IMG/VR virus record: IMGVR_UViG_3300028588_000820
From: a virus
DNA length: 64,000 nt
Strand: one strand, 5' to 3'
The position numbers and the translations under genes are program-made. How positions within the stretch are numbered: position 1 is the first letter of the stretch; each line of letters begins with the position of its first letter. The notes beneath the pieces are model-generated. The model did not search any database, was not told the DNA's origin, and saw nothing but the letters and a program-made list of their open reading frames with translations. Of the stretch, positions 1-64,000 are shown piece by piece.

Positions 1-1
1 G

Positions 2-403
2 GGATCGTCTGAGGAAGAGGAAGAAGCAACTGCTGTCGGCCTAGAAGAAAAGATCGTCATCAAGCATATCAATGACAATCAGCCGTTTGAAGGTAAGGTA
101 GATACTGGCGCTGATCGCTGCAGCCTACATGGCGAGAACATCGAAGTTGGTGAAAACTATGTTCGCTTCAGCATCGGTGAGACCCGTTACAAAGTGGCAC
201 TAGAACGATTCGTTACCGTGTTGGCTGCGAATGGTAGTGAGAAGCGACCAATCGTAAAGTTCAATGTAGAGTTCAACGGCAATAGCTTTGAGAACATCGA
301 ATTCAACATTTCCGATCGTTCCGATATGAAGTATCAGGTCATCATCGGTAAGAATCTTTTAGAGGTGGCCGGGGTTCTAGTTAACCCAACTCAGGAAAAA
401 TAA
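2..403 (+). CDS. Retropepsin-like aspartic protease (RimK-associated 'Zn_protease'-type), 5'-truncated by the window edge
   Basis: The frame is open from base 2 (the ORF track starts it at 194). It reads ...FEGKVDTGADRCSLH...SDRSDMKYQVIIGKNLL, with the catalytic DTG and the 'DRS.M.Y.++IG' motif typical of this family. Confidence 0.75.
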   Translation, partial: GSSEEEEEATAVGLEEKIVIKHINDNQPFEGKVDTGADRCSLHGENIEVGENYVRFSIGETRYKVALERFVTVLAANGSEKRPIVKFNVEFNGNSFENIEFNISDRSDMKYQVIIGKNLLEVAGVLVNPTQEK

Positions 404-415
404 TAGGACTGGATA

Positions 416-1177
416 ATGTACACACCCAATAACATTCGTTTTCGTATTGTTTCAAGCTGCGCTATCGCTCAGTTCAAACAGGATCAAGCATTTGATTTCA
501 ACGAACTGATCAATAACGACGCGTATTCGTTCTCTCCTGAGGCGAGAGAAACGCTGTTGCTCAATTATGAGCTATGGTTTAAATTCATTGGCCGCCTCGA
601 AAAGATGATGATCCGCACAATGCATTCAAACGACGCAATTGGCGAATTGGTTGTGGCAATGGATGCGTTGGCAAAGGATACGCTGACGGAGTTGCAGGAC
701 GTTATCCAAACACACCCTACGATTTTCAATACTGAGTCTCCGACTACTGCGTTGATCATGAAGGCACACCGTCCGTTCATCGAGCACATCTTCGACACCA
801 TCGGTAAATCACGCGACTTGAGCATGTACCTAGCATTTCCAAGGATCGTGAATGCAATCTCAAACTGCTTGCATAATCTGCTTTTCATCCTCCATGAGGT
901 TGAGAATTTGAAGAAGGCACAAGGCGAGAATTTCCTATCGATGACACAAGAGATATTTGAAATCTGGGGTGTGACTGGAGTTTGTCCTCTACAAACGAGA
1001 GCCGAACTATATAGTAAGGCATTCTCAGTGAATGAGTTCTTCATCAAGAACTACTCAGGCCGTCAGGTAGAACCGCTTTGCTTTGAGCTCATGGGACAAG
1101 TAGGAGTTACGATCAAAGGCATCAACGATCATGATAACTTCGACCACCACAATGCACATTGCGAAATTGCTGTGTAA
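416..1177 (+). CDS. Hypothetical protein (253 aa)
   Basis: Long ORF with an AGGA/GGA RBS upstream; no recognisable motif. Confidence 0.75.
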   Translation: MYTPNNIRFRIVSSCAIAQFKQDQAFDFNELINNDAYSFSPEARETLLLNYELWFKFIGRLEKMMIRTMHSNDAIGELVVAMDALAKDTLTELQDVIQTHPTIFNTESPTTALIMKAHRPFIEHIFDTIGKSRDLSMYLAFPRIVNAISNCLHNLLFILHEVENLKKAQGENFLSMTQEIFEIWGVTGVCPLQTRAELYSKAFSVNEFFIKNYSGRQVEPLCFELMGQVGVTIKGINDHDNFDHHNAHCEIAV

Positions 1178-1265
1178 ACTTGATGAAAAACCGGTAAAAT
1201 AATAAATACTAGCGATGTCCTCAGGGAAGTGGATGTCGGCAATATTTATGAACCGATGAGGTAAT

Positions 1266-1826
1266 ATGGAAGCGCTAGTAAAATTTTTAAGCGACCTTAT
1301 CAACACTCAAGGCGTATCGGGTACTTGGATTTCGGTATGCCTTGGAGTGTCTTCGATAGGTGTCCTAGTTTTCTATATCATCAAAAGCATAATGCTCTTG
1401 CAATCGCACTCCAAGGTGCCAGACGGGCTCGCAATGAAGGAAGACGTGAACTCTGTCAAGGTTGTTCTGCAAGACGACAATAAGTATATCCTGAAGATTT
1501 TGGAAGGCATTAACGAGCGTATTAAGCGTGATGTATATGAACGTTTGATTTCTCTTGAAGACGCCAACGACAATCTTCTCGAAATCTGTAGGCAACTTGA
1601 GGCTGAGATGGTGAAGGTCCAACTTCTTGCACATCAGTTGAAGAGCATGCAAGATGAAGAATCGAAAGCATCCACTGAAATTCTCCATGATGTTAATGGT
1701 CTCGTGACGGACACTAGGGTACAGCATAGCGAACTTGCTCGTCAGGTTCAAGCATTGCAGGTCGATCTAGCTTCACTTCACGGTACGTTGATTGGCTTGA
1801 ACACTCAACGCACAAGGTTGAAATAA
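1266..1826 (+). CDS. Membrane-anchored coiled-coil protein
   Basis: GAGGT RBS; one N-terminal hydrophobic helix (WISVCLGVSSIGVLVFYII) followed by a heptad-rich helical region; AATAAATA at 1201-1208. Confidence 0.7.
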   Translation: MEALVKFLSDLINTQGVSGTWISVCLGVSSIGVLVFYIIKSIMLLQSHSKVPDGLAMKEDVNSVKVVLQDDNKYILKILEGINERIKRDVYERLISLEDANDNLLEICRQLEAEMVKVQLLAHQLKSMQDEESKASTEILHDVNGLVTDTRVQHSELARQVQALQVDLASLHGTLIGLNTQRTRLK

Positions 1827-1832
1827 ACCCCT

Positions 1833-1863
1833 AAAGCTGAACCCTAAAAAGTTCAGCTTTTTT
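1833..1863 (+). terminator. Rho-independent terminator
   Basis: AAAGCTGAAC/GTTCAGCTTT stem followed by a T run. Confidence 0.75.
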
Positions 1864-1914
1864 GTTTCTGCAAAATGCATAAATATAAGAAAACAATAAC
1901 ATAAAGGTTTAACA

Positions 1915-2547
1915 ATGTCGAAGGCAAAATCCCCGTTTCTCGTGTATCAGGATTTCATGTCACCTAAAGCGTGCCAGGAGATTCTAGATATGGTGAAGGT
2001 CACTGCACCTAATAGGGATGCAGACGGCTACGCCACAAAGTTGGAACGCTTCCACAACGAAGCAGAAGACAAACTATTCGCTCGCCTCAAACCTCTGGTT
2101 CCAGAGATTGAAGAGCACTATGGCCTAAAGTACAAAGGCACCGAGCATCTAGTATTCCAACATTTCCCAGAAGGCATGAAAGGCCTTGCTGAAGCCCCTC
2201 ATTGCGAGAACTCACAGTACCTGCGTAAGAAGTGGGTCAAGGTCCGCGATCGCGACCTCACTGGTATCCTCTGGCTAAAAGATTACAACGACCAAGTACC
2301 GCTCGATCCAAAGATCGAAGTGTATGGTGGCAAGCTCGAGTTCCCGGCGTATAACTTCAGTCTGCAGCCACAGCGCGGCACATTGATGATCTACCCATCC
2401 GGTCCACACTTCATCACTGCTACGTCGCCGGTTCTAGTTGGTGATCTATACGCTGTCCGCTTCCACATCGCAGCCGACGGCACTTGGCTATATCAGCCAG
2501 CAGACTTTGCTGGATCGTGGCAGGAATGGTTCGAGGCGTACGCTTAA
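1915..2547 (+). CDS. 2OG-Fe(II) oxygenase (prolyl-4-hydroxylase-like) fold protein, possibly catalytically degenerate
   Basis: Motifs PHCEN, 'LTGILWLKD', 'YGGKLEFP' and 'PQRGTLMIYPS'; late-type CATAAATA at 1878-1885. Confidence 0.75.
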   Translation: MSKAKSPFLVYQDFMSPKACQEILDMVKVTAPNRDADGYATKLERFHNEAEDKLFARLKPLVPEIEEHYGLKYKGTEHLVFQHFPEGMKGLAEAPHCENSQYLRKKWVKVRDRDLTGILWLKDYNDQVPLDPKIEVYGGKLEFPAYNFSLQPQRGTLMIYPSGPHFITATSPVLVGDLYAVRFHIAADGTWLYQPADFAGSWQEWFEAYA

Positions 2548-2565
2548 AAATATTTTAGAAAAAAG

Positions 2566-2594
2566 TGTACATTTCCTAAAAGTTTGGATATTAT
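2566..2594 (+). promoter_or_regulatory. Early promoter TGTACA-N17-TATTAT
   Basis: Same architecture as five other copies in the window. Confidence 0.75.
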
Positions 2595-2644
2595 AGCTAC
2601 ATCGGAACACACTTCGTGATCCACAAACGAAAAGGAGATTCACC

Positions 2645-2971
2645 ATGTCGAAAGCCACCAACGCTACCTACAAGAACGCCAACGCTAACTTCAAGCTGCC
2701 AGTTCTGCTGAAGCGCCTGACCGAAGCCCTGACCGGCTGGAACTTCGAAGTGAAGAAAGTGGAAGTTCGTCGTGGTGAACTCGTCGTCGACTGCGCCTGC
2801 GAATTCAACCCGCCATGGAACGAGCCGCTGCGTGGTATGGTCTCGGCCAAGGAAAAGGTCGGTGTCCGCACCAACAAGTGGAAGCTGAGCCTGGCCCGTG
2901 GCCTGAGCAACACCGAAATCGCCGCGGTCAAGGAACATGTCACCAACCTGCTGAGCGGCAAAGCAGCGTAA
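2645..2971 (+). CDS. Hypothetical early protein
   Basis: AAGGAG RBS, early promoter upstream, GC-rich codons (11 of 12 Leu are CTG). Confidence 0.8.
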   Translation: MSKATNATYKNANANFKLPVLLKRLTEALTGWNFEVKKVEVRRGELVVDCACEFNPPWNEPLRGMVSAKEKVGVRTNKWKLSLARGLSNTEIAAVKEHVTNLLSGKAA

Positions 2972-2977
2972 TTTCAG

Positions 2978-3006
2978 TGTACAGAACTTAAAGTTCTAGT
3001 TAGAAT
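2978..3006 (+). promoter_or_regulatory. Early promoter TGTACA-GAACTTAAAGTTCTAGT-TAGAAT
   Basis: 17-nt spacer carrying the AGAACTT-A-AAGTTCT palindrome. Confidence 0.75.
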
Positions 3007-3038
3007 AGCTACATATTCAAACACACACTGGAGTTACC

Positions 3039-3443
3039 ATGCAAGCAGCAATCGCCATGATCGTCGCCGAGCGTCAAGTTAACATCGACGGTGAAAAGTT
3101 CACCGCAACAATTGACCGGTTCATCCCGTTAGTCAAGGACTTCGTTCCAACGCTCGACGACATCAAGGCGGCCTATATCGCAGACGACATCCTCGAGATG
3201 ACCGTCGTTGAAGGTGTCACCATCATTCATGACTGGTACTTCGTCAAAGCCTACGCCGCAAAGCTGGGTTGCGAGATGTTTGATGTGGAATATGCCGAGA
3301 CCGGTGCTGTGCTGAAACACTTCGCAGAACAAGTTGGTTGTTCGTATTACGCTGCACCAAAGGAAGATTTCTACATCTTCAAAGGTGTTGTGCTAGCTCA
3401 GACGGAAGGTAAGAAGTATGTCATTGTGGAAAATATGTCGTAA
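3039..3443 (+). CDS. Hypothetical early protein
   Basis: GGAG RBS, own promoter, ends at a bidirectional terminator. Confidence 0.75.
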   Translation: MQAAIAMIVAERQVNIDGEKFTATIDRFIPLVKDFVPTLDDIKAAYIADDILEMTVVEGVTIIHDWYFVKAYAAKLGCEMFDVEYAETGAVLKHFAEQVGCSYYAAPKEDFYIFKGVVLAQTEGKKYVIVENMS

Positions 3444-3459
3444 ACTTTTCCAACCAAAC

Positions 3460-3487
3460 AAAAAGGGAGCCAATGGCTCCCTTTTTT
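3460..3487. terminator. Bidirectional terminator
   Basis: AAAAAGGGAGCC-AAT-GGCTCCCTTTTTT between convergent genes. Confidence 0.85.
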
Positions 3488-3756
3488 CATGCAGCAATCA
3501 CCGTTGAACTTCCGCTGGCAGTGTGTCCACAAGAAGCCTTATCGCCTTCTCGACATACTGGATGTCCTTCAATAAAGACAGTTGAACTTCCTTCGACCAT
3601 TGTCGGTGGTGTAGGACCGTGTGGTGCTTTGCCATGAGGTTCGACTTGATCGCCAACCACAACGACATTAGCATTCTCAACAAAGACTGTTGAAATCTTC
3701 CCACCTAGTTCCTTACCACCAGCCGAATCCAAAGACTTACGAACAACGCCTGGCAT
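3487..3756 (-). CDS. PAAR-repeat spike tip protein (T4 gp5.4-like)
   Basis: PAAR pattern 'GD.V.PH...PH...GSSTVFIEGHPVCREGD...CGH...GSSTV'. Confidence 0.9.
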   Translation of the reverse strand: MPGVVRKSLDSAGGKELGGKISTVFVENANVVVVGDQVEPHGKAPHGPTPPTMVEGSSTVFIEGHPVCREGDKASCGHTASGSSTVIAA

Positions 3757-4001
3757 TAGTCGTCGTAGCCGTAGCCTTCGTCATCTTCGTCGTCGTCATC
3801 GGTTGAGTCGTCAACGTCATCGGCGTTGTCTTCGACATACTCTTGGATTTCGTCTAGAAGTTCCTTAGCACGTTCCCACATATCAGCCAGGTCTTCATCC
3901 TTGATCGATGACGCCTTGATGTAGCTCTGGATCGCGTAGCCCAGACCTTCTGATTCGATGATGCCAGCGATTTCGCTGATTGAGTGCTTTTGTTTTGCCA
4001 T
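3756..4001 (-). CDS. Small acidic hypothetical protein
   Basis: AAGGA RBS, Asp-rich C-terminus, TAATG coupling to the PAAR gene. Confidence 0.7.
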   Translation of the reverse strand: MAKQKHSISEIAGIIESEGLGYAIQSYIKASSIKDEDLADMWERAKELLDEIQEYVEDNADDVDDSTDDDDEDDEGYGYDD

Positions 4002-4080
4002 GATGTATCCTTATTATTGTTGTTATGCGGCAGTAGCATAGGTGAGTATTTTACCAATGCGTGGATATTTCAGGAGTTTC

Positions 4081-5748
4081 TTACAACAAATGTTGTGCCT
4101 TTTCGCATCGTGATAACCACCCTTTTAGGTACTTGCCGAACTTACTAGGGTTGCCATTTGCCAAGTCGTTGTAGTAGTTCTTCATCTCATTTATGTAGCG
4201 TTTTGCTGCTGCTTTGCAATCGGCCTCACTCATGCCTTTTGCTTTTGAGATTGCCGCGCTTAGACTCGATGCACCAACCGCGCCTTGCAACATTCTCGAT
4301 GCGGCTCCTGGACCAGGGTTCACGCATGCGTTGAAGTGAATCGCACATAACGGTGAAGGCAAATCCTGGCATTTGTTCTTTGTCCAGTACGTGGTTTGGT
4401 AAATGCTTTTAGCTCCATCAAGAGCCAATGATGTTACGTTAGTCGATGTGTTGAATTTCTTAGCTACACCATACTTCGTCTCACCGCCAGTGTCGGTCAC
4501 ATAGCCAACTTTGCGTCGTTGAGTGTATGTACCAATCAATCCCTGTTGAGTCTCTGGATCGTTTGGATTGAACCAAGGACCGACCTCTTCCTTCATCACG
4601 AAAGCGTAAGCGTCAGGCCAGCATTCGCCTGTTTTCTCGCTTGACGTATCCATCGGAGTCGATTCGCCCGGTCCAGGATTTCCTGGCTCTGGTTTGTATC
4701 CGTCGCACTTGTTATCCGCCATCGCTGGAGTGATAGCAACAGCTTTGCCGTTGTCCACCGTTTTCGCTGTTGCTGGGTTAGGAGTACTTGGGTCCGGATC
4801 AGCGCCAGAGTCAAGTGCTTGTCGAATCGTATCATCGTCAAAAGTAACTTGGCCGCTGATGAATGCTGCCGGATCGTAGACTGCTGCCGCTTTGTTACCA
4901 GAAGCGAACTCAGGGCTTCGAATCTCAAAGTGAAGGTGTGCACCACGAGAAACGCCTGTGTTGCCCTCGACCCCAATAAAGTCGCCAGCGGATACTTGCT
5001 GGCCAACCTTTACCGCGACAGATGATAGGTGGCCATAGACTGAAATGCAAACCTTTTTGCCAGCGGCATTCTTATGACCAATGTAAACCACGTTGCCATA
5101 GCCAGATGCTGATCCGTCTGACACTGCACGAATGACTTCACCAGTGGCAGCTGCACGAACGTTGCCAATCTTGCCACCCGGATAAGCCAAGTCGATGCCC
5201 TTGTGGGGACGACCACGTTTTGGATCAGACCAAATCTTGGTGCCATCTACAGATGCGGTACAACGACACGTAATAACTGACCCTGGCATTGGATGAATAA
5301 ACTTGATGCTATCATCATCGGATGCTTTTGAAGCAACTAACTGAAAAGCTTTTGAATCCATCGCTGCACCTTCTGCACCATATGCGGTGATTGTTGTTGA
5401 GTATTTACCTTCATAGCTGATCGTACCGGAGAACTTGCCAGTAGCCGAGTCAAAGGTCAAGCCAGGAATTGAAGTGCCGCTTTCCCAACGTGAGACGGTT
5501 GGTGAGCCGGGCGTCATTTCCATTTTGGTAGTGACCGAAAGGTCCGTACCGACTGGGATAGAAATATTTTGAATCTTACCTTTTTCCGGAGGGCCGCCAG
5601 CTAATTCTTGTTCGGCATTGCCGGCTCTAGCTAAATAGCCTTCGTCGCATTCGCCTGGTTGTTTGTATGTAGGCGAGGAGTAATTATCCTCGTTCAGCAC
5701 CCATGGATCACCCGGTGCAATTTTCTTGCCATTACCGCTGCAGCTCAT
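4081..5748 (-). CDS. Multidomain peptidoglycan hydrolase: Ig-like domain + M23 peptidase + GH108 lysozyme with PG-binding tail
   Basis: M23 motifs HKGID, YGHL and GNTG.S.GAHLHFE; GH108 motif GGETKYGV and C-terminal 'KYLKGWLSR'; He_PIG-like 'PGLTFDSATGKFSGT'. Confidence 0.85.
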   Translation of the reverse strand: MSCSGNGKKIAPGDPWVLNEDNYSSPTYKQPGECDEGYLARAGNAEQELAGGPPEKGKIQNISIPVGTDLSVTTKMEMTPGSPTVSRWESGTSIPGLTFDSATGKFSGTISYEGKYSTTITAYGAEGAAMDSKAFQLVASKASDDDSIKFIHPMPGSVITCRCTASVDGTKIWSDPKRGRPHKGIDLAYPGGKIGNVRAAATGEVIRAVSDGSASGYGNVVYIGHKNAAGKKVCISVYGHLSSVAVKVGQQVSAGDFIGVEGNTGVSRGAHLHFEIRSPEFASGNKAAAVYDPAAFISGQVTFDDDTIRQALDSGADPDPSTPNPATAKTVDNGKAVAITPAMADNKCDGYKPEPGNPGPGESTPMDTSSEKTGECWPDAYAFVMKEEVGPWFNPNDPETQQGLIGTYTQRRKVGYVTDTGGETKYGVAKKFNTSTNVTSLALDGAKSIYQTTYWTKNKCQDLPSPLCAIHFNACVNPGPGAASRMLQGAVGASSLSAAISKAKGMSEADCKAAAKRYINEMKNYYNDLANGNPSKFGKYLKGWLSRCEKAQHLL

Positions 5749-6044
5749 TTATCACCCGACTTTTTCTTTTGTTCGTCTTGAATCTTCTTCACTGTTCGGA
5801 GGTTTGATTCAAGAATGTTTGTACGACCTTCTGATCTTGCTAACCAGTCCGCTACGTCCTTTTGGGATGCTGCATTGAGGTCGATCGGCTGGACCTTCTC
5901 AGGAATCGCCAGGGCGTCCTCAGGGATCGGTGCCGCTACGTATTTGTATTGCACCACCACGCTAGGCTCAACTTTAGCAGGCGGCGTCGTACCACAGCCA
6001 GCCAACGCTAGTACTGTGGTGATAATCAGGAGAAACTTTTTCAT
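5745..6044 (-). CDS. Outer-membrane spanin (o-spanin) lipoprotein
   Basis: Signal peptide with lipobox LAGC, Pro-rich region, directly after the i-spanin candidate. Confidence 0.75.
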   Translation of the reverse strand: MKKFLLIITTVLALAGCGTTPPAKVEPSVVVQYKYVAAPIPEDALAIPEKVQPIDLNAASQKDVADWLARSEGRTNILESNLRTVKKIQDEQKKKSGDK

Positions 6045-6517
6045 TCTGCTTCCTCTCTATCTTTTTGAATCGTCGCAATCGTATCTTTGAGAACTTTGGC
6101 AAGTGGACCGTCATCTTCTGGCTTGGATTGCGCAATAGTTTCACGAATGGTGACGACTTTGGTGTGAATTACTTCCTTGACCTTCTTCAACTCTTCAATC
6201 TGATTTTTTGAATCTATCGCAGCAACAGATAGGTGTTCGATAGTCACTTGATTTTCTTCGTTGACGCTTACCGCAGCAGCAACATCAAGTTTGAGTTGAC
6301 TGTTCAATTTGTTTGCAGTATTCAACTTAGAAACAAGTGCGGTGTTCTGTTGTTTCAAATCGTCAAATGATTCTTTAACTTTCAGGCCACCGTATAAAGC
6401 AAATGCACATAGAAGGATTGCAATAGCTTGCTTTGGGTATTTGACGATGAAAGAGATAACTGATTTGAAACCAGAGATGATGGAATCACTAAGTGATTTT
6501 AGGAATAGGAAGTACAT
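6041..6517 (-). CDS. Inner-membrane spanin (i-spanin)
   Basis: Likely start ATG 6517 (AGAGG RBS, TATAAATA at 6541-6548); single TM helix followed by a coiled coil. Confidence 0.7.
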   Translation of the reverse strand: MYFLFLKSLSDSIISGFKSVISFIVKYPKQAIAILLCAFALYGGLKVKESFDDLKQQNTALVSKLNTANKLNSQLKLDVAAAVSVNEENQVTIEHLSVAAIDSKNQIEELKKVKEVIHTKVVTIRETIAQSKPEDDGPLAKVLKDTIATIQKDREEAE

Positions 6518-6585
6518 ACATGTGCCTCTTGTTTTTTGGATATTTATACAAAAATGGCCGGACAAAAGCCCGGCCATAATGCTAC

Positions 6586-6918
6586 TTACTTCTTAGGCTT
6601 TACTGTTGGCTTAGTGCCGCGGTTAAAGCCCGAGTCAACTGCGAAACCGGTAGTAAGGCCGGCGTAGATGACGGCGAACATGTTCATATCTGGAGTGATT
6701 AGGCCTGCGCCCAATGCACCAATGATTGCTGAACCTAGTGCGCCAAAGGTGAGGATGGTTGCACGAAGGTCGTCCTTACCAAACCATTCGTGAACTCTGG
6801 ATGTAGTTTCGTCTAATGCCCATTTTTTAGCATAGTGAGCCACCATGCCTATAACGCTTGACCCAACAAAAACTGCGTGGGTTGCGGTAAACATACCCGC
6901 TGTTAGAGCATCTGCCAT
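6586..6918 (-). CDS. Putative holin (small multi-TM protein)
   Basis: Two to three hydrophobic helices and a basic C-terminus; upstream of the spanins and hydrolase. Confidence 0.55.
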   Translation of the reverse strand: MADALTAGMFTATHAVFVGSSVIGMVAHYAKKWALDETTSRVHEWFGKDDLRATILTFGALGSAIIGALGAGLITPDMNMFAVIYAGLTTGFAVDSGFNRGTKPTVKPKK

Positions 6919-6929
6919 GTTAATTCTCC

Positions 6930-7892
6930 TTAGAAGTTAGTGTTTGTGGTAAAGACTGGGGTAGCAATACCAGTCAATACCGAAGCCGCTTTCGTAAATC
7001 CGAATGTGGCACTTGTTCCAGCTCTTACAGAGTCATAGAACGAGTTCGTGTGTTGGTCAGTCAAGAGAACACGAATCTTGACTGCTGTACCATTGCCACC
7101 ATTAACACCAGCAATCGAGAGTGCTGCCGCTTGGACAAGCACGTCATTTGCAGAGTAAGCACCAGCTGCGATGTTCGTTCCGTCAAGGACGTTTTGATAC
7201 GCGGCCGTTAAGTTGTAGTAGCCAATTGCTGCTGGCGTACCACCAGAACCTGAACGAGATGTCGATCGAGCACCGATCTTGATAGTACCTAGGGCACTTA
7301 ATACGTTCGTCCAAAATGTGTCTTGTGGTGATGCAGTGCTAGCATGAGCCATCACCAGGTTTATACTGCCGCCAGAGTTGAAGAAGAATCTTGCTGCATC
7401 TTCTGACGGAAATGCCGCGGTCACTTCACATGTGATGCCGCCAGTGCTTGTACCCCAAGCTGCGGTTCGTGATACCGACAAAGCGCTCGGGGTAACTGCC
7501 ATATTTGCAGCGGCAGCAACCAGACGATTTGCATCGATAGTACTCGCGTATGATGCAAGTACTGCATGAGCTGCGGTATTCACATTGGCTCCCGGAGTAA
7601 AGATCGAGGCGACCGGCAAAGTGGTTTGTGAAGTTCCTTGGTATGAACAAATCGCCGAGATTGCTGAACGTAAGTCAAGAAAATCTTGCGCTCTGATCGG
7701 GTTGCCAGCTGATACGCTATTCAGCGCTGGCGAAGTTTGTCCATATCCGCGATCGCCGTACCCAACACCGTATAGCGCAGCAACCTTAGCTGTTGCGGCA
7801 ATCGATGATGGGTATGCGGATGTTGCATTGATCGTACCAGCAATATCGTTGAAGTCAGATGCTAAGATATTGCTTCCAGATGTTATAGTCAT
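6930..7892 (-). CDS. Virion structural protein (fibre/baseplate-associated)
   Basis: Ala/Ser/Thr/Gly-rich, with 'YGVGYGDRGYGQ' and 'ARFFFNSGG' motifs as seen in jumbo myophage structural proteins. Confidence 0.6.
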   Translation of the reverse strand: MTITSGSNILASDFNDIAGTINATSAYPSSIAATAKVAALYGVGYGDRGYGQTSPALNSVSAGNPIRAQDFLDLRSAISAICSYQGTSQTTLPVASIFTPGANVNTAAHAVLASYASTIDANRLVAAAANMAVTPSALSVSRTAAWGTSTGGITCEVTAAFPSEDAARFFFNSGGSINLVMAHASTASPQDTFWTNVLSALGTIKIGARSTSRSGSGGTPAAIGYYNLTAAYQNVLDGTNIAAGAYSANDVLVQAAALSIAGVNGGNGTAVKIRVLLTDQHTNSFYDSVRAGTSATFGFTKAASVLTGIATPVFTTNTNF

Positions 7893-7913
7893 ATAGGTAT
7901 AGGCCTTTAAAAA

Positions 7914-9578
7914 TTACGCGTAGACTGCTGGGAAAACTTGCTTCCAAGCTGAGCCGTCATACACCGAAATCACACCAGAGAGGACGCGTACGTCGCCTGT
8001 TTTTGCTGCGGTTGGGTTGACGCGGGATACGCCTAGATTTGTTGCGGCGGCTTCTGCGGTAGTTGCACCGGTACCGCCATTCGCGACAGCGACAGTGCCC
8101 GTGACATTACGTGAGTTGATCGGCCAGTTAACACCAAAATTAGTCGTGTCTACCATCGCTAGTAGTCCCGACGAGTCTGCAGCCCAGCCAATATAAATCT
8201 TGTTGCCGCTATGACCGGTACCACCGCCTTGTTGAATTGGAGTGAAACCTAGCGCAGCCTGAGCACCAAGATTTGTACGAGCTTGTGCAGCATTTGTTGC
8301 GCCAGTGCCGCCATTAGTGACAGCGACAGTACCAGTAACGTTTGTGGCCGTACCAGAGATATTCGAATCGGTGTATGCTAGGGTTTTGGTTGTCCAAGCT
8401 GTACCATCTGCTGGAGCCCACTTGTGTTCAATGTACTGGCTAGCTTTATTCAAATACAGTGAATTGAAACCACCACCAGTTGCATCGGTATATGTGGATA
8501 GGTCAATGATGTCTGCATAGCCTTGCGCAGAGTTTGCGTCATTTGCCGAACCAAAGCGGAATCTAGCACCACGAGCATAACCAATACCGGTAAGCGGATT
8601 AGTAATGTTTCTTAGATCAATAGCAGAAATACCAGCCGCATCGTACTGTCCAACAAAATAAGCACCTTTAGTCGGCACGTATGACAAGGCATCAATTACG
8701 TTGTTTGAAGAAATTTCACTGCGAATTGTAGCGGATGATTTATTTTCGACGTTACTAAGTGCCACGTCAGCTTTGGTCAATGTCACTGCTCCAGTACGTC
8801 CAGAAACAGATTGAACGGGAGCCGCAGCTGATGCTCGAGCGTTCGTGAAGTAAAGATTTGTACCTTCAGCAACATCGGCGGTGTTCAGCGTAACAGCTCC
8901 GGTACGACCAGCTACGGACTGAACTACGTCCGAAGGTGTTAGAAGCTCTTGCCAATCCTCTAAAGTGGCCGCGTTGGTTCCTTTTAGGATAAACGATTTG
9001 CGCAGATCGGTGCGCACAGCAACGTCACCAGTTTGCGCGACTAGTGCAAGCATTGCTGCTTGAGTAGCAACGACGAATGTATCAGTTAATGCGATTGATG
9101 GGAGTTGCGAAGATAGAATCTTACCGTTTCCATCGAGAGTAGCCACGCCATTTGGCGATCCGTTTGATGCGGAATTTGTTGGGGTGAATCCAAGCGCGGC
9201 AGTCACGTTAGCCGAGGTGAGCTCTGAGCGAATTGTCGCCGATGATTTATTCTCAACGTTAGCAAGACCAACATCCGTCTTCGTCAGTGTGACTGCACCA
9301 GTACGCCCAGCGACCGATTGAACCGGGGCTGCAGCCGAGGCGCGAGCGTTGGTGAAATAAAGATTTGTGCCTTCAGTAACATCGGAGGTGCTTAGTACGA
9401 CTTCACCAGTGCGGCCAGCAACAGAAAGAACTGGACCAATCTCAACGACCGTATTATTCTTTTTCAGGAATAGTTTACCATCAGTTGTATTGATTGCGAG
9501 TTCGCCGAGTTGTAGATCAGCAGCTAACGGGATTTTTGCAGCGACTGAGGAACGCTTTAATAGAATCTGTGTTGCCAT
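7914..9578 (-). CDS. Tail fibre protein with internal repeats
   Basis: N-terminal 'ILLKRS...GELAINTTDGKLF' adaptor; four V.SV.GRTG.V.L repeats; two NGGTGAT repeats. Confidence 0.8.
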   Translation of the reverse strand: MATQILLKRSSVAAKIPLAADLQLGELAINTTDGKLFLKKNNTVVEIGPVLSVAGRTGEVVLSTSDVTEGTNLYFTNARASAAAPVQSVAGRTGAVTLTKTDVGLANVENKSSATIRSELTSANVTAALGFTPTNSASNGSPNGVATLDGNGKILSSQLPSIALTDTFVVATQAAMLALVAQTGDVAVRTDLRKSFILKGTNAATLEDWQELLTPSDVVQSVAGRTGAVTLNTADVAEGTNLYFTNARASAAAPVQSVSGRTGAVTLTKADVALSNVENKSSATIRSEISSNNVIDALSYVPTKGAYFVGQYDAAGISAIDLRNITNPLTGIGYARGARFRFGSANDANSAQGYADIIDLSTYTDATGGGFNSLYLNKASQYIEHKWAPADGTAWTTKTLAYTDSNISGTATNVTGTVAVTNGGTGATNAAQARTNLGAQAALGFTPIQQGGGTGHSGNKIYIGWAADSSGLLAMVDTTNFGVNWPINSRNVTGTVAVANGGTGATTAEAAATNLGVSRVNPTAAKTGDVRVLSGVISVYDGSAWKQVFPAVYA

Positions 9579-9668
9579 TATATTTTTCCTTTAGAAAGAA
9601 AAATGGCTAGCCAATAAGGCTAGCCATTCCGTAGTTATTTATTAACTAGTGCAAATACTTGGAGTCGC

Positions 9669-9989
9669 TTAAAAGCTACCACCATCAATCACCGAAACCT
9701 TATCATTCACAAATTCTTGAGTTGCGACAATGTTCGTATTGACTGCTAGAGAAACATCGCCTGATGAACCACCGCCAGTCAAGCCGTTGCCGGCCGTGAT
9801 TTTGGTGATGTCACCGGTGACCCATTTACTGCCGTTGTGAACGTAAAAACCAGCGTCAAACCCAGTGATAGATTGTGTCAAGTAGAACATACGACCTTGA
9901 TCACCATCTAATGGGAATGTGGTACCAGATTCAACGTGTGAATTAGCGATGACCGAGTTATCGATCAATAAGATTCCGTCGATTAGCAT
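9669..9989 (-). CDS. Small virion/fibre-associated protein
   Basis: 'GDITKITAGNGLTGGGSSGDVSLAV' fibre motif and C-terminal IDGGSF. Confidence 0.65.
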   Translation of the reverse strand: MLIDGILLIDNSVIANSHVESGTTFPLDGDQGRMFYLTQSITGFDAGFYVHNGSKWVTGDITKITAGNGLTGGGSSGDVSLAVNTNIVATQEFVNDKVSVIDGGSF

Positions 9990-10011
9990 TTGATTTCCTT
10001 TATGTTACCAA

Positions 10012-10230
10012 TTACACCAAGCGTGCTTGACCGGTACGTGGAGTCGAGAAGTGAATCTCGCAAGTATTTTCGTCAATCACCTTAACTGCTTTTGGGATGA
10101 TTTTTTGTAGCGAACCTTCGTAGTCCACCATCACATCAACGATTGGGAAGTTGTGAAGGTAGTGGTTAACAACCCAAACAGTCGCTGGGGTTGTTTGAAC
10201 GTGGTTGTATGACAATAGTGCTGCTGGCAT
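10012..10230 (-). CDS. Stand-alone 'HNL' beta-module protein
   Basis: The whole protein is one copy of the W.+.H.L...P.V...P..+...D.N...+.F..P..G.ARL module. Confidence 0.7.
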   Translation of the reverse strand: MPAALLSYNHVQTTPATVWVVNHYLHNFPIVDVMVDYEGSLQKIIPKAVKVIDENTCEIHFSTPRTGQARLV

Positions 10231-10240
10231 AGCCTTCTCC

Positions 10241-10843
10241 TTAGATTAGACGAGCGTTACCGACGTATGGCTGAGTGAAAGTCACTGTGACCTGGAAGTT
10301 GCTATCGTGAACGATCGATTGCGGCTGAACTTCTTCGTTACCGATGAAGATACGGACCACTGGGTGGTAGCCGAGGTTGTGCGGGATAACCCAAGTTGCT
10401 GATGGGTTGGTTTGCGCATGTTCGTACGAATACATTGGGCGTGGAGTACCCATAGTAGCGCCGATAAGAACAGCTGCACGACCTGAAACCGGAGCACCAA
10501 AATACACTTTAACTTGATCATCAGAGATGATTTCGATTTCGTCTGGAATGACTAGACGTTGATCGGCGCCGTAAACTTGAACGGTTGGCAGAGTGGTGTG
10601 TAGATTGTGGTTGATGACCCATTCTTTTGCTGCAACGGTTTGGGTGAATTCGAATGACTCGACTTCCTTAGTTAGCGGAACCCAAACAGGTAGGCCGCCG
10701 TCAATGGAAACGCAGATGTACAGACGTTTTTGCCAAAACACTAGACGACCTGGGACTGGTAGGCTAGGGAAATATGATTCAACAGAAAGAGCAACTTCTT
10801 GTAGCTCGTTTTGCTGCATGTTGATGTTACCAAATGATTTCAT
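10241..10843 (-). CDS. Virion protein with two 'HNL' modules
   Basis: WVINHNL and WVIPHNL tandem domains. Confidence 0.7.
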   Translation of the reverse strand: MKSFGNINMQQNELQEVALSVESYFPSLPVPGRLVFWQKRLYICVSIDGGLPVWVPLTKEVESFEFTQTVAAKEWVINHNLHTTLPTVQVYGADQRLVIPDEIEIISDDQVKVYFGAPVSGRAAVLIGATMGTPRPMYSYEHAQTNPSATWVIPHNLGYHPVVRIFIGNEEVQPQSIVHDSNFQVTVTFTQPYVGNARLI

Positions 10844-10939
10844 CGTTTTTTCTCCGAGTTGATGATAAAACGGGCCTCCAATAGGAGGCCCGTGAATTTC
10901 CTATTACTTAACGCTTACTGCAAAACCACCAGAGGTGAT

Positions 10940-12868
10940 TTAGACTAGATCGACGCCTAGACCCATCACAACAACTTTGCAAGCTAGTGCGACGTTGAAG
11001 GTCACGGTTAGCTGGGTAGCTGAGTCGAAGATGACTGCTTGTGGGATGATCTGCTCGTTGGTTTCAGAGTCGATCACGGTCACGTTGCAGAAACGGCTAC
11101 CGATGTTGTGAACAACAGCGTGTGAAGTAGCTTCCACACCGTCGTATAGGAAGTAACCTTTAGCTAGCTTAGCAGCAAGTGCAGCTTCTGCTTCGGTAGC
11201 GCGGGTAACTTCGGTTGCTAGATCAGCAGCGATTGCTTTCTCTGCAGTGTCAGCACGTAGTGCTTCAGCAGCGATCGCATCAGCGTTAGCTAGTTCAGCA
11301 GCTTCAGCACGCACCTTTTCAGCAGCGATAGCGTCAGCATTTGCCTTTTCAGCAGCTTCAGCGCGGACCTTTTCGTCAGCAACCGCAGTAGCGTTTGCAG
11401 CGATAGAAGCCACGACAGCGTCGGAGACCTTGATACCACCAGTGCCACGGGTGATGGTGTTGCCATCTAGCTTCACAGCTAGTTGAGCCGCGGTACCGGT
11501 TGAATCGGTTGAGCCATCTTCGGTTAGGAATAGACCACCAGTGCCTAGAACGTCGACACCAACTTCATCCGATGGTAGCTGTGCAATACCAGCACCTAGG
11601 TTAACGTCGATTTGGTTGCCGTTCTTTGATAGACCAACACCAGCAGCAAGCTGACCACCGCCAGTGAACTGGACGAATTGTGGAACCACACCACCGGCGT
11701 CGGCGCTGTAGACCATATTGACCACGTAACCGGTTTCGGTATCCTTAGCGAAGAATGCATCGCCTTCTTTTAGCTCAACGGTGTCTAGTGCAGCGATGCC
11801 ACCAGGTTCGCCGTAGAACTTAGCGTTATCAAAGACGTAAATCTTGTTGGTTTCTAGCACAGCGATACGAGTACCGTCAATGTAGCTCTCAGCTAGACCG
11901 CCATTAGCGAGTTCTAGAGTTTCTGGAGAGAAATCAACCGCCTTCAACCATGATAGACCAGCTAGTAGGTTGTCAACGTAGTTCTTGCTTGCTGCGTCGT
12001 CAGCTTGAGTTGGAGCAGCAAGACCGATGATCTTGTTACCACCCATTGCCAACTGACCAGTCATCGAGTCACCAGCTTTGGAGACTTTTAGGTCGATTGC
12101 AAGTTGTAGTGCAGTCTTAGCAGCTTCTAGGTCAGCCGAAGCTTCGCCTTCTGCAGCTAGACGAGCTAGGATTTCTTCAGCTAGGTCGTCAGCGATTGCT
12201 TGTTCAGCAGCTTCTGCGCGATCCTTTTCTGCGGTCACTAGGCCTTCGATGCGAGCTTCTTCACCGGTTGCACGAGTAACTTCAGCAGCTAGGTCGGTAG
12301 CAGCTTTGTCAGCGGTCGCCTTAACAGCGTCGATTTGACCTTGGACTGGAGCAGTCACGCCAACTAGGTGGTTGACTTCAGCAGCGGTTGCGGTCACATC
12401 GGAGATGTCAGCTAGGACTGGAGTGTGGTTGATCCACTTACCAGAGACAGCGTCGAAACGTAGGAACTGACCAGTACCAGGTGCGTTTAGCGCAACATCT
12501 AGTAGCTTGGATAGTGAGTCCTTACCAGCGACGGAATCGCCTAGTTTGTTGATTGCATCAGTGATGCTTGATGCAGCAACTGCGGTGATAGCACCAGCGT
12601 TGAAGCCACCAGTTGCGGTGATTGCGCCGCCTAGGGATGCTTCTAGGTTGTCAACTTCGGTCTGTAGGCTTGCTGCGTCACCACCAGTAGCTAGGGCAAC
12701 CCATGCCAAACCAGTGTTCATGTAGAACAGCTTGTCGACAGTGTTGTAGATCAAACGACCGGCTTCAGCAGCGTGGAAAGTTGGAGTAGCGGCTAGGCGC
12801 TCAACAACTAGATTCTGAACTTCTGATTGACCAAGTGCGTTTAGGGTAATGTTGCCATTAAATTTCAT
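10940..12868 (-). CDS. Long coiled-coil fibre protein with C-terminal 'HNL' module
   Basis: AEVTRAT/AEKVRAEAAE heptad repeats, 'DAASKNYVD' fibre motif, strong CTA codon bias, AAGGAG RBS. Confidence 0.75.
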   Translation of the reverse strand: MKFNGNITLNALGQSEVQNLVVERLAATPTFHAAEAGRLIYNTVDKLFYMNTGLAWVALATGGDAASLQTEVDNLEASLGGAITATGGFNAGAITAVAASSITDAINKLGDSVAGKDSLSKLLDVALNAPGTGQFLRFDAVSGKWINHTPVLADISDVTATAAEVNHLVGVTAPVQGQIDAVKATADKAATDLAAEVTRATGEEARIEGLVTAEKDRAEAAEQAIADDLAEEILARLAAEGEASADLEAAKTALQLAIDLKVSKAGDSMTGQLAMGGNKIIGLAAPTQADDAASKNYVDNLLAGLSWLKAVDFSPETLELANGGLAESYIDGTRIAVLETNKIYVFDNAKFYGEPGGIAALDTVELKEGDAFFAKDTETGYVVNMVYSADAGGVVPQFVQFTGGGQLAAGVGLSKNGNQIDVNLGAGIAQLPSDEVGVDVLGTGGLFLTEDGSTDSTGTAAQLAVKLDGNTITRGTGGIKVSDAVVASIAANATAVADEKVRAEAAEKANADAIAAEKVRAEAAELANADAIAAEALRADTAEKAIAADLATEVTRATEAEAALAAKLAKGYFLYDGVEATSHAVVHNIGSRFCNVTVIDSETNEQIIPQAVIFDSATQLTVTFNVALACKVVVMGLGVDLV

Positions 12869-12936
12869 GTAGAACTCCTTAAGTGGTTGTTGTAATGCTT
12901 GATACGAAATTACAGTTCAAAGCTATACATTATTTT

Positions 12937-13155
12937 TTATGGACGACGGGTCGCAGTCGTCAACTGCTTGATAGCGGTGTTGAACGCGACTGGTTCCACT
13001 CGTAGGTTGCCTAGATCGTAGTCGTCAACGATGCTTTGGTCGACGTTAGGGAAAACGAATGTGCCTTTGTTGCCATTCTTTTCGATGTGGGACATTTTGA
13101 CGCCTAGCACCTTTAGTGCTGCGGCAAGGATAATATCAGTGGTGCTTAGTTCCAT
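12937..13155 (-). CDS. Small hypothetical protein (DUF5659-like)
   Basis: 'STTDIILAAALKVLG' pattern; ATG 13155 preferred as start. Confidence 0.55.
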   Translation of the reverse strand: MELSTTDIILAAALKVLGVKMSHIEKNGNKGTFVFPNVDQSIVDDYDLGNLRVEPVAFNTAIKQLTTATRRP

Positions 13156-13178
13156 TTTGTTTCTCAATTAGAATTGGA

Positions 13179-14288
13179 TTAGTTGTTTTTGTAAAACATC
13201 ATGTTCACGCGTCCTGATTGAGGAGAACCGAATTTCAATGTCACAGTGTTGTCATCGACTAATTGCGCTGAGTCAGGCTGAAACATAAAACCGTTTTCAT
13301 CAAATACGTGAAACATTAGATTTTTACTGTTTTTATTATGTTCTATGACCCACTCTCGCATAGGTTCGGTGGCGATGAAAGTGTATCCAGATGGGGTAGA
13401 AACGCCGCTTCCTGGAGTACCACCTACCGAAATGTCATCGATCTGTGATTGCAGATCGTCAACATCTTGATGCAAACCCTGTACTTGAGCATTGATATTA
13501 TTTATCGAATTGCCAAGAAATTCAAGAACAGATTGCACATTTCGAGCCATCGTCTCAGGTAGATTCGTGAATGAACCTGGATCGATATTGATTTCGCGTG
13601 CTAAGTGCTTGTAAGAGTTGCTTACGAAAATGTGGTTTCGAACTTGAGCAGCAAGAGCTGCCAAATCTATGCCATTAATTTTTCCGCCAACAGTTAAATC
13701 GCCGATAACGTTTAGCGTTGATGCTGTTGTGGTTCCTGCTGCGTCAACCTTTAGGACTGCAGCAGTTGGATCACCAGGCACCAGTGAGATGACAAGTAGA
13801 TCAGAGGTCGGTGCTTTTTGATTTGCACCCGGACCAATCCAAAGAGCGGGTTGATCCACTGCTTGCGCAGTTAAGTGTAGGTTGTTGGCTTGGGTAGTCG
13901 TTGAGTTGACATACGTATGCGTGCCACCAACGATTAAGTCCCCACCAATAGTAACGGCACCGGTGGTCGCGTCAATCTTAAACGAAATGCCAGGCGCGTT
14001 CGGAGCATCGATAATGAAGTCACGACCTGGGATCAAATTGATGATCGCTGGTTCGCCGGCTTCCGAGCTGTTGTCGTACGATTTCTGAAGGCTAATCAGC
14101 TTCAGAGTTCCACCACCAGTTGTTGTACCGTCAGCGAAAACTAGGTCTTTACCGTTTACCGTAAAGCCAGGTCCAGCGACACCACCAATGTTAATGATTG
14201 CGCCATCTGGGAGACCGGATGGGAAACCAGAACTTGTGTCTAGGAATAATGGGCGGTACACTGTGACCGCTAGGTTATTTTCTGCCAT
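13179..14288 (-). CDS. Fibre-like virion protein with C-terminal 'HNL' module
   Basis: Gly/Thr-rich beta region, short coiled coil, 'EWVIEHNKN...DDNTVTLKFGSPQSG'. Confidence 0.65.
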   Translation of the reverse strand: MAENNLAVTVYRPLFLDTSSGFPSGLPDGAIINIGGVAGPGFTVNGKDLVFADGTTTGGGTLKLISLQKSYDNSSEAGEPAIINLIPGRDFIIDAPNAPGISFKIDATTGAVTIGGDLIVGGTHTYVNSTTTQANNLHLTAQAVDQPALWIGPGANQKAPTSDLLVISLVPGDPTAAVLKVDAAGTTTASTLNVIGDLTVGGKINGIDLAALAAQVRNHIFVSNSYKHLAREINIDPGSFTNLPETMARNVQSVLEFLGNSINNINAQVQGLHQDVDDLQSQIDDISVGGTPGSGVSTPSGYTFIATEPMREWVIEHNKNSKNLMFHVFDENGFMFQPDSAQLVDDNTVTLKFGSPQSGRVNMMFYKNN

Positions 14289-14300
14289 CTATTCTCTCCA

Positions 14301-15281
14301 TTAACGAGTTGCGGCAACGTAGTAGACAGGAGCCTGAATGCCTACGTTAATGGTTTTTTGTGACTCAACCGTTCCAATCATTTGAACAACACCAGATGGA
14401 GGTGGAGTTAAAGTAATCTGACCAGTCTCGCCGCAGAAAAGTGGCTTACCAATTGAATTCGACGGAAAGTTCCATTGCTCGTTAAAGACCACACCAGTGG
14501 TGATCAAGCGAGAAACGTCGCCCATGTACATGTCTTCAGCAACAATACCGTTGATGATCAGCTTAGTGTTTGAGTAGCGTCCAAGCATGACTGTTCCGGC
14601 TGCCGCGATCGAAACGCATGAGTATGCAGGAATGTACTCTGCCGCCTTGACATACGTCAATAGGGTTTCAAACTGGATTTGGGAATGGGTATTGTTCCCG
14701 GCTGCCTGGATATGGAAATTTGTTTCTGTGGTTAGGAAGGTTCCATCGGCTGCACGCAACGGCTTTAATTGGTCATCAAATAGAATCGTACCAGAAACGC
14801 CTTGAGTCTTATCGCCAATTTGTGAACCCAAGAATTGCGGACGAATGATTGCGTTATCACCGTACACGCCAGCAAACACACGAATCTTAATGACCCATGA
14901 ATGTCCGCTATAAACCTTCATTTTGTTAGACGACAAATCAAACCAATGCTGATCTCGTTTTGGATGCTTTGGCGCGTTTGGTCCAACAAACGGTGGATGA
15001 AGGGTGTAACCTCTTGATAGGACTCCGGTTAAGGTGTCGATGTCCCAGAACAAATACTGAGTTTCGGCCTTTGGTTGGAATGGTCCCCATGCGCGGATGA
15101 TCGGTTTAGTTTCTTCAATTGTGTAGTTAGCACTGCCATGCGCAAAAGTGATGACGCAAGGATCAGGCTGGACATTGAGGTCTAGGTACCTATCGTCGTT
15201 TGCCGAAACCACAAGATATTGTGGTGCGCCATTCGAGTCCGCTTGGTATCTAATAATTCCTTGTCGGAAAGCGGTCTTCAT
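14301..15281 (-). CDS. Virion structural protein
   Basis: AGAGGA RBS, GATAAATA at 15322-15329; first gene of the fibre operon. Confidence 0.6.
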   Translation of the reverse strand: MKTAFRQGIIRYQADSNGAPQYLVVSANDDRYLDLNVQPDPCVITFAHGSANYTIEETKPIIRAWGPFQPKAETQYLFWDIDTLTGVLSRGYTLHPPFVGPNAPKHPKRDQHWFDLSSNKMKVYSGHSWVIKIRVFAGVYGDNAIIRPQFLGSQIGDKTQGVSGTILFDDQLKPLRAADGTFLTTETNFHIQAAGNNTHSQIQFETLLTYVKAAEYIPAYSCVSIAAAGTVMLGRYSNTKLIINGIVAEDMYMGDVSRLITTGVVFNEQWNFPSNSIGKPLFCGETGQITLTPPPSGVVQMIGTVESQKTINVGIQAPVYYVAATR

Positions 15282-15364
15282 TTAAAGTCCTCTTTGTTAT
15301 GTTATATGGTTATGGTCTTTCTATTTATCTGGATCGATCTTTTCTAAAAATTTGCAAATTCTTG

Positions 15365-15393
15365 TGTACAAAACTTAAAAGTTGATGTATTAT
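15365..15393 (+). promoter_or_regulatory. Early promoter TGTACA-N17-TATTAT
   Basis: Spacer AAACTTAAAAGTTGATG. Confidence 0.75.
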
Positions 15394-15429
15394 TCTTTTA
15401 TAGGGGTGCTGCATAATAAGGAGAAATTC

Positions 15430-15759
15430 ATGCTTTACAAAGGTCGTCGTTATGGTATTTGCTCTAATGTAGTGATACTGCCGATCCTTACTGAAGATGG
15501 CATGCTCCAGCCTTACGTCAACCCAAGCATGCAGAATTACGTCTACTTCGGTCGCACATACCCAGATCGCCGGATTACACCAAACATGGTCAAGACGCGA
15601 TACAAGTGGGGCACTGAAGAGGATTCCGAATCGGTCTATGCTGAACCGATTCCGATCAAGTATTTTTCGTTAACCAATCTTGCCTTGTGCGTAGACAACT
15701 ATTTCTACCTGGCATACAATGGCCGCGTGTACAGGGCCAAGAAAACCCCATTGAGGTAA
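15430..15759 (+). CDS. Hypothetical early protein
   Basis: AAGGAG RBS before ATG 15430. Confidence 0.7.
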   Translation: MLYKGRRYGICSNVVILPILTEDGMLQPYVNPSMQNYVYFGRTYPDRRITPNMVKTRYKWGTEEDSESVYAEPIPIKYFSLTNLALCVDNYFYLAYNGRVYRAKKTPLR

Positions 15760-15761
15760 TC

Positions 15762-16073
15762 ATGTCCACTTATCGTTTGAGCAATGCTGAGGAACAAGCC
15801 AAGCAATTCCCGGACGACTTCAACATCCCGTCGATGAAGGAACGGAAGGAAGTTCCCGACGGACATTACGTGAAACTTGGGTTTGAACTCGCGCCAGTCT
15901 CGTCGACTATCGGGATAGAATACCTCTGGGTGCGTGTCACTGAGCGTGAAGCCGCTGATGGCACGTACTACGGTACCCTCGATGATTCGCCGCAGTTTGC
16001 AACCAACGTGACGGTTAACGATTCGATTCAGTTCGAGACCGAAAACATTTACGGGATCATGGCTCCCAGATAA
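15762..16073 (+). CDS. DUF2314/YegJ-like protein
   Basis: 'VKLGF...EYLWVRV...YYGTLDDSP' motif; GAGGT RBS. Confidence 0.6.
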   Translation: MSTYRLSNAEEQAKQFPDDFNIPSMKERKEVPDGHYVKLGFELAPVSSTIGIEYLWVRVTEREAADGTYYGTLDDSPQFATNVTVNDSIQFETENIYGIMAPR

Positions 16074-16081
16074 GGAAAGAA

Positions 16082-16495
16082 ATGAAACAAGGAGATTTGT
16101 ACTCCTATGCGACGATAAGTCTGCAATCGCATGGGTTTAGCATCCGCACCAACCGTGACTTCCGTTACGAGCTGGTCGGCAACTACATGGATGGCTACGT
16201 CTTGAATGGCACAGTCGACAACAAAGTTCGCGTGAAGCCGGACGAGTCGGAGGTTCTTCGTTTAGATGACCGCTTTCCAAACGATCGCTCGAACTACATC
16301 ATGGTCTATCCAGCCGACCAGTCAGAAGAGCACATCACCAACACGATTCTTAGGCAGCTCGAGGTCGTTATCAAGCAGCATGTCGAGGTGTACCAGACGC
16401 TGTACGAGAACGCCAAGTCGATGCTGACTGAGGTACAGAAAGGAAGGATGGGACACATCTGTCCGCCTGGCTTGTTCATCGATCATCAGCAATAA
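16082..16495 (+). CDS. Hypothetical protein
   Basis: AAGGA RBS; last gene of the three-gene early island. Confidence 0.7.
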   Translation: MKQGDLYSYATISLQSHGFSIRTNRDFRYELVGNYMDGYVLNGTVDNKVRVKPDESEVLRLDDRFPNDRSNYIMVYPADQSEEHITNTILRQLEVVIKQHVEVYQTLYENAKSMLTEVQKGRMGHICPPGLFIDHQQ

Positions 16496-16511
16496 AGCAT
16501 CACACCAAAGC

Positions 16512-16542
16512 AAAATGGGACCTCGATTGAGGTCCCATTTTT
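16512..16542. terminator. Bidirectional terminator
   Basis: AAAATGGGACCTC-GATT-GAGGTCCCATTTTT. Confidence 0.85.
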
Positions 16543-16557
16543 GTTTCTACTGAAAGA

Positions 16558-17139
16558 TTACGACACGCTGATGGTCAGAGTGTACGTGATCAAAATGCTA
16601 CGGTTTGCGGTCTTCTCAACCGGACTGAAGATCAAGTGCGACATCATTAGCGGAGGAGAATCGTTCGTGAACAAGGCCAGTTCGTCGAAGGTGTACAAGC
16701 TGTCTGGATTGGTAGTCGAATTATCCGAGGTTGCTTGGCCAGCTGGTTCATTGGCTGAAAGTTCCAAAGTGCAAGTCACGACCGAAGTGATTGCTGGCAC
16801 TGGTGAAGGTGCGCTGATCACTGAGTTGCCAGGTGCAACCGATACGTCATGGCTGTCAATCACTTCCTGATAGGTCTGATTGTACAGAGTTGCCGTGGTG
16901 CCGGTAATGTTTGGTGGCAAGTAAGAGATGTTCAAGCTTGCATCGATGTGGGTGCCACCATTACCTAGACCCATCTTATACACCCATGAGTTTGGTTCGT
17001 GTGCTAGACCCCTAGCAATGACACGAGCCATGTTCTGTGGGTGAATCGCGTTGTTCTTGTCGATAAGAACTTCGCCGGTGTCCTTGTCAATTGCCTTAAC
17101 GTGGCCGATGACATTCAGTTTAAGTTGTGAGTCAATCAT
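16558..17139 (-). CDS. Baseplate/tail structural protein
   Basis: 'DKNNAIH..NM...MGLGNGG...FDELAL...HLIFSPVEK' pattern; TATAAATA at 17161-17168. Confidence 0.65.
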   Translation of the reverse strand: MIDSQLKLNVIGHVKAIDKDTGEVLIDKNNAIHPQNMARVIARGLAHEPNSWVYKMGLGNGGTHIDASLNISYLPPNITGTTATLYNQTYQEVIDSHDVSVAPGNSVISAPSPVPAITSVVTCTLELSANEPAGQATSDNSTTNPDSLYTFDELALFTNDSPPLMMSHLIFSPVEKTANRSILITYTLTISVS

Positions 17140-17178
17140 GTTTGTTCCTCATTTTTCTTTTATTTATATTGTTTGGCA

Positions 17179-18720
17179 TCACGCTAATCTGATGACCACG
17201 CTACGTGGTTCTGTAAATTCCACTACGATGCTATTTACACCAACGTACCTAATCGTTTTTGGATACATGATCGTGTTGTTTAGATAAACAGCAACCAATG
17301 GATTGTATCCGTAATTGTGAAGAATCTCAACTCGATCGGCCGGCGGATTCACTACAACAACTCCCTTTTCATCCGGTGCGTACACGGCTTGAGTTGATTC
17401 GGAACCATCCGCATAAACGATCTTGAACGAAACAACTTCAGCGATCTTCGCAGTCGATTTTTCAGTAGGACCTTTTTTCTCGATAGCAATGTTTACAGTA
17501 TTGATCGAATCGAATATCTCAGTGTCAAACAAGAAATCATCGAATAGACCAGTTGGACCGTCAACCAAATACGCAGAAACCGTATCCTTTGGATTGTACT
17601 TGATCGATGTCTTCACCTTTTCCGTGAGTGACGTCGAGATAGAATCCGCTCTTAATAGACCGAGACGGTCTTGATACTTATCGCTGAATGCTGCACTGAA
17701 ACTATCAGCCAACACTTCATGAATCGATAGCAAACGGTAGTAACCGATCTGCTTAGCATTAATGACCGAGTCAAAGTCCATGACATCAAAGTTCTCCGAG
17801 TCATAGTTGCCTAGACGCGATGGAGTAATGTCGATACCAAATAGTGCTTCATCGCCTGGGCGAGTATTCCAAGAACCAGGATCGACGATGCGAGCGTTGA
17901 CCGTGTCCTTGAATCTGAACACATCCTTGAACGTGACCGTGTCTACGATCTTAGTTTGAGTCCAGCCGTTGTATGCCTCACGCTGCTCAACACGAATCGT
18001 GATTGGAGTGTCAAGTGGCAGTGCTTCATAGAATTCGAACGCGTAGTAATCTTTGCCAGACGCATCGGCGATGACTTTGACAACGCCAATTGGGTTCAGC
18101 TTAACGATCTTTTGCAAGCCAGCAAGTTCGGCGAACTCAGCTGCATCACTATCAAAGTCCGAGGCGTCGTATGGGAACATCTCAAGACCATCAGCGACAC
18201 CGCTGTAAACAAGATCGTAAGTCTGCCATTCACCATTGACAGCAATGAAGACGCGATCAGTGACGGCCCAGTTCAGGCATACTTCATCACCAAGCTTTGG
18301 GGCATTAGCCAGGAACTTGACGACGGTACGATCCGGGTCGATTGTATAGTCCGAGTTGAGTAGCTTTCGAACACCGTTGACAGAAACTTCGACACCATTG
18401 TTGTATGGCACGAAGTATGAGCCAGGAGCCCCAGGAACCTCATCAGTGACGCCAATGCGTTTACACTGATGGAAATCATCTGAGTAGCGAGGAAAGACCG
18501 CTGCGGGAATCCTGTATTGAACTCGTTTGCCATCAGATACCGCATGAAGTTCCCAAACGCTTGAGAACTTCATTTCCATCTTGCTTGAATCAGAAATTGA
18601 TACGAAGAGGTTGTCGTTTGCTTGATACTCAACGACAACGTCTGTCAACTTCGAGTGGAACGGTTTGATGTCATTGATGTACGATACTAGGCTTGATACG
18701 TCTAATGAATCAGTTCTCAT
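17179..18720 (-). CDS. Baseplate wedge-associated protein with C-terminal 'HNL' module
   Basis: 'YINDIKPFHSKL' motif, FD..FD repeats, 'ILHNYGYNPLV'; start taken as ATG 18720. Confidence 0.6.
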   Translation of the reverse strand: MRTDSLDVSSLVSYINDIKPFHSKLTDVVVEYQANDNLFVSISDSSKMEMKFSSVWELHAVSDGKRVQYRIPAAVFPRYSDDFHQCKRIGVTDEVPGAPGSYFVPYNNGVEVSVNGVRKLLNSDYTIDPDRTVVKFLANAPKLGDEVCLNWAVTDRVFIAVNGEWQTYDLVYSGVADGLEMFPYDASDFDSDAAEFAELAGLQKIVKLNPIGVVKVIADASGKDYYAFEFYEALPLDTPITIRVEQREAYNGWTQTKIVDTVTFKDVFRFKDTVNARIVDPGSWNTRPGDEALFGIDITPSRLGNYDSENFDVMDFDSVINAKQIGYYRLLSIHEVLADSFSAAFSDKYQDRLGLLRADSISTSLTEKVKTSIKYNPKDTVSAYLVDGPTGLFDDFLFDTEIFDSINTVNIAIEKKGPTEKSTAKIAEVVSFKIVYADGSESTQAVYAPDEKGVVVVNPPADRVEILHNYGYNPLVAVYLNNTIMYPKTIRYVGVNSIVVEFTEPRSVVIRLA

Positions 18721-20530
18721 TGTCGTCTTCCAATTTCGAGAATAGTCGGATCGAGTGTGCAGCAATCATCGAAGTCTTGAAGATGTCGGTGAACTCGTAA
18801 TTTTCAGCAAGCGCGTCGTATAGGACGGTGAAGAAAATTTCATTGACTTGTTTTGGCTTAGCCTTTGTCCAAATGTCGTTCATCGTTTTACGAGTTGCTG
18901 CTTGAGTGCTAAACAAATCGTCGATCATGTTCATGTCGATGAATTCAATTGGGTCTGGTACTTCAACACCTGGGTTAGCTGGCGAAATCGTTGTTAGCGA
19001 AGTATTGAGGATCGCATACTTGATTGAGTTCAATGCAAGTTCTTTATCCACGAACGCTTGACCTTCACCGAAACCATAACGTGACTTGGTGCCATTTCGC
19101 TCGTCATATGCAACGCGTGCCAATGAAGGCACTGGATCGCCGACCATATTCTGGCCACATGCTGCATCGACTAGATGATTCCAAAGTAGCTCAGGAATCA
19201 AGGTATTTTGTTGTTCGCGAATCATAGCCCATTCAGTGTGCACGTTCTTCAATTCAATATCGCGCGGATCATCGCGTAGAATGAAGTCACGAGTGAATCG
19301 AATCTTGTATGTATCGTCTTCCGTAATGTAACGGTTCAATCCCATGCCAATGAACTGGTTATAGCTTGGTGCACTTGAGCCAGTAGGTGTTGAAATGTTT
19401 TGTAGGATTGCGTATGGGTTGGTATTGTTCTTCAGCAAGTTCTTGGCAGATTGCACTGATAGTGCACGTCCGCGTGTGGTCAAGTTCTTGTTGGCAACCC
19501 AGAAATAGTATAGAGTATTTACTAACACACCGTCGCCATTGCGAACTTCTTTCATGGTGTATTGGTAGTCATATTTATACTGCACAGTTTGAACTGGATT
19601 GTCCATCGCTGGGTTTGAATCTGGATCAAATGCTAGATCGGTCTTCGACGGAGTGTATGCCTTGTAGATCACCGTAACAATGTCTCCTAGCTTAGCGTTC
19701 AAGCCAGAGCAGTCGATCACATTCTTCATGGTCGAGACTTTAGACACGTCTTGGTAAACACCGTTGACATAGACATTCAAACGTGGAAGTGAAAGGGTGC
19801 TTTCGCCGCTGATCGAGAATTGAACAGATGCAGGAGTACCGTCGTACTTTTTTTGAAGTAACGTGTCAGTGATTGGTTCATACTCGCCCCACACATAATC
19901 GAAGCGGCTTGCGGTTGTGCCGTCTGGTAGGGTTGCTGGGTATGAACGGTCTTTTCTGATTGCCGGAATTAGAGCGGAAGTAACGCGCGAGATTTCGTTC
20001 CAATCGCCAAAATAAGGCTGCCACATATTGTTCGGGCTTGCGGTGTCCGACTTCAAATCTGTAGCTGAAGGCTCTTTGTAAAGGACCCATCCTTGATAGT
20101 CGCCCAAAGTCAAGTCCGCATCAGTTCTTGCTGGCAGGACACTTGCGCCAAATGGAATGTTCACGTCAACTGGGACGGCAGCACGCAAGACAACATCGGT
20201 GGTTGCTGCGCAGATATTATCCGCGACCACTGTCATGCGTTGAAGCTTGGAAGAAAAAAGCGGGTGCGCGTGAGTAACCGTTGTTTGGCCAGAAATTTGA
20301 ATACCAAATGCAGCGAATACCACAGTAAACGCTGCATCAGTCTGGTCAGCAACATCGGTGTCAATAAGAACGACCTCATTCAAGCCACTTACTTCATTAG
20401 TGCACTTGATCGAAACGAGGTCGTCTTGAACGATCTTTTCGAATACAAGCTTACCAACCATTTCCGGTGAAAAGGCGGTAGGCTCGTATCTTCCGATTCT
20501 TAAATTTTTGAGTAATTCTATTGTCGCCAT
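18710..20530 (-). CDS. Large baseplate protein, C-terminal part
   Basis: 'YYFWV', 'HTEWAMIRE' and 'IPELLWNHLVD...RYG' motifs. Confidence 0.6.
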   Translation of the reverse strand: MATIELLKNLRIGRYEPTAFSPEMVGKLVFEKIVQDDLVSIKCTNEVSGLNEVVLIDTDVADQTDAAFTVVFAAFGIQISGQTTVTHAHPLFSSKLQRMTVVADNICAATTDVVLRAAVPVDVNIPFGASVLPARTDADLTLGDYQGWVLYKEPSATDLKSDTASPNNMWQPYFGDWNEISRVTSALIPAIRKDRSYPATLPDGTTASRFDYVWGEYEPITDTLLQKKYDGTPASVQFSISGESTLSLPRLNVYVNGVYQDVSKVSTMKNVIDCSGLNAKLGDIVTVIYKAYTPSKTDLAFDPDSNPAMDNPVQTVQYKYDYQYTMKEVRNGDGVLVNTLYYFWVANKNLTTRGRALSVQSAKNLLKNNTNPYAILQNISTPTGSSAPSYNQFIGMGLNRYITEDDTYKIRFTRDFILRDDPRDIELKNVHTEWAMIREQQNTLIPELLWNHLVDAACGQNMVGDPVPSLARVAYDERNGTKSRYGFGEGQAFVDKELALNSIKYAILNTSLTTISPANPGVEVPDPIEFIDMNMIDDLFSTQAATRKTMNDIWTKAKPKQVNEIFFTVLYDALAENYEFTDIFKTSMIAAHSIRLFSKLEDDNEN

Positions 20531-20587
20531 AAGAACCTTGATTTATGTTTATTAGCTATTTACTTATTTACCAAATTTCGAAAAATC

Positions 20588-23500
20588 TCAAAATGAGTAC
20601 CCGAGAGGCACAAGCACCGGAGAATCAAACGAATTTGATGAGCCAATAACCAAATCTTGGTTCAAACCTGAAACTACTGCCTCACCGTATGGCTTCGACA
20701 ATTTGAAGTTTTCTGGGTCAGAAACATCTTCAACGTTGTAGTGGAAAATACCACCGCTGATCTTCATACCAAGCTCAAGGCTTGGGAACGAAGACACCCA
20801 ATCAGACGACGAAAGAATTGCAATAGATTCACCAGACATATTGGTGCGGAACTTTACGCGGTATTCACCAACAGAGCTTAGGTATGGAACAACAGAACCC
20901 GGCACATCGGTGTAACCCCATGCAATCGGACGCTGTCTCCAGGTACGCTTACGAGAATACAACTCTGGTAGAGCGACTTCACCCGATGCTCGTACGTCGG
21001 CAGGAATCGACGAGTCACCTTCTTGACGTGCTACGAGTTCAGCATATTTAGAAGGATGAACAGTGGACTCGGTCCATTCGTACAACTCGACCTTTGCCCA
21101 GTCAGCCATCGCGCCCCAGTATGAAAGACGAGTATCCATGTTAGGGAAAATCTGACGATCACAGTATGGGATGTATTCCAAGTTCTTGGTGTTCCACCAC
21201 ACGCGACCTACATCCTTATCATCCCATGGACGGTACACATCATAGTTCACGTTGTTGATCTTACGAACGGAGTAGTTGTACTTCGCTGGTTCGTTCGGCG
21301 AAATGATGTCCACAATCTCAAGCGCTTCTGGAGTATGTGAGCCACGTGCCGGGTCCCACAAGCTCAAGTCAGAGATGATCACTTTGTTCTTGTAGTCAAT
21401 CAATTTCGCTGGACTGAACTTTGGCTGTGATGGACCATAGCAGCGAACGGTGTATTTACCACCAGTCACGTAGCCAGGACGAGCAAAGCCATTGAACTTG
21501 ATCGTCGATGAATTGATCAATGCGTACTCCACACCTTCGGTCAACTGAAGTAGGAATGGCGTGTCACGAACATCGAGATCATTGTCTGGCACAGTTACTT
21601 CCAAGAACACTTGAACCGCGTCGCAAATGACCTTCTTGCCATTCTGTACTAGGTCGTAAATCTTGGTTGGCCAAGGATCAACGAATACAAGTTCAGCAAT
21701 CTTCTCACCTACGAAGGTCACATCGTGGTTCAAGTCTTCAGCGGATACCCAACGCGACTCGTCGTCGTTTGAGATGTTGATGAAGCCGACCTGTGATGGA
21801 GCAGTCGAACTAGTGAAGTTAATCTTCGTATAATTGTGTTGCGCATCCGCGGTTGATAGCTTGATTTCAGGGAAGGCAAGTTGGCGCGCGTCGCCGAAGC
21901 TTGCAAGCTTGTATGCCCAGAATTCATCGATCTTCGCTGAGGTGAATCGAGCGGAGTTCAAGAATGCATTCACCGATAGGTTCGAACCTTTGTTCGACAC
22001 AAGACCACGCCAGAATCCGAATTGCGATTTGTCGGTCATCTCGATGTCAGACATGTACTTCTTAGGTTCATAGCCAAGTAGGCCGCGAGCGTGGCGAGCT
22101 GTTTCGCTTTCATCGATCATGCGATCTGCATCGTAGTAGTTCAGCATATCACCAATCGAGGCTTCGATGTTACGCTTGACCTTGTGATCCTTGATGTAAT
22201 GGCCGCCAAATGATAGACGTCCATTGAACTTCACTTGACGTTCAGCGGATAGGAACATGCGGTTGACACGAACACCTAGGAACGGATCGTAGATCAACTT
22301 GGAACGCGATTGATCGAACACATAGTTATTAAACAGCGTAATGTGTTCGTACTCGTCAACGATCAAGTGAACACCGCCCATTACAACCGCCGACTGAATT
22401 TCGGTCATCTCATCGTCACGGAAGATTTGGATGTCACTGTCGTGAATCTTGTTGCCGAACGAGTCGAAGATTGTCTGTGAGGACAATGCATCAGTCATCG
22501 AGGTTTTACGCATGTTCGAGACGAAGCCATGTGGGGTGCTGAACCACACATTGGTTGCGAACGGATTCAAGATTGAACCAGTGCCGGCTTCAACTCCTAG
22601 ATATTGCTGGTTGATGAAGCGCTCAACAAACATTTGCCAGTTGATGACGCGACCAGTTTGTTCATCGATTGATGGCTCCTTACCTTGGTTGAATCTCCAA
22701 CCTTGTTCTTCTAGACGATCAACATATCCGTAAATGATGTTCGCTACGTTCTCGATACCGGTCACAGTGAATGGGACGACCTTCGTAACGAGCGCCTTGC
22801 GGTCCTGAAGCTTCTTCCATTCGTCTGGTGAGTTAGCCTTCTCAAACGCGTTGAAAGTGACGTAGCGGCCTTCCTTGTCGTACTCGTAGTACTCGATGGT
22901 TGGGTTGTTGGTATTGAAGGTCTCAATACGGAACACCCAGTCTGCACCCTTGTTGCGTGGGACATTACGGCCATTCACCATTTGGGTGGTACCGACGCGG
23001 ATCAACTGCACACGAATAGCGTTTAGCCAGTGGTTCGAAATGCCCTTGTTCTCCTTGATGATAACACTGTAATCGTTATCGCTCATTTGGAACTGGTCGG
23101 TGCGAATCGATAGCAATTCGGTATTCACGAGACCGGACATTCTGTAACCTAGCTTCAAGTCCCAGTCACGTAGTAGATTGTTCGCAAGAGCAACGCTCAT
23201 GTCAACCGAGTTGTAACGATTTAGGTTCACGAACCATTGGTTCAGGCCATTGAACTTGCTGTATGGCGAAGCTACAAACTTATCAGTGCCATCGGTTGAT
23301 AGCACGATCTTGTCGCCGATGTTGAAGTCGGAGCCGTTGTCATTTAGGACGAAACGAATCTGCGCTGAAATGAACTCGGTGTTCACAACATAGTTTTTGG
23401 TTACGACGCCTGAGAAATCGCCCTTAACAGTGAAGATACTTCCGTGTGCCCCATTGCCGACACAGGTCAGTGTCCAGACTTTATCGTCGGTCGAGTTAAA

Positions 23501-26194
23501 CGACTTCTTAGAGATGTCGTAGCCATTGAATTTTGGAGTCGGTGCTTCACCATGGAGAAGAAGCTCGTGGTGGCTCAACACTCGGTGCTCGTGACGGTCG
23601 ATGGTGTAATCGCCAATGGTCACCGTGTTTTGACCCCACGCAGAATTCACGAAGCGAATCGGGTCAATCAAGAAGCCAACCTTCAATGCGTCATAGCGAT
23701 AGTCGATAGAATTGCGCCATGTGAATTCGGTAGGACCGTTGTCACCAAATGAGTACGCGTCCGCGATACCGCTTGGGATCACGTTGATCAAAGCTTCAGC
23801 CGCATTCTCGTCAGATGCTGAAACGTATGGTGGCAGTAGACGATCAGTATGAATGTCCACACCCAATGGCTTCGCCCATGCAGCCTTAATATCGGCCCAC
23901 ATCTGAGTGTTCCACATGCGAGTACCGTCAGTAGCCATGTACATTTCAGCCCAACCATCCGGCATCGCGTCGTGGCCAAGTAGAACCCATGGCTCTAGGT
24001 TAGGGCGCGGAGTACCGAAATACGCCTTGTACATATCGAACCAACGAGCATACGACACGCCATCGATCGCAACAGCCTTGTAGTTCCAAGTGAATGCATC
24101 GGTTGGATTGTAGTCGCCAGTGTAGAGGTCCAGACTATTCTTCGCAGCATAGACCGCAAGTTGCTCTTCAAGTAAGCGTGCCGCCTGATCAGTGTTTTGC
24201 GCAAACGTCGAGTCGATGTCGATCTTCGAAGTATTGAATGGGCAATCTTGGTATAGCTGATTCTCGATCATCAACGTGATTTGGGATGCAACGACGCCAA
24301 TGTTCAGAACAGCCCATGCTTGCGAAATGTCGCCTTGCTCGATCCAGCCTTCGCCGTCAAATGCGAATAGCTTGTTTTGAGCGCGCACATAGAACGTATC
24401 ACCAACTGAAGCCGGGAATACTGGACCAGTGTCTGACTTAACAGCGAAGTACTTTAGTTCATTGGTGTTTGCGTCATACCAGAATTGATTCTTGTATGGG
24501 CGAGCTGGTGGCAAGTATCCGATAACGCCTGGAGTAGAGGAGCCATCAGAACGCTTGAATACCATATTGGCGATGTTCTTCTCAGTCGCCACGTTTGTTA
24601 CGTCAACCGCGGATAGGTGTCCGTCATGATGCTGAAGCATCAATGCGCCGATGCTTTGATCGAAGTAGATGCTTGGCTGATATGCTTTGCCTAGACCCAG
24701 GTAAGGAATAGTCGCGACCCAACCGACGATACTCGAGGTTGTATCGCTGAAGACTGACGCATCGTTACGTGAAGCAACTGAAGCTAGGAATTCTTTGTAA
24801 AGCGGTGCAAGCGATTCATCTTCGTCGTTTGATAGCATCGTGCTTGGAGCAACCACCTTTCCATCAACGATGAAGTCCGCAACGTTGCGAGTCACAAACT
24901 CGTTGATTGAGTTTAGCAACTGTGCGTATTGAAGCTTACCGAATTCGATAATGCTTGGCACAGATACATCAAGTTGATTTGCGAGTCCAAGGAATAGACC
25001 AAAGTTGGTGTTGTAATCCTTGATGCGGCCGCCAAGACCTAGGTCGTAGGAATCAATGTTGCGGAAGTTATTCACACCGAATGGATTGCCTTCGAATTCA
25101 GGTTGGTTCTTGATAATGTCAGTGAAGTGGCCTAGGAGGTCGCCATAGCCAACCTGCTTACGGTTCTCGTGGGTGACGTTATGAAACATCTGCTTCGGAT
25201 GCTTCCACACCCTGGCGCCGTCCTCGTCGGTCACGTAGGTAGGAGCTTCAGCTGGACCCTTCTTCCAGATCGATTGTAGTTCATCGCCTAGTTTGTAGAA
25301 TAGGATGCGCTTGCCGTCCTTGCTGATCAAGCCTTGTTCGAATGTAAAGTCGCCGTACGCGTCCTTGACGATACGTGCCTTCAGTGCAGTGTCGACTGCG
25401 TAGTCATTACCTTCCGCATAGTAGAAGATTGGGCTGACGAAGCCTGAGTGCTTGCCGGTGTGAAGGTATAGGTTGAACAGAGGCTTCTGGTTAAAGCTAG
25501 TCTTGGCCTGAACAATCTCTTCGCCTTCGTCGCCTGGGCGGCCGTCAGCGATTCGTAGAACCATGCTTGATTCTAGACGAACATCATATTCGATGATTGG
25601 GCGCACTGCTTGGATAGTAGTGTCGATGGTGAAGTTCGCGCCGATGCCCATAGCCAGTTCAGCTACATCTTCTTCATGAACCCAGTAGTTGTGCTTTGCC
25701 CAGTCTGAGCTACCACCTGGACCGATCACATAGTATTCTGGCGCCATGGTTGGGTTGTACGATGGGGCGTCTGCGCCAAGTAGGTGGCCGTACCAACGGT
25801 AGCGAGAGTAGTTTGTGAACTTGTCTAGGTTGATTGGTGGTACAAAGTTGAAGCCAACAGCTGCGCCCCATTCTGCGAAGTTGTCGATGTCGACACCTAG
25901 CATTTCTAGTTTCTTCAATACGTCGTTGAAGGTGAAGATGTGTTCTTCGGCGCCGAGCTTAGTGTAGACCGATGGCACTAGCGAGTTGATCTGGCGATCG
26001 AGGTCTGCTGCTGGAACGTATGGTGAGGTGTCATGAGCCACCGCGTCGCCAACATACCCGAGGACCTTTGCGGACTCTTCCTTGGTAAGGAACTTGTTGT
26101 GCAAGTTTCTAAGGATCGAAGTACCAGCAACGGTGCGGTAACGTTGTGGGATGTAACTTACGAGGTCGGTGAATTTTTTGGTGTAGTCTGACAT
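20588..26194 (-). CDS. Very large baseplate/virion structural protein (1868 aa)
   Basis: 'PPINLDKFTNYSRYRW', 'FTWNY', 'PRPNLEPW' and 'WDP..G...VGRVWW...YEW' motifs; TATAAATA at 26227-26234. Confidence 0.7.
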   Translation of the reverse strand: MSDYTKKFTDLVSYIPQRYRTVAGTSILRNLHNKFLTKEESAKVLGYVGDAVAHDTSPYVPAADLDRQINSLVPSVYTKLGAEEHIFTFNDVLKKLEMLGVDIDNFAEWGAAVGFNFVPPINLDKFTNYSRYRWYGHLLGADAPSYNPTMAPEYYVIGPGGSSDWAKHNYWVHEEDVAELAMGIGANFTIDTTIQAVRPIIEYDVRLESSMVLRIADGRPGDEGEEIVQAKTSFNQKPLFNLYLHTGKHSGFVSPIFYYAEGNDYAVDTALKARIVKDAYGDFTFEQGLISKDGKRILFYKLGDELQSIWKKGPAEAPTYVTDEDGARVWKHPKQMFHNVTHENRKQVGYGDLLGHFTDIIKNQPEFEGNPFGVNNFRNIDSYDLGLGGRIKDYNTNFGLFLGLANQLDVSVPSIIEFGKLQYAQLLNSINEFVTRNVADFIVDGKVVAPSTMLSNDEDESLAPLYKEFLASVASRNDASVFSDTTSSIVGWVATIPYLGLGKAYQPSIYFDQSIGALMLQHHDGHLSAVDVTNVATEKNIANMVFKRSDGSSTPGVIGYLPPARPYKNQFWYDANTNELKYFAVKSDTGPVFPASVGDTFYVRAQNKLFAFDGEGWIEQGDISQAWAVLNIGVVASQITLMIENQLYQDCPFNTSKIDIDSTFAQNTDQAARLLEEQLAVYAAKNSLDLYTGDYNPTDAFTWNYKAVAIDGVSYARWFDMYKAYFGTPRPNLEPWVLLGHDAMPDGWAEMYMATDGTRMWNTQMWADIKAAWAKPLGVDIHTDRLLPPYVSASDENAAEALINVIPSGIADAYSFGDNGPTEFTWRNSIDYRYDALKVGFLIDPIRFVNSAWGQNTVTIGDYTIDRHEHRVLSHHELLLHGEAPTPKFNGYDISKKSFNSTDDKVWTLTCVGNGAHGSIFTVKGDFSGVVTKNYVVNTEFISAQIRFVLNDNGSDFNIGDKIVLSTDGTDKFVASPYSKFNGLNQWFVNLNRYNSVDMSVALANNLLRDWDLKLGYRMSGLVNTELLSIRTDQFQMSDNDYSVIIKENKGISNHWLNAIRVQLIRVGTTQMVNGRNVPRNKGADWVFRIETFNTNNPTIEYYEYDKEGRYVTFNAFEKANSPDEWKKLQDRKALVTKVVPFTVTGIENVANIIYGYVDRLEEQGWRFNQGKEPSIDEQTGRVINWQMFVERFINQQYLGVEAGTGSILNPFATNVWFSTPHGFVSNMRKTSMTDALSSQTIFDSFGNKIHDSDIQIFRDDEMTEIQSAVVMGGVHLIVDEYEHITLFNNYVFDQSRSKLIYDPFLGVRVNRMFLSAERQVKFNGRLSFGGHYIKDHKVKRNIEASIGDMLNYYDADRMIDESETARHARGLLGYEPKKYMSDIEMTDKSQFGFWRGLVSNKGSNLSVNAFLNSARFTSAKIDEFWAYKLASFGDARQLAFPEIKLSTADAQHNYTKINFTSSTAPSQVGFINISNDDESRWVSAEDLNHDVTFVGEKIAELVFVDPWPTKIYDLVQNGKKVICDAVQVFLEVTVPDNDLDVRDTPFLLQLTEGVEYALINSSTIKFNGFARPGYVTGGKYTVRCYGPSQPKFSPAKLIDYKNKVIISDLSLWDPARGSHTPEALEIVDIISPNEPAKYNYSVRKINNVNYDVYRPWDDKDVGRVWWNTKNLEYIPYCDRQIFPNMDTRLSYWGAMADWAKVELYEWTESTVHPSKYAELVARQEGDSSIPADVRASGEVALPELYSRKRTWRQRPIAWGYTDVPGSVVPYLSSVGEYRVKFRTNMSGESIAILSSSDWVSSFPSLELGMKISGGIFHYNVEDVSDPENFKLSKPYGEAVVSGLNQDLVIGSSNSFDSPVLVPLGYSF

Positions 26195-26315
26195 TAACTT
26201 CTTCCATTTGGTATTCGTTATGGAGATATTTATAAAATGTCCGTTTCTTAAAATTTGTGATATTATGGCTCAAGTGATAAATATGGAATAACATCTCCTA
26301 TATCAGAGGAATCAA

Positions 26316-26690
26316 ATGACTAAACTAATAGACATCTTCGAAGCGAAGATCAGCGGCCAACCATCGCCGCTAGCCGAAGCTAAGAACAAAGGAAGCGTTA
26401 AGCTAAAACCATGGGCAACTGAGCTAGCAGCGATCATCGAAAAAGGTCGCCCAAGTACCGAATTTGGTATTGGTGGCATGGGTGGTGAAGGCGAAACGAT
26501 CACCAAAGCAGAAATGAAAAAGATCGTGGACGCTTTCAAAGCGGCGGGATATGAAGTCAAGAAAGGCCAACATGGCTATAAAGGCGACTTCATCTACAGC
26601 AAGGAAGACCCAAAGAAAGGCGTATTCTTCACCGTTGATCCATGGGAAGAAGGCGATACCAACGTCATCGGCATGGCTTGGAACGACTAA
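26316..26690 (+). CDS. Hypothetical late protein, candidate internal head protein
   Basis: Own late promoter (GATAAATA 26276-26283), AGAGGA RBS, N-terminus MTKLIDIFEA, terminator hairpin near 26709-26736. Confidence 0.7.
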   Translation: MTKLIDIFEAKISGQPSPLAEAKNKGSVKLKPWATELAAIIEKGRPSTEFGIGGMGGEGETITKAEMKKIVDAFKAAGYEVKKGQHGYKGDFIYSKEDPKKGVFFTVDPWEEGDTNVIGMAWND

Positions 26691-26740
26691 TAGTTTTGAT
26701 TCAAAAAGAAATGGCTCCCAATTGGGAGCCATTTTTGTTT

Positions 26741-29700
26741 TTACGCTAGATTTTGTCTTAGTGTCGTAGCAGTATAAGTGCTTACGATTTCGATGTCATT
26801 GATCGTCGCGCAGCTCTGTAGGATTTCATCCTCGCCAGATTCGATGACGAACATCGAACCAAACGAGTTGTTCACGAACAGAGGAACCAACACAACCGAA
26901 GCAACATCAAGCGGCAAACGCTGATGGATCAACGAGAACAACTCAGTCGCGTAGAACGTATCACCAAAGTCCCAGTTGTCGACGGTGAAGAACATGTTGA
27001 TGACCTTCACGATTTCCGCCTTGATCTGGTCATCGGTCAACGTCGAAGCTTGCGACTTGATCACACGGAAGCGAGCACGAAGTTGTGGTTCAGCCAAGTC
27101 ACCAAACAACACTTTGACTTTACCGGAGTGCATCACAACAGTGTCAGAAATCATCTTGGTCGATAGCAAGTTACTGTACGAGTTGCGTAGCTCCAGAGGA
27201 GTCGGCGGGACTGGTACGTAGCTATTAGTGCCATTGATGTACGACGAAACGTTGTCAAAGTAACCACGAGTTAGCACGAACATGTCGATGATGTTTGATG
27301 TCGACGGGTCGATCAAATTAGTGTTCGGACTGAAGTGTTGCCACAAGAAGTCCAGGCCACTACGACCGATTTTACGAACATAACCGTCAGCATTACCAAC
27401 AGCGAACTTGTTCTTAATCTCTGGCGTTTCAGCCACAGGAATTTCTGCGCTGTTTGGATCATTCTCAATGTTCGATACGTCAAAGTACACGTAGTCGATG
27501 TTGTCAAAGTTAGCCACCGAAATCTTACCAGCAGTTGCAGTTGGGAACGTCACAGTAATGTTGTTCGCATCCACTTTAGTCATCGTGCCCAGCTCGAGAC
27601 CCATGAAGTCAACCACTGGTTTGTTGGTGCTTAGGTTGTGAGCAATTGTCCATACAGTCGACGGAGTAGTTTGCTGATGGACATGCTTAAAGCCAGTGTT
27701 CACAAATTCAGTGAAGCCCATGCTATCGTCAGGTACACCATCACCGGATTGATAAGTTCCGCTTGCATCGGTCGGTAGAACTTCTAGTGCGTTCACATTC
27801 ACAATACCATTGTCAAAGCGGACAGCGTCAACCACGTCAAAGTTCTTGTTCTTGCCTAGTGCCATTGCTTTGCTCTTGCCCAAGTTCGACTTCAACAGAG
27901 CTACGCGATCGCGCACACGGTTCTTGGTATTTGGATCGATGATGTATGAGTCAGAGTTGTACCAGAACTTGGTGGTGTCTGATTCAATAACGATCTTCAA
28001 ATCGCGGAAGCGAATCTCCCATTCAAGTACGTTGCCAGTCACTGGATCATCATTACGATGGATACGGAAAATCCACGAGCGATCATCGCGCGGTTGGTTC
28101 AAAGTACCTGAGTAAGCCGGATCGAAGTCTGCATCGTCGTTCAGCGATTCGCCATCGATGGTGTACCAGCGACCAGCAAGGTTCACGCCTTCGTATTGGA
28201 CACCGCCAAAGATAAAGCCGCGTTGAGTTGCAACTCCACCTTTCACATCGAAGACGAACGCATCGCCTTGCGCGAAGTCGATAATGCCAGGAATGATCGA
28301 GAACGAGATGCTGTCGTTTTCATAAGGCAAGACCGAATTGACAGTTGCCAAGCCAGTGAGGCCGGATTTCGAACCAGTCACTGAGAAGGTTACCGAGCCA
28401 GTACCATCGTTGGTGAACTCAATGGTCCATGTTTCGTCTGGCGCATCTTCCTTAACATTCATCGAGACCACTAGACCTTTACGTTCAGCATCATCGGCAC
28501 CAACACGATTGAAGCCGACTTCGTTGGTGAAGCCGATACCAAAGGTAGGTTGCTCAGAAGCGACCTGGAGGCCGTTAGGAGGCAACGAAGTGGTTCCGTC
28601 AATGGTTCTAAAGATCGTGTCGTTGTAAATCTTCTGATCGGCGTCGTTTGACACTACAGCGCAAGTCACGCCATTGATCAGCACGTTCTCTTTTGGTTCG
28701 CCATAGAAGTGACGATCAAGCTTACCTTGAATTGCAGTTTTCTCAAACACACCAAGCTTTGAATCTTCGATGAACTTGTAGCGTGGGTTGGTAACAACGT
28801 CACGTAGCTGGCTATGCTGCGAAGTCATGTACGTGAGGATGTTCAAGATGTTTGAGGTCTTGAGCATTGGCTCGATCGCAGAGTCAATCAACGCACGTGA
28901 GGACAGAGTCGAGATGTTCGAGTTCTGTTTCATGTCGTAGTAGATGCGAAGGTCATCACCGAAAATCTTGACGTTCTGGTAGTTGCCAGACGCGTCGTTC
29001 CAGTCGATATACTTTGGCTGTCCGGCGAAGGTACGGTTAACGGCTTTGAGCTTTAGGATCGATGGATCGCGTAGCAGCAAAGTGTTATAGTCTTGACCAT
29101 TGACCATACGACCTTGTGAGTAGTAGGTTGATGGCGCGGTGCGACGAATGTGCTCGATGTCTTCGCTCGCCGCTGAGTTCTGTAGGGTGCTGACGAGTGA
29201 GAAAGTCAAGCTCGCAGATTCAGCCACGTCGAAGGTCGAGTTATAGGTGAAGCCCATTGGCATGTTCACCACGCGATTCTTTTGAATCACGATGTTCGAG
29301 TTCAGGGACTGACGAACCCACACGTTGAAGTTGCCAACCGGAATAGATGCGAAGTTGCCGTCGCCAAATAGTAGGCGAATGCGGTCGTTCTCCAACGTTT
29401 CGACTTCGAACTTGTTGCGGTTCTTGTCCACGTTGAAGTAGATGTTCTGTGCATTGATTGCAGACACTTGCTCCCAACGTTCAAGTGTATTGCCTGAGGT
29501 ATCGACCTTATTGATCCATACGTCGACGTTGTTGATGTTCTGGAGGTTGATGTCAACCACTTGGTTCGGGATCGGAGTCTCGAATGAAAGCGGTAGATTC
29601 GACAATGTACCTTGCTTCGTGTACATCAAGAAGCCGGTCATGTCTGAGCCGTCGCCTAGACCGTCGTTTGAGTAAACGACTTGCATAGTCGAGTTAGCAT

Positions 29701-30376
29701 CAGGTGCCTTCTCAAACACGCCATCTGCATCTAGGTCAGATGGAACGATTTCCATTGGGACAGTCTCAGTGTTGGTGCTGACTTGATAGCCATGCACACC
29801 ACGAGTGAAGCTGCCGCGAGAGTTGTTGAATGAGTATAGTTGGAAAGCGATGTCGCCAACTTGGAATGACTTGATTGGCTGCCCGAATGGCTTGGTCATG
29901 AGACGATTCATGATCAAGAAGAATTGCTCTTTCCAAAGGGCGTTGTTGCTGTCGTTCCAGACGATGGTACGATTGCTGATGTCATTACCTTGTGAGTCAA
30001 TGATCGACTCAGAAGTCGAGATTGAAGTTAGCTTCACAAGGCCGCGAGCTGGCAGGTTACGTGACGAATTGTACGAGATAAGCTTCGCCAACTTCAGAAT
30101 GTTCTGCTTACGTTCAGCAGTCGAAATGAAGTTTTCATGGCTCGCCATATCGATACGGTACGCCAATTGTTCTGCTACAACCGCGAAAGCGTCAATGACT
30201 GCGATCAGTTCTGAGGTTTCAATGTAGTCATTGAACTGTTCAGCATAGTACAACTTCATGTACTGGATTAGAGATTCCTTGACGGACTCGTAATCAAAGG
30301 ACACGAAGTTGATCTTGTCGAAAGCTTGGTAAACTCTGTCCCAAGTTTCGGCTGCATAAAGTGATGTTACGGCCAT
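26741..30376 (-). CDS. gp6: Baseplate wedge subunit (T4 gp6-like)
   Basis: N-terminal 'FDYESVKESL...FNDYIETSE...ENFISTAERK'; 'EDIEHIR..AP..YYSQGRMVN.QDY'. Confidence 0.85.
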   Translation of the reverse strand: MAVTSLYAAETWDRVYQAFDKINFVSFDYESVKESLIQYMKLYYAEQFNDYIETSELIAVIDAFAVVAEQLAYRIDMASHENFISTAERKQNILKLAKLISYNSSRNLPARGLVKLTSISTSESIIDSQGNDISNRTIVWNDSNNALWKEQFFLIMNRLMTKPFGQPIKSFQVGDIAFQLYSFNNSRGSFTRGVHGYQVSTNTETVPMEIVPSDLDADGVFEKAPDANSTMQVVYSNDGLGDGSDMTGFLMYTKQGTLSNLPLSFETPIPNQVVDINLQNINNVDVWINKVDTSGNTLERWEQVSAINAQNIYFNVDKNRNKFEVETLENDRIRLLFGDGNFASIPVGNFNVWVRQSLNSNIVIQKNRVVNMPMGFTYNSTFDVAESASLTFSLVSTLQNSAASEDIEHIRRTAPSTYYSQGRMVNGQDYNTLLLRDPSILKLKAVNRTFAGQPKYIDWNDASGNYQNVKIFGDDLRIYYDMKQNSNISTLSSRALIDSAIEPMLKTSNILNILTYMTSQHSQLRDVVTNPRYKFIEDSKLGVFEKTAIQGKLDRHFYGEPKENVLINGVTCAVVSNDADQKIYNDTIFRTIDGTTSLPPNGLQVASEQPTFGIGFTNEVGFNRVGADDAERKGLVVSMNVKEDAPDETWTIEFTNDGTGSVTFSVTGSKSGLTGLATVNSVLPYENDSISFSIIPGIIDFAQGDAFVFDVKGGVATQRGFIFGGVQYEGVNLAGRWYTIDGESLNDDADFDPAYSGTLNQPRDDRSWIFRIHRNDDPVTGNVLEWEIRFRDLKIVIESDTTKFWYNSDSYIIDPNTKNRVRDRVALLKSNLGKSKAMALGKNKNFDVVDAVRFDNGIVNVNALEVLPTDASGTYQSGDGVPDDSMGFTEFVNTGFKHVHQQTTPSTVWTIAHNLSTNKPVVDFMGLELGTMTKVDANNITVTFPTATAGKISVANFDNIDYVYFDVSNIENDPNSAEIPVAETPEIKNKFAVGNADGYVRKIGRSGLDFLWQHFSPNTNLIDPSTSNIIDMFVLTRGYFDNVSSYINGTNSYVPVPPTPLELRNSYSNLLSTKMISDTVVMHSGKVKVLFGDLAEPQLRARFRVIKSQASTLTDDQIKAEIVKVINMFFTVDNWDFGDTFYATELFSLIHQRLPLDVASVVLVPLFVNNSFGSMFVIESGEDEILQSCATINDIEIVSTYTATTLRQNLA

Positions 30377-30416
30377 GAATTTTTCCTATGATCTATGTGG
30401 AATAATCTGGTATTTA

Positions 30417-30797
30417 TTAGTTTGAGTAAACCTCGATTTTGAGGTCTCCTGTGACCTTCAACTCGATGTATAGCAACGTTGCTACCGCGACAATCGCATT
30501 GTTATCCGGAAGCGACATGACATCAAGATTCATCAACTTGACTCGTGGATCATAGTTGAACACTTTGCGTAGGTCCTCTTCGATGATTCCTCTAACTTGC
30601 GCATCGTTTGGTTCGAAGACCAGTGAAGGAATTCTTGTACCAAACGATGGCATGTGTGGACGTTCAAAGTACTCAGTGAAGATGTGATTCAACAAGTCTT
30701 CATTCACCAAGTCCTTATTGGTCAAGGTGTATGAGCCGCCAGGCTTGCTGGCGTTGCGTGACGAGAAGCCTTTGTAAAAGATTTTCTGTGATGCCAT
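30417..30797 (-). CDS. gp25: Baseplate wedge/sheath initiator (T4 gp25-like)
   Basis: 'DLLNHIFT...ER.HMPSFGT.I..LVFEP...YDPRV'. Confidence 0.85.
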   Translation of the reverse strand: MASQKIFYKGFSSRNASKPGGSYTLTNKDLVNEDLLNHIFTEYFERPHMPSFGTRIPSLVFEPNDAQVRGIIEEDLRKVFNYDPRVKLMNLDVMSLPDNNAIVAVATLLYIELKVTGDLKIEVYSN

Positions 30798-32059
30798 TAT
30801 GGTCTCCAATGTTTGTTGCGTTCCTGATCGCTCTTAGGGCGTCCCCATGGCTCGTGTTCAGGAACAATGCCAGGTTCTAGGGCTTGTGGCGCCTTCGCCG
30901 CTTTAGGGGCTTCAGGAGCTGCCGGGCCGTTGAGGTGGACCTTTGCACCTGATGCTAATAGATTTCCACCGGCCTTTAAGCCAAGTACAGCTGAAGTCGA
31001 GATTGTTGCCGCGCCGCCAGCATTCACGTTGAACTTTGCGCCAGAGGTGATGTTCGCATCTGAGGCAGCGTTTGCTTCAAAGTGGTCACCGCAAGTAATC
31101 AATGTGCTGCAACCAGAATTCACATTGATGTTTGCTCCGGCAGTTTGGCTGATGTCTGCTCCGGCCTTCATGTTGATCGACCCAACAGCGTTCATGTTGA
31201 TGTTGCCGAGGGCGGTGACATTGAAGTCCTCATCCGTAGTAAACGAAATTGACTTCTGACCATAGAAGTGAATATGGCCATCAGTGTCCATCTCAAACCA
31301 TGTCTTGCCTTTGTTGGTTGAAATGTAGATACGCTCGTTCGTGTCGTCCATGATGATCTGGTGACCAGTGGTCGTCTTGATTCGAACGCGGCAGAAGTCT
31401 GGCTGATCTTGCATAGAAATGTAGTGACGGCCAGGCGTGACGATACAGTAACCTTGTGGGTCTAGAGCTTTGTCATCTGTTTTATTAGGATTCTTAGCGT
31501 AGCCGTCGGAACCATCCTTGTCCGTAAGAGCTTGAGCAATCTGACGTTCATATCCGCCTCTCGTAAAGTAGTGTTTGTCATTTAAGCCAGCCTCTTCGAG
31601 GTTGCGTTTTGCTGGCTGCATATCTTCGTATGAGTCCGAATAAGGACCGGGCGGGAATGGCTTCGACTTAGTGATGTCATAGCCACGACCACCTGGCATT
31701 CCTCGGTTGGACATTGCCGGGAACAAGCAATGGGTCCACACACGGAAGTTCGTGTTACCGTTGATGAACTGAACAAGGACGGTGGCACCTTGCTTTGGGA
31801 CTGCCCACATGCCATACGCGGACGGACCATAGATCGTATCTTCTTCAGGACCAACCTTCATATTCTTGATGGTACCACCAAACGGTGATGCGTACAAGGT
31901 CCATGGAAGATCGTCGATCGTGTGGTCTTCGTTGTCGATTGATGGGCAGTAAACTTTCAAACGACCTTGTTGTGCTGGATCGTTTGTGTCTTCAACAATA
32001 CCGATCGTGGTAAAGTTGATGTTCTGTAAGCCTTTAAGTGAATCTGGATTGTCAAACAT
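30797..32059 (-). CDS. gp5: Central spike protein (gp5/VgrG-like, no lysozyme domain)
   Basis: OB-fold 'GIVEDTNDPAQQGRLKV', 'GHQIIMDD' and C-terminal beta-helix repeats. Confidence 0.8.
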   Translation of the reverse strand: MFDNPDSLKGLQNINFTTIGIVEDTNDPAQQGRLKVYCPSIDNEDHTIDDLPWTLYASPFGGTIKNMKVGPEEDTIYGPSAYGMWAVPKQGATVLVQFINGNTNFRVWTHCLFPAMSNRGMPGGRGYDITKSKPFPPGPYSDSYEDMQPAKRNLEEAGLNDKHYFTRGGYERQIAQALTDKDGSDGYAKNPNKTDDKALDPQGYCIVTPGRHYISMQDQPDFCRVRIKTTTGHQIIMDDTNERIYISTNKGKTWFEMDTDGHIHFYGQKSISFTTDEDFNVTALGNINMNAVGSINMKAGADISQTAGANINVNSGCSTLITCGDHFEANAASDANITSGAKFNVNAGGAATISTSAVLGLKAGGNLLASGAKVHLNGPAAPEAPKAAKAPQALEPGIVPEHEPWGRPKSDQERNKHWRP

Positions 32060-33987
32060 TAGGTCTGTCCTGGTAGTTCATACGGTAGTAGGTAAAGCTC
32101 TTGAACAAATTGTCCGTTTTGAAATGTGTTCTTAATCTTGGTGACGCGGTATCTGCCTTGGTACCAGAATGGGTCGTAGCTCGTTACGTTGCCATAATCA
32201 TCAAAAACTGGAGTCTTGATATTTACCTTTACGAATTGTGGCAAGTATGTCGATGCTTCGCCCATCACCGAAATCGATTTGGCAGAATCATGTGAACCAT
32301 TGCCCTTTGCTCTTTTTTCAGCGTCAGCTTCCAGTTCACGAATCTTGCGCTCATAGTCCGTTTCATTATGCGGGAACAATGGGCGAACGACTTGGTTCAT
32401 AAACACCGGATTGCCACGAACAACAATATGCATATTCATCGTCGTCTTTGCTGCAAGCAGCGCCAGCATATTGATGTACTTGGTGCGGAGCTGTGCTGAG
32501 TCTGCTGAGGCGTAGATGTAGCCTTGCTGTGCATCAGCTGGCGCATCGGACAAATAGATCGCATCGTGCTTACGAATGATCGTGGTTGTCTCCACCTTCT
32601 TATCATCTGGCTTCGCGTTCGTATCTTGCGCTGCTGTCTGAACCGATTTGTCGGTAGCGGTCATGCTTCCAGTAGCTTCCTGTACGCCAGTTTGATTGCC
32701 AATCAAGATTGTATTCGTATGATTTGCTTTCAAATCCATTTGAAGGATGTCTGAATTCTTGCCGGTGAAAATGTAGTCATACGTGATGCCGTACTGGTCA
32801 AACTCAAGATCATTCTGTGCCTTGATTTCCTGTTCAGTCTTCTTCTCAACGATCGCTTTTTCTTTATCGCTCTTGAGCTTTGGCAAGTAGTAATTCACGA
32901 TGTCAAAGTGAACAGTAACAAGGTCTTTATCGCTTGTCAAACCGGCCACTACTTGGTGAAGTTTAGCGAGATGCTGCTCTTCAGCTTTCAACTTTTGATT
33001 GCCAACCAATGCGGCATGAATCTCATCGCAATGCTTGAAAATCTCAGATAGGATTTGAGTCACAGTGGTCTTGACCGAGGTATTCATTGAAGTCTTGAAA
33101 CGATCAGACTCGATGCCTGGCTGATTAGTTTGCGTTTCGTTCTTCTTAGCGTTCGGGTCAGTATTTGTTGCTTGGCCTTCCTTAACGAAAAGACGTTCTA
33201 TGTAATTGTCCTTGCTAGTTGACTTGACCTTGTAGTTCTCCCAGTCCTTAGGGATGGTGAACTTATACTTGACGCGGCGACCTTTGCCAAATGCCTTCTG
33301 AACAGCCTTCCACTGTTCTTCCAACTGCGCGTTGAGTTTCTTTTCCAAGTCAGCGATGAGGTCCTTTAGGAGGATACTATTCTCGCTCGTGACTAGGTTT
33401 AGGTTGCGGTTGACGTAATGGGTGCGGTCATTCTTGAGTGGGGCCCCGTTTGAGAGACCATAGAACTTGAGTGTGTGGACGCCACCAGAATAGTCGAAGC
33501 TTGAATCCATTTTGCCGAGGATTAAGGTGATAGGAGTGGTTGGGTAAACGGTGGTGTTGCCATTCGCTTCATGACCAACGAAGAAGGTTTTGAGCATGAA
33601 GCATACCGAGTCATAGCTAGTCTCGAGGTAGCGATCGCTGACGTCTAGAAGGAAGTTGATGAATGTTGCTCCACCGGTTTCACGGACAATCATGTCCATT
33701 TCAGTGGCGGTGGTAAACTTAGAGCCCACTTCGGAAACGTCTACATAGACGGCAGAATAGCTTAGTGAGTCGATGAAAAATTTAGAGTCAACAACGGAAT
33801 TGAGGACCATCACGACTGATCCTTCTCCGCCCTCAACCGATTCGCCATGCTTTAGGCGAGACAAGCTTTCCAAACTGATTTCTTTTGTTTCAATCTGACG
33901 CAGAACTTCGGTGTTGTTTGCGGCAACTAGGAAGTGCTGGTAGCTGTATGATTGGTAGTGGTCTAGGGGATTTATAGGATATGACAT
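32059..33987 (-). CDS. Baseplate hub protein (gp27-like)
   Basis: 'NPLDHYQSYSY', 'YDYIFTGKNSDI' and 'GRYRVTKIKNTFQNGQFVQEL'; sits before the spike gene. Confidence 0.65.
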   Translation of the reverse strand: MSYPINPLDHYQSYSYQHFLVAANNTEVLRQIETKEISLESLSRLKHGESVEGGEGSVVMVLNSVVDSKFFIDSLSYSAVYVDVSEVGSKFTTATEMDMIVRETGGATFINFLLDVSDRYLETSYDSVCFMLKTFFVGHEANGNTTVYPTTPITLILGKMDSSFDYSGGVHTLKFYGLSNGAPLKNDRTHYVNRNLNLVTSENSILLKDLIADLEKKLNAQLEEQWKAVQKAFGKGRRVKYKFTIPKDWENYKVKSTSKDNYIERLFVKEGQATNTDPNAKKNETQTNQPGIESDRFKTSMNTSVKTTVTQILSEIFKHCDEIHAALVGNQKLKAEEQHLAKLHQVVAGLTSDKDLVTVHFDIVNYYLPKLKSDKEKAIVEKKTEQEIKAQNDLEFDQYGITYDYIFTGKNSDILQMDLKANHTNTILIGNQTGVQEATGSMTATDKSVQTAAQDTNAKPDDKKVETTTIIRKHDAIYLSDAPADAQQGYIYASADSAQLRTKYINMLALLAAKTTMNMHIVVRGNPVFMNQVVRPLFPHNETDYERKIRELEADAEKRAKGNGSHDSAKSISVMGEASTYLPQFVKVNIKTPVFDDYGNVTSYDPFWYQGRYRVTKIKNTFQNGQFVQELYLLPYELPGQT

Positions 33988-34045
33988 ATGCTATTGTTCG
34001 ATGTGTGAAAATATTTATCAAACAACAGCATATGTAAAAATTGAC

Positions 34046-34420
34046 TTACTTGACGATAGGACCAATGATCGTTGGCTGAATTCTGGTAGATGGTACGCCA
34101 CCAGATTTGCCAGATAGAAGATCACGTTGCAGACGATCTTTTGTCGGCATGCGAAGCTCCACGCCAGCAACAAACTCGTCGTTGATATCGAGGATGTTGT
34201 TGTACTGGAGGATCAACCACCAAACGCTCGAATCGCCGTAGAAGATTGATGCGAGTTTGTCTGGGCGACCTTCATATGTTCTCTCCAATGTGTAGTACAC
34301 GTCGGAGTTGTCATATGGGAACTTTTTGCGATCCCACCATTGAAGGAACTTACCATCCACTTCGGTTGAACCACCGTGCGTGTAACGCGAGTTCTTAGTG
34401 TATGTACTATTTGTTGACAT
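34046..34420 (-). CDS. gp53: LysM-containing baseplate wedge protein (gp53-like)
   Basis: 'RPDKLASIFYGDSSVWWLILQYN'. Confidence 0.8.
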   Translation of the reverse strand: MSTNSTYTKNSRYTHGGSTEVDGKFLQWWDRKKFPYDNSDVYYTLERTYEGRPDKLASIFYGDSSVWWLILQYNNILDINDEFVAGVELRMPTKDRLQRDLLSGKSGGVPSTRIQPTIIGPIVK

Positions 34421-34429
34421 TGTTATTCC

Positions 34430-35602
34430 TTAAAAGTATCCATCTGGGTAGCCTTCAGCGATGGCACGCATTTCAGCTTCAGCATCCGATGCCATGTCAG
34501 CATCCGGAAGGACGACTTGGCCTGGCACAGAAGCGAATGAATATGCATTTGCCATGTTGCCAGTACGGTATGCCGTAATGTCGAAGTTCGTATATTCTTC
34601 TGGCGAATATGACTCAATCAGTGACAGTGAAATATCCATGATGGTTGGGAATGGAATGCCATCCTCAGTCGGGATGAAGTCCACTATATCCGGATACACC
34701 CAGTGGTAGCTTGTCAGTACAACAGGCAACGCTGAAATGTTTTTGTCACCATACACATCAAAGACAAGAATGTCCGGTGGCGCGCCAAGACGATTTGACT
34801 CTGAACTGTTTGCGGTACCTTGACCGTAGTATGGCATGACCCATGAACGGATCGCATTGATGTACTTCACATTCATGGACGCTTCTGCGGCCGTACGGGC
34901 AATCAATTTAACGGTGATGTTGAATTGTCTAGCCTCAGTGTTCTTGTACACCTGAATCGTTCCTGGATGGTGTACAGGCGTGATGTGTTCATAGTTCGCT
35001 GAACGAGATTCGTCGATGGATGGAGTCACATCGAATACGATCGTAAAGCCTGTTTGCTTAGAGCGAAGCTTCATTTTGAAGTCTTCAGTCGTATGGCCAG
35101 CTTTGATCAAGCGATTGCCACCAACTTCTGGCGTAACAGTATTGGCAACACCGGAGCCACCAACGTCTCGCGCAACTTCGGATGCGGTCTGTTGCGCAGA
35201 TGCGATCCCACTTGCTGCCGCACCTGGCAAGGCACCATCAGCAAATAGACCATCAGATTGGACCGTGAGAATCTTGGCTCCCGCAACGCCAGGAACATCC
35301 TTAATGTTCTTGAGAGTTTCAGCTGCGTTCAGCGTTTGACTTTTAGCTGCGTTTGAAGCTGCTTCTTCGGCCGCATCGGCTGCTGGCTGAAGTACTTCTT
35401 CAACTTCAATCTCTTTCTTTTCGTACGCAGTAAGCTCGGCCTGAACTCGTGGCTTCATGGCGACGGCCGCAGCTGCTGCGCTTTCGTTCCATTTGCCTTG
35501 TTCTTTTAGGAACTTGTATTCAGCCATCGAGGTGCCAGCTTGAGTTTTTAATCTCTCAAGCTCAGCTTTTCCAGCCGCAAGGTTTTCTTGAGGGGTACCC
35601 AT
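34430..35602 (-). CDS. Tail tube initiator / baseplate-tube junction protein (gp48/gp54-like)
   Basis: C-terminal tube-like domain 'TPSIDESRSANY...GAPPDIL...LPVVLTSY...P..DFI'. Confidence 0.6.
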   Translation of the reverse strand: MGTPQENLAAGKAELERLKTQAGTSMAEYKFLKEQGKWNESAAAAAVAMKPRVQAELTAYEKKEIEVEEVLQPAADAAEEAASNAAKSQTLNAAETLKNIKDVPGVAGAKILTVQSDGLFADGALPGAAASGIASAQQTASEVARDVGGSGVANTVTPEVGGNRLIKAGHTTEDFKMKLRSKQTGFTIVFDVTPSIDESRSANYEHITPVHHPGTIQVYKNTEARQFNITVKLIARTAAEASMNVKYINAIRSWVMPYYGQGTANSSESNRLGAPPDILVFDVYGDKNISALPVVLTSYHWVYPDIVDFIPTEDGIPFPTIMDISLSLIESYSPEEYTNFDITAYRTGNMANAYSFASVPGQVVLPDADMASDAEAEMRAIAEGYPDGYF

Positions 35603-36258
35603 TATTCTTCCTTCTCTTCCTTCTTAGTGAGTGCGTCCTTCAGTTCAGCGTACATCTTCTTGGCAACTTTTTCTGACGTTACAGCAACCATGTCTCTGAA
35701 GTCGTCGTAACGGTCGGCTAGGACCGCAGCGCGAACGGTGGAGCCACTAATGCCAGCAACACCATCAGAGTGTTGATTGCGTTCCAAAACGATTGCTTTG
35801 TGTTCGATTGGTTCGTCGTTCTCGTCTTTGAAGTATTTGTCTAGAAGATTTTTGTAGCCTTCAGCACGATTTTCTTCTTTCTCACCTTCAACGAACTTGC
35901 CACCGACAACCGCCATTGGCTCGTAGCCGAGTTCGCGACACTTGATAAATGCGTCAAATGCGCTGCCAACAACCGCGAAGCGTAGGCCTTTGCTGTATGA
36001 TGAGTGTTCGAGGTAGTACTGACGTGATTCACCGGATAGCGGGTTGCGCTTTTTATCCTTGCTCGATTCTTTACCAGCAACGATGAAAACGATGACAGCG
36101 TCATACTTACCATCGCGCCACGCCTTCTTGGCCGCATTGATTAGTGTTGCGTGGCCGAGTGTAGGTGGTTGGAAACGACCAACTACGATAACAGCGGTCT
36201 TATTTTGTTTGGGAGGAATTTCTTTACCTCGTTTTTCTAGGATGATCTTGACTGGCAT
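35602..36258 (-). CDS. HIGH-motif nucleotidyltransferase (cytidylyltransferase-like)
   Basis: 'VGRFQPPTLGH', 'NPLS' and 'ISGSTVR'. Confidence 0.8.
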   Translation of the reverse strand: MPVKIILEKRGKEIPPKQNKTAVIVVGRFQPPTLGHATLINAAKKAWRDGKYDAVIVFIVAGKESSKDKKRNPLSGESRQYYLEHSSYSKGLRFAVVGSAFDAFIKCRELGYEPMAVVGGKFVEGEKEENRAEGYKNLLDKYFKDENDEPIEHKAIVLERNQHSDGVAGISGSTVRAAVLADRYDDFRDMVAVTSEKVAKKMYAELKDALTKKEEKEE

Positions 36259-36274
36259 GTGAGATTCTCAGGGC

Positions 36275-36291
36275 TATAAATATTATTTATT
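36275..36291. promoter_or_regulatory. Adjacent, oppositely oriented late promoters
   Basis: TATAAATA (+, 36275-36282) and AATAAATA (-, 36284-36291). Confidence 0.6.
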
Positions 36292-36407
36292 GATTTTTCT
36301 AATTGCAATTTTTGTACCTGTCGTCGCAGTTTTACAGCTGCAAGGACGACTGCTTCGTTGCACCTTGAAGTATAATCTCTAACATAATAAGAGGATTAAA
36401 TCCCATC

Positions 36408-37109
36408 ATGTCTAAAGAAGCATTCACTCCAATCACTACTATCCCAGCAGAGTTCGATGTAACTCCTGCACCACGCTCAACCGGTAAATCAGGCCCAGTC
36501 ACTTTTCCGGACATCACTTCTCCTGAACAACTCTTTGGCGAAGCGGAAGTTCCCGCATTCATCATGCCTAAGAAACGTGTTCCGAAATATTATTTAACGA
36601 ACGCTGACCTGCTCCCTGCCGTCCTTGAAGCAAAAGAGCGTGGTAAAATGACCGACAAATTAGCACGCATGCTAATGTTGCTTACCGATCGTTATTCGCG
36701 TAAAGCAAATTTCAACGGTTACTCCTTCCGCGAGGACATGGTATCAGCTGCGCTGGTTAACCTAGTCCAAAACGCTCTCAAGTTCAATCCAGAAAAATCA
36801 TCGAACCCGTTCGCGTTCTACACTACTTCAATTAAGAATTCTTTCTTGCAGTACATGTTGGACGAGAAGAAGGAACGCTTCATTCGCGATACATTGCTAA
36901 CTGAAGCTGGCCAAGATGCTTCGTACTCGTTCATGGAATCCAATCGTAATTCGGATGACATCAACTACTCTTCAGCTGGCGATTCTGGTCGTGTACCAGA
37001 ATCAAATCCATACAAAAAGAAAGTGGATGAAGCCAAGCTAAAGAAATCGAAGCGTCAAGAGCAAAAAGAAAAGAAAGAGAAGATCGTTAATTCGCTTCTA
37101 ACTTTCTAA
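36408..37109 (+). CDS. gp55: Late-transcription sigma factor (T4 gp55-like)
   Basis: 'YYLTNADL', 'NFNGYSFREDMV' and 'FNPEKSSNPFAFYT...FLQ...EKK'; precedes genes 47/46 as in T4. Confidence 0.9.
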   Translation: MSKEAFTPITTIPAEFDVTPAPRSTGKSGPVTFPDITSPEQLFGEAEVPAFIMPKKRVPKYYLTNADLLPAVLEAKERGKMTDKLARMLMLLTDRYSRKANFNGYSFREDMVSAALVNLVQNALKFNPEKSSNPFAFYTTSIKNSFLQYMLDEKKERFIRDTLLTEAGQDASYSFMESNRNSDDINYSSAGDSGRVPESNPYKKKVDEAKLKKSKRQEQKEKKEKIVNSLLTF

Positions 37110-37134
37110 AACACAACTTAGGTAACGCACAATA

Positions 37135-38172
37135 ATGACTATCAAAAAAGGTGCGTACTTCACCGATATTCACTTCGGTCGTAGGAACTCCGACGTTGTA
37201 CATAATCAGGATTGTGTCGATTTCATCGAATGGTTTTGTGAGCAAGTACGTAAGGACCCGTCCATTACGTACGTTGCTTTCCTAGGCGACTTCTTTGAAA
37301 ATCGTGCACAAATCAACATCCTCACCCTCACGATGGCCTATAAGGCCCTACGTAGTCTGAACTCACTAGGTCTGCCGATTTATTTCGTAGTCGGCAACCA
37401 CGATCTACACCGACGTTCAACTCGTGAAATCTTCTCCACCGAAGTGTTTGGTGAATTCACCAACATCAATTTGGTCAGTGAGCCGATTGTCGTTGAGGAC
37501 AAGATTATGTTCTCGCCGTTCCTCTTCCCACACGAATATGCGGGTCTAGCGAAGTACAGCAACATCCCCGTATTTGCAGGCCACTTTGAATTCCGTGGCT
37601 TCATGATCACTGGCTACAACATGGTTCTCGAGCATGGTCCCGACCATAAGCTCTTCAAGAATCAAAAGCAGATTTTCTCTGGTCACTTCCATAAGCGCCA
37701 AGCCCAAGACAATATTGTCTACATCGGCAATACGTTCCCTATGGACTTTGGTGACGCTGGTGATACTGCTCGCGGCATGATGATCTATGATCATGATACC
37801 GACACTGTCGACTTCAAAGATTGGACTGATGGCCCAACGTACCTAAAAACCACGTTGAGTAAAGCTCTATCCGACGAATGGCAATTGCCACCAAGCGAAC
37901 GTATGCGCGTTGTTTGTGTCAACGATATCGAGATCAGCTACTCAGAAGCTCAAGTCATCAAGGAGACATTGAAGGATACGTATAAGTTTCGTGAGTTCAA
38001 ACTAGAAGAGAACTATGCGGAGAAGAAAGACGCCCTTGAAAATACGGTGTCTGATGCTGAAGTCAATGAGTCGAAATCGATCGATGAAATTGTCGTGGCC
38101 TCGCTGCTCGATCTATCGGAAATTAAGTCGATAGATAACAACAAACTAGTCGAACTTTACAAACAACTCTAA
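37135..38172 (+). CDS. gp47: Recombination endonuclease subunit (Mre11/SbcD-like)
   Basis: Phosphoesterase motifs DIHFG, GDFF, GNHD and SGHFH. Confidence 0.92.
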   Translation: MTIKKGAYFTDIHFGRRNSDVVHNQDCVDFIEWFCEQVRKDPSITYVAFLGDFFENRAQINILTLTMAYKALRSLNSLGLPIYFVVGNHDLHRRSTREIFSTEVFGEFTNINLVSEPIVVEDKIMFSPFLFPHEYAGLAKYSNIPVFAGHFEFRGFMITGYNMVLEHGPDHKLFKNQKQIFSGHFHKRQAQDNIVYIGNTFPMDFGDAGDTARGMMIYDHDTDTVDFKDWTDGPTYLKTTLSKALSDEWQLPPSERMRVVCVNDIEISYSEAQVIKETLKDTYKFREFKLEENYAEKKDALENTVSDAEVNESKSIDEIVVASLLDLSEIKSIDNNKLVELYKQL

Positions 38173-39917
38173 TGTCACTAAAACTAAAAGAATTAACCAT
38201 TAGAAACTTCCTCGGCTTCGGTAACAAAACTGAAGTCGTGGACCTTTCAGCAGTTGGCACCACACTTATCCTTGGCGAGAACATCGACAAAGGTGGTGCT
38301 AACGGTGTGGGTAAGACCACAATCGCGAACGCAATCTGCTACGCACTCTACAACGTTCCACTTGAGAAAATCAGTAAGGAACGTTTGATCAATACCACGA
38401 ATAACGCGAAGAACACGAGCATGGTCGTGACATTGACCTTCGAGGTCAATGGCATCGATTACAAGATCATTCGCTCACGCGGTGCCGACTACGAAACCAA
38501 GTTGCTGATCAATGGTGAGGACAAGACTCCTGACTCGATCGAAAACGTCAACAAGGCCCTCGTCGAAATCATTGGCATCAGCTTCGAATTGTTCCGACGT
38601 ACCGTTGTCTTCCTTGGCGGTGATCAACCGTTCTTCGATATGTCGCTTGCGCAACAGCGTACGATCATCGAAGAGATGTTCAAGATCACGAAGCTGTCGG
38701 AGAAGGCAGTCAACCTCAAGCAGATGAATCAGAACCTTGAGAAGGACATTGCAGTTCAGCAAACGTTATGTGAGCAACAGGAGAAAGCTAAAGCACTCCA
38801 TGCGAAACATATCAAGGATGCTGAAGCTCGTATTCTCAAGTGGGAGACCGATAAGGAAACTCGCATTGCGACGTTGAAGGCTCATGCTGAAAAGATTTCC
38901 GCTATTGACTTTGATGCCCAAGAAGAGTTGCATCGCCAGAATGATCATATCGTTGCAGTGCAACGCGATTATCGTGCTATGGTCACTGAGTCAAATACTC
39001 AGATCAAAGCTCGTGAATCGAAGATCAAAAAGGCCACTGAAGAGTTAGTTCATCTTCGTGACGCAAAGTGCCCATACTGCCTACAGAAGTTCAACGACAC
39101 TCAAGCGAAGATTGAAGAACTCGAATCCCAAGTCACCTCGCTGACGAATGAGGTTGCAGAGTTCCAAGTGATTCGCGATGAGAATCAAACGAAATTTGAT
39201 GAGGCAGAATCGCAACGCGCTGAAATTGCTCGCCAATTGATTTACCCCAATATGAATGCTTTGCTCAACGACAAGGCAAACGCAGCGGGTGTTCAAGTTC
39301 AAATCAAGGGCGTTGAGTCAAGTACTAACCCACACTTGGAAGCGTTTGAGCAGTTGCTCAACGAAGCTGAAGTGGTTGTCGATTACTCGAAGCTTGATCA
39401 GATGAAGTCGGACCTTGAGCATCAGAAGTTCTTGCTCAAACTGTTGGTCGATAAGAATTCGTTCATTCGTAAGAAGATCATCAATAAGTCTGTTCCGTTC
39501 CTGAATAAGCAGATTCACTACCATGCTAAGACATTGGGCTTGACTCATATGGTCACGTTCAATCCTGACATGTCCTGCACCATCTCAGAGTTCGGTCGTG
39601 AGTTGGACTACGGTAATCTATCGGGTGGCGAGAAGAAGCGCCTGAACTTAGCCCTGTCCATGGCGTTCCGCGACATGCTTCAGCACCTACATACTGGTGT
39701 GAACATTCTGGTCGTCGATGAGGTGGATGCTGGTGCGATGGATGCTCCTGGCGTCGAAGCTATTATTCGTTCGGTGAAGTTGAAGGCCTCACAAGAAAAC
39801 AACCTAGGCATTTGGGTGATCAGTCACCGTCCAGAGTGTATTGGTCGTTTTGATCGTGAGATGACTGTTCGCTTCGAGAATGGATTCAGCGCAATTGATC
39901 GAATTGAGGTTGTATAA
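38172..39917 (+). CDS. gp46: Recombination ATPase subunit (Rad50/SbcC-like)
   Basis: Walker A NGVGKT, Zn-hook CPYC, signature LSGGE, Walker B LVVDE. Confidence 0.92.
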   Translation: MSLKLKELTIRNFLGFGNKTEVVDLSAVGTTLILGENIDKGGANGVGKTTIANAICYALYNVPLEKISKERLINTTNNAKNTSMVVTLTFEVNGIDYKIIRSRGADYETKLLINGEDKTPDSIENVNKALVEIIGISFELFRRTVVFLGGDQPFFDMSLAQQRTIIEEMFKITKLSEKAVNLKQMNQNLEKDIAVQQTLCEQQEKAKALHAKHIKDAEARILKWETDKETRIATLKAHAEKISAIDFDAQEELHRQNDHIVAVQRDYRAMVTESNTQIKARESKIKKATEELVHLRDAKCPYCLQKFNDTQAKIEELESQVTSLTNEVAEFQVIRDENQTKFDEAESQRAEIARQLIYPNMNALLNDKANAAGVQVQIKGVESSTNPHLEAFEQLLNEAEVVVDYSKLDQMKSDLEHQKFLLKLLVDKNSFIRKKIINKSVPFLNKQIHYHAKTLGLTHMVTFNPDMSCTISEFGRELDYGNLSGGEKKRLNLALSMAFRDMLQHLHTGVNILVVDEVDAGAMDAPGVEAIIRSVKLKASQENNLGIWVISHRPECIGRFDREMTVRFENGFSAIDRIEVV

Positions 39918-39922
39918 ATACC

Positions 39923-40414
39923 ATGAAACATAACAACGGAACTTTTGTCGCTGTTAGATTTCATGAAGAGACCGTTGCTAAGTTGGTTGGGTTTGGAGTT
40001 GCTAATGCGGTTCCAAACCTGATTGATCAAGCCGAGTATCACAGCACAATCGCGTATAGCCGCAAACACCTACCCAATGTACCAAAGCAGCGTGACATTA
40101 CTCCTGGTTGGATTGCAAGGCCTATTGGCTTTGACGTATTCAGCACTAAGAGTGGCACGAACTGTTTGGTCCTAAAGATTGATTGTCCAGAAGCAATTGG
40201 ACGACATAATTTTCTAAGGAATTGGGAGGGCGCTTCACACGACTTCCCAACCTACATTCCTCACATTACTCTCTCGTATGACATTGGTGATTACGACGTG
40301 AGCATTTTGAAGGACATCAGTGTTGCTCTTCCTGAAATCGTGATAGTACAAGAGTATTGTCAGGAACTGAAGGATCATGACCGAAGAAAAGAAGACCGTA
40401 AAGAAGAAGGTTAA
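39923..40414 (+). CDS. acb1: 2H phosphoesterase, anti-CBASS Acb1 (T4 57B)-like
   Basis: Two HxT motifs (YHSTIAYS, PHITLSY), 'GTFVAV.F' and 'GASHDFPTYIPH'. Confidence 0.75.
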   Translation: MKHNNGTFVAVRFHEETVAKLVGFGVANAVPNLIDQAEYHSTIAYSRKHLPNVPKQRDITPGWIARPIGFDVFSTKSGTNCLVLKIDCPEAIGRHNFLRNWEGASHDFPTYIPHITLSYDIGDYDVSILKDISVALPEIVIVQEYCQELKDHDRRKEDRKEEG

Positions 40415-40910
40415 CGGCAAAGCAAAGGGTGGTGCATTTGAACTGAAGGTTAGCAAGATTCTAACCGCAGCTCTAGCACCACTCAAATTCAAGAAGAGTC
40501 AAATGTCAGGCGCAATCGTCGGCGGGATGAATGCGAAAACAGCGGGCGACTATAGCAAGCTCACTCTCGCTCTGTTCACCGGAGACGTTGTACCAACCAA
40601 CGAGTGTGTTGATGGTAATCCACGATTCAACTTCGTCGTTGAGTGCAAGTTCTACAAAGAAGCCGAACGTATGGAAGCTCTGTTTGGTACGTCACACATC
40701 TACTCCTGGATGCGAGAGGCGGCGACAGATGCTGCTAAAGTGGATAAGCGTGGTATCCTTATCTTCAAATTCAACAACACTCCTATCTACGCTGCTGTTG
40801 AGCCTGACATCGTCCTACCAGAGGATGTGAAGCACATTACGATCTTGGAAGGGATCAAAGTCTGCCACTTTGAGGACCTAATCAAACACGCAGATTTTTG
40901 GATGAAATAA
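40377..40910 (+). CDS. Holliday junction resolvase (PD-(D/E)xK, Hjc-like)
   Basis: 'KAKGGAFE.KVSK.L', 'GDV' and 'VECKFY'. Confidence 0.75.
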   Translation: MTEEKKTVKKKVNGKAKGGAFELKVSKILTAALAPLKFKKSQMSGAIVGGMNAKTAGDYSKLTLALFTGDVVPTNECVDGNPRFNFVVECKFYKEAERMEALFGTSHIYSWMREAATDAAKVDKRGILIFKFNNTPIYAAVEPDIVLPEDVKHITILEGIKVCHFEDLIKHADFWMK

Positions 40911-41056
40911 ATCGTCCCTTGACGGAAAGCGGTGTATAATTCATCACCATGAAACAAAGAATCAAGATGCAATGTCTGTGGTTCGTTTCATGGGGTTGAG
41001 TACGCAAATGTATTCGCCCATACTCACATATAAAAATAACAAAGAGACCTTTTCAA

Positions 41057-41302
41057 ATGAACTCCAAAACCGCAAAGAAACTACGTAAACTAGCTGCCAC
41101 CATGGCAACCGAAGCATTCAGCACCAAGTACCTAGGCAACTCGAAGCGCTTCGTCATTGAAGCTGCTCCTGAAGCTAAGGAAGGCGTGCTCGAGAACCCA
41201 CCACAGATCAAGTACCTACCAGGCACCCTGATGGTGAATCCGAATTCGGCACGCGGTGTTTACAAGCAGTTGAAGAAGGCAGCTCGCAAACAAGGCATGT
41301 AA
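41057..41302 (+). CDS. Small basic hypothetical protein
   Basis: 'MNSKTAKKLRK...ARGVYKQLKK'; CTA-biased codons. Confidence 0.75.
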   Translation: MNSKTAKKLRKLAATMATEAFSTKYLGNSKRFVIEAAPEAKEGVLENPPQIKYLPGTLMVNPNSARGVYKQLKKAARKQGM

Positions 41303-41308
41303 TTGCCC

Positions 41309-41341
41309 AAAAGCGCACGATATAATGTCGTGCGCTTTTTT
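41309..41341 (+). terminator. Terminator hairpin with TATAAT in its loop
   Basis: AAAAGCGCACGA-TATAATG-TCGTGCGCTTTTTT. Confidence 0.75.
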
Positions 41342-42050
41342 CGTTTACACTCATACGTCAGAAATTTATTCGGGGTCTGTGAATCGTTAACCAGCCCGTT
41401 GGTGTGCAGGATATGAGCTGCTAATCCATAAACAAACCCGAGAACGCGAGAGGAACCATAATCGTCGTTTTGAAGAGTCGCCCAAATGTCCATATGGCGA
41501 CCGCTCGGTTTTATAAACTATCTAGCGTAAAAGCATTTTACGACTTCAAGCTTATAAATTCCCCAGATGTTATCACAAGATTGATAACGGAAGTAGGACG
41601 AATTGTTTGGTTAATAGTCCTACTTGGTATGCGTCACTGTATCCGCAAACACACTCGAATTCCTGGTAAAGCAGTACCTGGGCAGGTTGGATCGACATTT
41701 GATCCTGAAGAGTGAAACCAAAACAAGAGTTTCTGATGCTGAGACTTTTGGGGTTGGCGCTGAATAGCGCTATAGTATCCCGAGGATCGAGGAATACCCT
41801 ACCAATAGGTAGTAGAACTAGCCCGATAGGGAAATAAAGAAGAGGGAAGTGCGACAGCAATTACCTCTTCTGACGAGCGACAGCGAGTCGTTCAGAGATA
41901 TGCATCATGAGACAAATCCGATAGAAGGCCTAGTAAGAGCTCTTATATGACATAGGAGTTTATGCGAGAGCCACTATCGGATTTTTGGTATTTGTTCTGG
42001 CGAACAAAAGACGTGCTATCAGCGAGCTGATCTACACGTCTGTGCGTTTG
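41330..42050 (+). ncRNA. Candidate large structured non-coding RNA (alternatively a structured ssDNA element)
   Basis: About 700 nt with no credible ORF and more than 12 consecutive stems; G-U wobbles are compatible with the + strand. Confidence 0.55.
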
Positions 42051-42055
42051 GATAA

Positions 42056-42301
42056 TTAAAGCATGATCACAGTGCGTGGGTCATCTTTCGCGTTCTTCAT
42101 TGCCTTATTGATGAATGAAGCAACTACCTCTCGCTCACCTGCACTCATAGCCATCACCTCGGTATATGACAAGCCACCTCGCATGTAGTACACCAATTCG
42201 GTTGCTGAACGGAGAATGGCTCGTGTCTCGCTTCCCAATTGAGCAATATAGGAACCGATTTGCTCACCATTCCCGCCTTTAATTATCCTGAAAAAAAATT
42301 T
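42056..42301 (-). CDS. gp51-like extension, probably reached by -1 frameshift from the upstream gene
   Basis: The frame is open from the slippery AAATTTTTTTT to TAA 42056, with no ATG/RBS at its 5' end; 'YYMRGGLSYTEVMAMSAGERE' chaperone-type motif. Confidence 0.65.
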   Translation of the reverse strand, partial: KFFFRIIKGGNGEQIGSYIAQLGSETRAILRSATELVYYMRGGLSYTEVMAMSAGEREVVASFINKAMKNAKDDPRTVIML

Positions 42302-43080
42302 ACTGGATTAAGTGGCAGTTCAACAATCATCTTTTGGCCGCAATCACGGCACACGACTTCTTGTTCAAACTTAGGACCCCATTCATTTGAGGTATCCAAT
42401 GCATTAGCGATAGCGCCAATGTATGGCGCTGGAGCGCTGACGATCCATTCCTGAATCATTGCCTTATCGGTGATGCCATCGATGTCAGCGATCATGTTCA
42501 GCAAGTTCTGGATCATGTTACGCTGAATGTCTTCAGCAGTAGGTAGGTCCTTGTTATTTGCTTGCATCAATTCCACGACGGTCTTGAAGCGAATTGGGTC
42601 TAGCGTTACGACCTGACCATTTGGCAGATTGACCGCATAGCGCTGTCCGATAGTGGTTGGGTCGAGTTGACGAATAGCGTTGATGATGCCTTCGATGTCG
42701 ATCACATAGCCATGCACGCTTGAATCTGGTTGGCAGCCATGGTCTGCTTCGATGCGGAACTCTGGACCATAGGTAACCACACGTAGGAAGCACATTAGCG
42801 CATCAACGTCACGACCGAATAGTTCATCTGGCTTCTTGATTTCTTCGACGCATTCTGCTAGGACTTCACGAACGGCTTGGCCTGAGAATAGCATATCAGG
42901 ATTCTTCATCTTGATTTCGGCTAGTGCCGACATTGGGCGAACATGAACCTCACCATCCTTGCATGACTCGCTTAGCTCGCCATTCTTGTAAAGATAGCCA
43001 CCAGATGGTAGTCGGAAGATACGACCTGGCATTTTGATTTTGGACATCAGCGGATTTGCTGATGGAGTGACTTGTTCCAT
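42283..43080 (-). CDS. gp26: Baseplate hub assembly / tape-measure chaperone (T4 gp26-like)
   Basis: 'RLPSGG..Y', 'VRPMSA..E', 'D+DAL..LR..TYG', C-terminal CxxC and 'NPVNFF'. Confidence 0.75.
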   Translation of the reverse strand: MEQVTPSANPLMSKIKMPGRIFRLPSGGYLYKNGELSESCKDGEVHVRPMSALAEIKMKNPDMLFSGQAVREVLAECVEEIKKPDELFGRDVDALMCFLRVVTYGPEFRIEADHGCQPDSSVHGYVIDIEGIINAIRQLDPTTIGQRYAVNLPNGQVVTLDPIRFKTVVELMQANNKDLPTAEDIQRNMIQNLLNMIADIDGITDKAMIQEWIVSAPAPYIGAIANALDTSNEWGPKFEQEVVCRDCGQKMIVELPLNPVNFFSG

Positions 43081-43116
43081 TGAGAATATTCCTTATTGTG
43101 TAGTTGACTGCTATAT

Positions 43117-43530
43117 TTATTTCTTATTGATGGCCTGAAATTTGAGTCTCTTTTCAGGCGGAATGAGCTTGTCCAATGCAGCGACAGATTCTTTAGTCAT
43201 CTTGATGTTGCGGTAAGGCATTGGGATAACCTTCCACAAAGGACATTGCTTGATGATGTCGTATGTCACCATCAGCTCCAAGCCTTGTTCCAGGCGCCGC
43301 CTGTTGACTTCGAACAACCATCTGACGAAATACTCTTGTGCCAATGGTGGTAGTAGCCCTAGGCGCAATCCTCCCATCGTGAGCATCTTCGTACTGATAC
43401 CCGGAAGCATCATCACCGCATTGTTCGCGATGAAGTCGTTGAAGGTCATTTTCTTAGGATCGAAGACCAAGTCTTCCGTCTTTAGGCGACCATCTTTGCT
43501 TGCGGATGTTTTGTGATTTGCATTTGCCAT
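43117..43530 (-). CDS. Hypothetical late protein (possibly leaderless mRNA)
   Basis: GATAAATA lies 5 nt upstream of ATG 43530. Confidence 0.65.
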   Translation of the reverse strand: MANANHKTSASKDGRLKTEDLVFDPKKMTFNDFIANNAVMMLPGISTKMLTMGGLRLGLLPPLAQEYFVRWLFEVNRRRLEQGLELMVTYDIIKQCPLWKVIPMPYRNIKMTKESVAALDKLIPPEKRLKFQAINKK

Positions 43531-43610
43531 GTGAATATTTATCAACTTTCAGGATGGCTGAAATTCAATAAATATGACATAGACTTAATTTCTCCAATAG
43601 GGCATAACAA

Positions 43611-46600
43611 ATGGCGAGTTCCGACAGAACACCAGACATGAGCCGAGTCATCAGTGACTTGAGCAAAGCGATTAATCAATTGGTCGCCAAGATGGATAAT
43701 CTTGGTGGTAGCGGGCGTCCTGGCTCTAGCACTGGTGGTGGCCGCGCCAAACCTAAGGATCAAGTAGATACTAAGGAAGCGCAAAAGAATTTCAAAAATC
43801 TTAGCAACACCGCTAGGGATGTTGAAAAGGAAATTAATGCCCTACGTCGCGGCTTTAGCAACACCACCAAAACTCTAAGAGACCTGTACGAAGCTCAAGA
43901 TGATGCTACTCGTGGCATGATCAAGAGCGGCGATCTATCGAAGAAGGCACAAAAAGACCTTATCGAATCGATCAACAACAGCATTCGCCATTACTCGTTC
44001 ATGGGACAATCCATGGCGAATGCTGGTAAGAAAGCAGAATTCCTCGAAGAGAAGCTAGAAGAGACTGGCAAGTTCCTTGGTCAGTACGGCGAAATCCTAA
44101 AAGAGATTGGCGAGCAATCCCTATCAAGCATTACCGATAATGACAAACTTCGTAAGGCTCTACAAAAGCTAAACAAGGAAATGGTCCTGTCGGATGAAGT
44201 CCAGGAGATGATCCGCAAGAACGAGTTCACTCGTGCGGCTCGTACCCTAGACGATGAAGCTCGTAACGCAAACATCATCCGTACCTCCATTCGCCGCACT
44301 TCGACCTCGTTCGGTGGCCTACAACGTGTCACTGATGGTCTACGCGATGGCGTGGAAAAAGCAACACTAGCAATCCGATCAGGCATCACTCACGAAGCCG
44401 CGACTCTTGCTGGCTCGATGGCGGTCATCGTTACTGGTGCTAAGGAAGCATACAAGCAATATTGGGAAACCGCATCTGCTGGTTTTGGTGGAGCGTTCGT
44501 CCAACTGTCGATGACTGCAATCAATCTTGGCATCTCGCTACAGTCGCTAACCAACATCACCCAAGCTAACATGAAGCTTGTCGGTAAGATGGGACTGCGT
44601 GGCTTTACTGACTCGCTAAAAGAATCGCAGCAACAGTTGATGCAGCTCGGTCTCACCACCGAACAAGCAGCTAAAGCTCGTGCTGAGATGAATCAAGTCG
44701 CGTTCCTAACGGGCGTTGATATGCGCGATAAGGCGGCCTTGTCAAAAGCGACAAATGCACAGATCGCGGACTACGAGCACCTACGTGCAGTGACCGGTGA
44801 ATCAATCGAAGCATTGGCCGCACAGACTAAAGCTATCTTGATGGACAACGATTCCACCAAGATCATGTCGAGCTTGAATAAGGCACAGCGTGTCCAAATG
44901 GTGCAGAGCATCAACATGGAACGTAAGCGTCTAGTTACCATGGGCTTGACCAACGAAGCTGCGATCAATGTCATCAAGACCTTCCAGCAAATTCAGAACA
45001 GCAAAGTAGCTGATCGTTTGGATGCTAGCGCTGGCGCTATGGCGGCCGCATCTGCTGTTGGTATGGACCCAGCAAAAGCCGCGAAGGCAGCTTCGATCCT
45101 ACAACGTGGCCGTGCAGCGATGAAGGACCCAGAGAATGCTAAGTTCATGGCGGACTTCTCACGCGAGCTAACCTCAAAGACTGATGCGCTTGCTGGTAAA
45201 GGCGACCTCAACTCACAAATCCTAGGTGAGTACGCTGATGAAGCATCCCAAGCACTGACCGGAATGAAGGACTCAATGCGCGAGGCGAACCTAGATCGCG
45301 GCATGACTCCTGGTGAAGTAGAAGCCAACAAGGCAATCGGTCGCGTCCCTGCAGAGATTGCTAGCGTTTCAGCTAAGATTGAATCTGTTGGCCAAATCCT
45401 TCAAAGTCCATTAACTAAAATTCTAGTTGGTGTCCTTGGTATCGGCTACCTCTTGGCAAAGAACTTCGCTAAGCTTGGTAAGAAGAAGGATCGTGACGAT
45501 GATGACGGCCCCGACAAAAAGAACAAGACTAGTGGCACTGATGCGGATGGCGATAAGAAGCCTGGCAAAAAAGGTAACGGCAAAGTTGGCGCACGCCCTG
45601 GATCAGTAGTCCAAGACCCTGATCGCTTCTCATCGCAAATGGGTCAAGTTGCTAAGAAGCATGGTTGGACGCCTAAGCAGCAATATCAAGAAGCAGGTTT
45701 GCCAGGTCATCAGCAGATAACCCGTCAAATTCAAGCTGATAAGGCGTTCAAAGAACGTCGCAAGGCGGGTTTGGAAAATAGTACAAGCATTGGTTCGCAA
45801 ACACTTCAACAGAAGATCGAAGAGAACCGCAAGAAGGTTCAAGCTCGTATCGAACGTGACAACGCATTGCAAGGCCCACCAGCCCCACCACGTGCTCGCA
45901 CTCTTGCTGATCGTATTGATGACGCTCGTGAACGTACCGGCCGCCGCACTCAAGGCGCTTTGCATCGTGTCCGTGAAGCATCGTCCCAACGCCGTCAGCA
46001 AATGGTCGACAGCGTCAATGGCTTTGGCGATCGTATTACTCGACGCGCAATGGAGTCAGCACCTGGAAGAACAGTTGGTGCGCTTGGACGTGCCGGTTCA
46101 GCTACAGTTGGTGCAGTCGCTGGTGGTGCGCGTTCAGCAGCAGGTGCGGTTGCAGGTGGAGCAAGTAGAGCTATGGGTGGCATCATGTCGCTTGGCGCTA
46201 AGGCGGTTCCATTCCTCGGTGTTGCGGTGGCTGCAATTGAAGGCCTAAAAGGTGCAATGGATGGCGTTAATCGTGCTGCAGAAATCTTCGGCGTTGACAC
46301 CAAGAAAACAGCCCTTACCTCTGCGCAAAAGATTTCTGCTGGTATTGCTGGTGCATTAAATACACTATCGTTTGGTTTGATCCCGACAGATGGTACAGCT
46401 CGCTTGCTAAACGACGTTGCTACCGATGGCGTACAAATCATCACTGACTATGCTGAAGGCGCAGTTGAGTGGATTGTCAACAACGGTATCCCAGCCCTAT
46501 ACGACGCGTTCAAATCAGTCATGGGTTGGATTGGCGGCGCAATCACCGATGCATTGAGCCCATCGACCTGGATCGCAGCGTTTACCGGAGAAGGTGGCGA

Positions 46601-47366
46601 TGGTGGTATCGTAAATACTATCCTACGCAGCCTCGTGAAGGGTGTTCAGTTCATGGGCACGGCGCTTATGAAGGGTGCTATTAAGGTCGGTTCCGATTTG
46701 ATCGAAGGCATGATCAATTTGATTCCTGATTGGGCTGGTGGCAAATCTGCTCGTGAAGGCTTTGCTAAGTTGAAAGCTGAATCAGCAAATGGTGGATTGA
46801 TTGGCTTCGCATCGACTGATACGAAGTTCTCCGACACTGATACGCCAGAAGAAGCTAAGAAGCGTAAGGAACGTGAAGCTAAGAAAGCAGCACGTGATAA
46901 GAAGAGCAAGAGTGATCAGCATGAAGAAGATCGCAACGGCAATTCAACTGTTCAAGGTACAGCACCAACACCTGCTACTGACAATCTTGGATTGGTCAAC
47001 CAGCATGGCGAAGCTCTGACTCGCGACCAATTGGCTGCTCAAGGCGTTCAGGCGTCTCCTGCTTCATCAGGAACTCCTTCAGTTGATAATCCATCTGGTG
47101 CACCGCAAGCGGCCCCAGGCGGCGCTTCAGGCGGAAGCGGTAGTTCACCTACTCCAAGCCAGCCTACCAAGACTGCTGAAGAAACTTTGTTGGGTAGCAT
47201 CCTGACAAAAGTGACCGAGTTGGTGGAAATCACAGATAAGAACTACAAGCTAGCGCAAGAAGATTTCAAACTGACTTCAACCCGCCAGCGCTTAGGCACA
47301 ACCCCACAAATGGGCACTGATGGTTATGCCCCATCGTTATCTACCTTCCTAAACATGCCGATGTAA
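43611..47366 (+). CDS. Tape measure protein
   Basis: 1251 aa, helical and Ala/Gly-rich with TM-like segments and 'AVPFLGVAVAAIEG'; AATAAATA at 43567-43574; near the gp26-like gene. Confidence 0.75.
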   Translation: MASSDRTPDMSRVISDLSKAINQLVAKMDNLGGSGRPGSSTGGGRAKPKDQVDTKEAQKNFKNLSNTARDVEKEINALRRGFSNTTKTLRDLYEAQDDATRGMIKSGDLSKKAQKDLIESINNSIRHYSFMGQSMANAGKKAEFLEEKLEETGKFLGQYGEILKEIGEQSLSSITDNDKLRKALQKLNKEMVLSDEVQEMIRKNEFTRAARTLDDEARNANIIRTSIRRTSTSFGGLQRVTDGLRDGVEKATLAIRSGITHEAATLAGSMAVIVTGAKEAYKQYWETASAGFGGAFVQLSMTAINLGISLQSLTNITQANMKLVGKMGLRGFTDSLKESQQQLMQLGLTTEQAAKARAEMNQVAFLTGVDMRDKAALSKATNAQIADYEHLRAVTGESIEALAAQTKAILMDNDSTKIMSSLNKAQRVQMVQSINMERKRLVTMGLTNEAAINVIKTFQQIQNSKVADRLDASAGAMAAASAVGMDPAKAAKAASILQRGRAAMKDPENAKFMADFSRELTSKTDALAGKGDLNSQILGEYADEASQALTGMKDSMREANLDRGMTPGEVEANKAIGRVPAEIASVSAKIESVGQILQSPLTKILVGVLGIGYLLAKNFAKLGKKKDRDDDDGPDKKNKTSGTDADGDKKPGKKGNGKVGARPGSVVQDPDRFSSQMGQVAKKHGWTPKQQYQEAGLPGHQQITRQIQADKAFKERRKAGLENSTSIGSQTLQQKIEENRKKVQARIERDNALQGPPAPPRARTLADRIDDARERTGRRTQGALHRVREASSQRRQQMVDSVNGFGDRITRRAMESAPGRTVGALGRAGSATVGAVAGGARSAAGAVAGGASRAMGGIMSLGAKAVPFLGVAVAAIEGLKGAMDGVNRAAEIFGVDTKKTALTSAQKISAGIAGALNTLSFGLIPTDGTARLLNDVATDGVQIITDYAEGAVEWIVNNGIPALYDAFKSVMGWIGGAITDALSPSTWIAAFTGEGGDGGIVNTILRSLVKGVQFMGTALMKGAIKVGSDLIEGMINLIPDWAGGKSAREGFAKLKAESANGGLIGFASTDTKFSDTDTPEEAKKRKEREAKKAARDKKSKSDQHEEDRNGNSTVQGTAPTPATDNLGLVNQHGEALTRDQLAAQGVQASPASSGTPSVDNPSGAPQAAPGGASGGSGSSPTPSQPTKTAEETLLGSILTKVTELVEITDKNYKLAQEDFKLTSTRQRLGTTPQMGTDGYAPSLSTFLNMPM

Positions 47367-47422
47367 TGTCGGCATTTTTGAGCTGATAAATAAATCCATA
47401 TAACAAATACATAGGGAGACAC

Positions 47423-49072
47423 ATGGGACAGTGGACTCAGTACTACAAAATTATTAAGCCAGCTCCTCCAAAGGATGCATATGTCGCTCGCGATTCGTAT
47501 GATGCGAATAACGAAGCGACCATTGCAAACTTCAGCTGGTACACCCAAGTGATGAAGGGTGCTGGTACGCGTATGACTCGCTATAACCAGTACAACATGA
47601 TGGATGCTGACGTTGACATCTCTCGCGCATTGGATACCATTGCGGAAGAAATTTCGACTAAGGACGATCAAACCGAACTTCCATTCAACATTCACTATCA
47701 AAACGACGACAACAAGGAAGTTAAAGAGTCGATCGTCATGACCGTGAAGGCTGCACTACGCCACTGGGCTGACGTACAAGACTTGGAGAACCGAATCTTC
47801 CGTACGGCACGTTATGCGATTAAGTTCGGCGACTGCTTCTTCCGTAAGTTCTCCGACCACAAGAAATGGGTGTTCGTTGAGCCAACCGAAGTGATTGGTA
47901 TCGAGATGGACAACAAAGGCGAAATCGTGGCTTACCACCTTCGCAAGAACGATAACAAGAAGGGCTCTTACGACGAGGTCGAAGTCATTCCAAAAGAAGG
48001 TATCGTTCACTTTACTTTGTCCGACGATATGGGTGAATCTGCTCCATTCGGTGAATCAGTTCTACAGAGCGTGACCAAAGCTTTCAAACAGCTAGGTCTG
48101 TTGGAAGACTCGATCGTTATCTACCGTGTGGTTCGTGCACCGGAACGTCGTGTGTTCTACATCGATACTGGTAACATGCCTGCTCACAAGGTGAAGCAGT
48201 ACCTAGAGAGCGTGAAGAACGAAGTTCGTCAGAAGCGTATCCCGAATGGACAAGATGGACAAGATTCGATTGACTCAGTCTATAACCCAATTTCGGCAGC
48301 TGAAGATTACTTCTTCTCGACGTCAGCAAATGGTCGTGGTTCACGTGTTGAAACCCTACCAGGCGGCGATCAGCTAGGTGAGAACGGTGACTTGCTATAC
48401 TTCCAAGAGAAAGTGTTCCGCGGTCTACGTGTTCCAACCTCGTACATGAAGGGTGCTGATGCCCAAGGTGCACAGGTCAATGACGGTAAAGTCGGTATCG
48501 CTTACATCGAAGAATTGCGCTTCGCAAACTTCGTTAAGCGTCTGCAAAACAAGTTGGAGAAGGTGTTCGATCATGAGTTCAAAGTTTACTTAGAACATTC
48601 AAACATCAAAGTTGATCCAAATCTGTTTAAGCTGAAACTACCTGATCCACAGAACTTCGCGCTATATCGTCAGGCTTCACTTAACGCTGACCTTGTTGCT
48701 ACGTTCAACTCGATCCAAGAAGTACCATTCATTTCCAAACGTGTTGCTCTACGTGACTACCTAGGATGGGATGAAGACAAGATTCAGACTAACGAAGCGT
48801 TGCTACGTCAAGAACGTAAAGTGCCTGAAACTGCAGAGTTTGAAGACATCACTGACCTACAAATGTTCTACGATCCAGCATTCTACGAAAACCGCGAGCC
48901 GGTGAAGTATGAAGCACCGGAAGAAGGTGAAGGAGATATGGACATGGAAGGTGAGGAAGGTGAAGAGGACACCGGTTCAGACGACGGTGGTCTACCAGAC
49001 GACAGCGTTGAAACTGATGCTCCAGAGGAAGAACCAGCTCCACCATCTGGTAAAGCTGCAGCAGAAAGCTAA
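47423..49072 (+). CDS. gp20: Portal protein
   Basis: 'LLEDSIVIYRVVRAPERRVFYIDTGNMP', 'EDYFF...RGSRVETLPGG' and 'LRVP.SY'. Confidence 0.95.
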   Translation: MGQWTQYYKIIKPAPPKDAYVARDSYDANNEATIANFSWYTQVMKGAGTRMTRYNQYNMMDADVDISRALDTIAEEISTKDDQTELPFNIHYQNDDNKEVKESIVMTVKAALRHWADVQDLENRIFRTARYAIKFGDCFFRKFSDHKKWVFVEPTEVIGIEMDNKGEIVAYHLRKNDNKKGSYDEVEVIPKEGIVHFTLSDDMGESAPFGESVLQSVTKAFKQLGLLEDSIVIYRVVRAPERRVFYIDTGNMPAHKVKQYLESVKNEVRQKRIPNGQDGQDSIDSVYNPISAAEDYFFSTSANGRGSRVETLPGGDQLGENGDLLYFQEKVFRGLRVPTSYMKGADAQGAQVNDGKVGIAYIEELRFANFVKRLQNKLEKVFDHEFKVYLEHSNIKVDPNLFKLKLPDPQNFALYRQASLNADLVATFNSIQEVPFISKRVALRDYLGWDEDKIQTNEALLRQERKVPETAEFEDITDLQMFYDPAFYENREPVKYEAPEEGEGDMDMEGEEGEEDTGSDDGGLPDDSVETDAPEEEPAPPSGKAAAES

Positions 49073-49085
49073 AAATAAAGAAAAA

Positions 49086-49119
49086 AGTTCGGTACTGAAA
49101 TAAATATCAGTACCGAACT
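49086..49119 (+). promoter_or_regulatory. Late promoter forming the loop of a perfect 13-bp inverted repeat
   Basis: AGTTCGGTACTGA-AATAAATA-TCAGTACCGAACT. Confidence 0.7.
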
Positions 49120-49141
49120 ATAACTCAAAAGGACATATCAC

Positions 49142-49768
49142 ATGAGCCAACTCGTACTAATCGAAAATCTAGCGCCAAATCAGGCTAAGATCATCGAAGA
49201 AAGCACCAGCGATGGTAAGAACCATTACCTCAATGGCATCTTCATGCAAGCTGAACTACAGAACGGCAACGGCCGTATCTATCCTCTAAACGAGATCGCT
49301 GCCGCTGTTGACTATGCGCAGAAGCGTATCACCGAAGGTCACTTCATTGCTGGTGAACTAAATCACCCGAACGATCTTCAAATCAACCTTGAGCGTGTCT
49401 CACACGTCATCACCGAAATCCGCATGGACGGCAACAACGCTGTCGGCAAAATGAAGCTACTAAACACCCCAATGGGTGTGCTCGCTAAGAACCTACTCGA
49501 CGGTGGTCTAAAGCTAGGCGTGTCATCACGCGGTAGTGGTTCAGTGACCGAAGGCAAAGTGAACGGCTTCAACTTCCTAACCGTTGACATCGTCGCTACC
49601 CCATCAGCACCAGACGCTTACCCAGAATCAATCCGCGAAAGCCTCGAAATGGCAAAGAACGGCAAGGAACTAAAAACCCTAGCTGAAGCTGTCATTCACG
49701 ATCAAGCTGCTCAGAAATACCTAACAAAAGAAATCGCTGCGTTCATCGCCGCACTAACCGGTCGTTAA
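49142..49768 (+). CDS. gp21: Prohead protease
   Basis: 'NGNGRIYP', 'GELNHP', 'GVSSRGSGS' and 'VDIVATPSAPDAY'. Confidence 0.95.
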   Translation: MSQLVLIENLAPNQAKIIEESTSDGKNHYLNGIFMQAELQNGNGRIYPLNEIAAAVDYAQKRITEGHFIAGELNHPNDLQINLERVSHVITEIRMDGNNAVGKMKLLNTPMGVLAKNLLDGGLKLGVSSRGSGSVTEGKVNGFNFLTVDIVATPSAPDAYPESIRESLEMAKNGKELKTLAEAVIHDQAAQKYLTKEIAAFIAALTGR

Positions 49769-49770
49769 TC

Positions 49771-50043
49771 ATGAACCTAAATCGTATGTGCCAACTAGCT
49801 GGCATCCCCCTAGTCGAATCAACCGCAACCAAAGTCAACGAACTAAACGGCTTCAAAGTTGGCGATCGTGTTTCAGTGCAAGACGTTGAATCGAAGCCGC
49901 CAGTCACATTTGAAGGCGAGATCAAAACCCTTTGGAGCGATGCTTACGCCCACATTCAGTTTGGCGCTACCAATCCTAAGTTTGATCAGAACGTTCAGGA
50001 CAACGGTCGCGTTCCACTGCAAAAGTGCTCCAAAGTAAAATAA
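49771..50043 (+). CDS. Small head-associated protein
   Basis: N-terminus 'LNRMCQLAGIPLVES', then an SH3/KOW-like 'FKVGDRV'. Confidence 0.65.
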   Translation: MNLNRMCQLAGIPLVESTATKVNELNGFKVGDRVSVQDVESKPPVTFEGEIKTLWSDAYAHIQFGATNPKFDQNVQDNGRVPLQKCSKVK

Positions 50044-50058
50044 TTTAAGGAACTGAAA

Positions 50059-50628
50059 ATGAAGATGCCAGGAAAAGTAAGAAGCATGATCGACGAAATG
50101 GAGGGCTTGTCCTCATCAGACAAAGCTAAGCTCGTGCGTCACCTAAACGACATGGCGGATTCTCTTCCTGAGCATCCGACTCCAGCTGAAGCTAAACGTA
50201 TCGTCAATGGTGCGTTGAAGTCCTTGAAGATCGTCGTCGGCAAAGACGACGAACCAAAGAAGGAAGAGCCGAAGAAGGAAAAGAAGGAAGAACCTAAAGA
50301 GGAACCTAAGAAGGAAAAGAAGGAAGCAGTGAAAGAGTCAGCTGCTCCACGCAAGCTCACCTTCAAAGCATTCCTATCAGAAGCAGGAACTATCGAGTAC
50401 AGAATCGAAGATTCCGATGTAGAAAATTACGATGATGCTATTCAGTTTGATTTGAAGATGGCAAAGATGCCTTCTGCATTGGCTGCTAAAATCAAAGCGT
50501 TGAACATCGACGAAGACTATTTCAGCGAAGATGGATTCACTATCATCACACTCCATAACAAGGATAAAGAAAAGTTGAAAAAACTTTTTGATAGCTTGGG
50601 CTATGTCGAAGTGAAAAAATTCTCGTGA
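50059..50628 (+). CDS. Head-associated protein with KEEPK linker
   Basis: AAGGAA RBS, K/E/P repeat linker, internal 'LTFKAFLSEA'. Confidence 0.65.
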   Translation: MKMPGKVRSMIDEMEGLSSSDKAKLVRHLNDMADSLPEHPTPAEAKRIVNGALKSLKIVVGKDDEPKKEEPKKEKKEEPKEEPKKEKKEAVKESAAPRKLTFKAFLSEAGTIEYRIEDSDVENYDDAIQFDLKMAKMPSALAAKIKALNIDEDYFSEDGFTIITLHNKDKEKLKKLFDSLGYVEVKKFS

Positions 50629-50652
50629 TAACAATAGTGCGTTTTTTCGCAC

Positions 50653-50995
50653 TATAAATATCATTACACAAACACTATAACAAATAGGAGTCATCAAGAT
50701 GGACAAGAAAGAATACCTCAAGTCAATGCTAACCAACATGGTTCACGACCGCGACGAAGAAGCAACTGTGGACTTCCACCAGTATCTCCAAGTGAAGATG
50801 CGTGAAATCGTTACTCCAGCTACCGCTGCTCCAACTGCTAAAGTTGATGAGTCGAACAAAGCCGTCACCGAGTAAAAAATGTCAGGAGAATTTTCAGATT
50901 CTCTATAAATATTTAACAACAACGGTTCCATGATTGTTGTTAATGTGTGAGGTGCCAGAAAAATCCACAAGAAATTTTCCGCACCTCTATAAATA
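50653..50995 (+). promoter_or_regulatory. Three perfect late promoters (TATAAATA at 50653, 50904, 50988) upstream of core/scaffold/capsid genes
   Basis: Exact T4 late consensus; each copy is directly preceded by an inverted repeat. Confidence 0.8.
50699..50875 (+). CDS. Small prohead core protein (gp67-like position), 58 aa, absent from the ORF track
   Basis: AGGAG RBS, TATAAATA 50653-50660; reads MDKKEYLKSMLTNMVHDRDEEATVDFHQYLQVKMREIV... Confidence 0.7.
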   Translation: MDKKEYLKSMLTNMVHDRDEEATVDFHQYLQVKMREIVTPATAAPTAKVDESNKAVTE

Positions 50996-51032
50996 ATCAT
51001 GTCGAATCATATAAGAAAAAGGAGACACTTTT

Positions 51033-51917
51033 ATGGAAGAAATTCTAAACAAACTGTTGGAATCTGAACTCCTTAGCGAAGACACTAAAGCTCAAATCAC
51101 TGAACAGTTCCAAGCTGGCGTTCAAGCGATGCGTGAAGAACTTGCTTTGGAAGTCCGTGCTGAGCTAGTTGAACAGTACACCAAAGATCGTGAAGCTCTA
51201 GTTGAAAGCATCGATGAAAAACTCGAAGCTTTGCTAAAGGAAGAAATGGCTGAATTCTCAGACGACGTCGCAGCTTTCCGCGATCTAGAAGTCGAAATGG
51301 CAGCTAAGCTAGTTGAAGAAAAGAAAGCTCTAGCTGAAAAGCTAGGCGAAGAACTAGATCAGATCGTTGACAAGCTAGACACCTTCCTCGAGTACCGTAT
51401 CGAAGAAGAAATGTCAGAATTCAAGGATGACCTTGAAGTTGTCAAAGAAAATCAGTTTGGTCGTAAGATTTTCGAATCCTTCATGTCCGAATTCAACAAG
51501 TCATTCGTTGACGAAGACTCACTCTTCAAGAAGATTTCAGTTCTAGAAGACAAGCTTTCAGATGCAGAAACCCGTCTATTCGAATCAGAACAGGCTGAAA
51601 AGAAAGCAAACCGCGTTAAGAAACTAGATGAAGTTCTAGCACCTCTATCAGGTGTCAAGCGCGAACAAATGGCTCTGATTCTACAAAATGTAGAAACCAG
51701 CAAGCTACAAGAAGCGTACAACCGTTTCGTCGGCCGTATTCTTAAAGAAGACGTCCAAGAGAAAAACACCTTGACCGAGTCAAAAGAGACCGCCAACGTC
51801 GTTAAGACTGGTGACACTCTCGAGGAAGGTACTAAGGAAGTTAAAGCAGAACCAGTCGCAAAACAGGGTCTAGCTACAATCAGAATGCTTAGCCTCGCCG
51901 GTGTTAAAGCACAATAA
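51033..51917 (+). CDS. gp22: Prohead scaffold/core protein
   Basis: Acidic coiled coil, 'FGRKIFESF', many L/I-x-E-S sites, directly before the capsid gene. Confidence 0.85.
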   Translation: MEEILNKLLESELLSEDTKAQITEQFQAGVQAMREELALEVRAELVEQYTKDREALVESIDEKLEALLKEEMAEFSDDVAAFRDLEVEMAAKLVEEKKALAEKLGEELDQIVDKLDTFLEYRIEEEMSEFKDDLEVVKENQFGRKIFESFMSEFNKSFVDEDSLFKKISVLEDKLSDAETRLFESEQAEKKANRVKKLDEVLAPLSGVKREQMALILQNVETSKLQEAYNRFVGRILKEDVQEKNTLTESKETANVVKTGDTLEEGTKEVKAEPVAKQGLATIRMLSLAGVKAQ

Positions 51918-51946
51918 CTTATAAAGTTAAAATAGGAGTTAATTAA

Positions 51947-53152
51947 ATGGAACTTTTCGAAAATTGGTCAGAAACTAAACAAGCACTTCTTGGTGGCTTG
52001 TCAGAGCAGAAGAAAGCAATCGTTGCTCCTCTGCTAGAGAACCAAAAGCAGCACCTAATTGAATCCGCAGCTGCTGGCGTTACCGCCGCTGGTGCGATCA
52101 GCAACTTCCAGAAGATCGTCATTCCGATGATCCGTCGTATCATCCCAGGTACCATCGCTTCCGAACTAGTCGGCGTTCAGCCAATGTCCGGTCCAGTGGG
52201 TCTAGCGTACTCCCTACGCTTCCTATTCTCGCAAGGTCTAGCAACCGGCGACACCCACACCGATATCGCTGCTGGTACTGAACTATTCGCAAACAACAGC
52301 AAGACCAAGCGTTTCTACTCCGGTGGTACCGCTGACGTCGGTGGTGTTGAGACCGCAACCGGTCTAGCAGGTTCAACCTCAGAATTCGAAGCTTTCGGTG
52401 GCCGTCAGCTACAACTAGAAGTCTTGAAGCAAACTGTGACCGCTGGCTCACGTAAGCTACAAGCTAAGTGGTCAGTCGAAGCAATGCAAGACCTAAGCTC
52501 ACAGCACGGTCTTGATCTAGAAGCAGAAATCACCTCAGCTCTATCAGCAGAAATCGTGTCGGAAATCGACAACGAAATCCTAAATGACCTACGTCTACTA
52601 GCTGGTACCGTCGAGACTTTCGACATGGCTTCAACCAGCTTCACTGGTACTCCACACTACGTTGGTGACCGCTTCGCAGTTCTAGGCGTGCTAATCAACA
52701 AAGTGGCAATGGAAATCGCTCGTAAGACCCGTCGTGGTGCTGCAAACTTCATCGTGGTGTCCCCACTAGTTGCTTCAGTCCTACAATCAGCAAGCAAGGC
52801 AGTGTTCGCTCCAGCTGTGCAAGGTTCGTTCGAAGGTCCAAACAACACCAAGCTAATCGGTACCCTAAACGGTTCGATCAAAGTTTACACCTACATCTAC
52901 CACGATCAGGGCACTGAACCAATCGTGATGGGTTACAAAGGTGGCAATGGTGAGATGGATACTGGTTACTTCTACTGCCCATACATCCCATTGATGTCAA
53001 GCAATGTCGTTATCGACCCAACCACTTACAACCCACAAGTCAGCCTAATGACTCGTTACGGTAAAGCGACCTTCGTCGACACCGCAACCAGCCTAGGTAA
53101 CTCAGCTGACTACTACGGTCGTATCAACGTGGCTAACCTATCCTTCATCTAA
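51947..53152 (+). CDS. gp23: Major capsid protein
   Basis: 'LLENQ', 'VGVQPMSGPVG', 'SRKLQAKWSVE..QDL', 'YFYCPYIPL' and 'MTRYG'. Confidence 0.97.
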   Translation: MELFENWSETKQALLGGLSEQKKAIVAPLLENQKQHLIESAAAGVTAAGAISNFQKIVIPMIRRIIPGTIASELVGVQPMSGPVGLAYSLRFLFSQGLATGDTHTDIAAGTELFANNSKTKRFYSGGTADVGGVETATGLAGSTSEFEAFGGRQLQLEVLKQTVTAGSRKLQAKWSVEAMQDLSSQHGLDLEAEITSALSAEIVSEIDNEILNDLRLLAGTVETFDMASTSFTGTPHYVGDRFAVLGVLINKVAMEIARKTRRGAANFIVVSPLVASVLQSASKAVFAPAVQGSFEGPNNTKLIGTLNGSIKVYTYIYHDQGTEPIVMGYKGGNGEMDTGYFYCPYIPLMSSNVVIDPTTYNPQVSLMTRYGKATFVDTATSLGNSADYYGRINVANLSFI

Positions 53153-53177
53153 TCGATAAGGTAGTTAGGTAACAAAT

Positions 53178-53206
53178 AAAAAAGGCTCCCGTTGGGAGCC
53201 TTTTTT
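53178..53206. terminator. Bidirectional terminator after the capsid gene
   Basis: AAAAAAGGCTCCC-GTT-GGGAGCCTTTTTT. Confidence 0.85.
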
Positions 53207-53236
53207 GCATCTACTGCTTTCGTATTATTGCCTGGT

Positions 53237-53416
53237 TCACTCAGACGCCGCCTGGCACCTTAGAATCCCGATTTGGTAGTGTTGTTCATCGCAATCGATT
53301 TCAATGCTCTTACCGCTTTCTGTCTCAATCGTAACGACATTGATTGAAGTGGCATCGATCTTCTTGATCGTCTCGCCGATGAGGAGGTCAAAGCCTCGAA
53401 TTGGTTTGTTCTGCAT
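53237..53416 (-). CDS. Small hypothetical protein (59 aa), absent from the ORF track
   Basis: AGGAA RBS; reads MQNKPIRGFDLLIGETIKKIDATSINVVTIETESGKSIEIDCDEQHYQIGILRCQAASE. Confidence 0.6.
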   Translation of the reverse strand: MQNKPIRGFDLLIGETIKKIDATSINVVTIETESGKSIEIDCDEQHYQIGILRCQAASE

Positions 53417-53495
53417 GGAATGTTCCTATTATTGTGGTGTGAACATTCTAAACAAAAAAGGCTCCTTCGGGAGCCTTTTGCATCTTGACAACGTA

Positions 53496-54356
53496 TTACT
53501 TACTGAACTCGCGATGGTATGCATCAGCGTCTTTGGTCTTAGCCAACTTAAACGCCTTCTTGATTTCGTCAGCCATTTCTTTCTCAGTGACTTCAGTCTT
53601 CAGATTCATCCATGCTTGCGGTGAACGTGGCACGTCGAAGGAACCGAAGTGACGTTTGAACACACCTTCACCAGATGGCATGTAGAAGATTTCCATACGA
53701 TTGCCATGCTTGATGTTGCCACCGCCTTTAGGAGTGTGAAGCACCGCGAGGTGAACGTATTTGCTGGATGCGCTGACCGAAGCCGAAACTTCCCAAGTCT
53801 TCCCATCCAGATCAAACTCGCGCGACACTTTGTCCAAATTCAGTTTGGCAACAGCTTCCTTAGCGATTTTCGGATCGATGTTCTTGAAGTCGAAATCGTC
53901 CTTATGCTTTTTGTTCATCTTTTCGATGAACGCTTCGACGTCATCAACTTCGTGGTAGCCGCTGCTCAAGCCACTGCTGGAGTCGATGTAATATTCACCA
54001 CTGCCGAACTTTTTGTCGGTGTTATACAGCTTAACCGAGCCAGTGATCTTGTCGTAGCGATACTGCACCATCGCATCCTTTGGATCGCCTTTACGGACAT
54101 TGATTTTAGTAATCTTGCCCTTCACCAAGGCGTAGTTGCCGATGGACATACTGTACAGCGTGTAGACATCCTTGCCGACATCTTTCTCGGTGAGCTTTTC
54201 GATGTTGATGCGCTTAATGCGACGTGCATCATCGGCATCATCACTGCAAAGGATGAACGCGTCCTTCTCCACTATCGGAGCAAAGACTTTTGGTGCATCA
54301 TCTTCATCGTCATAACGGGATTCGTTCAACGACAGAAGTTCTTGAATTAGGTTCAT
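53496..54356 (-). CDS. Hypothetical late protein, candidate internal head protein
   Basis: GATAAATA 54384-54391, N-terminus MNLIQELLSLNES, flanked by terminator hairpins. Confidence 0.75.
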   Translation of the reverse strand: MNLIQELLSLNESRYDDEDDAPKVFAPIVEKDAFILCSDDADDARRIKRINIEKLTEKDVGKDVYTLYSMSIGNYALVKGKITKINVRKGDPKDAMVQYRYDKITGSVKLYNTDKKFGSGEYYIDSSSGLSSGYHEVDDVEAFIEKMNKKHKDDFDFKNIDPKIAKEAVAKLNLDKVSREFDLDGKTWEVSASVSASSKYVHLAVLHTPKGGGNIKHGNRMEIFYMPSGEGVFKRHFGSFDVPRSPQAWMNLKTEVTEKEMADEIKKAFKLAKTKDADAYHREFSK

Positions 54357-54436
54357 ATTTTTTCCTATAATATGGGATGCTAGTATTTATCAAATAGTAT
54401 CCCATACAGCAAAAAGACTCCCGAAGGAGCCTTTTG

Positions 54437-54742
54437 CTATTTCATTTCACGTTCCAGCTTTTCTTTCAGTTCGCTAATCAGCACCTTCTGCTCATCAGCG
54501 TTCCAGGTGTTGTACGCGATCAGCAGTGGCGAGAAGTGCTCACCATTGATGTTGATGTTGTCGAAGCCGCCATTGGTCTTCAGGAAGATACTGATCGTTC
54601 CTTCGGCGTTGCCTTCGGAATCATCCAGCAACTCTTCGAGGTCCACCTCCTCGATGTTCTCGAAGGTCAGCAGATTCAGCAGATTGCGATCGCCTTCGAT
54701 GGTGTTGGTGCCGAGACTGATGTTCAGGGTATTCCACTTCAT
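54437..54742 (-). CDS. Hypothetical early protein
   Basis: AAGGA RBS, CTG-type codons. Confidence 0.7.
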   Translation of the reverse strand: MKWNTLNISLGTNTIEGDRNLLNLLTFENIEEVDLEELLDDSEGNAEGTISIFLKTNGGFDNININGEHFSPLLIAYNTWNADEQKVLISELKEKLEREMK

Positions 54743-54757
54743 GTCGTATCCTTTTAG

Positions 54758-54988
54758 TTATGCGAAGAAGTCCGAAGCATCGTGACCAAATGCATAACCG
54801 TTCTTCTTGCACCAGTCGCCCCACAGGCCTGCTTCCTTCATTTGATCCTTGGCATCGTCGTATGCATCAACGACCCGGTACACTGACTGGCAGATAGTCC
54901 GATAGCGTTTGGTCGCGTTCTTCAGCGTGTCGCGCTTGCGATCCATTTTCTTGATCAGCTTCTGCTTTTCGATTTCAGACAGTGCCAT
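54758..54988 (-). CDS. Hypothetical early protein
   Basis: ATG 54988 with AAGGA RBS, downstream of the early promoter at 55023-55051. Confidence 0.7.
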   Translation of the reverse strand: MALSEIEKQKLIKKMDRKRDTLKNATKRYRTICQSVYRVVDAYDDAKDQMKEAGLWGDWCKKNGYAFGHDASDFFA

Positions 54989-55022
54989 ATTATTTTCCTT
55001 CAAGTTCTGTGTCGATAGATTC

Positions 55023-55051
55023 ATTATACACAGAACTTGAAGATGTGTACA
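55023..55051 (-). promoter_or_regulatory. Early promoter TGTACA-N17-TATAAT
   Basis: Spacer CATCTTCAAGTTCTGTG. Confidence 0.75.
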
Positions 55052-55055
55052 TCAA

Positions 55056-55244
55056 TTAAGCAGACTTGATGAATTTGTTGTCGATCAGGTGTTTCCACAG
55101 ATCAGGGTATTTTTGTTCGATCCCGTCGATTTCGCCATCGTATTCGGCATCACCTGGACCAACCCAAACCTTTGCATTTGGTCCAGTCAGTTCGACGGTG
55201 TAGCGACCGAAGTTCACTTCAGCCGTCATGTAGCCTTTCTTCAT
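55056..55244 (-). CDS. Hypothetical early protein
   Basis: TAATG coupling with the upstream gene; GGAGG RBS. Confidence 0.65.
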   Translation of the reverse strand: MKKGYMTAEVNFGRYTVELTGPNAKVWVGPGDAEYDGEIDGIEQKYPDLWKHLIDNKFIKSA

Positions 55245-55648
55245 TACAGCACCTCCGTCAGTTCTTTGGCGAAGGCCAAGACATCGGACTTCAGCGGAGC
55301 TGGGAAGTCGGTAGCTGCCGAGGTGGTCGACATCTTCTTACGCAGTTCTTTGTGGAACTCGAACTTGGCAAACATCGGCTTGGTGGTATCGAAGTGGAGA
55401 CGATCACCGATTGCGAAGTAGACGCCTGGACGATCTTCCTCTTCCACTGCTACTGTGACCGTGATGTCCTTGACATCGCATTCCTTGGTCAGAGTAGTGA
55501 TCACCGCGACCTTGACGCGAGGCTCGCTGGTGTTAAAGAAGTTCGAAGCCAAAGCATTGGTCTTGTGGAACATCGCATCATTTGGGGCACCGAATGCTTT
55601 TTCCAGGGTTTCCATTACTTGGCGAGCCAGACGATTTTGGTTTTTCAT
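55244..55648 (-). CDS. Hypothetical early protein
   Basis: AAGGA RBS after the early promoter at 55680-55708. Confidence 0.7.
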   Translation of the reverse strand: MKNQNRLARQVMETLEKAFGAPNDAMFHKTNALASNFFNTSEPRVKVAVITTLTKECDVKDITVTVAVEEEDRPGVYFAIGDRLHFDTTKPMFAKFEFHKELRKKMSTTSAATDFPAPLKSDVLAFAKELTEVL

Positions 55649-55679
55649 GATGTTCCTTCAAGTTCGTTTCGATAGAGAC

Positions 55680-55708
55680 ATTATATCCAGAACTTTAAGT
55701 TCTGTACA
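55680..55708 (-). promoter_or_regulatory. Early promoter TGTACA-GAACTTAAAGTTCTGGA-TATAAT
   Basis: Near-identical to the copy at 2978. Confidence 0.8.
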
Positions 55709-55715
55709 ATATTTT

Positions 55716-55916
55716 TTAGTCGCCGATCAAAGATTGTTTGACTGCATCGAGAGTCGGCAACACTTCACCGAGGTGCTTTTTGGAAATCTGGTACTGCCAG
55801 CCATCACGTACGCGATAGATCGTGCCGGTTTTCTTCGGCTTGCGATTCCCGTCGGCCAGGAATACATCGACCACGAGACCAATCTTTTCTACTTGGCGAT
55901 CTTTGAAGGTTACCAT
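55716..55916 (-). CDS. Hypothetical early protein
   Basis: GGAG RBS. Confidence 0.65.
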   Translation of the reverse strand: MVTFKDRQVEKIGLVVDVFLADGNRKPKKTGTIYRVRDGWQYQISKKHLGEVLPTLDAVKQSLIGD

Positions 55917-55931
55917 ATTCAGCTCCGATAA

Positions 55932-56183
55932 TTATTTGAGACGTTCCACTTTGAAGTAGGTCGCGTTCGAATCGCCTTCAATCGTGTTTTTCAGCCATCC
56001 AGCAACTTTGCCGGATTTCAGGAGGATGTGGCTGGTTTCGAATTCGGCGACATTGGTGACTTGAGGAATCTCACGGCCATTCTTCTGGATGGTCATCAGC
56101 ATGATCAGGCGCAGCTTGAAGGCACCTGCATCTTTTTCGGCTTTGATCGCTTTGGTGATGTCTTTCAGCATGGTCGTGGTCAT
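55932..56183 (-). CDS. Hypothetical early protein
   Basis: AGAGGA RBS after the early promoter at 56220-56248. Confidence 0.7.
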   Translation of the reverse strand: MTTTMLKDITKAIKAEKDAGAFKLRLIMLMTIQKNGREIPQVTNVAEFETSHILLKSGKVAGWLKNTIEGDSNATYFKVERLK

Positions 56184-56219
56184 GTTTGTTTCCTCTTTAA
56201 AGCATTTGTCGATGTAGCT

Positions 56220-56248
56220 ATAATATCAAGTAACTTGAAGAATGTACA
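56220..56248 (-). promoter_or_regulatory. Early promoter TGTACA-N17-TATTAT
   Basis: Spacer TTCTTCAAGTTACTTGA. Confidence 0.75.
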
Positions 56249-56256
56249 ATTCTTTT

Positions 56257-56466
56257 TTAAGTTTTTTGATGATCCCGCTTTTGACGGATCACATCAACCT
56301 TCAGATGCACCTCAGGGTCACACGAGCAATAGTCACAGACTATCACCTTCCGAATCAAATTGCCGTTCCCTCGGACGCACCTGCGCTTCCCAAAGCATAT
56401 GTCGCATTGACGCCCCAGACTTTGCAGGAATGCGTAGTACTTCTTCTTGATGTCACGTACTTTCAT
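56257..56466 (-). CDS. Small Cys-rich basic protein (possible Zn finger)
   Basis: CDIC...CDYC; AGGAG RBS. Confidence 0.55.
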   Translation of the reverse strand: MKVRDIKKKYYAFLQSLGRQCDICFGKRRCVRGNGNLIRKVIVCDYCSCDPEVHLKVDVIRQKRDHQKT

Positions 56467-56528
56467 TTCAATTCTCCTATAACAAAAAGGAGGCCGAAGC
56501 CTCCTTTCTATTCTACACCTGCCTTGGA

Positions 56529-56984
56529 TTACAGGGCAGCGATCATTGCCTCGATTTCGGCCGGGGTCTTCGAAGCCAGGTCACCGGCACGTGCTGCAGC
56601 CAGCGCCTGTTCCAGTTCCTTCTTGCGAGTCGCCTTGGCGGATGCTTCCAGCTTGGTCGCGTTCTCGGCTTTGCGGGTATCGATCACGTGGCGGACGATG
56701 TCGAACTTCAGCTGGGTAGTGGTGTCGGTCGAGGTGGTCTCGCTGACGAACGACATTTCTTCATTGTCACGCAGCTTGCGGAACAGGGTGACGGCGATCT
56801 TGTCCAGGCTTGCCTTGTTTTCGCTTTGCAGCGGCAGGTCCCACAGGTCTTCGACCGACAGCTGGCCACCGTTCGGGTTGTCGAAGCGCAGCTTCTTGCG
56901 GGAAGCCACTTCGAACATGTTGATGGCGGTCGCTGCGACAGCGGTTTCGTTGGTTGCGGCGGTAGCGGTAGCTTGAGTGTTCAT
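56529..56984 (-). CDS. Conserved phage hypothetical protein (partner of the 695-aa protein)
   Basis: 'MFEVASRKKLRF...GQLSVEDLWDLPL' followed by a coiled coil; AAGGA RBS. Confidence 0.75.
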   Translation of the reverse strand: MNTQATATAATNETAVAATAINMFEVASRKKLRFDNPNGGQLSVEDLWDLPLQSENKASLDKIAVTLFRKLRDNEEMSFVSETTSTDTTTQLKFDIVRHVIDTRKAENATKLEASAKATRKKELEQALAAARAGDLASKTPAEIEAMIAAL

Positions 56985-57001
56985 GGTGTTTCCTTTTCGT
57001 T

Positions 57002-59089
57002 TTAGAAGGTGATTTTCAGGGTGCGGGTGAGGGTGCCTTTGACACGGACCACCACCGAGTTACGTTGGGTCGACGAGAAGCCGAGGCCGCTCAGTTGGTT
57101 GTCTTCGCCGGAGACCTTGATCTTCGAGCCGACCATTTCGAAGACTTTGCGATGCGGGTTGAGTTCGTCTTTCAGGAACTCGTTCAGGAAGCCACGGGTG
57201 CTGCCGTCGTCACTGGACATGCCGTCGAGCATGAACAGGTAGTGCTTGTTGCCGACGCCTTGACCTTCCCAGAAGTTCGGCGAAAGCATGGCGACGTTGA
57301 CGCGGTGGAAGGTTTGGGTTGGCAGGTTCCACATCGGCTTCGACGATTCGGTGCTTGGCAGCGACTCGATCATCTCGATACCGTTAGCATGCGAGTACTT
57401 GAACTTAGCGACCGTGATGCGGGCCTTGTTTGCGACGGCCTTGTCGAACACGAAGCGATGGACGTTACCCATGTAATCCATCTCGACTTCGAAGCCGACG
57501 TCTTGCGTTTCACGCTTGCTGAAGTTCTCGACGAACAGGTGGTACACGCCTTCCTTCATCGAGCGACGGCTCGAGTAGAAGATGTTCTCGACCGGAGTGC
57601 GAGTCGTACCGGCACCAGCATTCATGTCGACGTCGAGGCGACCACCGCTTGGCGAAGTGTGACCGCGGCTGCCGAAGTAGATTTCGTAGCCCGATGGCTC
57701 GATCATGTGGAAGTCCAGGTCGTCGTGGTTAAACCAGGCGAGACGGCAGCACAGGTCGCCAACGACGGAACCACCAGCAGCCTTGACACGTTCCTTGATC
57801 GAGTCGGCCATACCGCCGACGTAGGACAGGCTGAAGTTGTTGTTCCACTTGAACAGCTGGCCGGCGGTCGGGTCTTCCGGCGCGATCAGGCTGACGAGGT
57901 TCGAGGCGTGGCGATTTTCCAGCAGGACTTCCATTGAGCTGATTCGCGGCAGGACATCGGTGATGAACTTCTCGATGCCGATTTCTTCGATCTTGTCGGA
58001 GACCTTGACCTTGCTGCTGGTCGATGCTGCCAGGTCGTCGAACACGTCGCCGGTCATGACAGTCTTGGCGCTACGATCGGCGAACAGGATGTCATTCACG
58101 CTGATGTCGGTCAGTTGAGCGAAGCGACGGCGCAGTGCCGAAGTCAGGCCCAGGCTTTCGATCTTGGCTTTGGCTTCTTCGATCATCTTCTTGGTGACCG
58201 GTGCCGATGGACGCTTGTAGTTGCCCGGCGCCATGATGGTGCGTTCGAACTTGTCCAGGGCCTGGTCAACATCCATGCCTTCGGTCAGCCATTGCAGCAG
58301 TTGACCGATCGCGTTGTTGCGGATACCGGAGACGGCGCCGCTGACGGTCAGCGAATTGGTCCATGCGAAGATTTCGCGATCGGTGTCGGTCTTCAGCTTG
58401 TCGAAGGCGACCTTCAGCTTGCGGAACTCGGCGACGGCCCAGCGATTTTCTTGGCCGCGGTACACGGAGTTCTGGTCGATCAGCTCGAGAACGACATCAG
58501 CCGATTCGAGGTCGATTTCTTTCAGTGCACGCAGCAGGGTGTTCTTGGCATCACGCTTCGGCGCCAGGGTCGAGGCGATGTCTTTACCAGCGACGACGTA
58601 AGCACGATCGATGTTTGCGAAGAAGTGGTTCCACTGCTTGCGGCCACCGGTGACCAGGTCTTCGAAGGTGTAGTCGTTACCTGCGCGATTTTCGAAGTGC
58701 AGGAACACGTCGGCCAGCGGACGGTCGATGATTTCGTCGGTGATGACGCCATCTTCGGTAACGCGCTTGGTCTTGCGGATCGTGTTTGCCATGTGATTGG
58801 CGACGGCTTGGTATGCTGGCTCTTTCTTGGAAACGTCGATGTCCCAGATCGTTTCGATTTTGCCGTCGATGATTGCGACGACGTTGCCGATGGCGCCGAT
58901 GAAGTTGTTGCAGCAGCTGCAGTCGTGTTCAGCACGCTGGCGGAAGATCGGGTTGGTTCCTTCTGGATAGCCAGCTTGGTACGCCTCGAGCATTTCTTTC
59001 TTCTCGATTGCGACGCGGAACAGCTTGCCATGCTTCTGCATACGTTGGAACTGACGCGCCACGGCGTCTTTGAAAATCGCGAAATCCAT
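57002..59089 (-). CDS. Large conserved phage protein with HDCSCC motif and YfaP/DUF2135-like C-terminal domain
   Basis: 'EHDCSCCNNFI'; 'LAW...DDLDFH..EP....IYF.....SGGRLDVDMN...PVENIF'; strongly GC-rich codons. Confidence 0.7.
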   Translation of the reverse strand: MDFAIFKDAVARQFQRMQKHGKLFRVAIEKKEMLEAYQAGYPEGTNPIFRQRAEHDCSCCNNFIGAIGNVVAIIDGKIETIWDIDVSKKEPAYQAVANHMANTIRKTKRVTEDGVITDEIIDRPLADVFLHFENRAGNDYTFEDLVTGGRKQWNHFFANIDRAYVVAGKDIASTLAPKRDAKNTLLRALKEIDLESADVVLELIDQNSVYRGQENRWAVAEFRKLKVAFDKLKTDTDREIFAWTNSLTVSGAVSGIRNNAIGQLLQWLTEGMDVDQALDKFERTIMAPGNYKRPSAPVTKKMIEEAKAKIESLGLTSALRRRFAQLTDISVNDILFADRSAKTVMTGDVFDDLAASTSSKVKVSDKIEEIGIEKFITDVLPRISSMEVLLENRHASNLVSLIAPEDPTAGQLFKWNNNFSLSYVGGMADSIKERVKAAGGSVVGDLCCRLAWFNHDDLDFHMIEPSGYEIYFGSRGHTSPSGGRLDVDMNAGAGTTRTPVENIFYSSRRSMKEGVYHLFVENFSKRETQDVGFEVEMDYMGNVHRFVFDKAVANKARITVAKFKYSHANGIEMIESLPSTESSKPMWNLPTQTFHRVNVAMLSPNFWEGQGVGNKHYLFMLDGMSSDDGSTRGFLNEFLKDELNPHRKVFEMVGSKIKVSGEDNQLSGLGFSSTQRNSVVVRVKGTLTRTLKITF

Positions 59090-59183
59090 TTGGTTCCTTA
59101 TTAGATTTATTGGGACACAACACCTTATGTGTTGATGTTGTGTATCTTACCTAGAGGAAATCCATTTGAACATCTTGAATTGA

Positions 59184-59474
59184 TTACTTCCGGCGTTTCT
59201 TCCAGTTGTAGGAAGAATCGGTTACATCAACACCTGGTTTAGTAACATTGCCTGGAACGTCCCCAGTAATCGCAATATGTGTGACATTGGTTCCATACAG
59301 CTCACCGGTATCTTCATCCCTGACGGCTTCTAGCGTATGCTTGGATCGACGTAAAGACTCGGTGAACTTAAGAGCGGTGCCCAATTCACCAGAAGGGAAG
59401 ATTTTGCATTTGGGTTCGAATGAGCCATCCTCATTCCATTGTAGCCACATTGCTACTTGATTGAATTCATTCAT
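59184..59474 (-). CDS. Hypothetical protein
   Basis: ATG 59474 preferred as start; basic C-terminus. Confidence 0.6.
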   Translation of the reverse strand: MNEFNQVAMWLQWNEDGSFEPKCKIFPSGELGTALKFTESLRRSKHTLEAVRDEDTGELYGTNVTHIAITGDVPGNVTKPGVDVTDSSYNWKKRRK

Positions 59475-59552
59475 GATTTCTTTCTTATTGTTATGCGGAA
59501 GATAATAACACAAAAGGACGCCGAAGCGTCCTTGAAACTTTACAATGAATTG

Positions 59553-60203
59553 TTAAGCGGTTTTGTATGTCTCGAGCAACCACTTATGGAATCGGATTGC
59601 TTCTGGCATCCGGAGAATTTCTTCCGAAGTCATATCACGAATTTCATAATCTTGATTATCCGACTTAAGGTAATTCTCAATCTCATCTCGAGTCGCATTG
59701 CTGAAGAAGCAATCAGCCCAGTGACCTTGATGTCCTTGGAACAGCTCACCACCTTCGACCGTAATATATGCCGGAGGTTTGCATCGACCTGCACGAATCG
59801 CGTTCTCGACGAAAGCTTTGTCACCATTGCACTTTGTACAGCACGTGATTGCATTCTCGATCCCATCCTTACCACCAAGCGACCGTGCCAGTATGTGATC
59901 GTGGGTGAACAGAAGTTCTTCACCTTCAGGAGTCACACCCCACATATTCATATGTGGTGCTTCATCCTGCGATTTCAGGCGGAACTTATCGATGGAGAAA
60001 TGAGTTGCTTCGGTCCCACACATGTAGCACTTCACTCCTTTCAGGAGGAACGCACGAAGACGAAGGCTCGTCACGTGCACCATATACTCACCGACCTGGA
60101 CACGATTCTTTTTGACCTGTTCATTGATGTTGGCGAGGATGGCAGCTAAGCCTGTCCCGAGATCAATTCTCTCGAGGTGAATGTAGGTAGGATTTTCCAT
60201 CAA
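59553..60203 (-). CDS. HNH endonuclease
   Basis: CYMCG...THDHILARSLGGKD..EN....CTKCN..K. Confidence 0.85.
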   Translation of the reverse strand: MMENPTYIHLERIDLGTGLAAILANINEQVKKNRVQVGEYMVHVTSLRLRAFLLKGVKCYMCGTEATHFSIDKFRLKSQDEAPHMNMWGVTPEGEELLFTHDHILARSLGGKDGIENAITCCTKCNGDKAFVENAIRAGRCKPPAYITVEGGELFQGHQGHWADCFFSNATRDEIENYLKSDNQDYEIRDMTSEEILRMPEAIRFHKWLLETYKTA

Positions 60204-60397
60204 GTCTTAAATGAGAAGTAAATGAGAATGCACGCGGTACCCAACAAATACATCAAGTTGAAACCGAGGAATGCGTGCAACTCTTTTTTGGAAAAGTAAT
60301 TTTCCATTCGGAGGATACGACATACCCACATTGCCAGGCCGCAAGCTATAAGGATGCAGATAAGGAGAATAACTTGTATGTAGAAGTCAGTGGTCAT
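60200..60397 (-). CDS. Small two-TM membrane protein
   Basis: Two hydrophobic helices; sigma70-like TTTACA-N17-TATAAT at 60425-60453 (-). Confidence 0.55.
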   Translation of the reverse strand: MTTDFYIQVILLICILIACGLAMWVCRILRMENYFSKKELHAFLGFNLMYLLGTACILIYFSFKT

Positions 60398-60456
60398 AGT
60401 GTACCAGAATTAGTTGATACAAAGATTATACTGCTATGGTTTCTTCGTGTAAACTG

Positions 60457-60741
60457 TTATCCTTTGGGAATGCTTGTCGCCCATGGTGCGTAGGTCTTCT
60501 TCTCCCACCGAACATATTTCAAGTCATGTCCGCGTTCGATGTAATACTGGAGGGCGACAAGATCGGAACGAGTCTTCGCAGAAACTCGGTTGGCACGATT
60601 TGAGGCACGATCCAACAACGAACTGATTTCTAGCTTCAGCGGTTCATGATCAAAGCGTCCTTCGATAAACAAGAGCAAGTTTGGTGTATGGTCATTTGAT
60701 AATGCAATGGCAGTACGTTTCGCAGTGGTCGGTCGTAACAT
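60457..60741 (-). CDS. Hypothetical protein
   Basis: ORF fills the gap; RBS is weak. Confidence 0.5.
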   Translation of the reverse strand: MLRPTTAKRTAIALSNDHTPNLLLFIEGRFDHEPLKLEISSLLDRASNRANRVSAKTRSDLVALQYYIERGHDLKYVRWEKKTYAPWATSIPKG

Positions 60742-60778
60742 GGCAACAGTTCAATATCATTTGGTGGCCATCATAACC

Positions 60779-60810
60779 AAAAAAGGGTGAACCTCGCGGT
60801 TCACCCTTTT
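60779..60810. terminator. Terminator
   Basis: AAAAGGGTGAACC-TCGC-GGTTCACCCTTTT. Confidence 0.8.
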
Positions 60811-60831
60811 CCTTATAGCAACATTTCTAGA

Positions 60832-61236
60832 TTAGTCCAGGAACACGATACGTGCAGTACCGGTCTGTGCTTTGTTGAATGTGATAGTGATGGTGTCACC
60901 ATCATTGATCTTGATCGAGTCCGGGAAGATCACAGATTTTGAATCGTCGAAGCATTGAACAATCGCATTCTCGGAATCAAAGTTGTGAGTGACAACCCAT
61001 TCGGTCGAACCTTCAGCCACCGGAACAATCGCCTTTCGGATACCGTTACCAGCAAGATTCATACCAACTAGTTGACCGTTGACGCGAGCTAGAACCTGAC
61101 CATCTTCTAGAGTGACTGCATCAAACTGACGAGGACCAGCGCCACGACGAACGATGATCGTCTCTTGAGGAACGTCACTATCCAGATAACCACGTTTAGG
61201 AAGTTCTGTCTGGATAAAAGTTTCAAATTGACTCAT
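60832..61236 (-). CDS. Virion protein with C-terminal 'HNL' module
   Basis: 'EWVVTHNFDSENAIVQCFD...IFPDSI...TITITFNKAQTGTARI'. Confidence 0.7.
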   Translation of the reverse strand: MSQFETFIQTELPKRGYLDSDVPQETIIVRRGAGPRQFDAVTLEDGQVLARVNGQLVGMNLAGNGIRKAIVPVAEGSTEWVVTHNFDSENAIVQCFDDSKSVIFPDSIKINDGDTITITFNKAQTGTARIVFLD

Positions 61237-62888
61237 TATGCCACCTCTTCAATTTCTAGTTGTAGAGTACCTGAAGTGTTTGAACCAGCGAAGTCAGCAT
61301 CAGTGATGAACAGATAGCTACCAGTTGGATTGTAAACGCCGGCGCCATCGGTGATGGTGAAGCCTTGCTGGGACTGCGAGGTATCGCTACGTAGGGTTAG
61401 ATTGCTTGCAGTACCTGCGTACTTAGCATTCACCTTGGTAATGTCATTGATTGGAGTACCAATGTCGACATATTGAGCAAATGCTGGGAAGGTCAAGGTA
61501 CGACGAACGAAACCACCGACGGTGTAGTTAGCACCCGAAGTGATGGTTGAGCCAACAACATTTGCTAGGCCGGTTAGGACTAGATTGCTGAAGGTCTGTG
61601 CGCCATCAACGTCGGAATCCTTGATCACAAGAGTGCGTGAGTACACACCACCAGAGAAGGTCCATGAACCTGTCCAAGTGCCGCTTGACGCGTCCAATGA
61701 AGGGATTGCGTTCAATAGCTGGTTAGCAGTGATGCGAACGGTATATGACTGGCCATCCGGTGAGGACACTAGACGAGCTGGGTTACCGACGATCGAGATT
61801 GCTGCGGTTGCCGGAGCGTTAGCGATAGAGACTGTGGACGATGCAGTAGACACTGCGCCGTTTGAAGCCTTGGTTGCGGTGATGGTGTAGTTGTTAGTAC
61901 CAACCACGTAGTTACCAGCAACACGAGTCACGGTCTTGGTAGCACCGTAAGTAGTTGAATCAGCAACAGACAGGTCTGCACTGGTGGTGTAAGCCACGGT
62001 ATCCGCGTTAGTCACGGTTGCTGCAACGGTCGCGGCTTCAGAACCCTTCAATGCTGATTGACCAACTGGGTAGGTGATCGTGCGAGCACCGATGGTTGGG
62101 AAGGTCTGGTTTAGAGTGATCGAATTCGATGACTGGAAGTTAGCACCGAAAGTACCTAGCGCATTGCGTGCACGAGCGGTAACCTTCTGTGAACCAGATG
62201 CGGTACCGACGGTAAAGGTACCAGTGAAAGTCTTAAAGCCAGCACCAGCAGAATCTGCAGCGCCAAGGCCAAGGATCGAGACAGCTTTTGAAGCGCCACC
62301 GGCAACGATTTCAACATAAGTTGCAGCATTAGCAACAACGCCAGACACTGACATCACGTCATTGTTCTTAGCTTCGGTCTGAGCACCAGGGTACGCACCG
62401 ATAGTTAGAGCTGATAGCGCTGGGCCAACTTCTGCAACCTTTACGATGCAAGTTGCTTCCGCATTGGTGCTCGACTTAGCGGTAACGACCGTGTCAACGG
62501 TCACGCCAACTAGGTCCACATAACCAGCGAACATGCGCTTGTCATACGTGTCTTCGGATAGGGCAACAGTGAATGGGGAACCTGGAAGTGCAGGAACGGT
62601 GGTGATAGTAATGGTCGGGGAGTAGAATGCGGAACCGCCTTCTGCAACTAGCGAGACGCGGACGTTCTGAGTGTCAGCGGTACCATCGATAATAACTTTG
62701 TTTGCTGGGACGGTGTTAGCAACATATTTCTTGTTGCCCACGATACCAGAAGAGGTTGGGGAGATGTCGGTAAAGAACACGCCTCCAACGATTGCGCCAG
62801 ATACGATCTGCTGATCAACGTAATGCTTGGTAGCAATTTCTTGCGGTTGAGTAGGATCGGTAGTAGTGGTGCTTTGATAAATCTTCAT
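61236..62888 (-). CDS. Ser/Thr/Ala-rich beta-sandwich virion surface protein
   Basis: ATG 62888 with AGGAG RBS, GATAAATA 62933-62940, 'ATKHYVD' fibre motif, Ig-like strands. Confidence 0.7.
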   Translation of the reverse strand: MKIYQSTTTTDPTQPQEIATKHYVDQQIVSGAIVGGVFFTDISPTSSGIVGNKKYVANTVPANKVIIDGTADTQNVRVSLVAEGGSAFYSPTITITTVPALPGSPFTVALSEDTYDKRMFAGYVDLVGVTVDTVVTAKSSTNAEATCIVKVAEVGPALSALTIGAYPGAQTEAKNNDVMSVSGVVANAATYVEIVAGGASKAVSILGLGAADSAGAGFKTFTGTFTVGTASGSQKVTARARNALGTFGANFQSSNSITLNQTFPTIGARTITYPVGQSALKGSEAATVAATVTNADTVAYTTSADLSVADSTTYGATKTVTRVAGNYVVGTNNYTITATKASNGAVSTASSTVSIANAPATAAISIVGNPARLVSSPDGQSYTVRITANQLLNAIPSLDASSGTWTGSWTFSGGVYSRTLVIKDSDVDGAQTFSNLVLTGLANVVGSTITSGANYTVGGFVRRTLTFPAFAQYVDIGTPINDITKVNAKYAGTASNLTLRSDTSQSQQGFTITDGAGVYNPTGSYLFITDADFAGSNTSGTLQLEIEEVA

Positions 62889-63005
62889 TTGTCTAGCTCC
62901 TGAGATAATTGATTGATATGGAAATATCAGCTTATTTATCCAGGAAGCTATAAGGAAACGCAAAAAGGAGCCCGAAGGCTCCTCTAAGATCGAAACGAAT
63001 TTTTC

Positions 63006-63341
63006 TTACTTTATGTTGCGGCTGCGTTGGCCTTCATGGAAGGCTTGGTCATACAGGACTTGCATGCGCTGACGCGCAACCACCGGATCAAGGTACAGCT
63101 CGGTGAGGAACTGATTCACCTCGGTCTCGACGTAGGTGTCACGCACCTTAATTTCGGCTTGTGACATTTTCGCCGGCTCGACCATATCGAGCACGGCACC
63201 GAGGTTGCGACCGATCATGCGAACGTATGGATAGCGCCGCGGGTCCAGGATCGATTGGCGCAAAGCACACTGAACAGGATCATTCATGTCGAGGGCTGGA
63301 GCTATTGCTTGTTCGAAGACGATTACCGTTTTACCGTTCAT
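63006..63341 (-). CDS. Hypothetical early protein
   Basis: Coupled to the upstream stop (TGATG). Confidence 0.65.
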   Translation of the reverse strand: MNGKTVIVFEQAIAPALDMNDPVQCALRQSILDPRRYPYVRMIGRNLGAVLDMVEPAKMSQAEIKVRDTYVETEVNQFLTELYLDPVVARQRMQVLYDQAFHEGQRSRNIK

Positions 63342-63547
63342 CACACACCTTTGATTTTGAGTTCAGTGGTCTTACCGCACTTGTTGCAGCGGAAGGTCGA
63401 GTGCAGGACCGAGTTATACGACGGGATCGAGCCGCTGGTCGTGCTGTTTGGTGTATCGCCACAGAAGTTGCAGCGCTTGTAGTAGGACATCGAGCTGCCA
63501 TTCTGGGATTCGATGACAGCGCCGACCAATGCGATTGCTTGTGCCAT
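63341..63547 (-). CDS. Small Zn-ribbon protein
   Basis: CNFCG...CNKCG; AAGGAG RBS before ATG 63547. Confidence 0.7.
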   Translation of the reverse strand: MAQAIALVGAVIESQNGSSMSYYKRCNFCGDTPNSTTSGSIPSYNSVLHSTFRCNKCGKTTELKIKGV

Positions 63548-63557
63548 GATGTTCTCC

Positions 63558-63941
63558 TTAGATTGGCAGATGGTGGATGATGGTAACATTTTTGAAGCGT
63601 TCGGTACGAGCCGCTTCTTCAGCTTTACGCTTCGCAACAAACTTCTCGTTCAGCGAAACATAGCCGAACTTCTCGGCCAGACCATACGGCGTTTCCTTGT
63701 AGTCGGCCAGAGCAGCCAGGACTTCAGTGGTGGTCATGCGGTTCAGGATGAACTTGATCCAATCCTTGGCGCTGGCCTTTGCTGCACGATACTTGAAACG
63801 AGCGACGACTTTCGGACGCGGTTCTCCTTCGACGTTGAAGAGGACATAGACTTCACCGCGACCATCGATGCGACCAACTTCTTTGCCATCGACGAGGATG
63901 ATGCTTTCGTTGAAGGTCACTTTGTTTGGTGCTTTAGCCAT
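63558..63941 (-). CDS. Hypothetical early protein
   Basis: GGAG RBS; early-type -10 TATAAT at 63978-63983 with the CTCTATCGAAACGAA leader. Confidence 0.75.
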   Translation of the reverse strand: MAKAPNKVTFNESIILVDGKEVGRIDGRGEVYVLFNVEGEPRPKVVARFKYRAAKASAKDWIKFILNRMTTTEVLAALADYKETPYGLAEKFGYVSLNEKFVAKRKAEEAARTERFKNVTIIHHLPI

Positions 63942-64000
63942 TTGAATCTCCGTTTCAAGTTTCGTTTCGATAGAGTAATTATACCCAGACCCTGGAAACT

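Follow-up and report, generated by a model that had tools for sequence, protein, structure and literature searches.

Introduction

Phage T4 has well-established early and late codon-usage classes together with phage tRNAs, as reportedly described by Cowe and Sharp in 1991 and by Kunisawa in 1992. A later report showed that early and late phage genes differ in synonymous codon use (Mioduser et al. 2017; PMC5683454), and in Sf14 the phage tRNAs were found to serve mainly the late structural genes (PMC12482277). The expression classes were known in these two studies, whereas in the DNA described here the class is read from promoters. Neither study reports a clade-wide co-variation of virion-gene codons with a given tRNA gene. 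Passages of the paper on Xanthomonas phage XacN1 (PMC5852040) raise the possibility that host tRNAs run short. In the searched passages of this paper and of that on Ralstonia phage RsoM2USA (PMC8504454), codons are matched with tRNAs genome-wide only, and neither an early/late split nor a CTA dialect of virion genes is described there.

In this study, we analysed a 64,000-nt stretch of viral DNA, referred to as the window, which comes from a gp23-type myophage, probably a jumbo phage, near RsoM2USA and XacN1. As in T4, codon use appears to vary with expression time (with the class assigned here via promoters), the late promoters are T4-type, the capsid is of the gp23 type, and tRNA genes match the late-favoured codons, as seen here in relatives. 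Unlike in T4, the split is nearly binary at one amino acid (CTG versus CTA) and extends only to Leu, Ser, and Pro. The use of early and late codon classes is already familiar from other phages, and the window provides a very sharp new example of it.

Results

T4-type genes for the capsid, the portal, and the prohead protease make up one module in the window (Pfam Gp23, Portal_T4, and Peptidase_S77), which is syntenic with RsoM2USA and with two further complete relatives, G001 and G002. G001 is the closest complete IMG/VR relative, with 80% capsid identity. Among cultured phages, RsoM2USA is the closest (68% capsid identity), and the Xanthomonas phages XacN1 and Xoo-sp13 come next. IMG/VR contained 65 related capsid loci, several of them on complete genomes of 340-370 kb. 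Many of these capsid genes have a dominant Leu codon, which depends on the lineage and may be CTA, CTG, CTT, CTC or TTG/TTA. A 287-kb ENA contig encodes a capsid protein identical to that of the window. There are no tRNA genes within the 64,000-nt window. A GIY-YIG homing endonuclease was considered as a marker for the tRNA region, but it is mobile and was thus useless. A second marker, a small protein encoded within the tRNA clusters of relatives, pointed to an ENA scaffold of 353 kb. This scaffold was judged to be another phage, since its GC content is 0.41 versus 0.48 in the window and two sequence look-ups gave no match; IMG/VR contained no contig of this kind among the samples in which the window phage occurs.

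A first-pass annotation of this DNA had proposed that early genes use CTG and late virion genes use CTA for Leu. Our recount gave the same figures for the capsid gene and for the gene at 2645-2971 (Table 1), and the Leu, Ser, and Pro counts agreed with the contrast it had drawn between the gp21- and gp22-labelled genes and the fibre gene on one side and the 54437-59089 cluster on the other. The scaffold (gp22) label of 51033-51917 is tentative and comes from a weak PHROG match. Apart from CTA and its single CTG, the 36 Leu codons of the capsid gene are CTT (4) and TTG (3). Its GC3 is 0.50, and only 16/155 of its codons for Thr, Val, Gly, Ala, and Arg end in A. The first five Leu codons are CTT, CTT, CTT, TTG, and CTG, and CTA accounts for 28/31 thereafter. 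This avoidance of CTA at the gene start, which the annotation had pointed out, holds in the window and for 4/5 codons in G001 but is absent in RsoM2USA and in E. coli phage Sharanji, and pooled CTA-rich genes showed a weak trend in the same direction. A conserved gene-start ramp was rejected on these grounds.

When four virion genes were pooled, CTA made up 109 of the 153 Leu codons, compared with a single CTA and 98 CTG among the 122 Leu codons of eight CTG-type genes. The same two sets differed at Ser (TCA 38/TCG 7 versus 2/35) and Pro (CCA 26/CCG 2 versus 15/22). With gene classes assigned via promoter or function, and not via codon use, CTA/CTG was 248/47 in the virion genes of the window and 2/52 in its early-promoter genes (Fisher p=1.2e-31). 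TCA/TCG also differed between these classes (p=9e-4), and the shift in CCA/CCG was weaker (p=0.013). These results indicate that the contrast between early- and late-type codon use is far beyond chance. The ratios of A- to G-ending codons were alike in both classes for Ala (GCA/GCG, p=0.85), Val (GTA/GTG, 0.8), Glu (GAA/GAG, 1), and Gln (CAA/CAG, 1), so local GC content, which had been named as an alternative, is excluded as the explanation.

Both classes share the preferred codons TTC, ATC, TAC, CAC, GGT/GGC, CGT/CGC, GAA, and AAG. Both therefore look translationally optimised, differing at a few tRNA-specific choices. The share of CTA in genes behind late promoters spans about 10% to 80% and climbs with the expected abundance of the product, with the capsid, protease, scaffold-like, and fibre-like genes at the top; large low-copy tail proteins are mixed in their Leu codon use. 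An index of the codons served by the tRNA set of G001 separated the classes modestly (0.74 versus 0.70). A general preference for codons served by phage tRNAs was rejected as the explanation because of this weak separation; the signal sits in Leu, Ser, and Pro.

Genes were assigned here to the early or late class by promoter motif, sigma-70-like or TATAAATA, respectively. The T4-type late promoter word TATAAATA occurs in 9 copies in the window versus 0.9 expected. The protease gene, the portal gene, and large tail genes, as well as the operon of scaffold and capsid, have either this word or ATAAATA upstream. The sigma-70-like element TGTACA-N17-TATWAT has 6 sites versus 0.06 expected, all of them intergenic; its CTTAAAGTT spacer is conserved, and the copies have a leader in common. 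CTG-rich genes that lie behind this element start at 2645, 3039, 54758, 55244, and 55932. As CTG genes stand behind sigma-70-like promoters and CTA genes behind T4-type late promoters, the split tracks promoter class. No early promoter is clearly recognisable upstream of 57002-59089, the gene with the strongest CTG bias. This gene and its neighbour within 56529..59089 have PHROG matches, phrog_2018 and phrog_1735 between the two of them. The 695-aa product of 57002-59089 is a member of a phage family that is widespread, and its closest kin are found in Caulobacter phages; no function emerged for it from sequence searches of Pfam, NCBIfam, and PDB.

Table 1. Genes and promoter elements of the window, with the evidence for each.
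Feature	Position	Strand	Evidence
Small early-type gene	2645..2971	+	CTG 11/12, CTC 1, CTA 0; GC3 0.76; early-type promoter 51 nt upstream
Second early-type gene	3039..3443	+	variant of the promoter type of the 2645 gene upstream
642-aa virion structural gene (fibre or decoration-like), most extreme CTA bias	10940..12868	-	phrog_16122 virion structural protein; CTA 48/59, CTG 1
Baseplate hub-like gene	42283..43080	-	phrog_150; CTA 10, CTG 4; CCA 14, CCG 1
Portal gene (gp20 type)	47423..49072	+	Pfam Portal_T4 E=2e-90; CTA 15, CTG 4
Prohead protease gene (gp21 / S77 type)	49142..49768	+	phrog_207 E=4e-59, Peptidase_S77; CTA 15/22, CTG 0
Scaffold-like late gene, directly 5' of capsid gene	51033..51917	+	weak PHROG scaffold match; CTA 18/36; TATAAATA 38 nt upstream
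Major capsid protein gene (gp23 type)	51947..53152	+	Pfam Gp23 E=1e-93; CTA 28/36, CTG 1
Run of six small early-type genes	54437..56183	-	pooled CTG 33, CTA 1; three early-type promoters within run
Members of the six-gene run	54437-54742, 54758-55024, 55056-55244, 55244-55648, 55716-55916, 55932-56183	-	gene calls and codon counts
Strongly CTG-biased gene	56529-56984	-	CTG 14/14
Strongly CTG-biased gene, 695 aa	57002-59089	-	CTG 38, CTA 0; GC3 0.77
Tail sheath gene	61236..62963	-	phrog_15433 E=2e-110; CTA 16, CTG 3
Early-type gene	63558..63941	-	CTG 6, CTA 0; TATAAT and leader sequence like other early-type genes upstream
T4-type late promoter TATAAATA, ahead of scaffold-capsid operon	50988..50995	+	motif match
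Further TATAAATA copies	50904, 50653, 39913, 36275	+	
Further TATAAATA copies	26227, 17161	-	
Early-type promoter TGTACA-N17-TATTAT, conserved CTAAAAGTT spacer	2566..2594	+	motif match, enrichment
Early-type promoter variant TGTACA...TAGAAT	2978..3006	+	upstream sequence
Early-type promoter copy	15365..15393	+	motif match
Early-type promoter copy	55023..55051	-	motif match
Early-type promoter copy	55680..55708	-	motif match
Early-type promoter copy	56220..56248	-	motif match

The same split recurs in complete relatives, in which genes were called with a simple codon model and classes were taken from each phage's own sigma-70-like promoter and from ATAAATA. CTA/CTG in late versus early genes was 413/93 versus 46/74 in G001 (p=8e-20), 124/90 versus 8/45 in RsoM2USA (p=1e-8), and 371/55 versus 55/277 in XacN1 (p=3e-91). 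Ser and Pro shifted in parallel in G001 and RsoM2USA, with Glu unshifted. In XacN1, the 66-kb terminal repeats, which contain the tRNA genes, use 45-59% CTG and 3-10% CTA, and the structural region uses 36-54% CTA. Late genes lie under the genome average for CTG.

The annotation had expected genes for tRNA-Leu(UAG), tRNA-Ser(UGA), and tRNA-Pro(UGG) elsewhere in the genome. None lies inside the window, and all three are present in the nearest complete relatives, which are without tRNA-Leu(CAG). ARAGORN found 46 tRNAs in RsoM2USA, with two Leu-UAG genes plus Leu-CAA, Leu-GAG, and Leu-UAA but no Leu-CAG, and 45 tRNAs in G001, again with two Leu-UAG genes and no Leu-CAG. In G001, G003, and G004, the genes for tRNA-Leu are found 12-21 kb downstream of that for tmRNA. 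The RsoM2USA set agrees with the published supplementary table (PMC8504454). For the Ralstonia host of this phage, the same supplement gives 3.15 CTA per 1000 codons versus 22.02 CTG and lists Leu-CAG genes in two copies but a single Leu-UAG gene. CTA is thus rare in this host; the annotation had described it as usually the rarest Leu codon in Proteobacteria. Judging from relatives at 68-80% capsid identity, the window phage itself probably encodes tRNA-Leu(UAG).

Codons and tRNA genes were compared in orthologous virion genes of ten complete relatives, and the two co-vary. Virion genes are 39-65% CTA, and the capsid gene of GAP32 83%, in the phages that have Leu-UAG without Leu-CAG (G001, RsoM2USA, XacN1, Xoo-sp13, and GAP32). 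The share of CTA is 4-16% in the Leu-CAG carriers, which are the complete relatives G002, G003, G004, G007, and G008. G003, which has two tRNA-Leu(GAG) genes, favours CTC. Beyond Leu, the codon CAG rises with tRNA-Gln(CUG) and GCC with tRNA-Ala(GGC) across the relatives. The relatives also have tRNAs for ACA, GTA, and GGA, codons that late genes hardly use. On the capsid tree, Leu-CAG was gained twice independently, and each gain coincides with loss of the CTA dialect. This coincidence is suggestive, two independent transitions being too few for a test.

Sharanji is the exception. Its record has 7 tRNA genes, 0 of them for Leu, and yet its capsid gene uses CTA for 24/30 Leu codons and CTG for 0. 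The window resembles the Rak2-like enterobacterial jumbo phages GAP32 and Sharanji in having a capsid gene of about 80% CTA (no CTG in those two) and a few CTG-rich genes elsewhere in the genome; Sharanji differs in that it lacks tRNA-Leu genes entirely, and the nearest relatives of the window have two for tRNA-Leu(UAG). The capsid genes of Sharanji and GAP32 both have 24 CTA codons, but their Leu codons differ at 9/29 conserved positions, with exchanges among CTA, CTT, TTA, and TTG and never CTG. Such turnover at equal CTA suggests that the preference is kept up even where the phage supplies no tRNA-Leu. The CTA dialect usually occurs together with a phage tRNA-Leu(UAG) but, as the CTA-rich capsid gene of Sharanji demonstrates, does not strictly need it. 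The timing switch that the annotation had envisaged is partly supported by the split by promoter class and its recurrence in G001, RsoM2USA, and XacN1; the dependence of late proteins on the phage tRNA, which was part of that proposal, is not general, as Sharanji shows. Over the eleven phages, the best tracker of the pattern is the absence or presence of a phage-encoded tRNA-Leu(CAG), which keeps alive the idea that host tRNA-Leu(CAG) is unusable late in infection.

Discussion

We lean, with some reserve, towards an explanation in which two codon dialects follow the time and level of expression. A few accessory genes with sigma-70-like, early-type promoters use CUG, UCG, and CCG, which are read by the abundant C34 tRNAs of proteobacterial hosts (Leu-CAG, Ser-CGA, and Pro-CGG). 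In virion genes, which have T4-type late promoters, CUA, UCA, and CCA are used instead, more strongly as product abundance increases, and these codons are read by U34 tRNAs that the phage normally supplies in the lineage of the window. Late translation would then be matched to the tRNAs available in the infected cell instead of those of the healthy host. From these patterns we infer the expression timing and the tRNA levels, as well as any causal dependence.

Loss of host C34 tRNAs (Leu-CAG, perhaps Ser-CGA and Pro-CGG), whether they are cleaved, degraded or diluted, could be the driver instead of phage tRNA supply, although we consider this unlikely. Late genes would then have to avoid CUG unless the phage brings tRNA-Leu(CAG), and CUA would be read by phage or host tRNA-Leu(UAG). 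T4 infection cleaves a host CUG-reading tRNA-Leu, and the tRNA-Leu of T4 itself reads UUA/UUG, not CUA. Host tRNA loss fits 11/11 phages examined, Sharanji included: virion genes are 0-10% CTG in the six complete relatives without phage Leu-CAG, 5/5 Leu-CAG carriers use CTG in virion genes, and late genes lie below their genome-average CTG. The capsid gene of the window, with 1 CTG in 36 Leu codons, would fit as well if its phage lacks Leu-CAG. Against it, there are only the two independent Leu-CAG gains on the capsid tree, and co-evolving phage tRNA sets and codon use explain the pattern equally well. Loss of host tRNA-Leu(CAG) and evasion of anticodon nucleases, both raised by the annotation, are conjecture.

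The CTG genes might also be recent horizontal imports that keep the GC-rich codon usage of a donor, and codon class would then say nothing about timing. Homologues of the 53.5-59.1 kb cluster and of the other CTG genes are absent from G001, RsoM2USA, and G002, the 695-aa gene is closest to genes of Caulobacter phages, and bacterial-type TerC, vWA-TerF, radical SAM, and PrkA genes are found among the CTG-rich genes of G001 and RsoM2USA. It may thus be that some of the CTG genes are mere imports. As an account of the whole class, however, importation appears improbable, since CTG genes stand behind six copies of a phage-specific promoter and leader, they do not differ from late genes in the ratio of A- to G-ending codons at Ala, Val, Glu, and Gln, and GAA, CGT, and GGT are still frequent in them, unlike in an average GC-rich donor. 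In addition, 111 genes of XacN1 are CTG-rich, with many of them located in terminal repeats that are themselves rich in CTG, and early-promoter genes are shifted as a class in three relatives. The gradient in CTA share among late-promoter genes, from about 10% to 80% and highest in the capsid, protease, scaffold-like, and fibre-like genes, would also be expected if CTA merely marked very abundant proteins and there were no true early/late division. This we find quite improbable, because strongly biased early-promoter genes pick CTG, not CTA, and average early-promoter genes are CTG-shifted compared with average late-promoter genes in G001, RsoM2USA, and XacN1. Finally, CTA share correlates negatively with GC3 (rho=-0.55) and early genes reach a GC3 of 0.6-0.77, as local base composition or strand bias might produce. 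But CTA share is unrelated to how often codons of other four-fold families end in A (rho=0.08), ACA, GTA, GGA, ATA, and TTA are nearly absent in late genes, the ratios GCA/GCG, GAA/GAG, and CAA/CAG do not distinguish the classes, and each class is found on both strands. A cause in local GC or strand bias is ruled out by this codon-specific pattern, and we give it almost no credence.

The window is among the cleanest examples of stage-specific phage codon tuning obtained from sequence only. What it adds to the known early and late codon classes is a clade-wide rule and its exception: in ten complete relatives, the Leu codons of virion genes follow the presence of a phage tRNA-Leu(CAG), with Sharanji as the one exception. 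The rule suggests that, in metagenomic fragments, the tRNA set of a phage might be predicted from its virion-gene codons, or the reverse. Throughout the group, late genes may conceivably avoid CUG, UCG, and CCG since host C34 tRNAs, chiefly tRNA-Leu(CAG), are destroyed or disabled in infection, the phage then either carrying its own tRNA-Leu(CAG) or writing its virion genes in CUA; we put this forward tentatively, as a minority reading. If such inactivation of host C34 tRNAs is true, the dialect would be a widespread genomic footprint of it, readable directly from the genome. The finding bears on the reason for the many tRNA genes of large phages and on the possible loss of host tRNAs during infection.

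Codon-Biased Genes and Early-Type Promoters of the Window

The most extreme codon bias of the window was found at 10940-12868 (minus strand), which encodes a 642-aa virion protein with CTA at 48 of its 59 Leu codons, and from which ACA, GTA, and GGA are all absent. This protein is probably very abundant, with a possible role in head decoration or as a fibre. Its C-terminal module is shared with the products of 10241-10843 and 60832-61236.

The strongest CTG bias was found at 57002-59089 (minus strand), which encodes a 695-aa member of phrog_1735 (E=7e-255). Full-length homologues were detected in at least 460 phage records, including Vi1-like, Caulobacter, Proteus, and Klebsiella phages, and there was no match in Pfam, NCBIfam, or PDB. 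It is thus a widespread phage protein with no assigned function. Its gene belongs to a CTG-rich cluster, 53496-59089, located between the capsid and sheath genes. A counterpart of this cluster was not found in the three genomes compared, namely the complete IMG/VR relatives G001 (the closest) and G002 and Ralstonia phage RsoM2USA. By this comparison, 53496-59089 is an accessory island within an otherwise syntenic structural module.

In the early-type promoters, conservation extends beyond the -35 and -10 hexamers to the spacer, CTTAAAGTT, and to the leader, which is either GCTACATCG or TCTATCGAAAC. The shared spacer and leader suggest a candidate regulator binding site or processing signal.

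Locations of promoter copies in the window and of genes in tRNA regions and tmRNAs of relatives
Feature	Source	Coordinates	Remarks
Early-type promoter + leader	Window	2566-2620, 2978-3030, 55655-55708, 56195-56248	Upstream sequence comparison
~97-aa protein	G001	129233-129523	L153:9233-9523
~97-aa protein	RsoM2USA	107578-107889	
GIY-YIG / NUMOD homing endonuclease	G001	148366-149055	L154:8366-9055
Permuted tmRNA	G001	156013-156450	
Permuted tmRNA	G003	14953-15296	
Permuted tmRNA	G004	90242-90646	

Translation-Related Genes of Relatives

Genes of the window hardly ever terminate at TAG (TAA 59, TGA 8, TAG 1). ARAGORN detected a tRNA with anticodon CUA (amber suppressor), which it labels 'Pyl', in the complete relatives G001, RsoM2USA, and Cronobacter phage GAP32, and two CUA-anticodon tRNAs are described for Xanthomonas phage XacN1 (PMC5852040). 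Permuted tmRNAs are encoded by G001 and by two other complete relatives, G003 and G004; the tag in G001 is ANDESYRVAA. The tRNA-Leu genes of these three genomes lie on the same strand as the tmRNA, 12-21 kb downstream.

In G001, RsoM2USA, G003, and G004, the tRNA gene clusters include a gene for a conserved ~97-aa protein with a two-cysteine peptide, NYKCVHCD. None of the 191 homologues of this protein is annotated. The GIY-YIG / NUMOD homing endonuclease gene of G001 is flanked on either side by a tRNA-Ser gene. A paralogue is located at 132459-133124, and relatives number in the thousands, suggesting that the G001 tRNA array harbours mobile elements.

Leucine and Serine Codon Choice in Related Capsid Genes

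Among 65 related IMG/VR capsid genes (loci L053-L114), a single Leu codon dominates in many, and the dominant codon varies by lineage, being CTA, CTG, CTT, CTC, or TTG/TTA. The capsid gene of locus L055 is rich in CTA (26 of 34) yet uses TCG 19 times and TCA once. This result indicates that Leu and Ser codon choices can be uncoupled.
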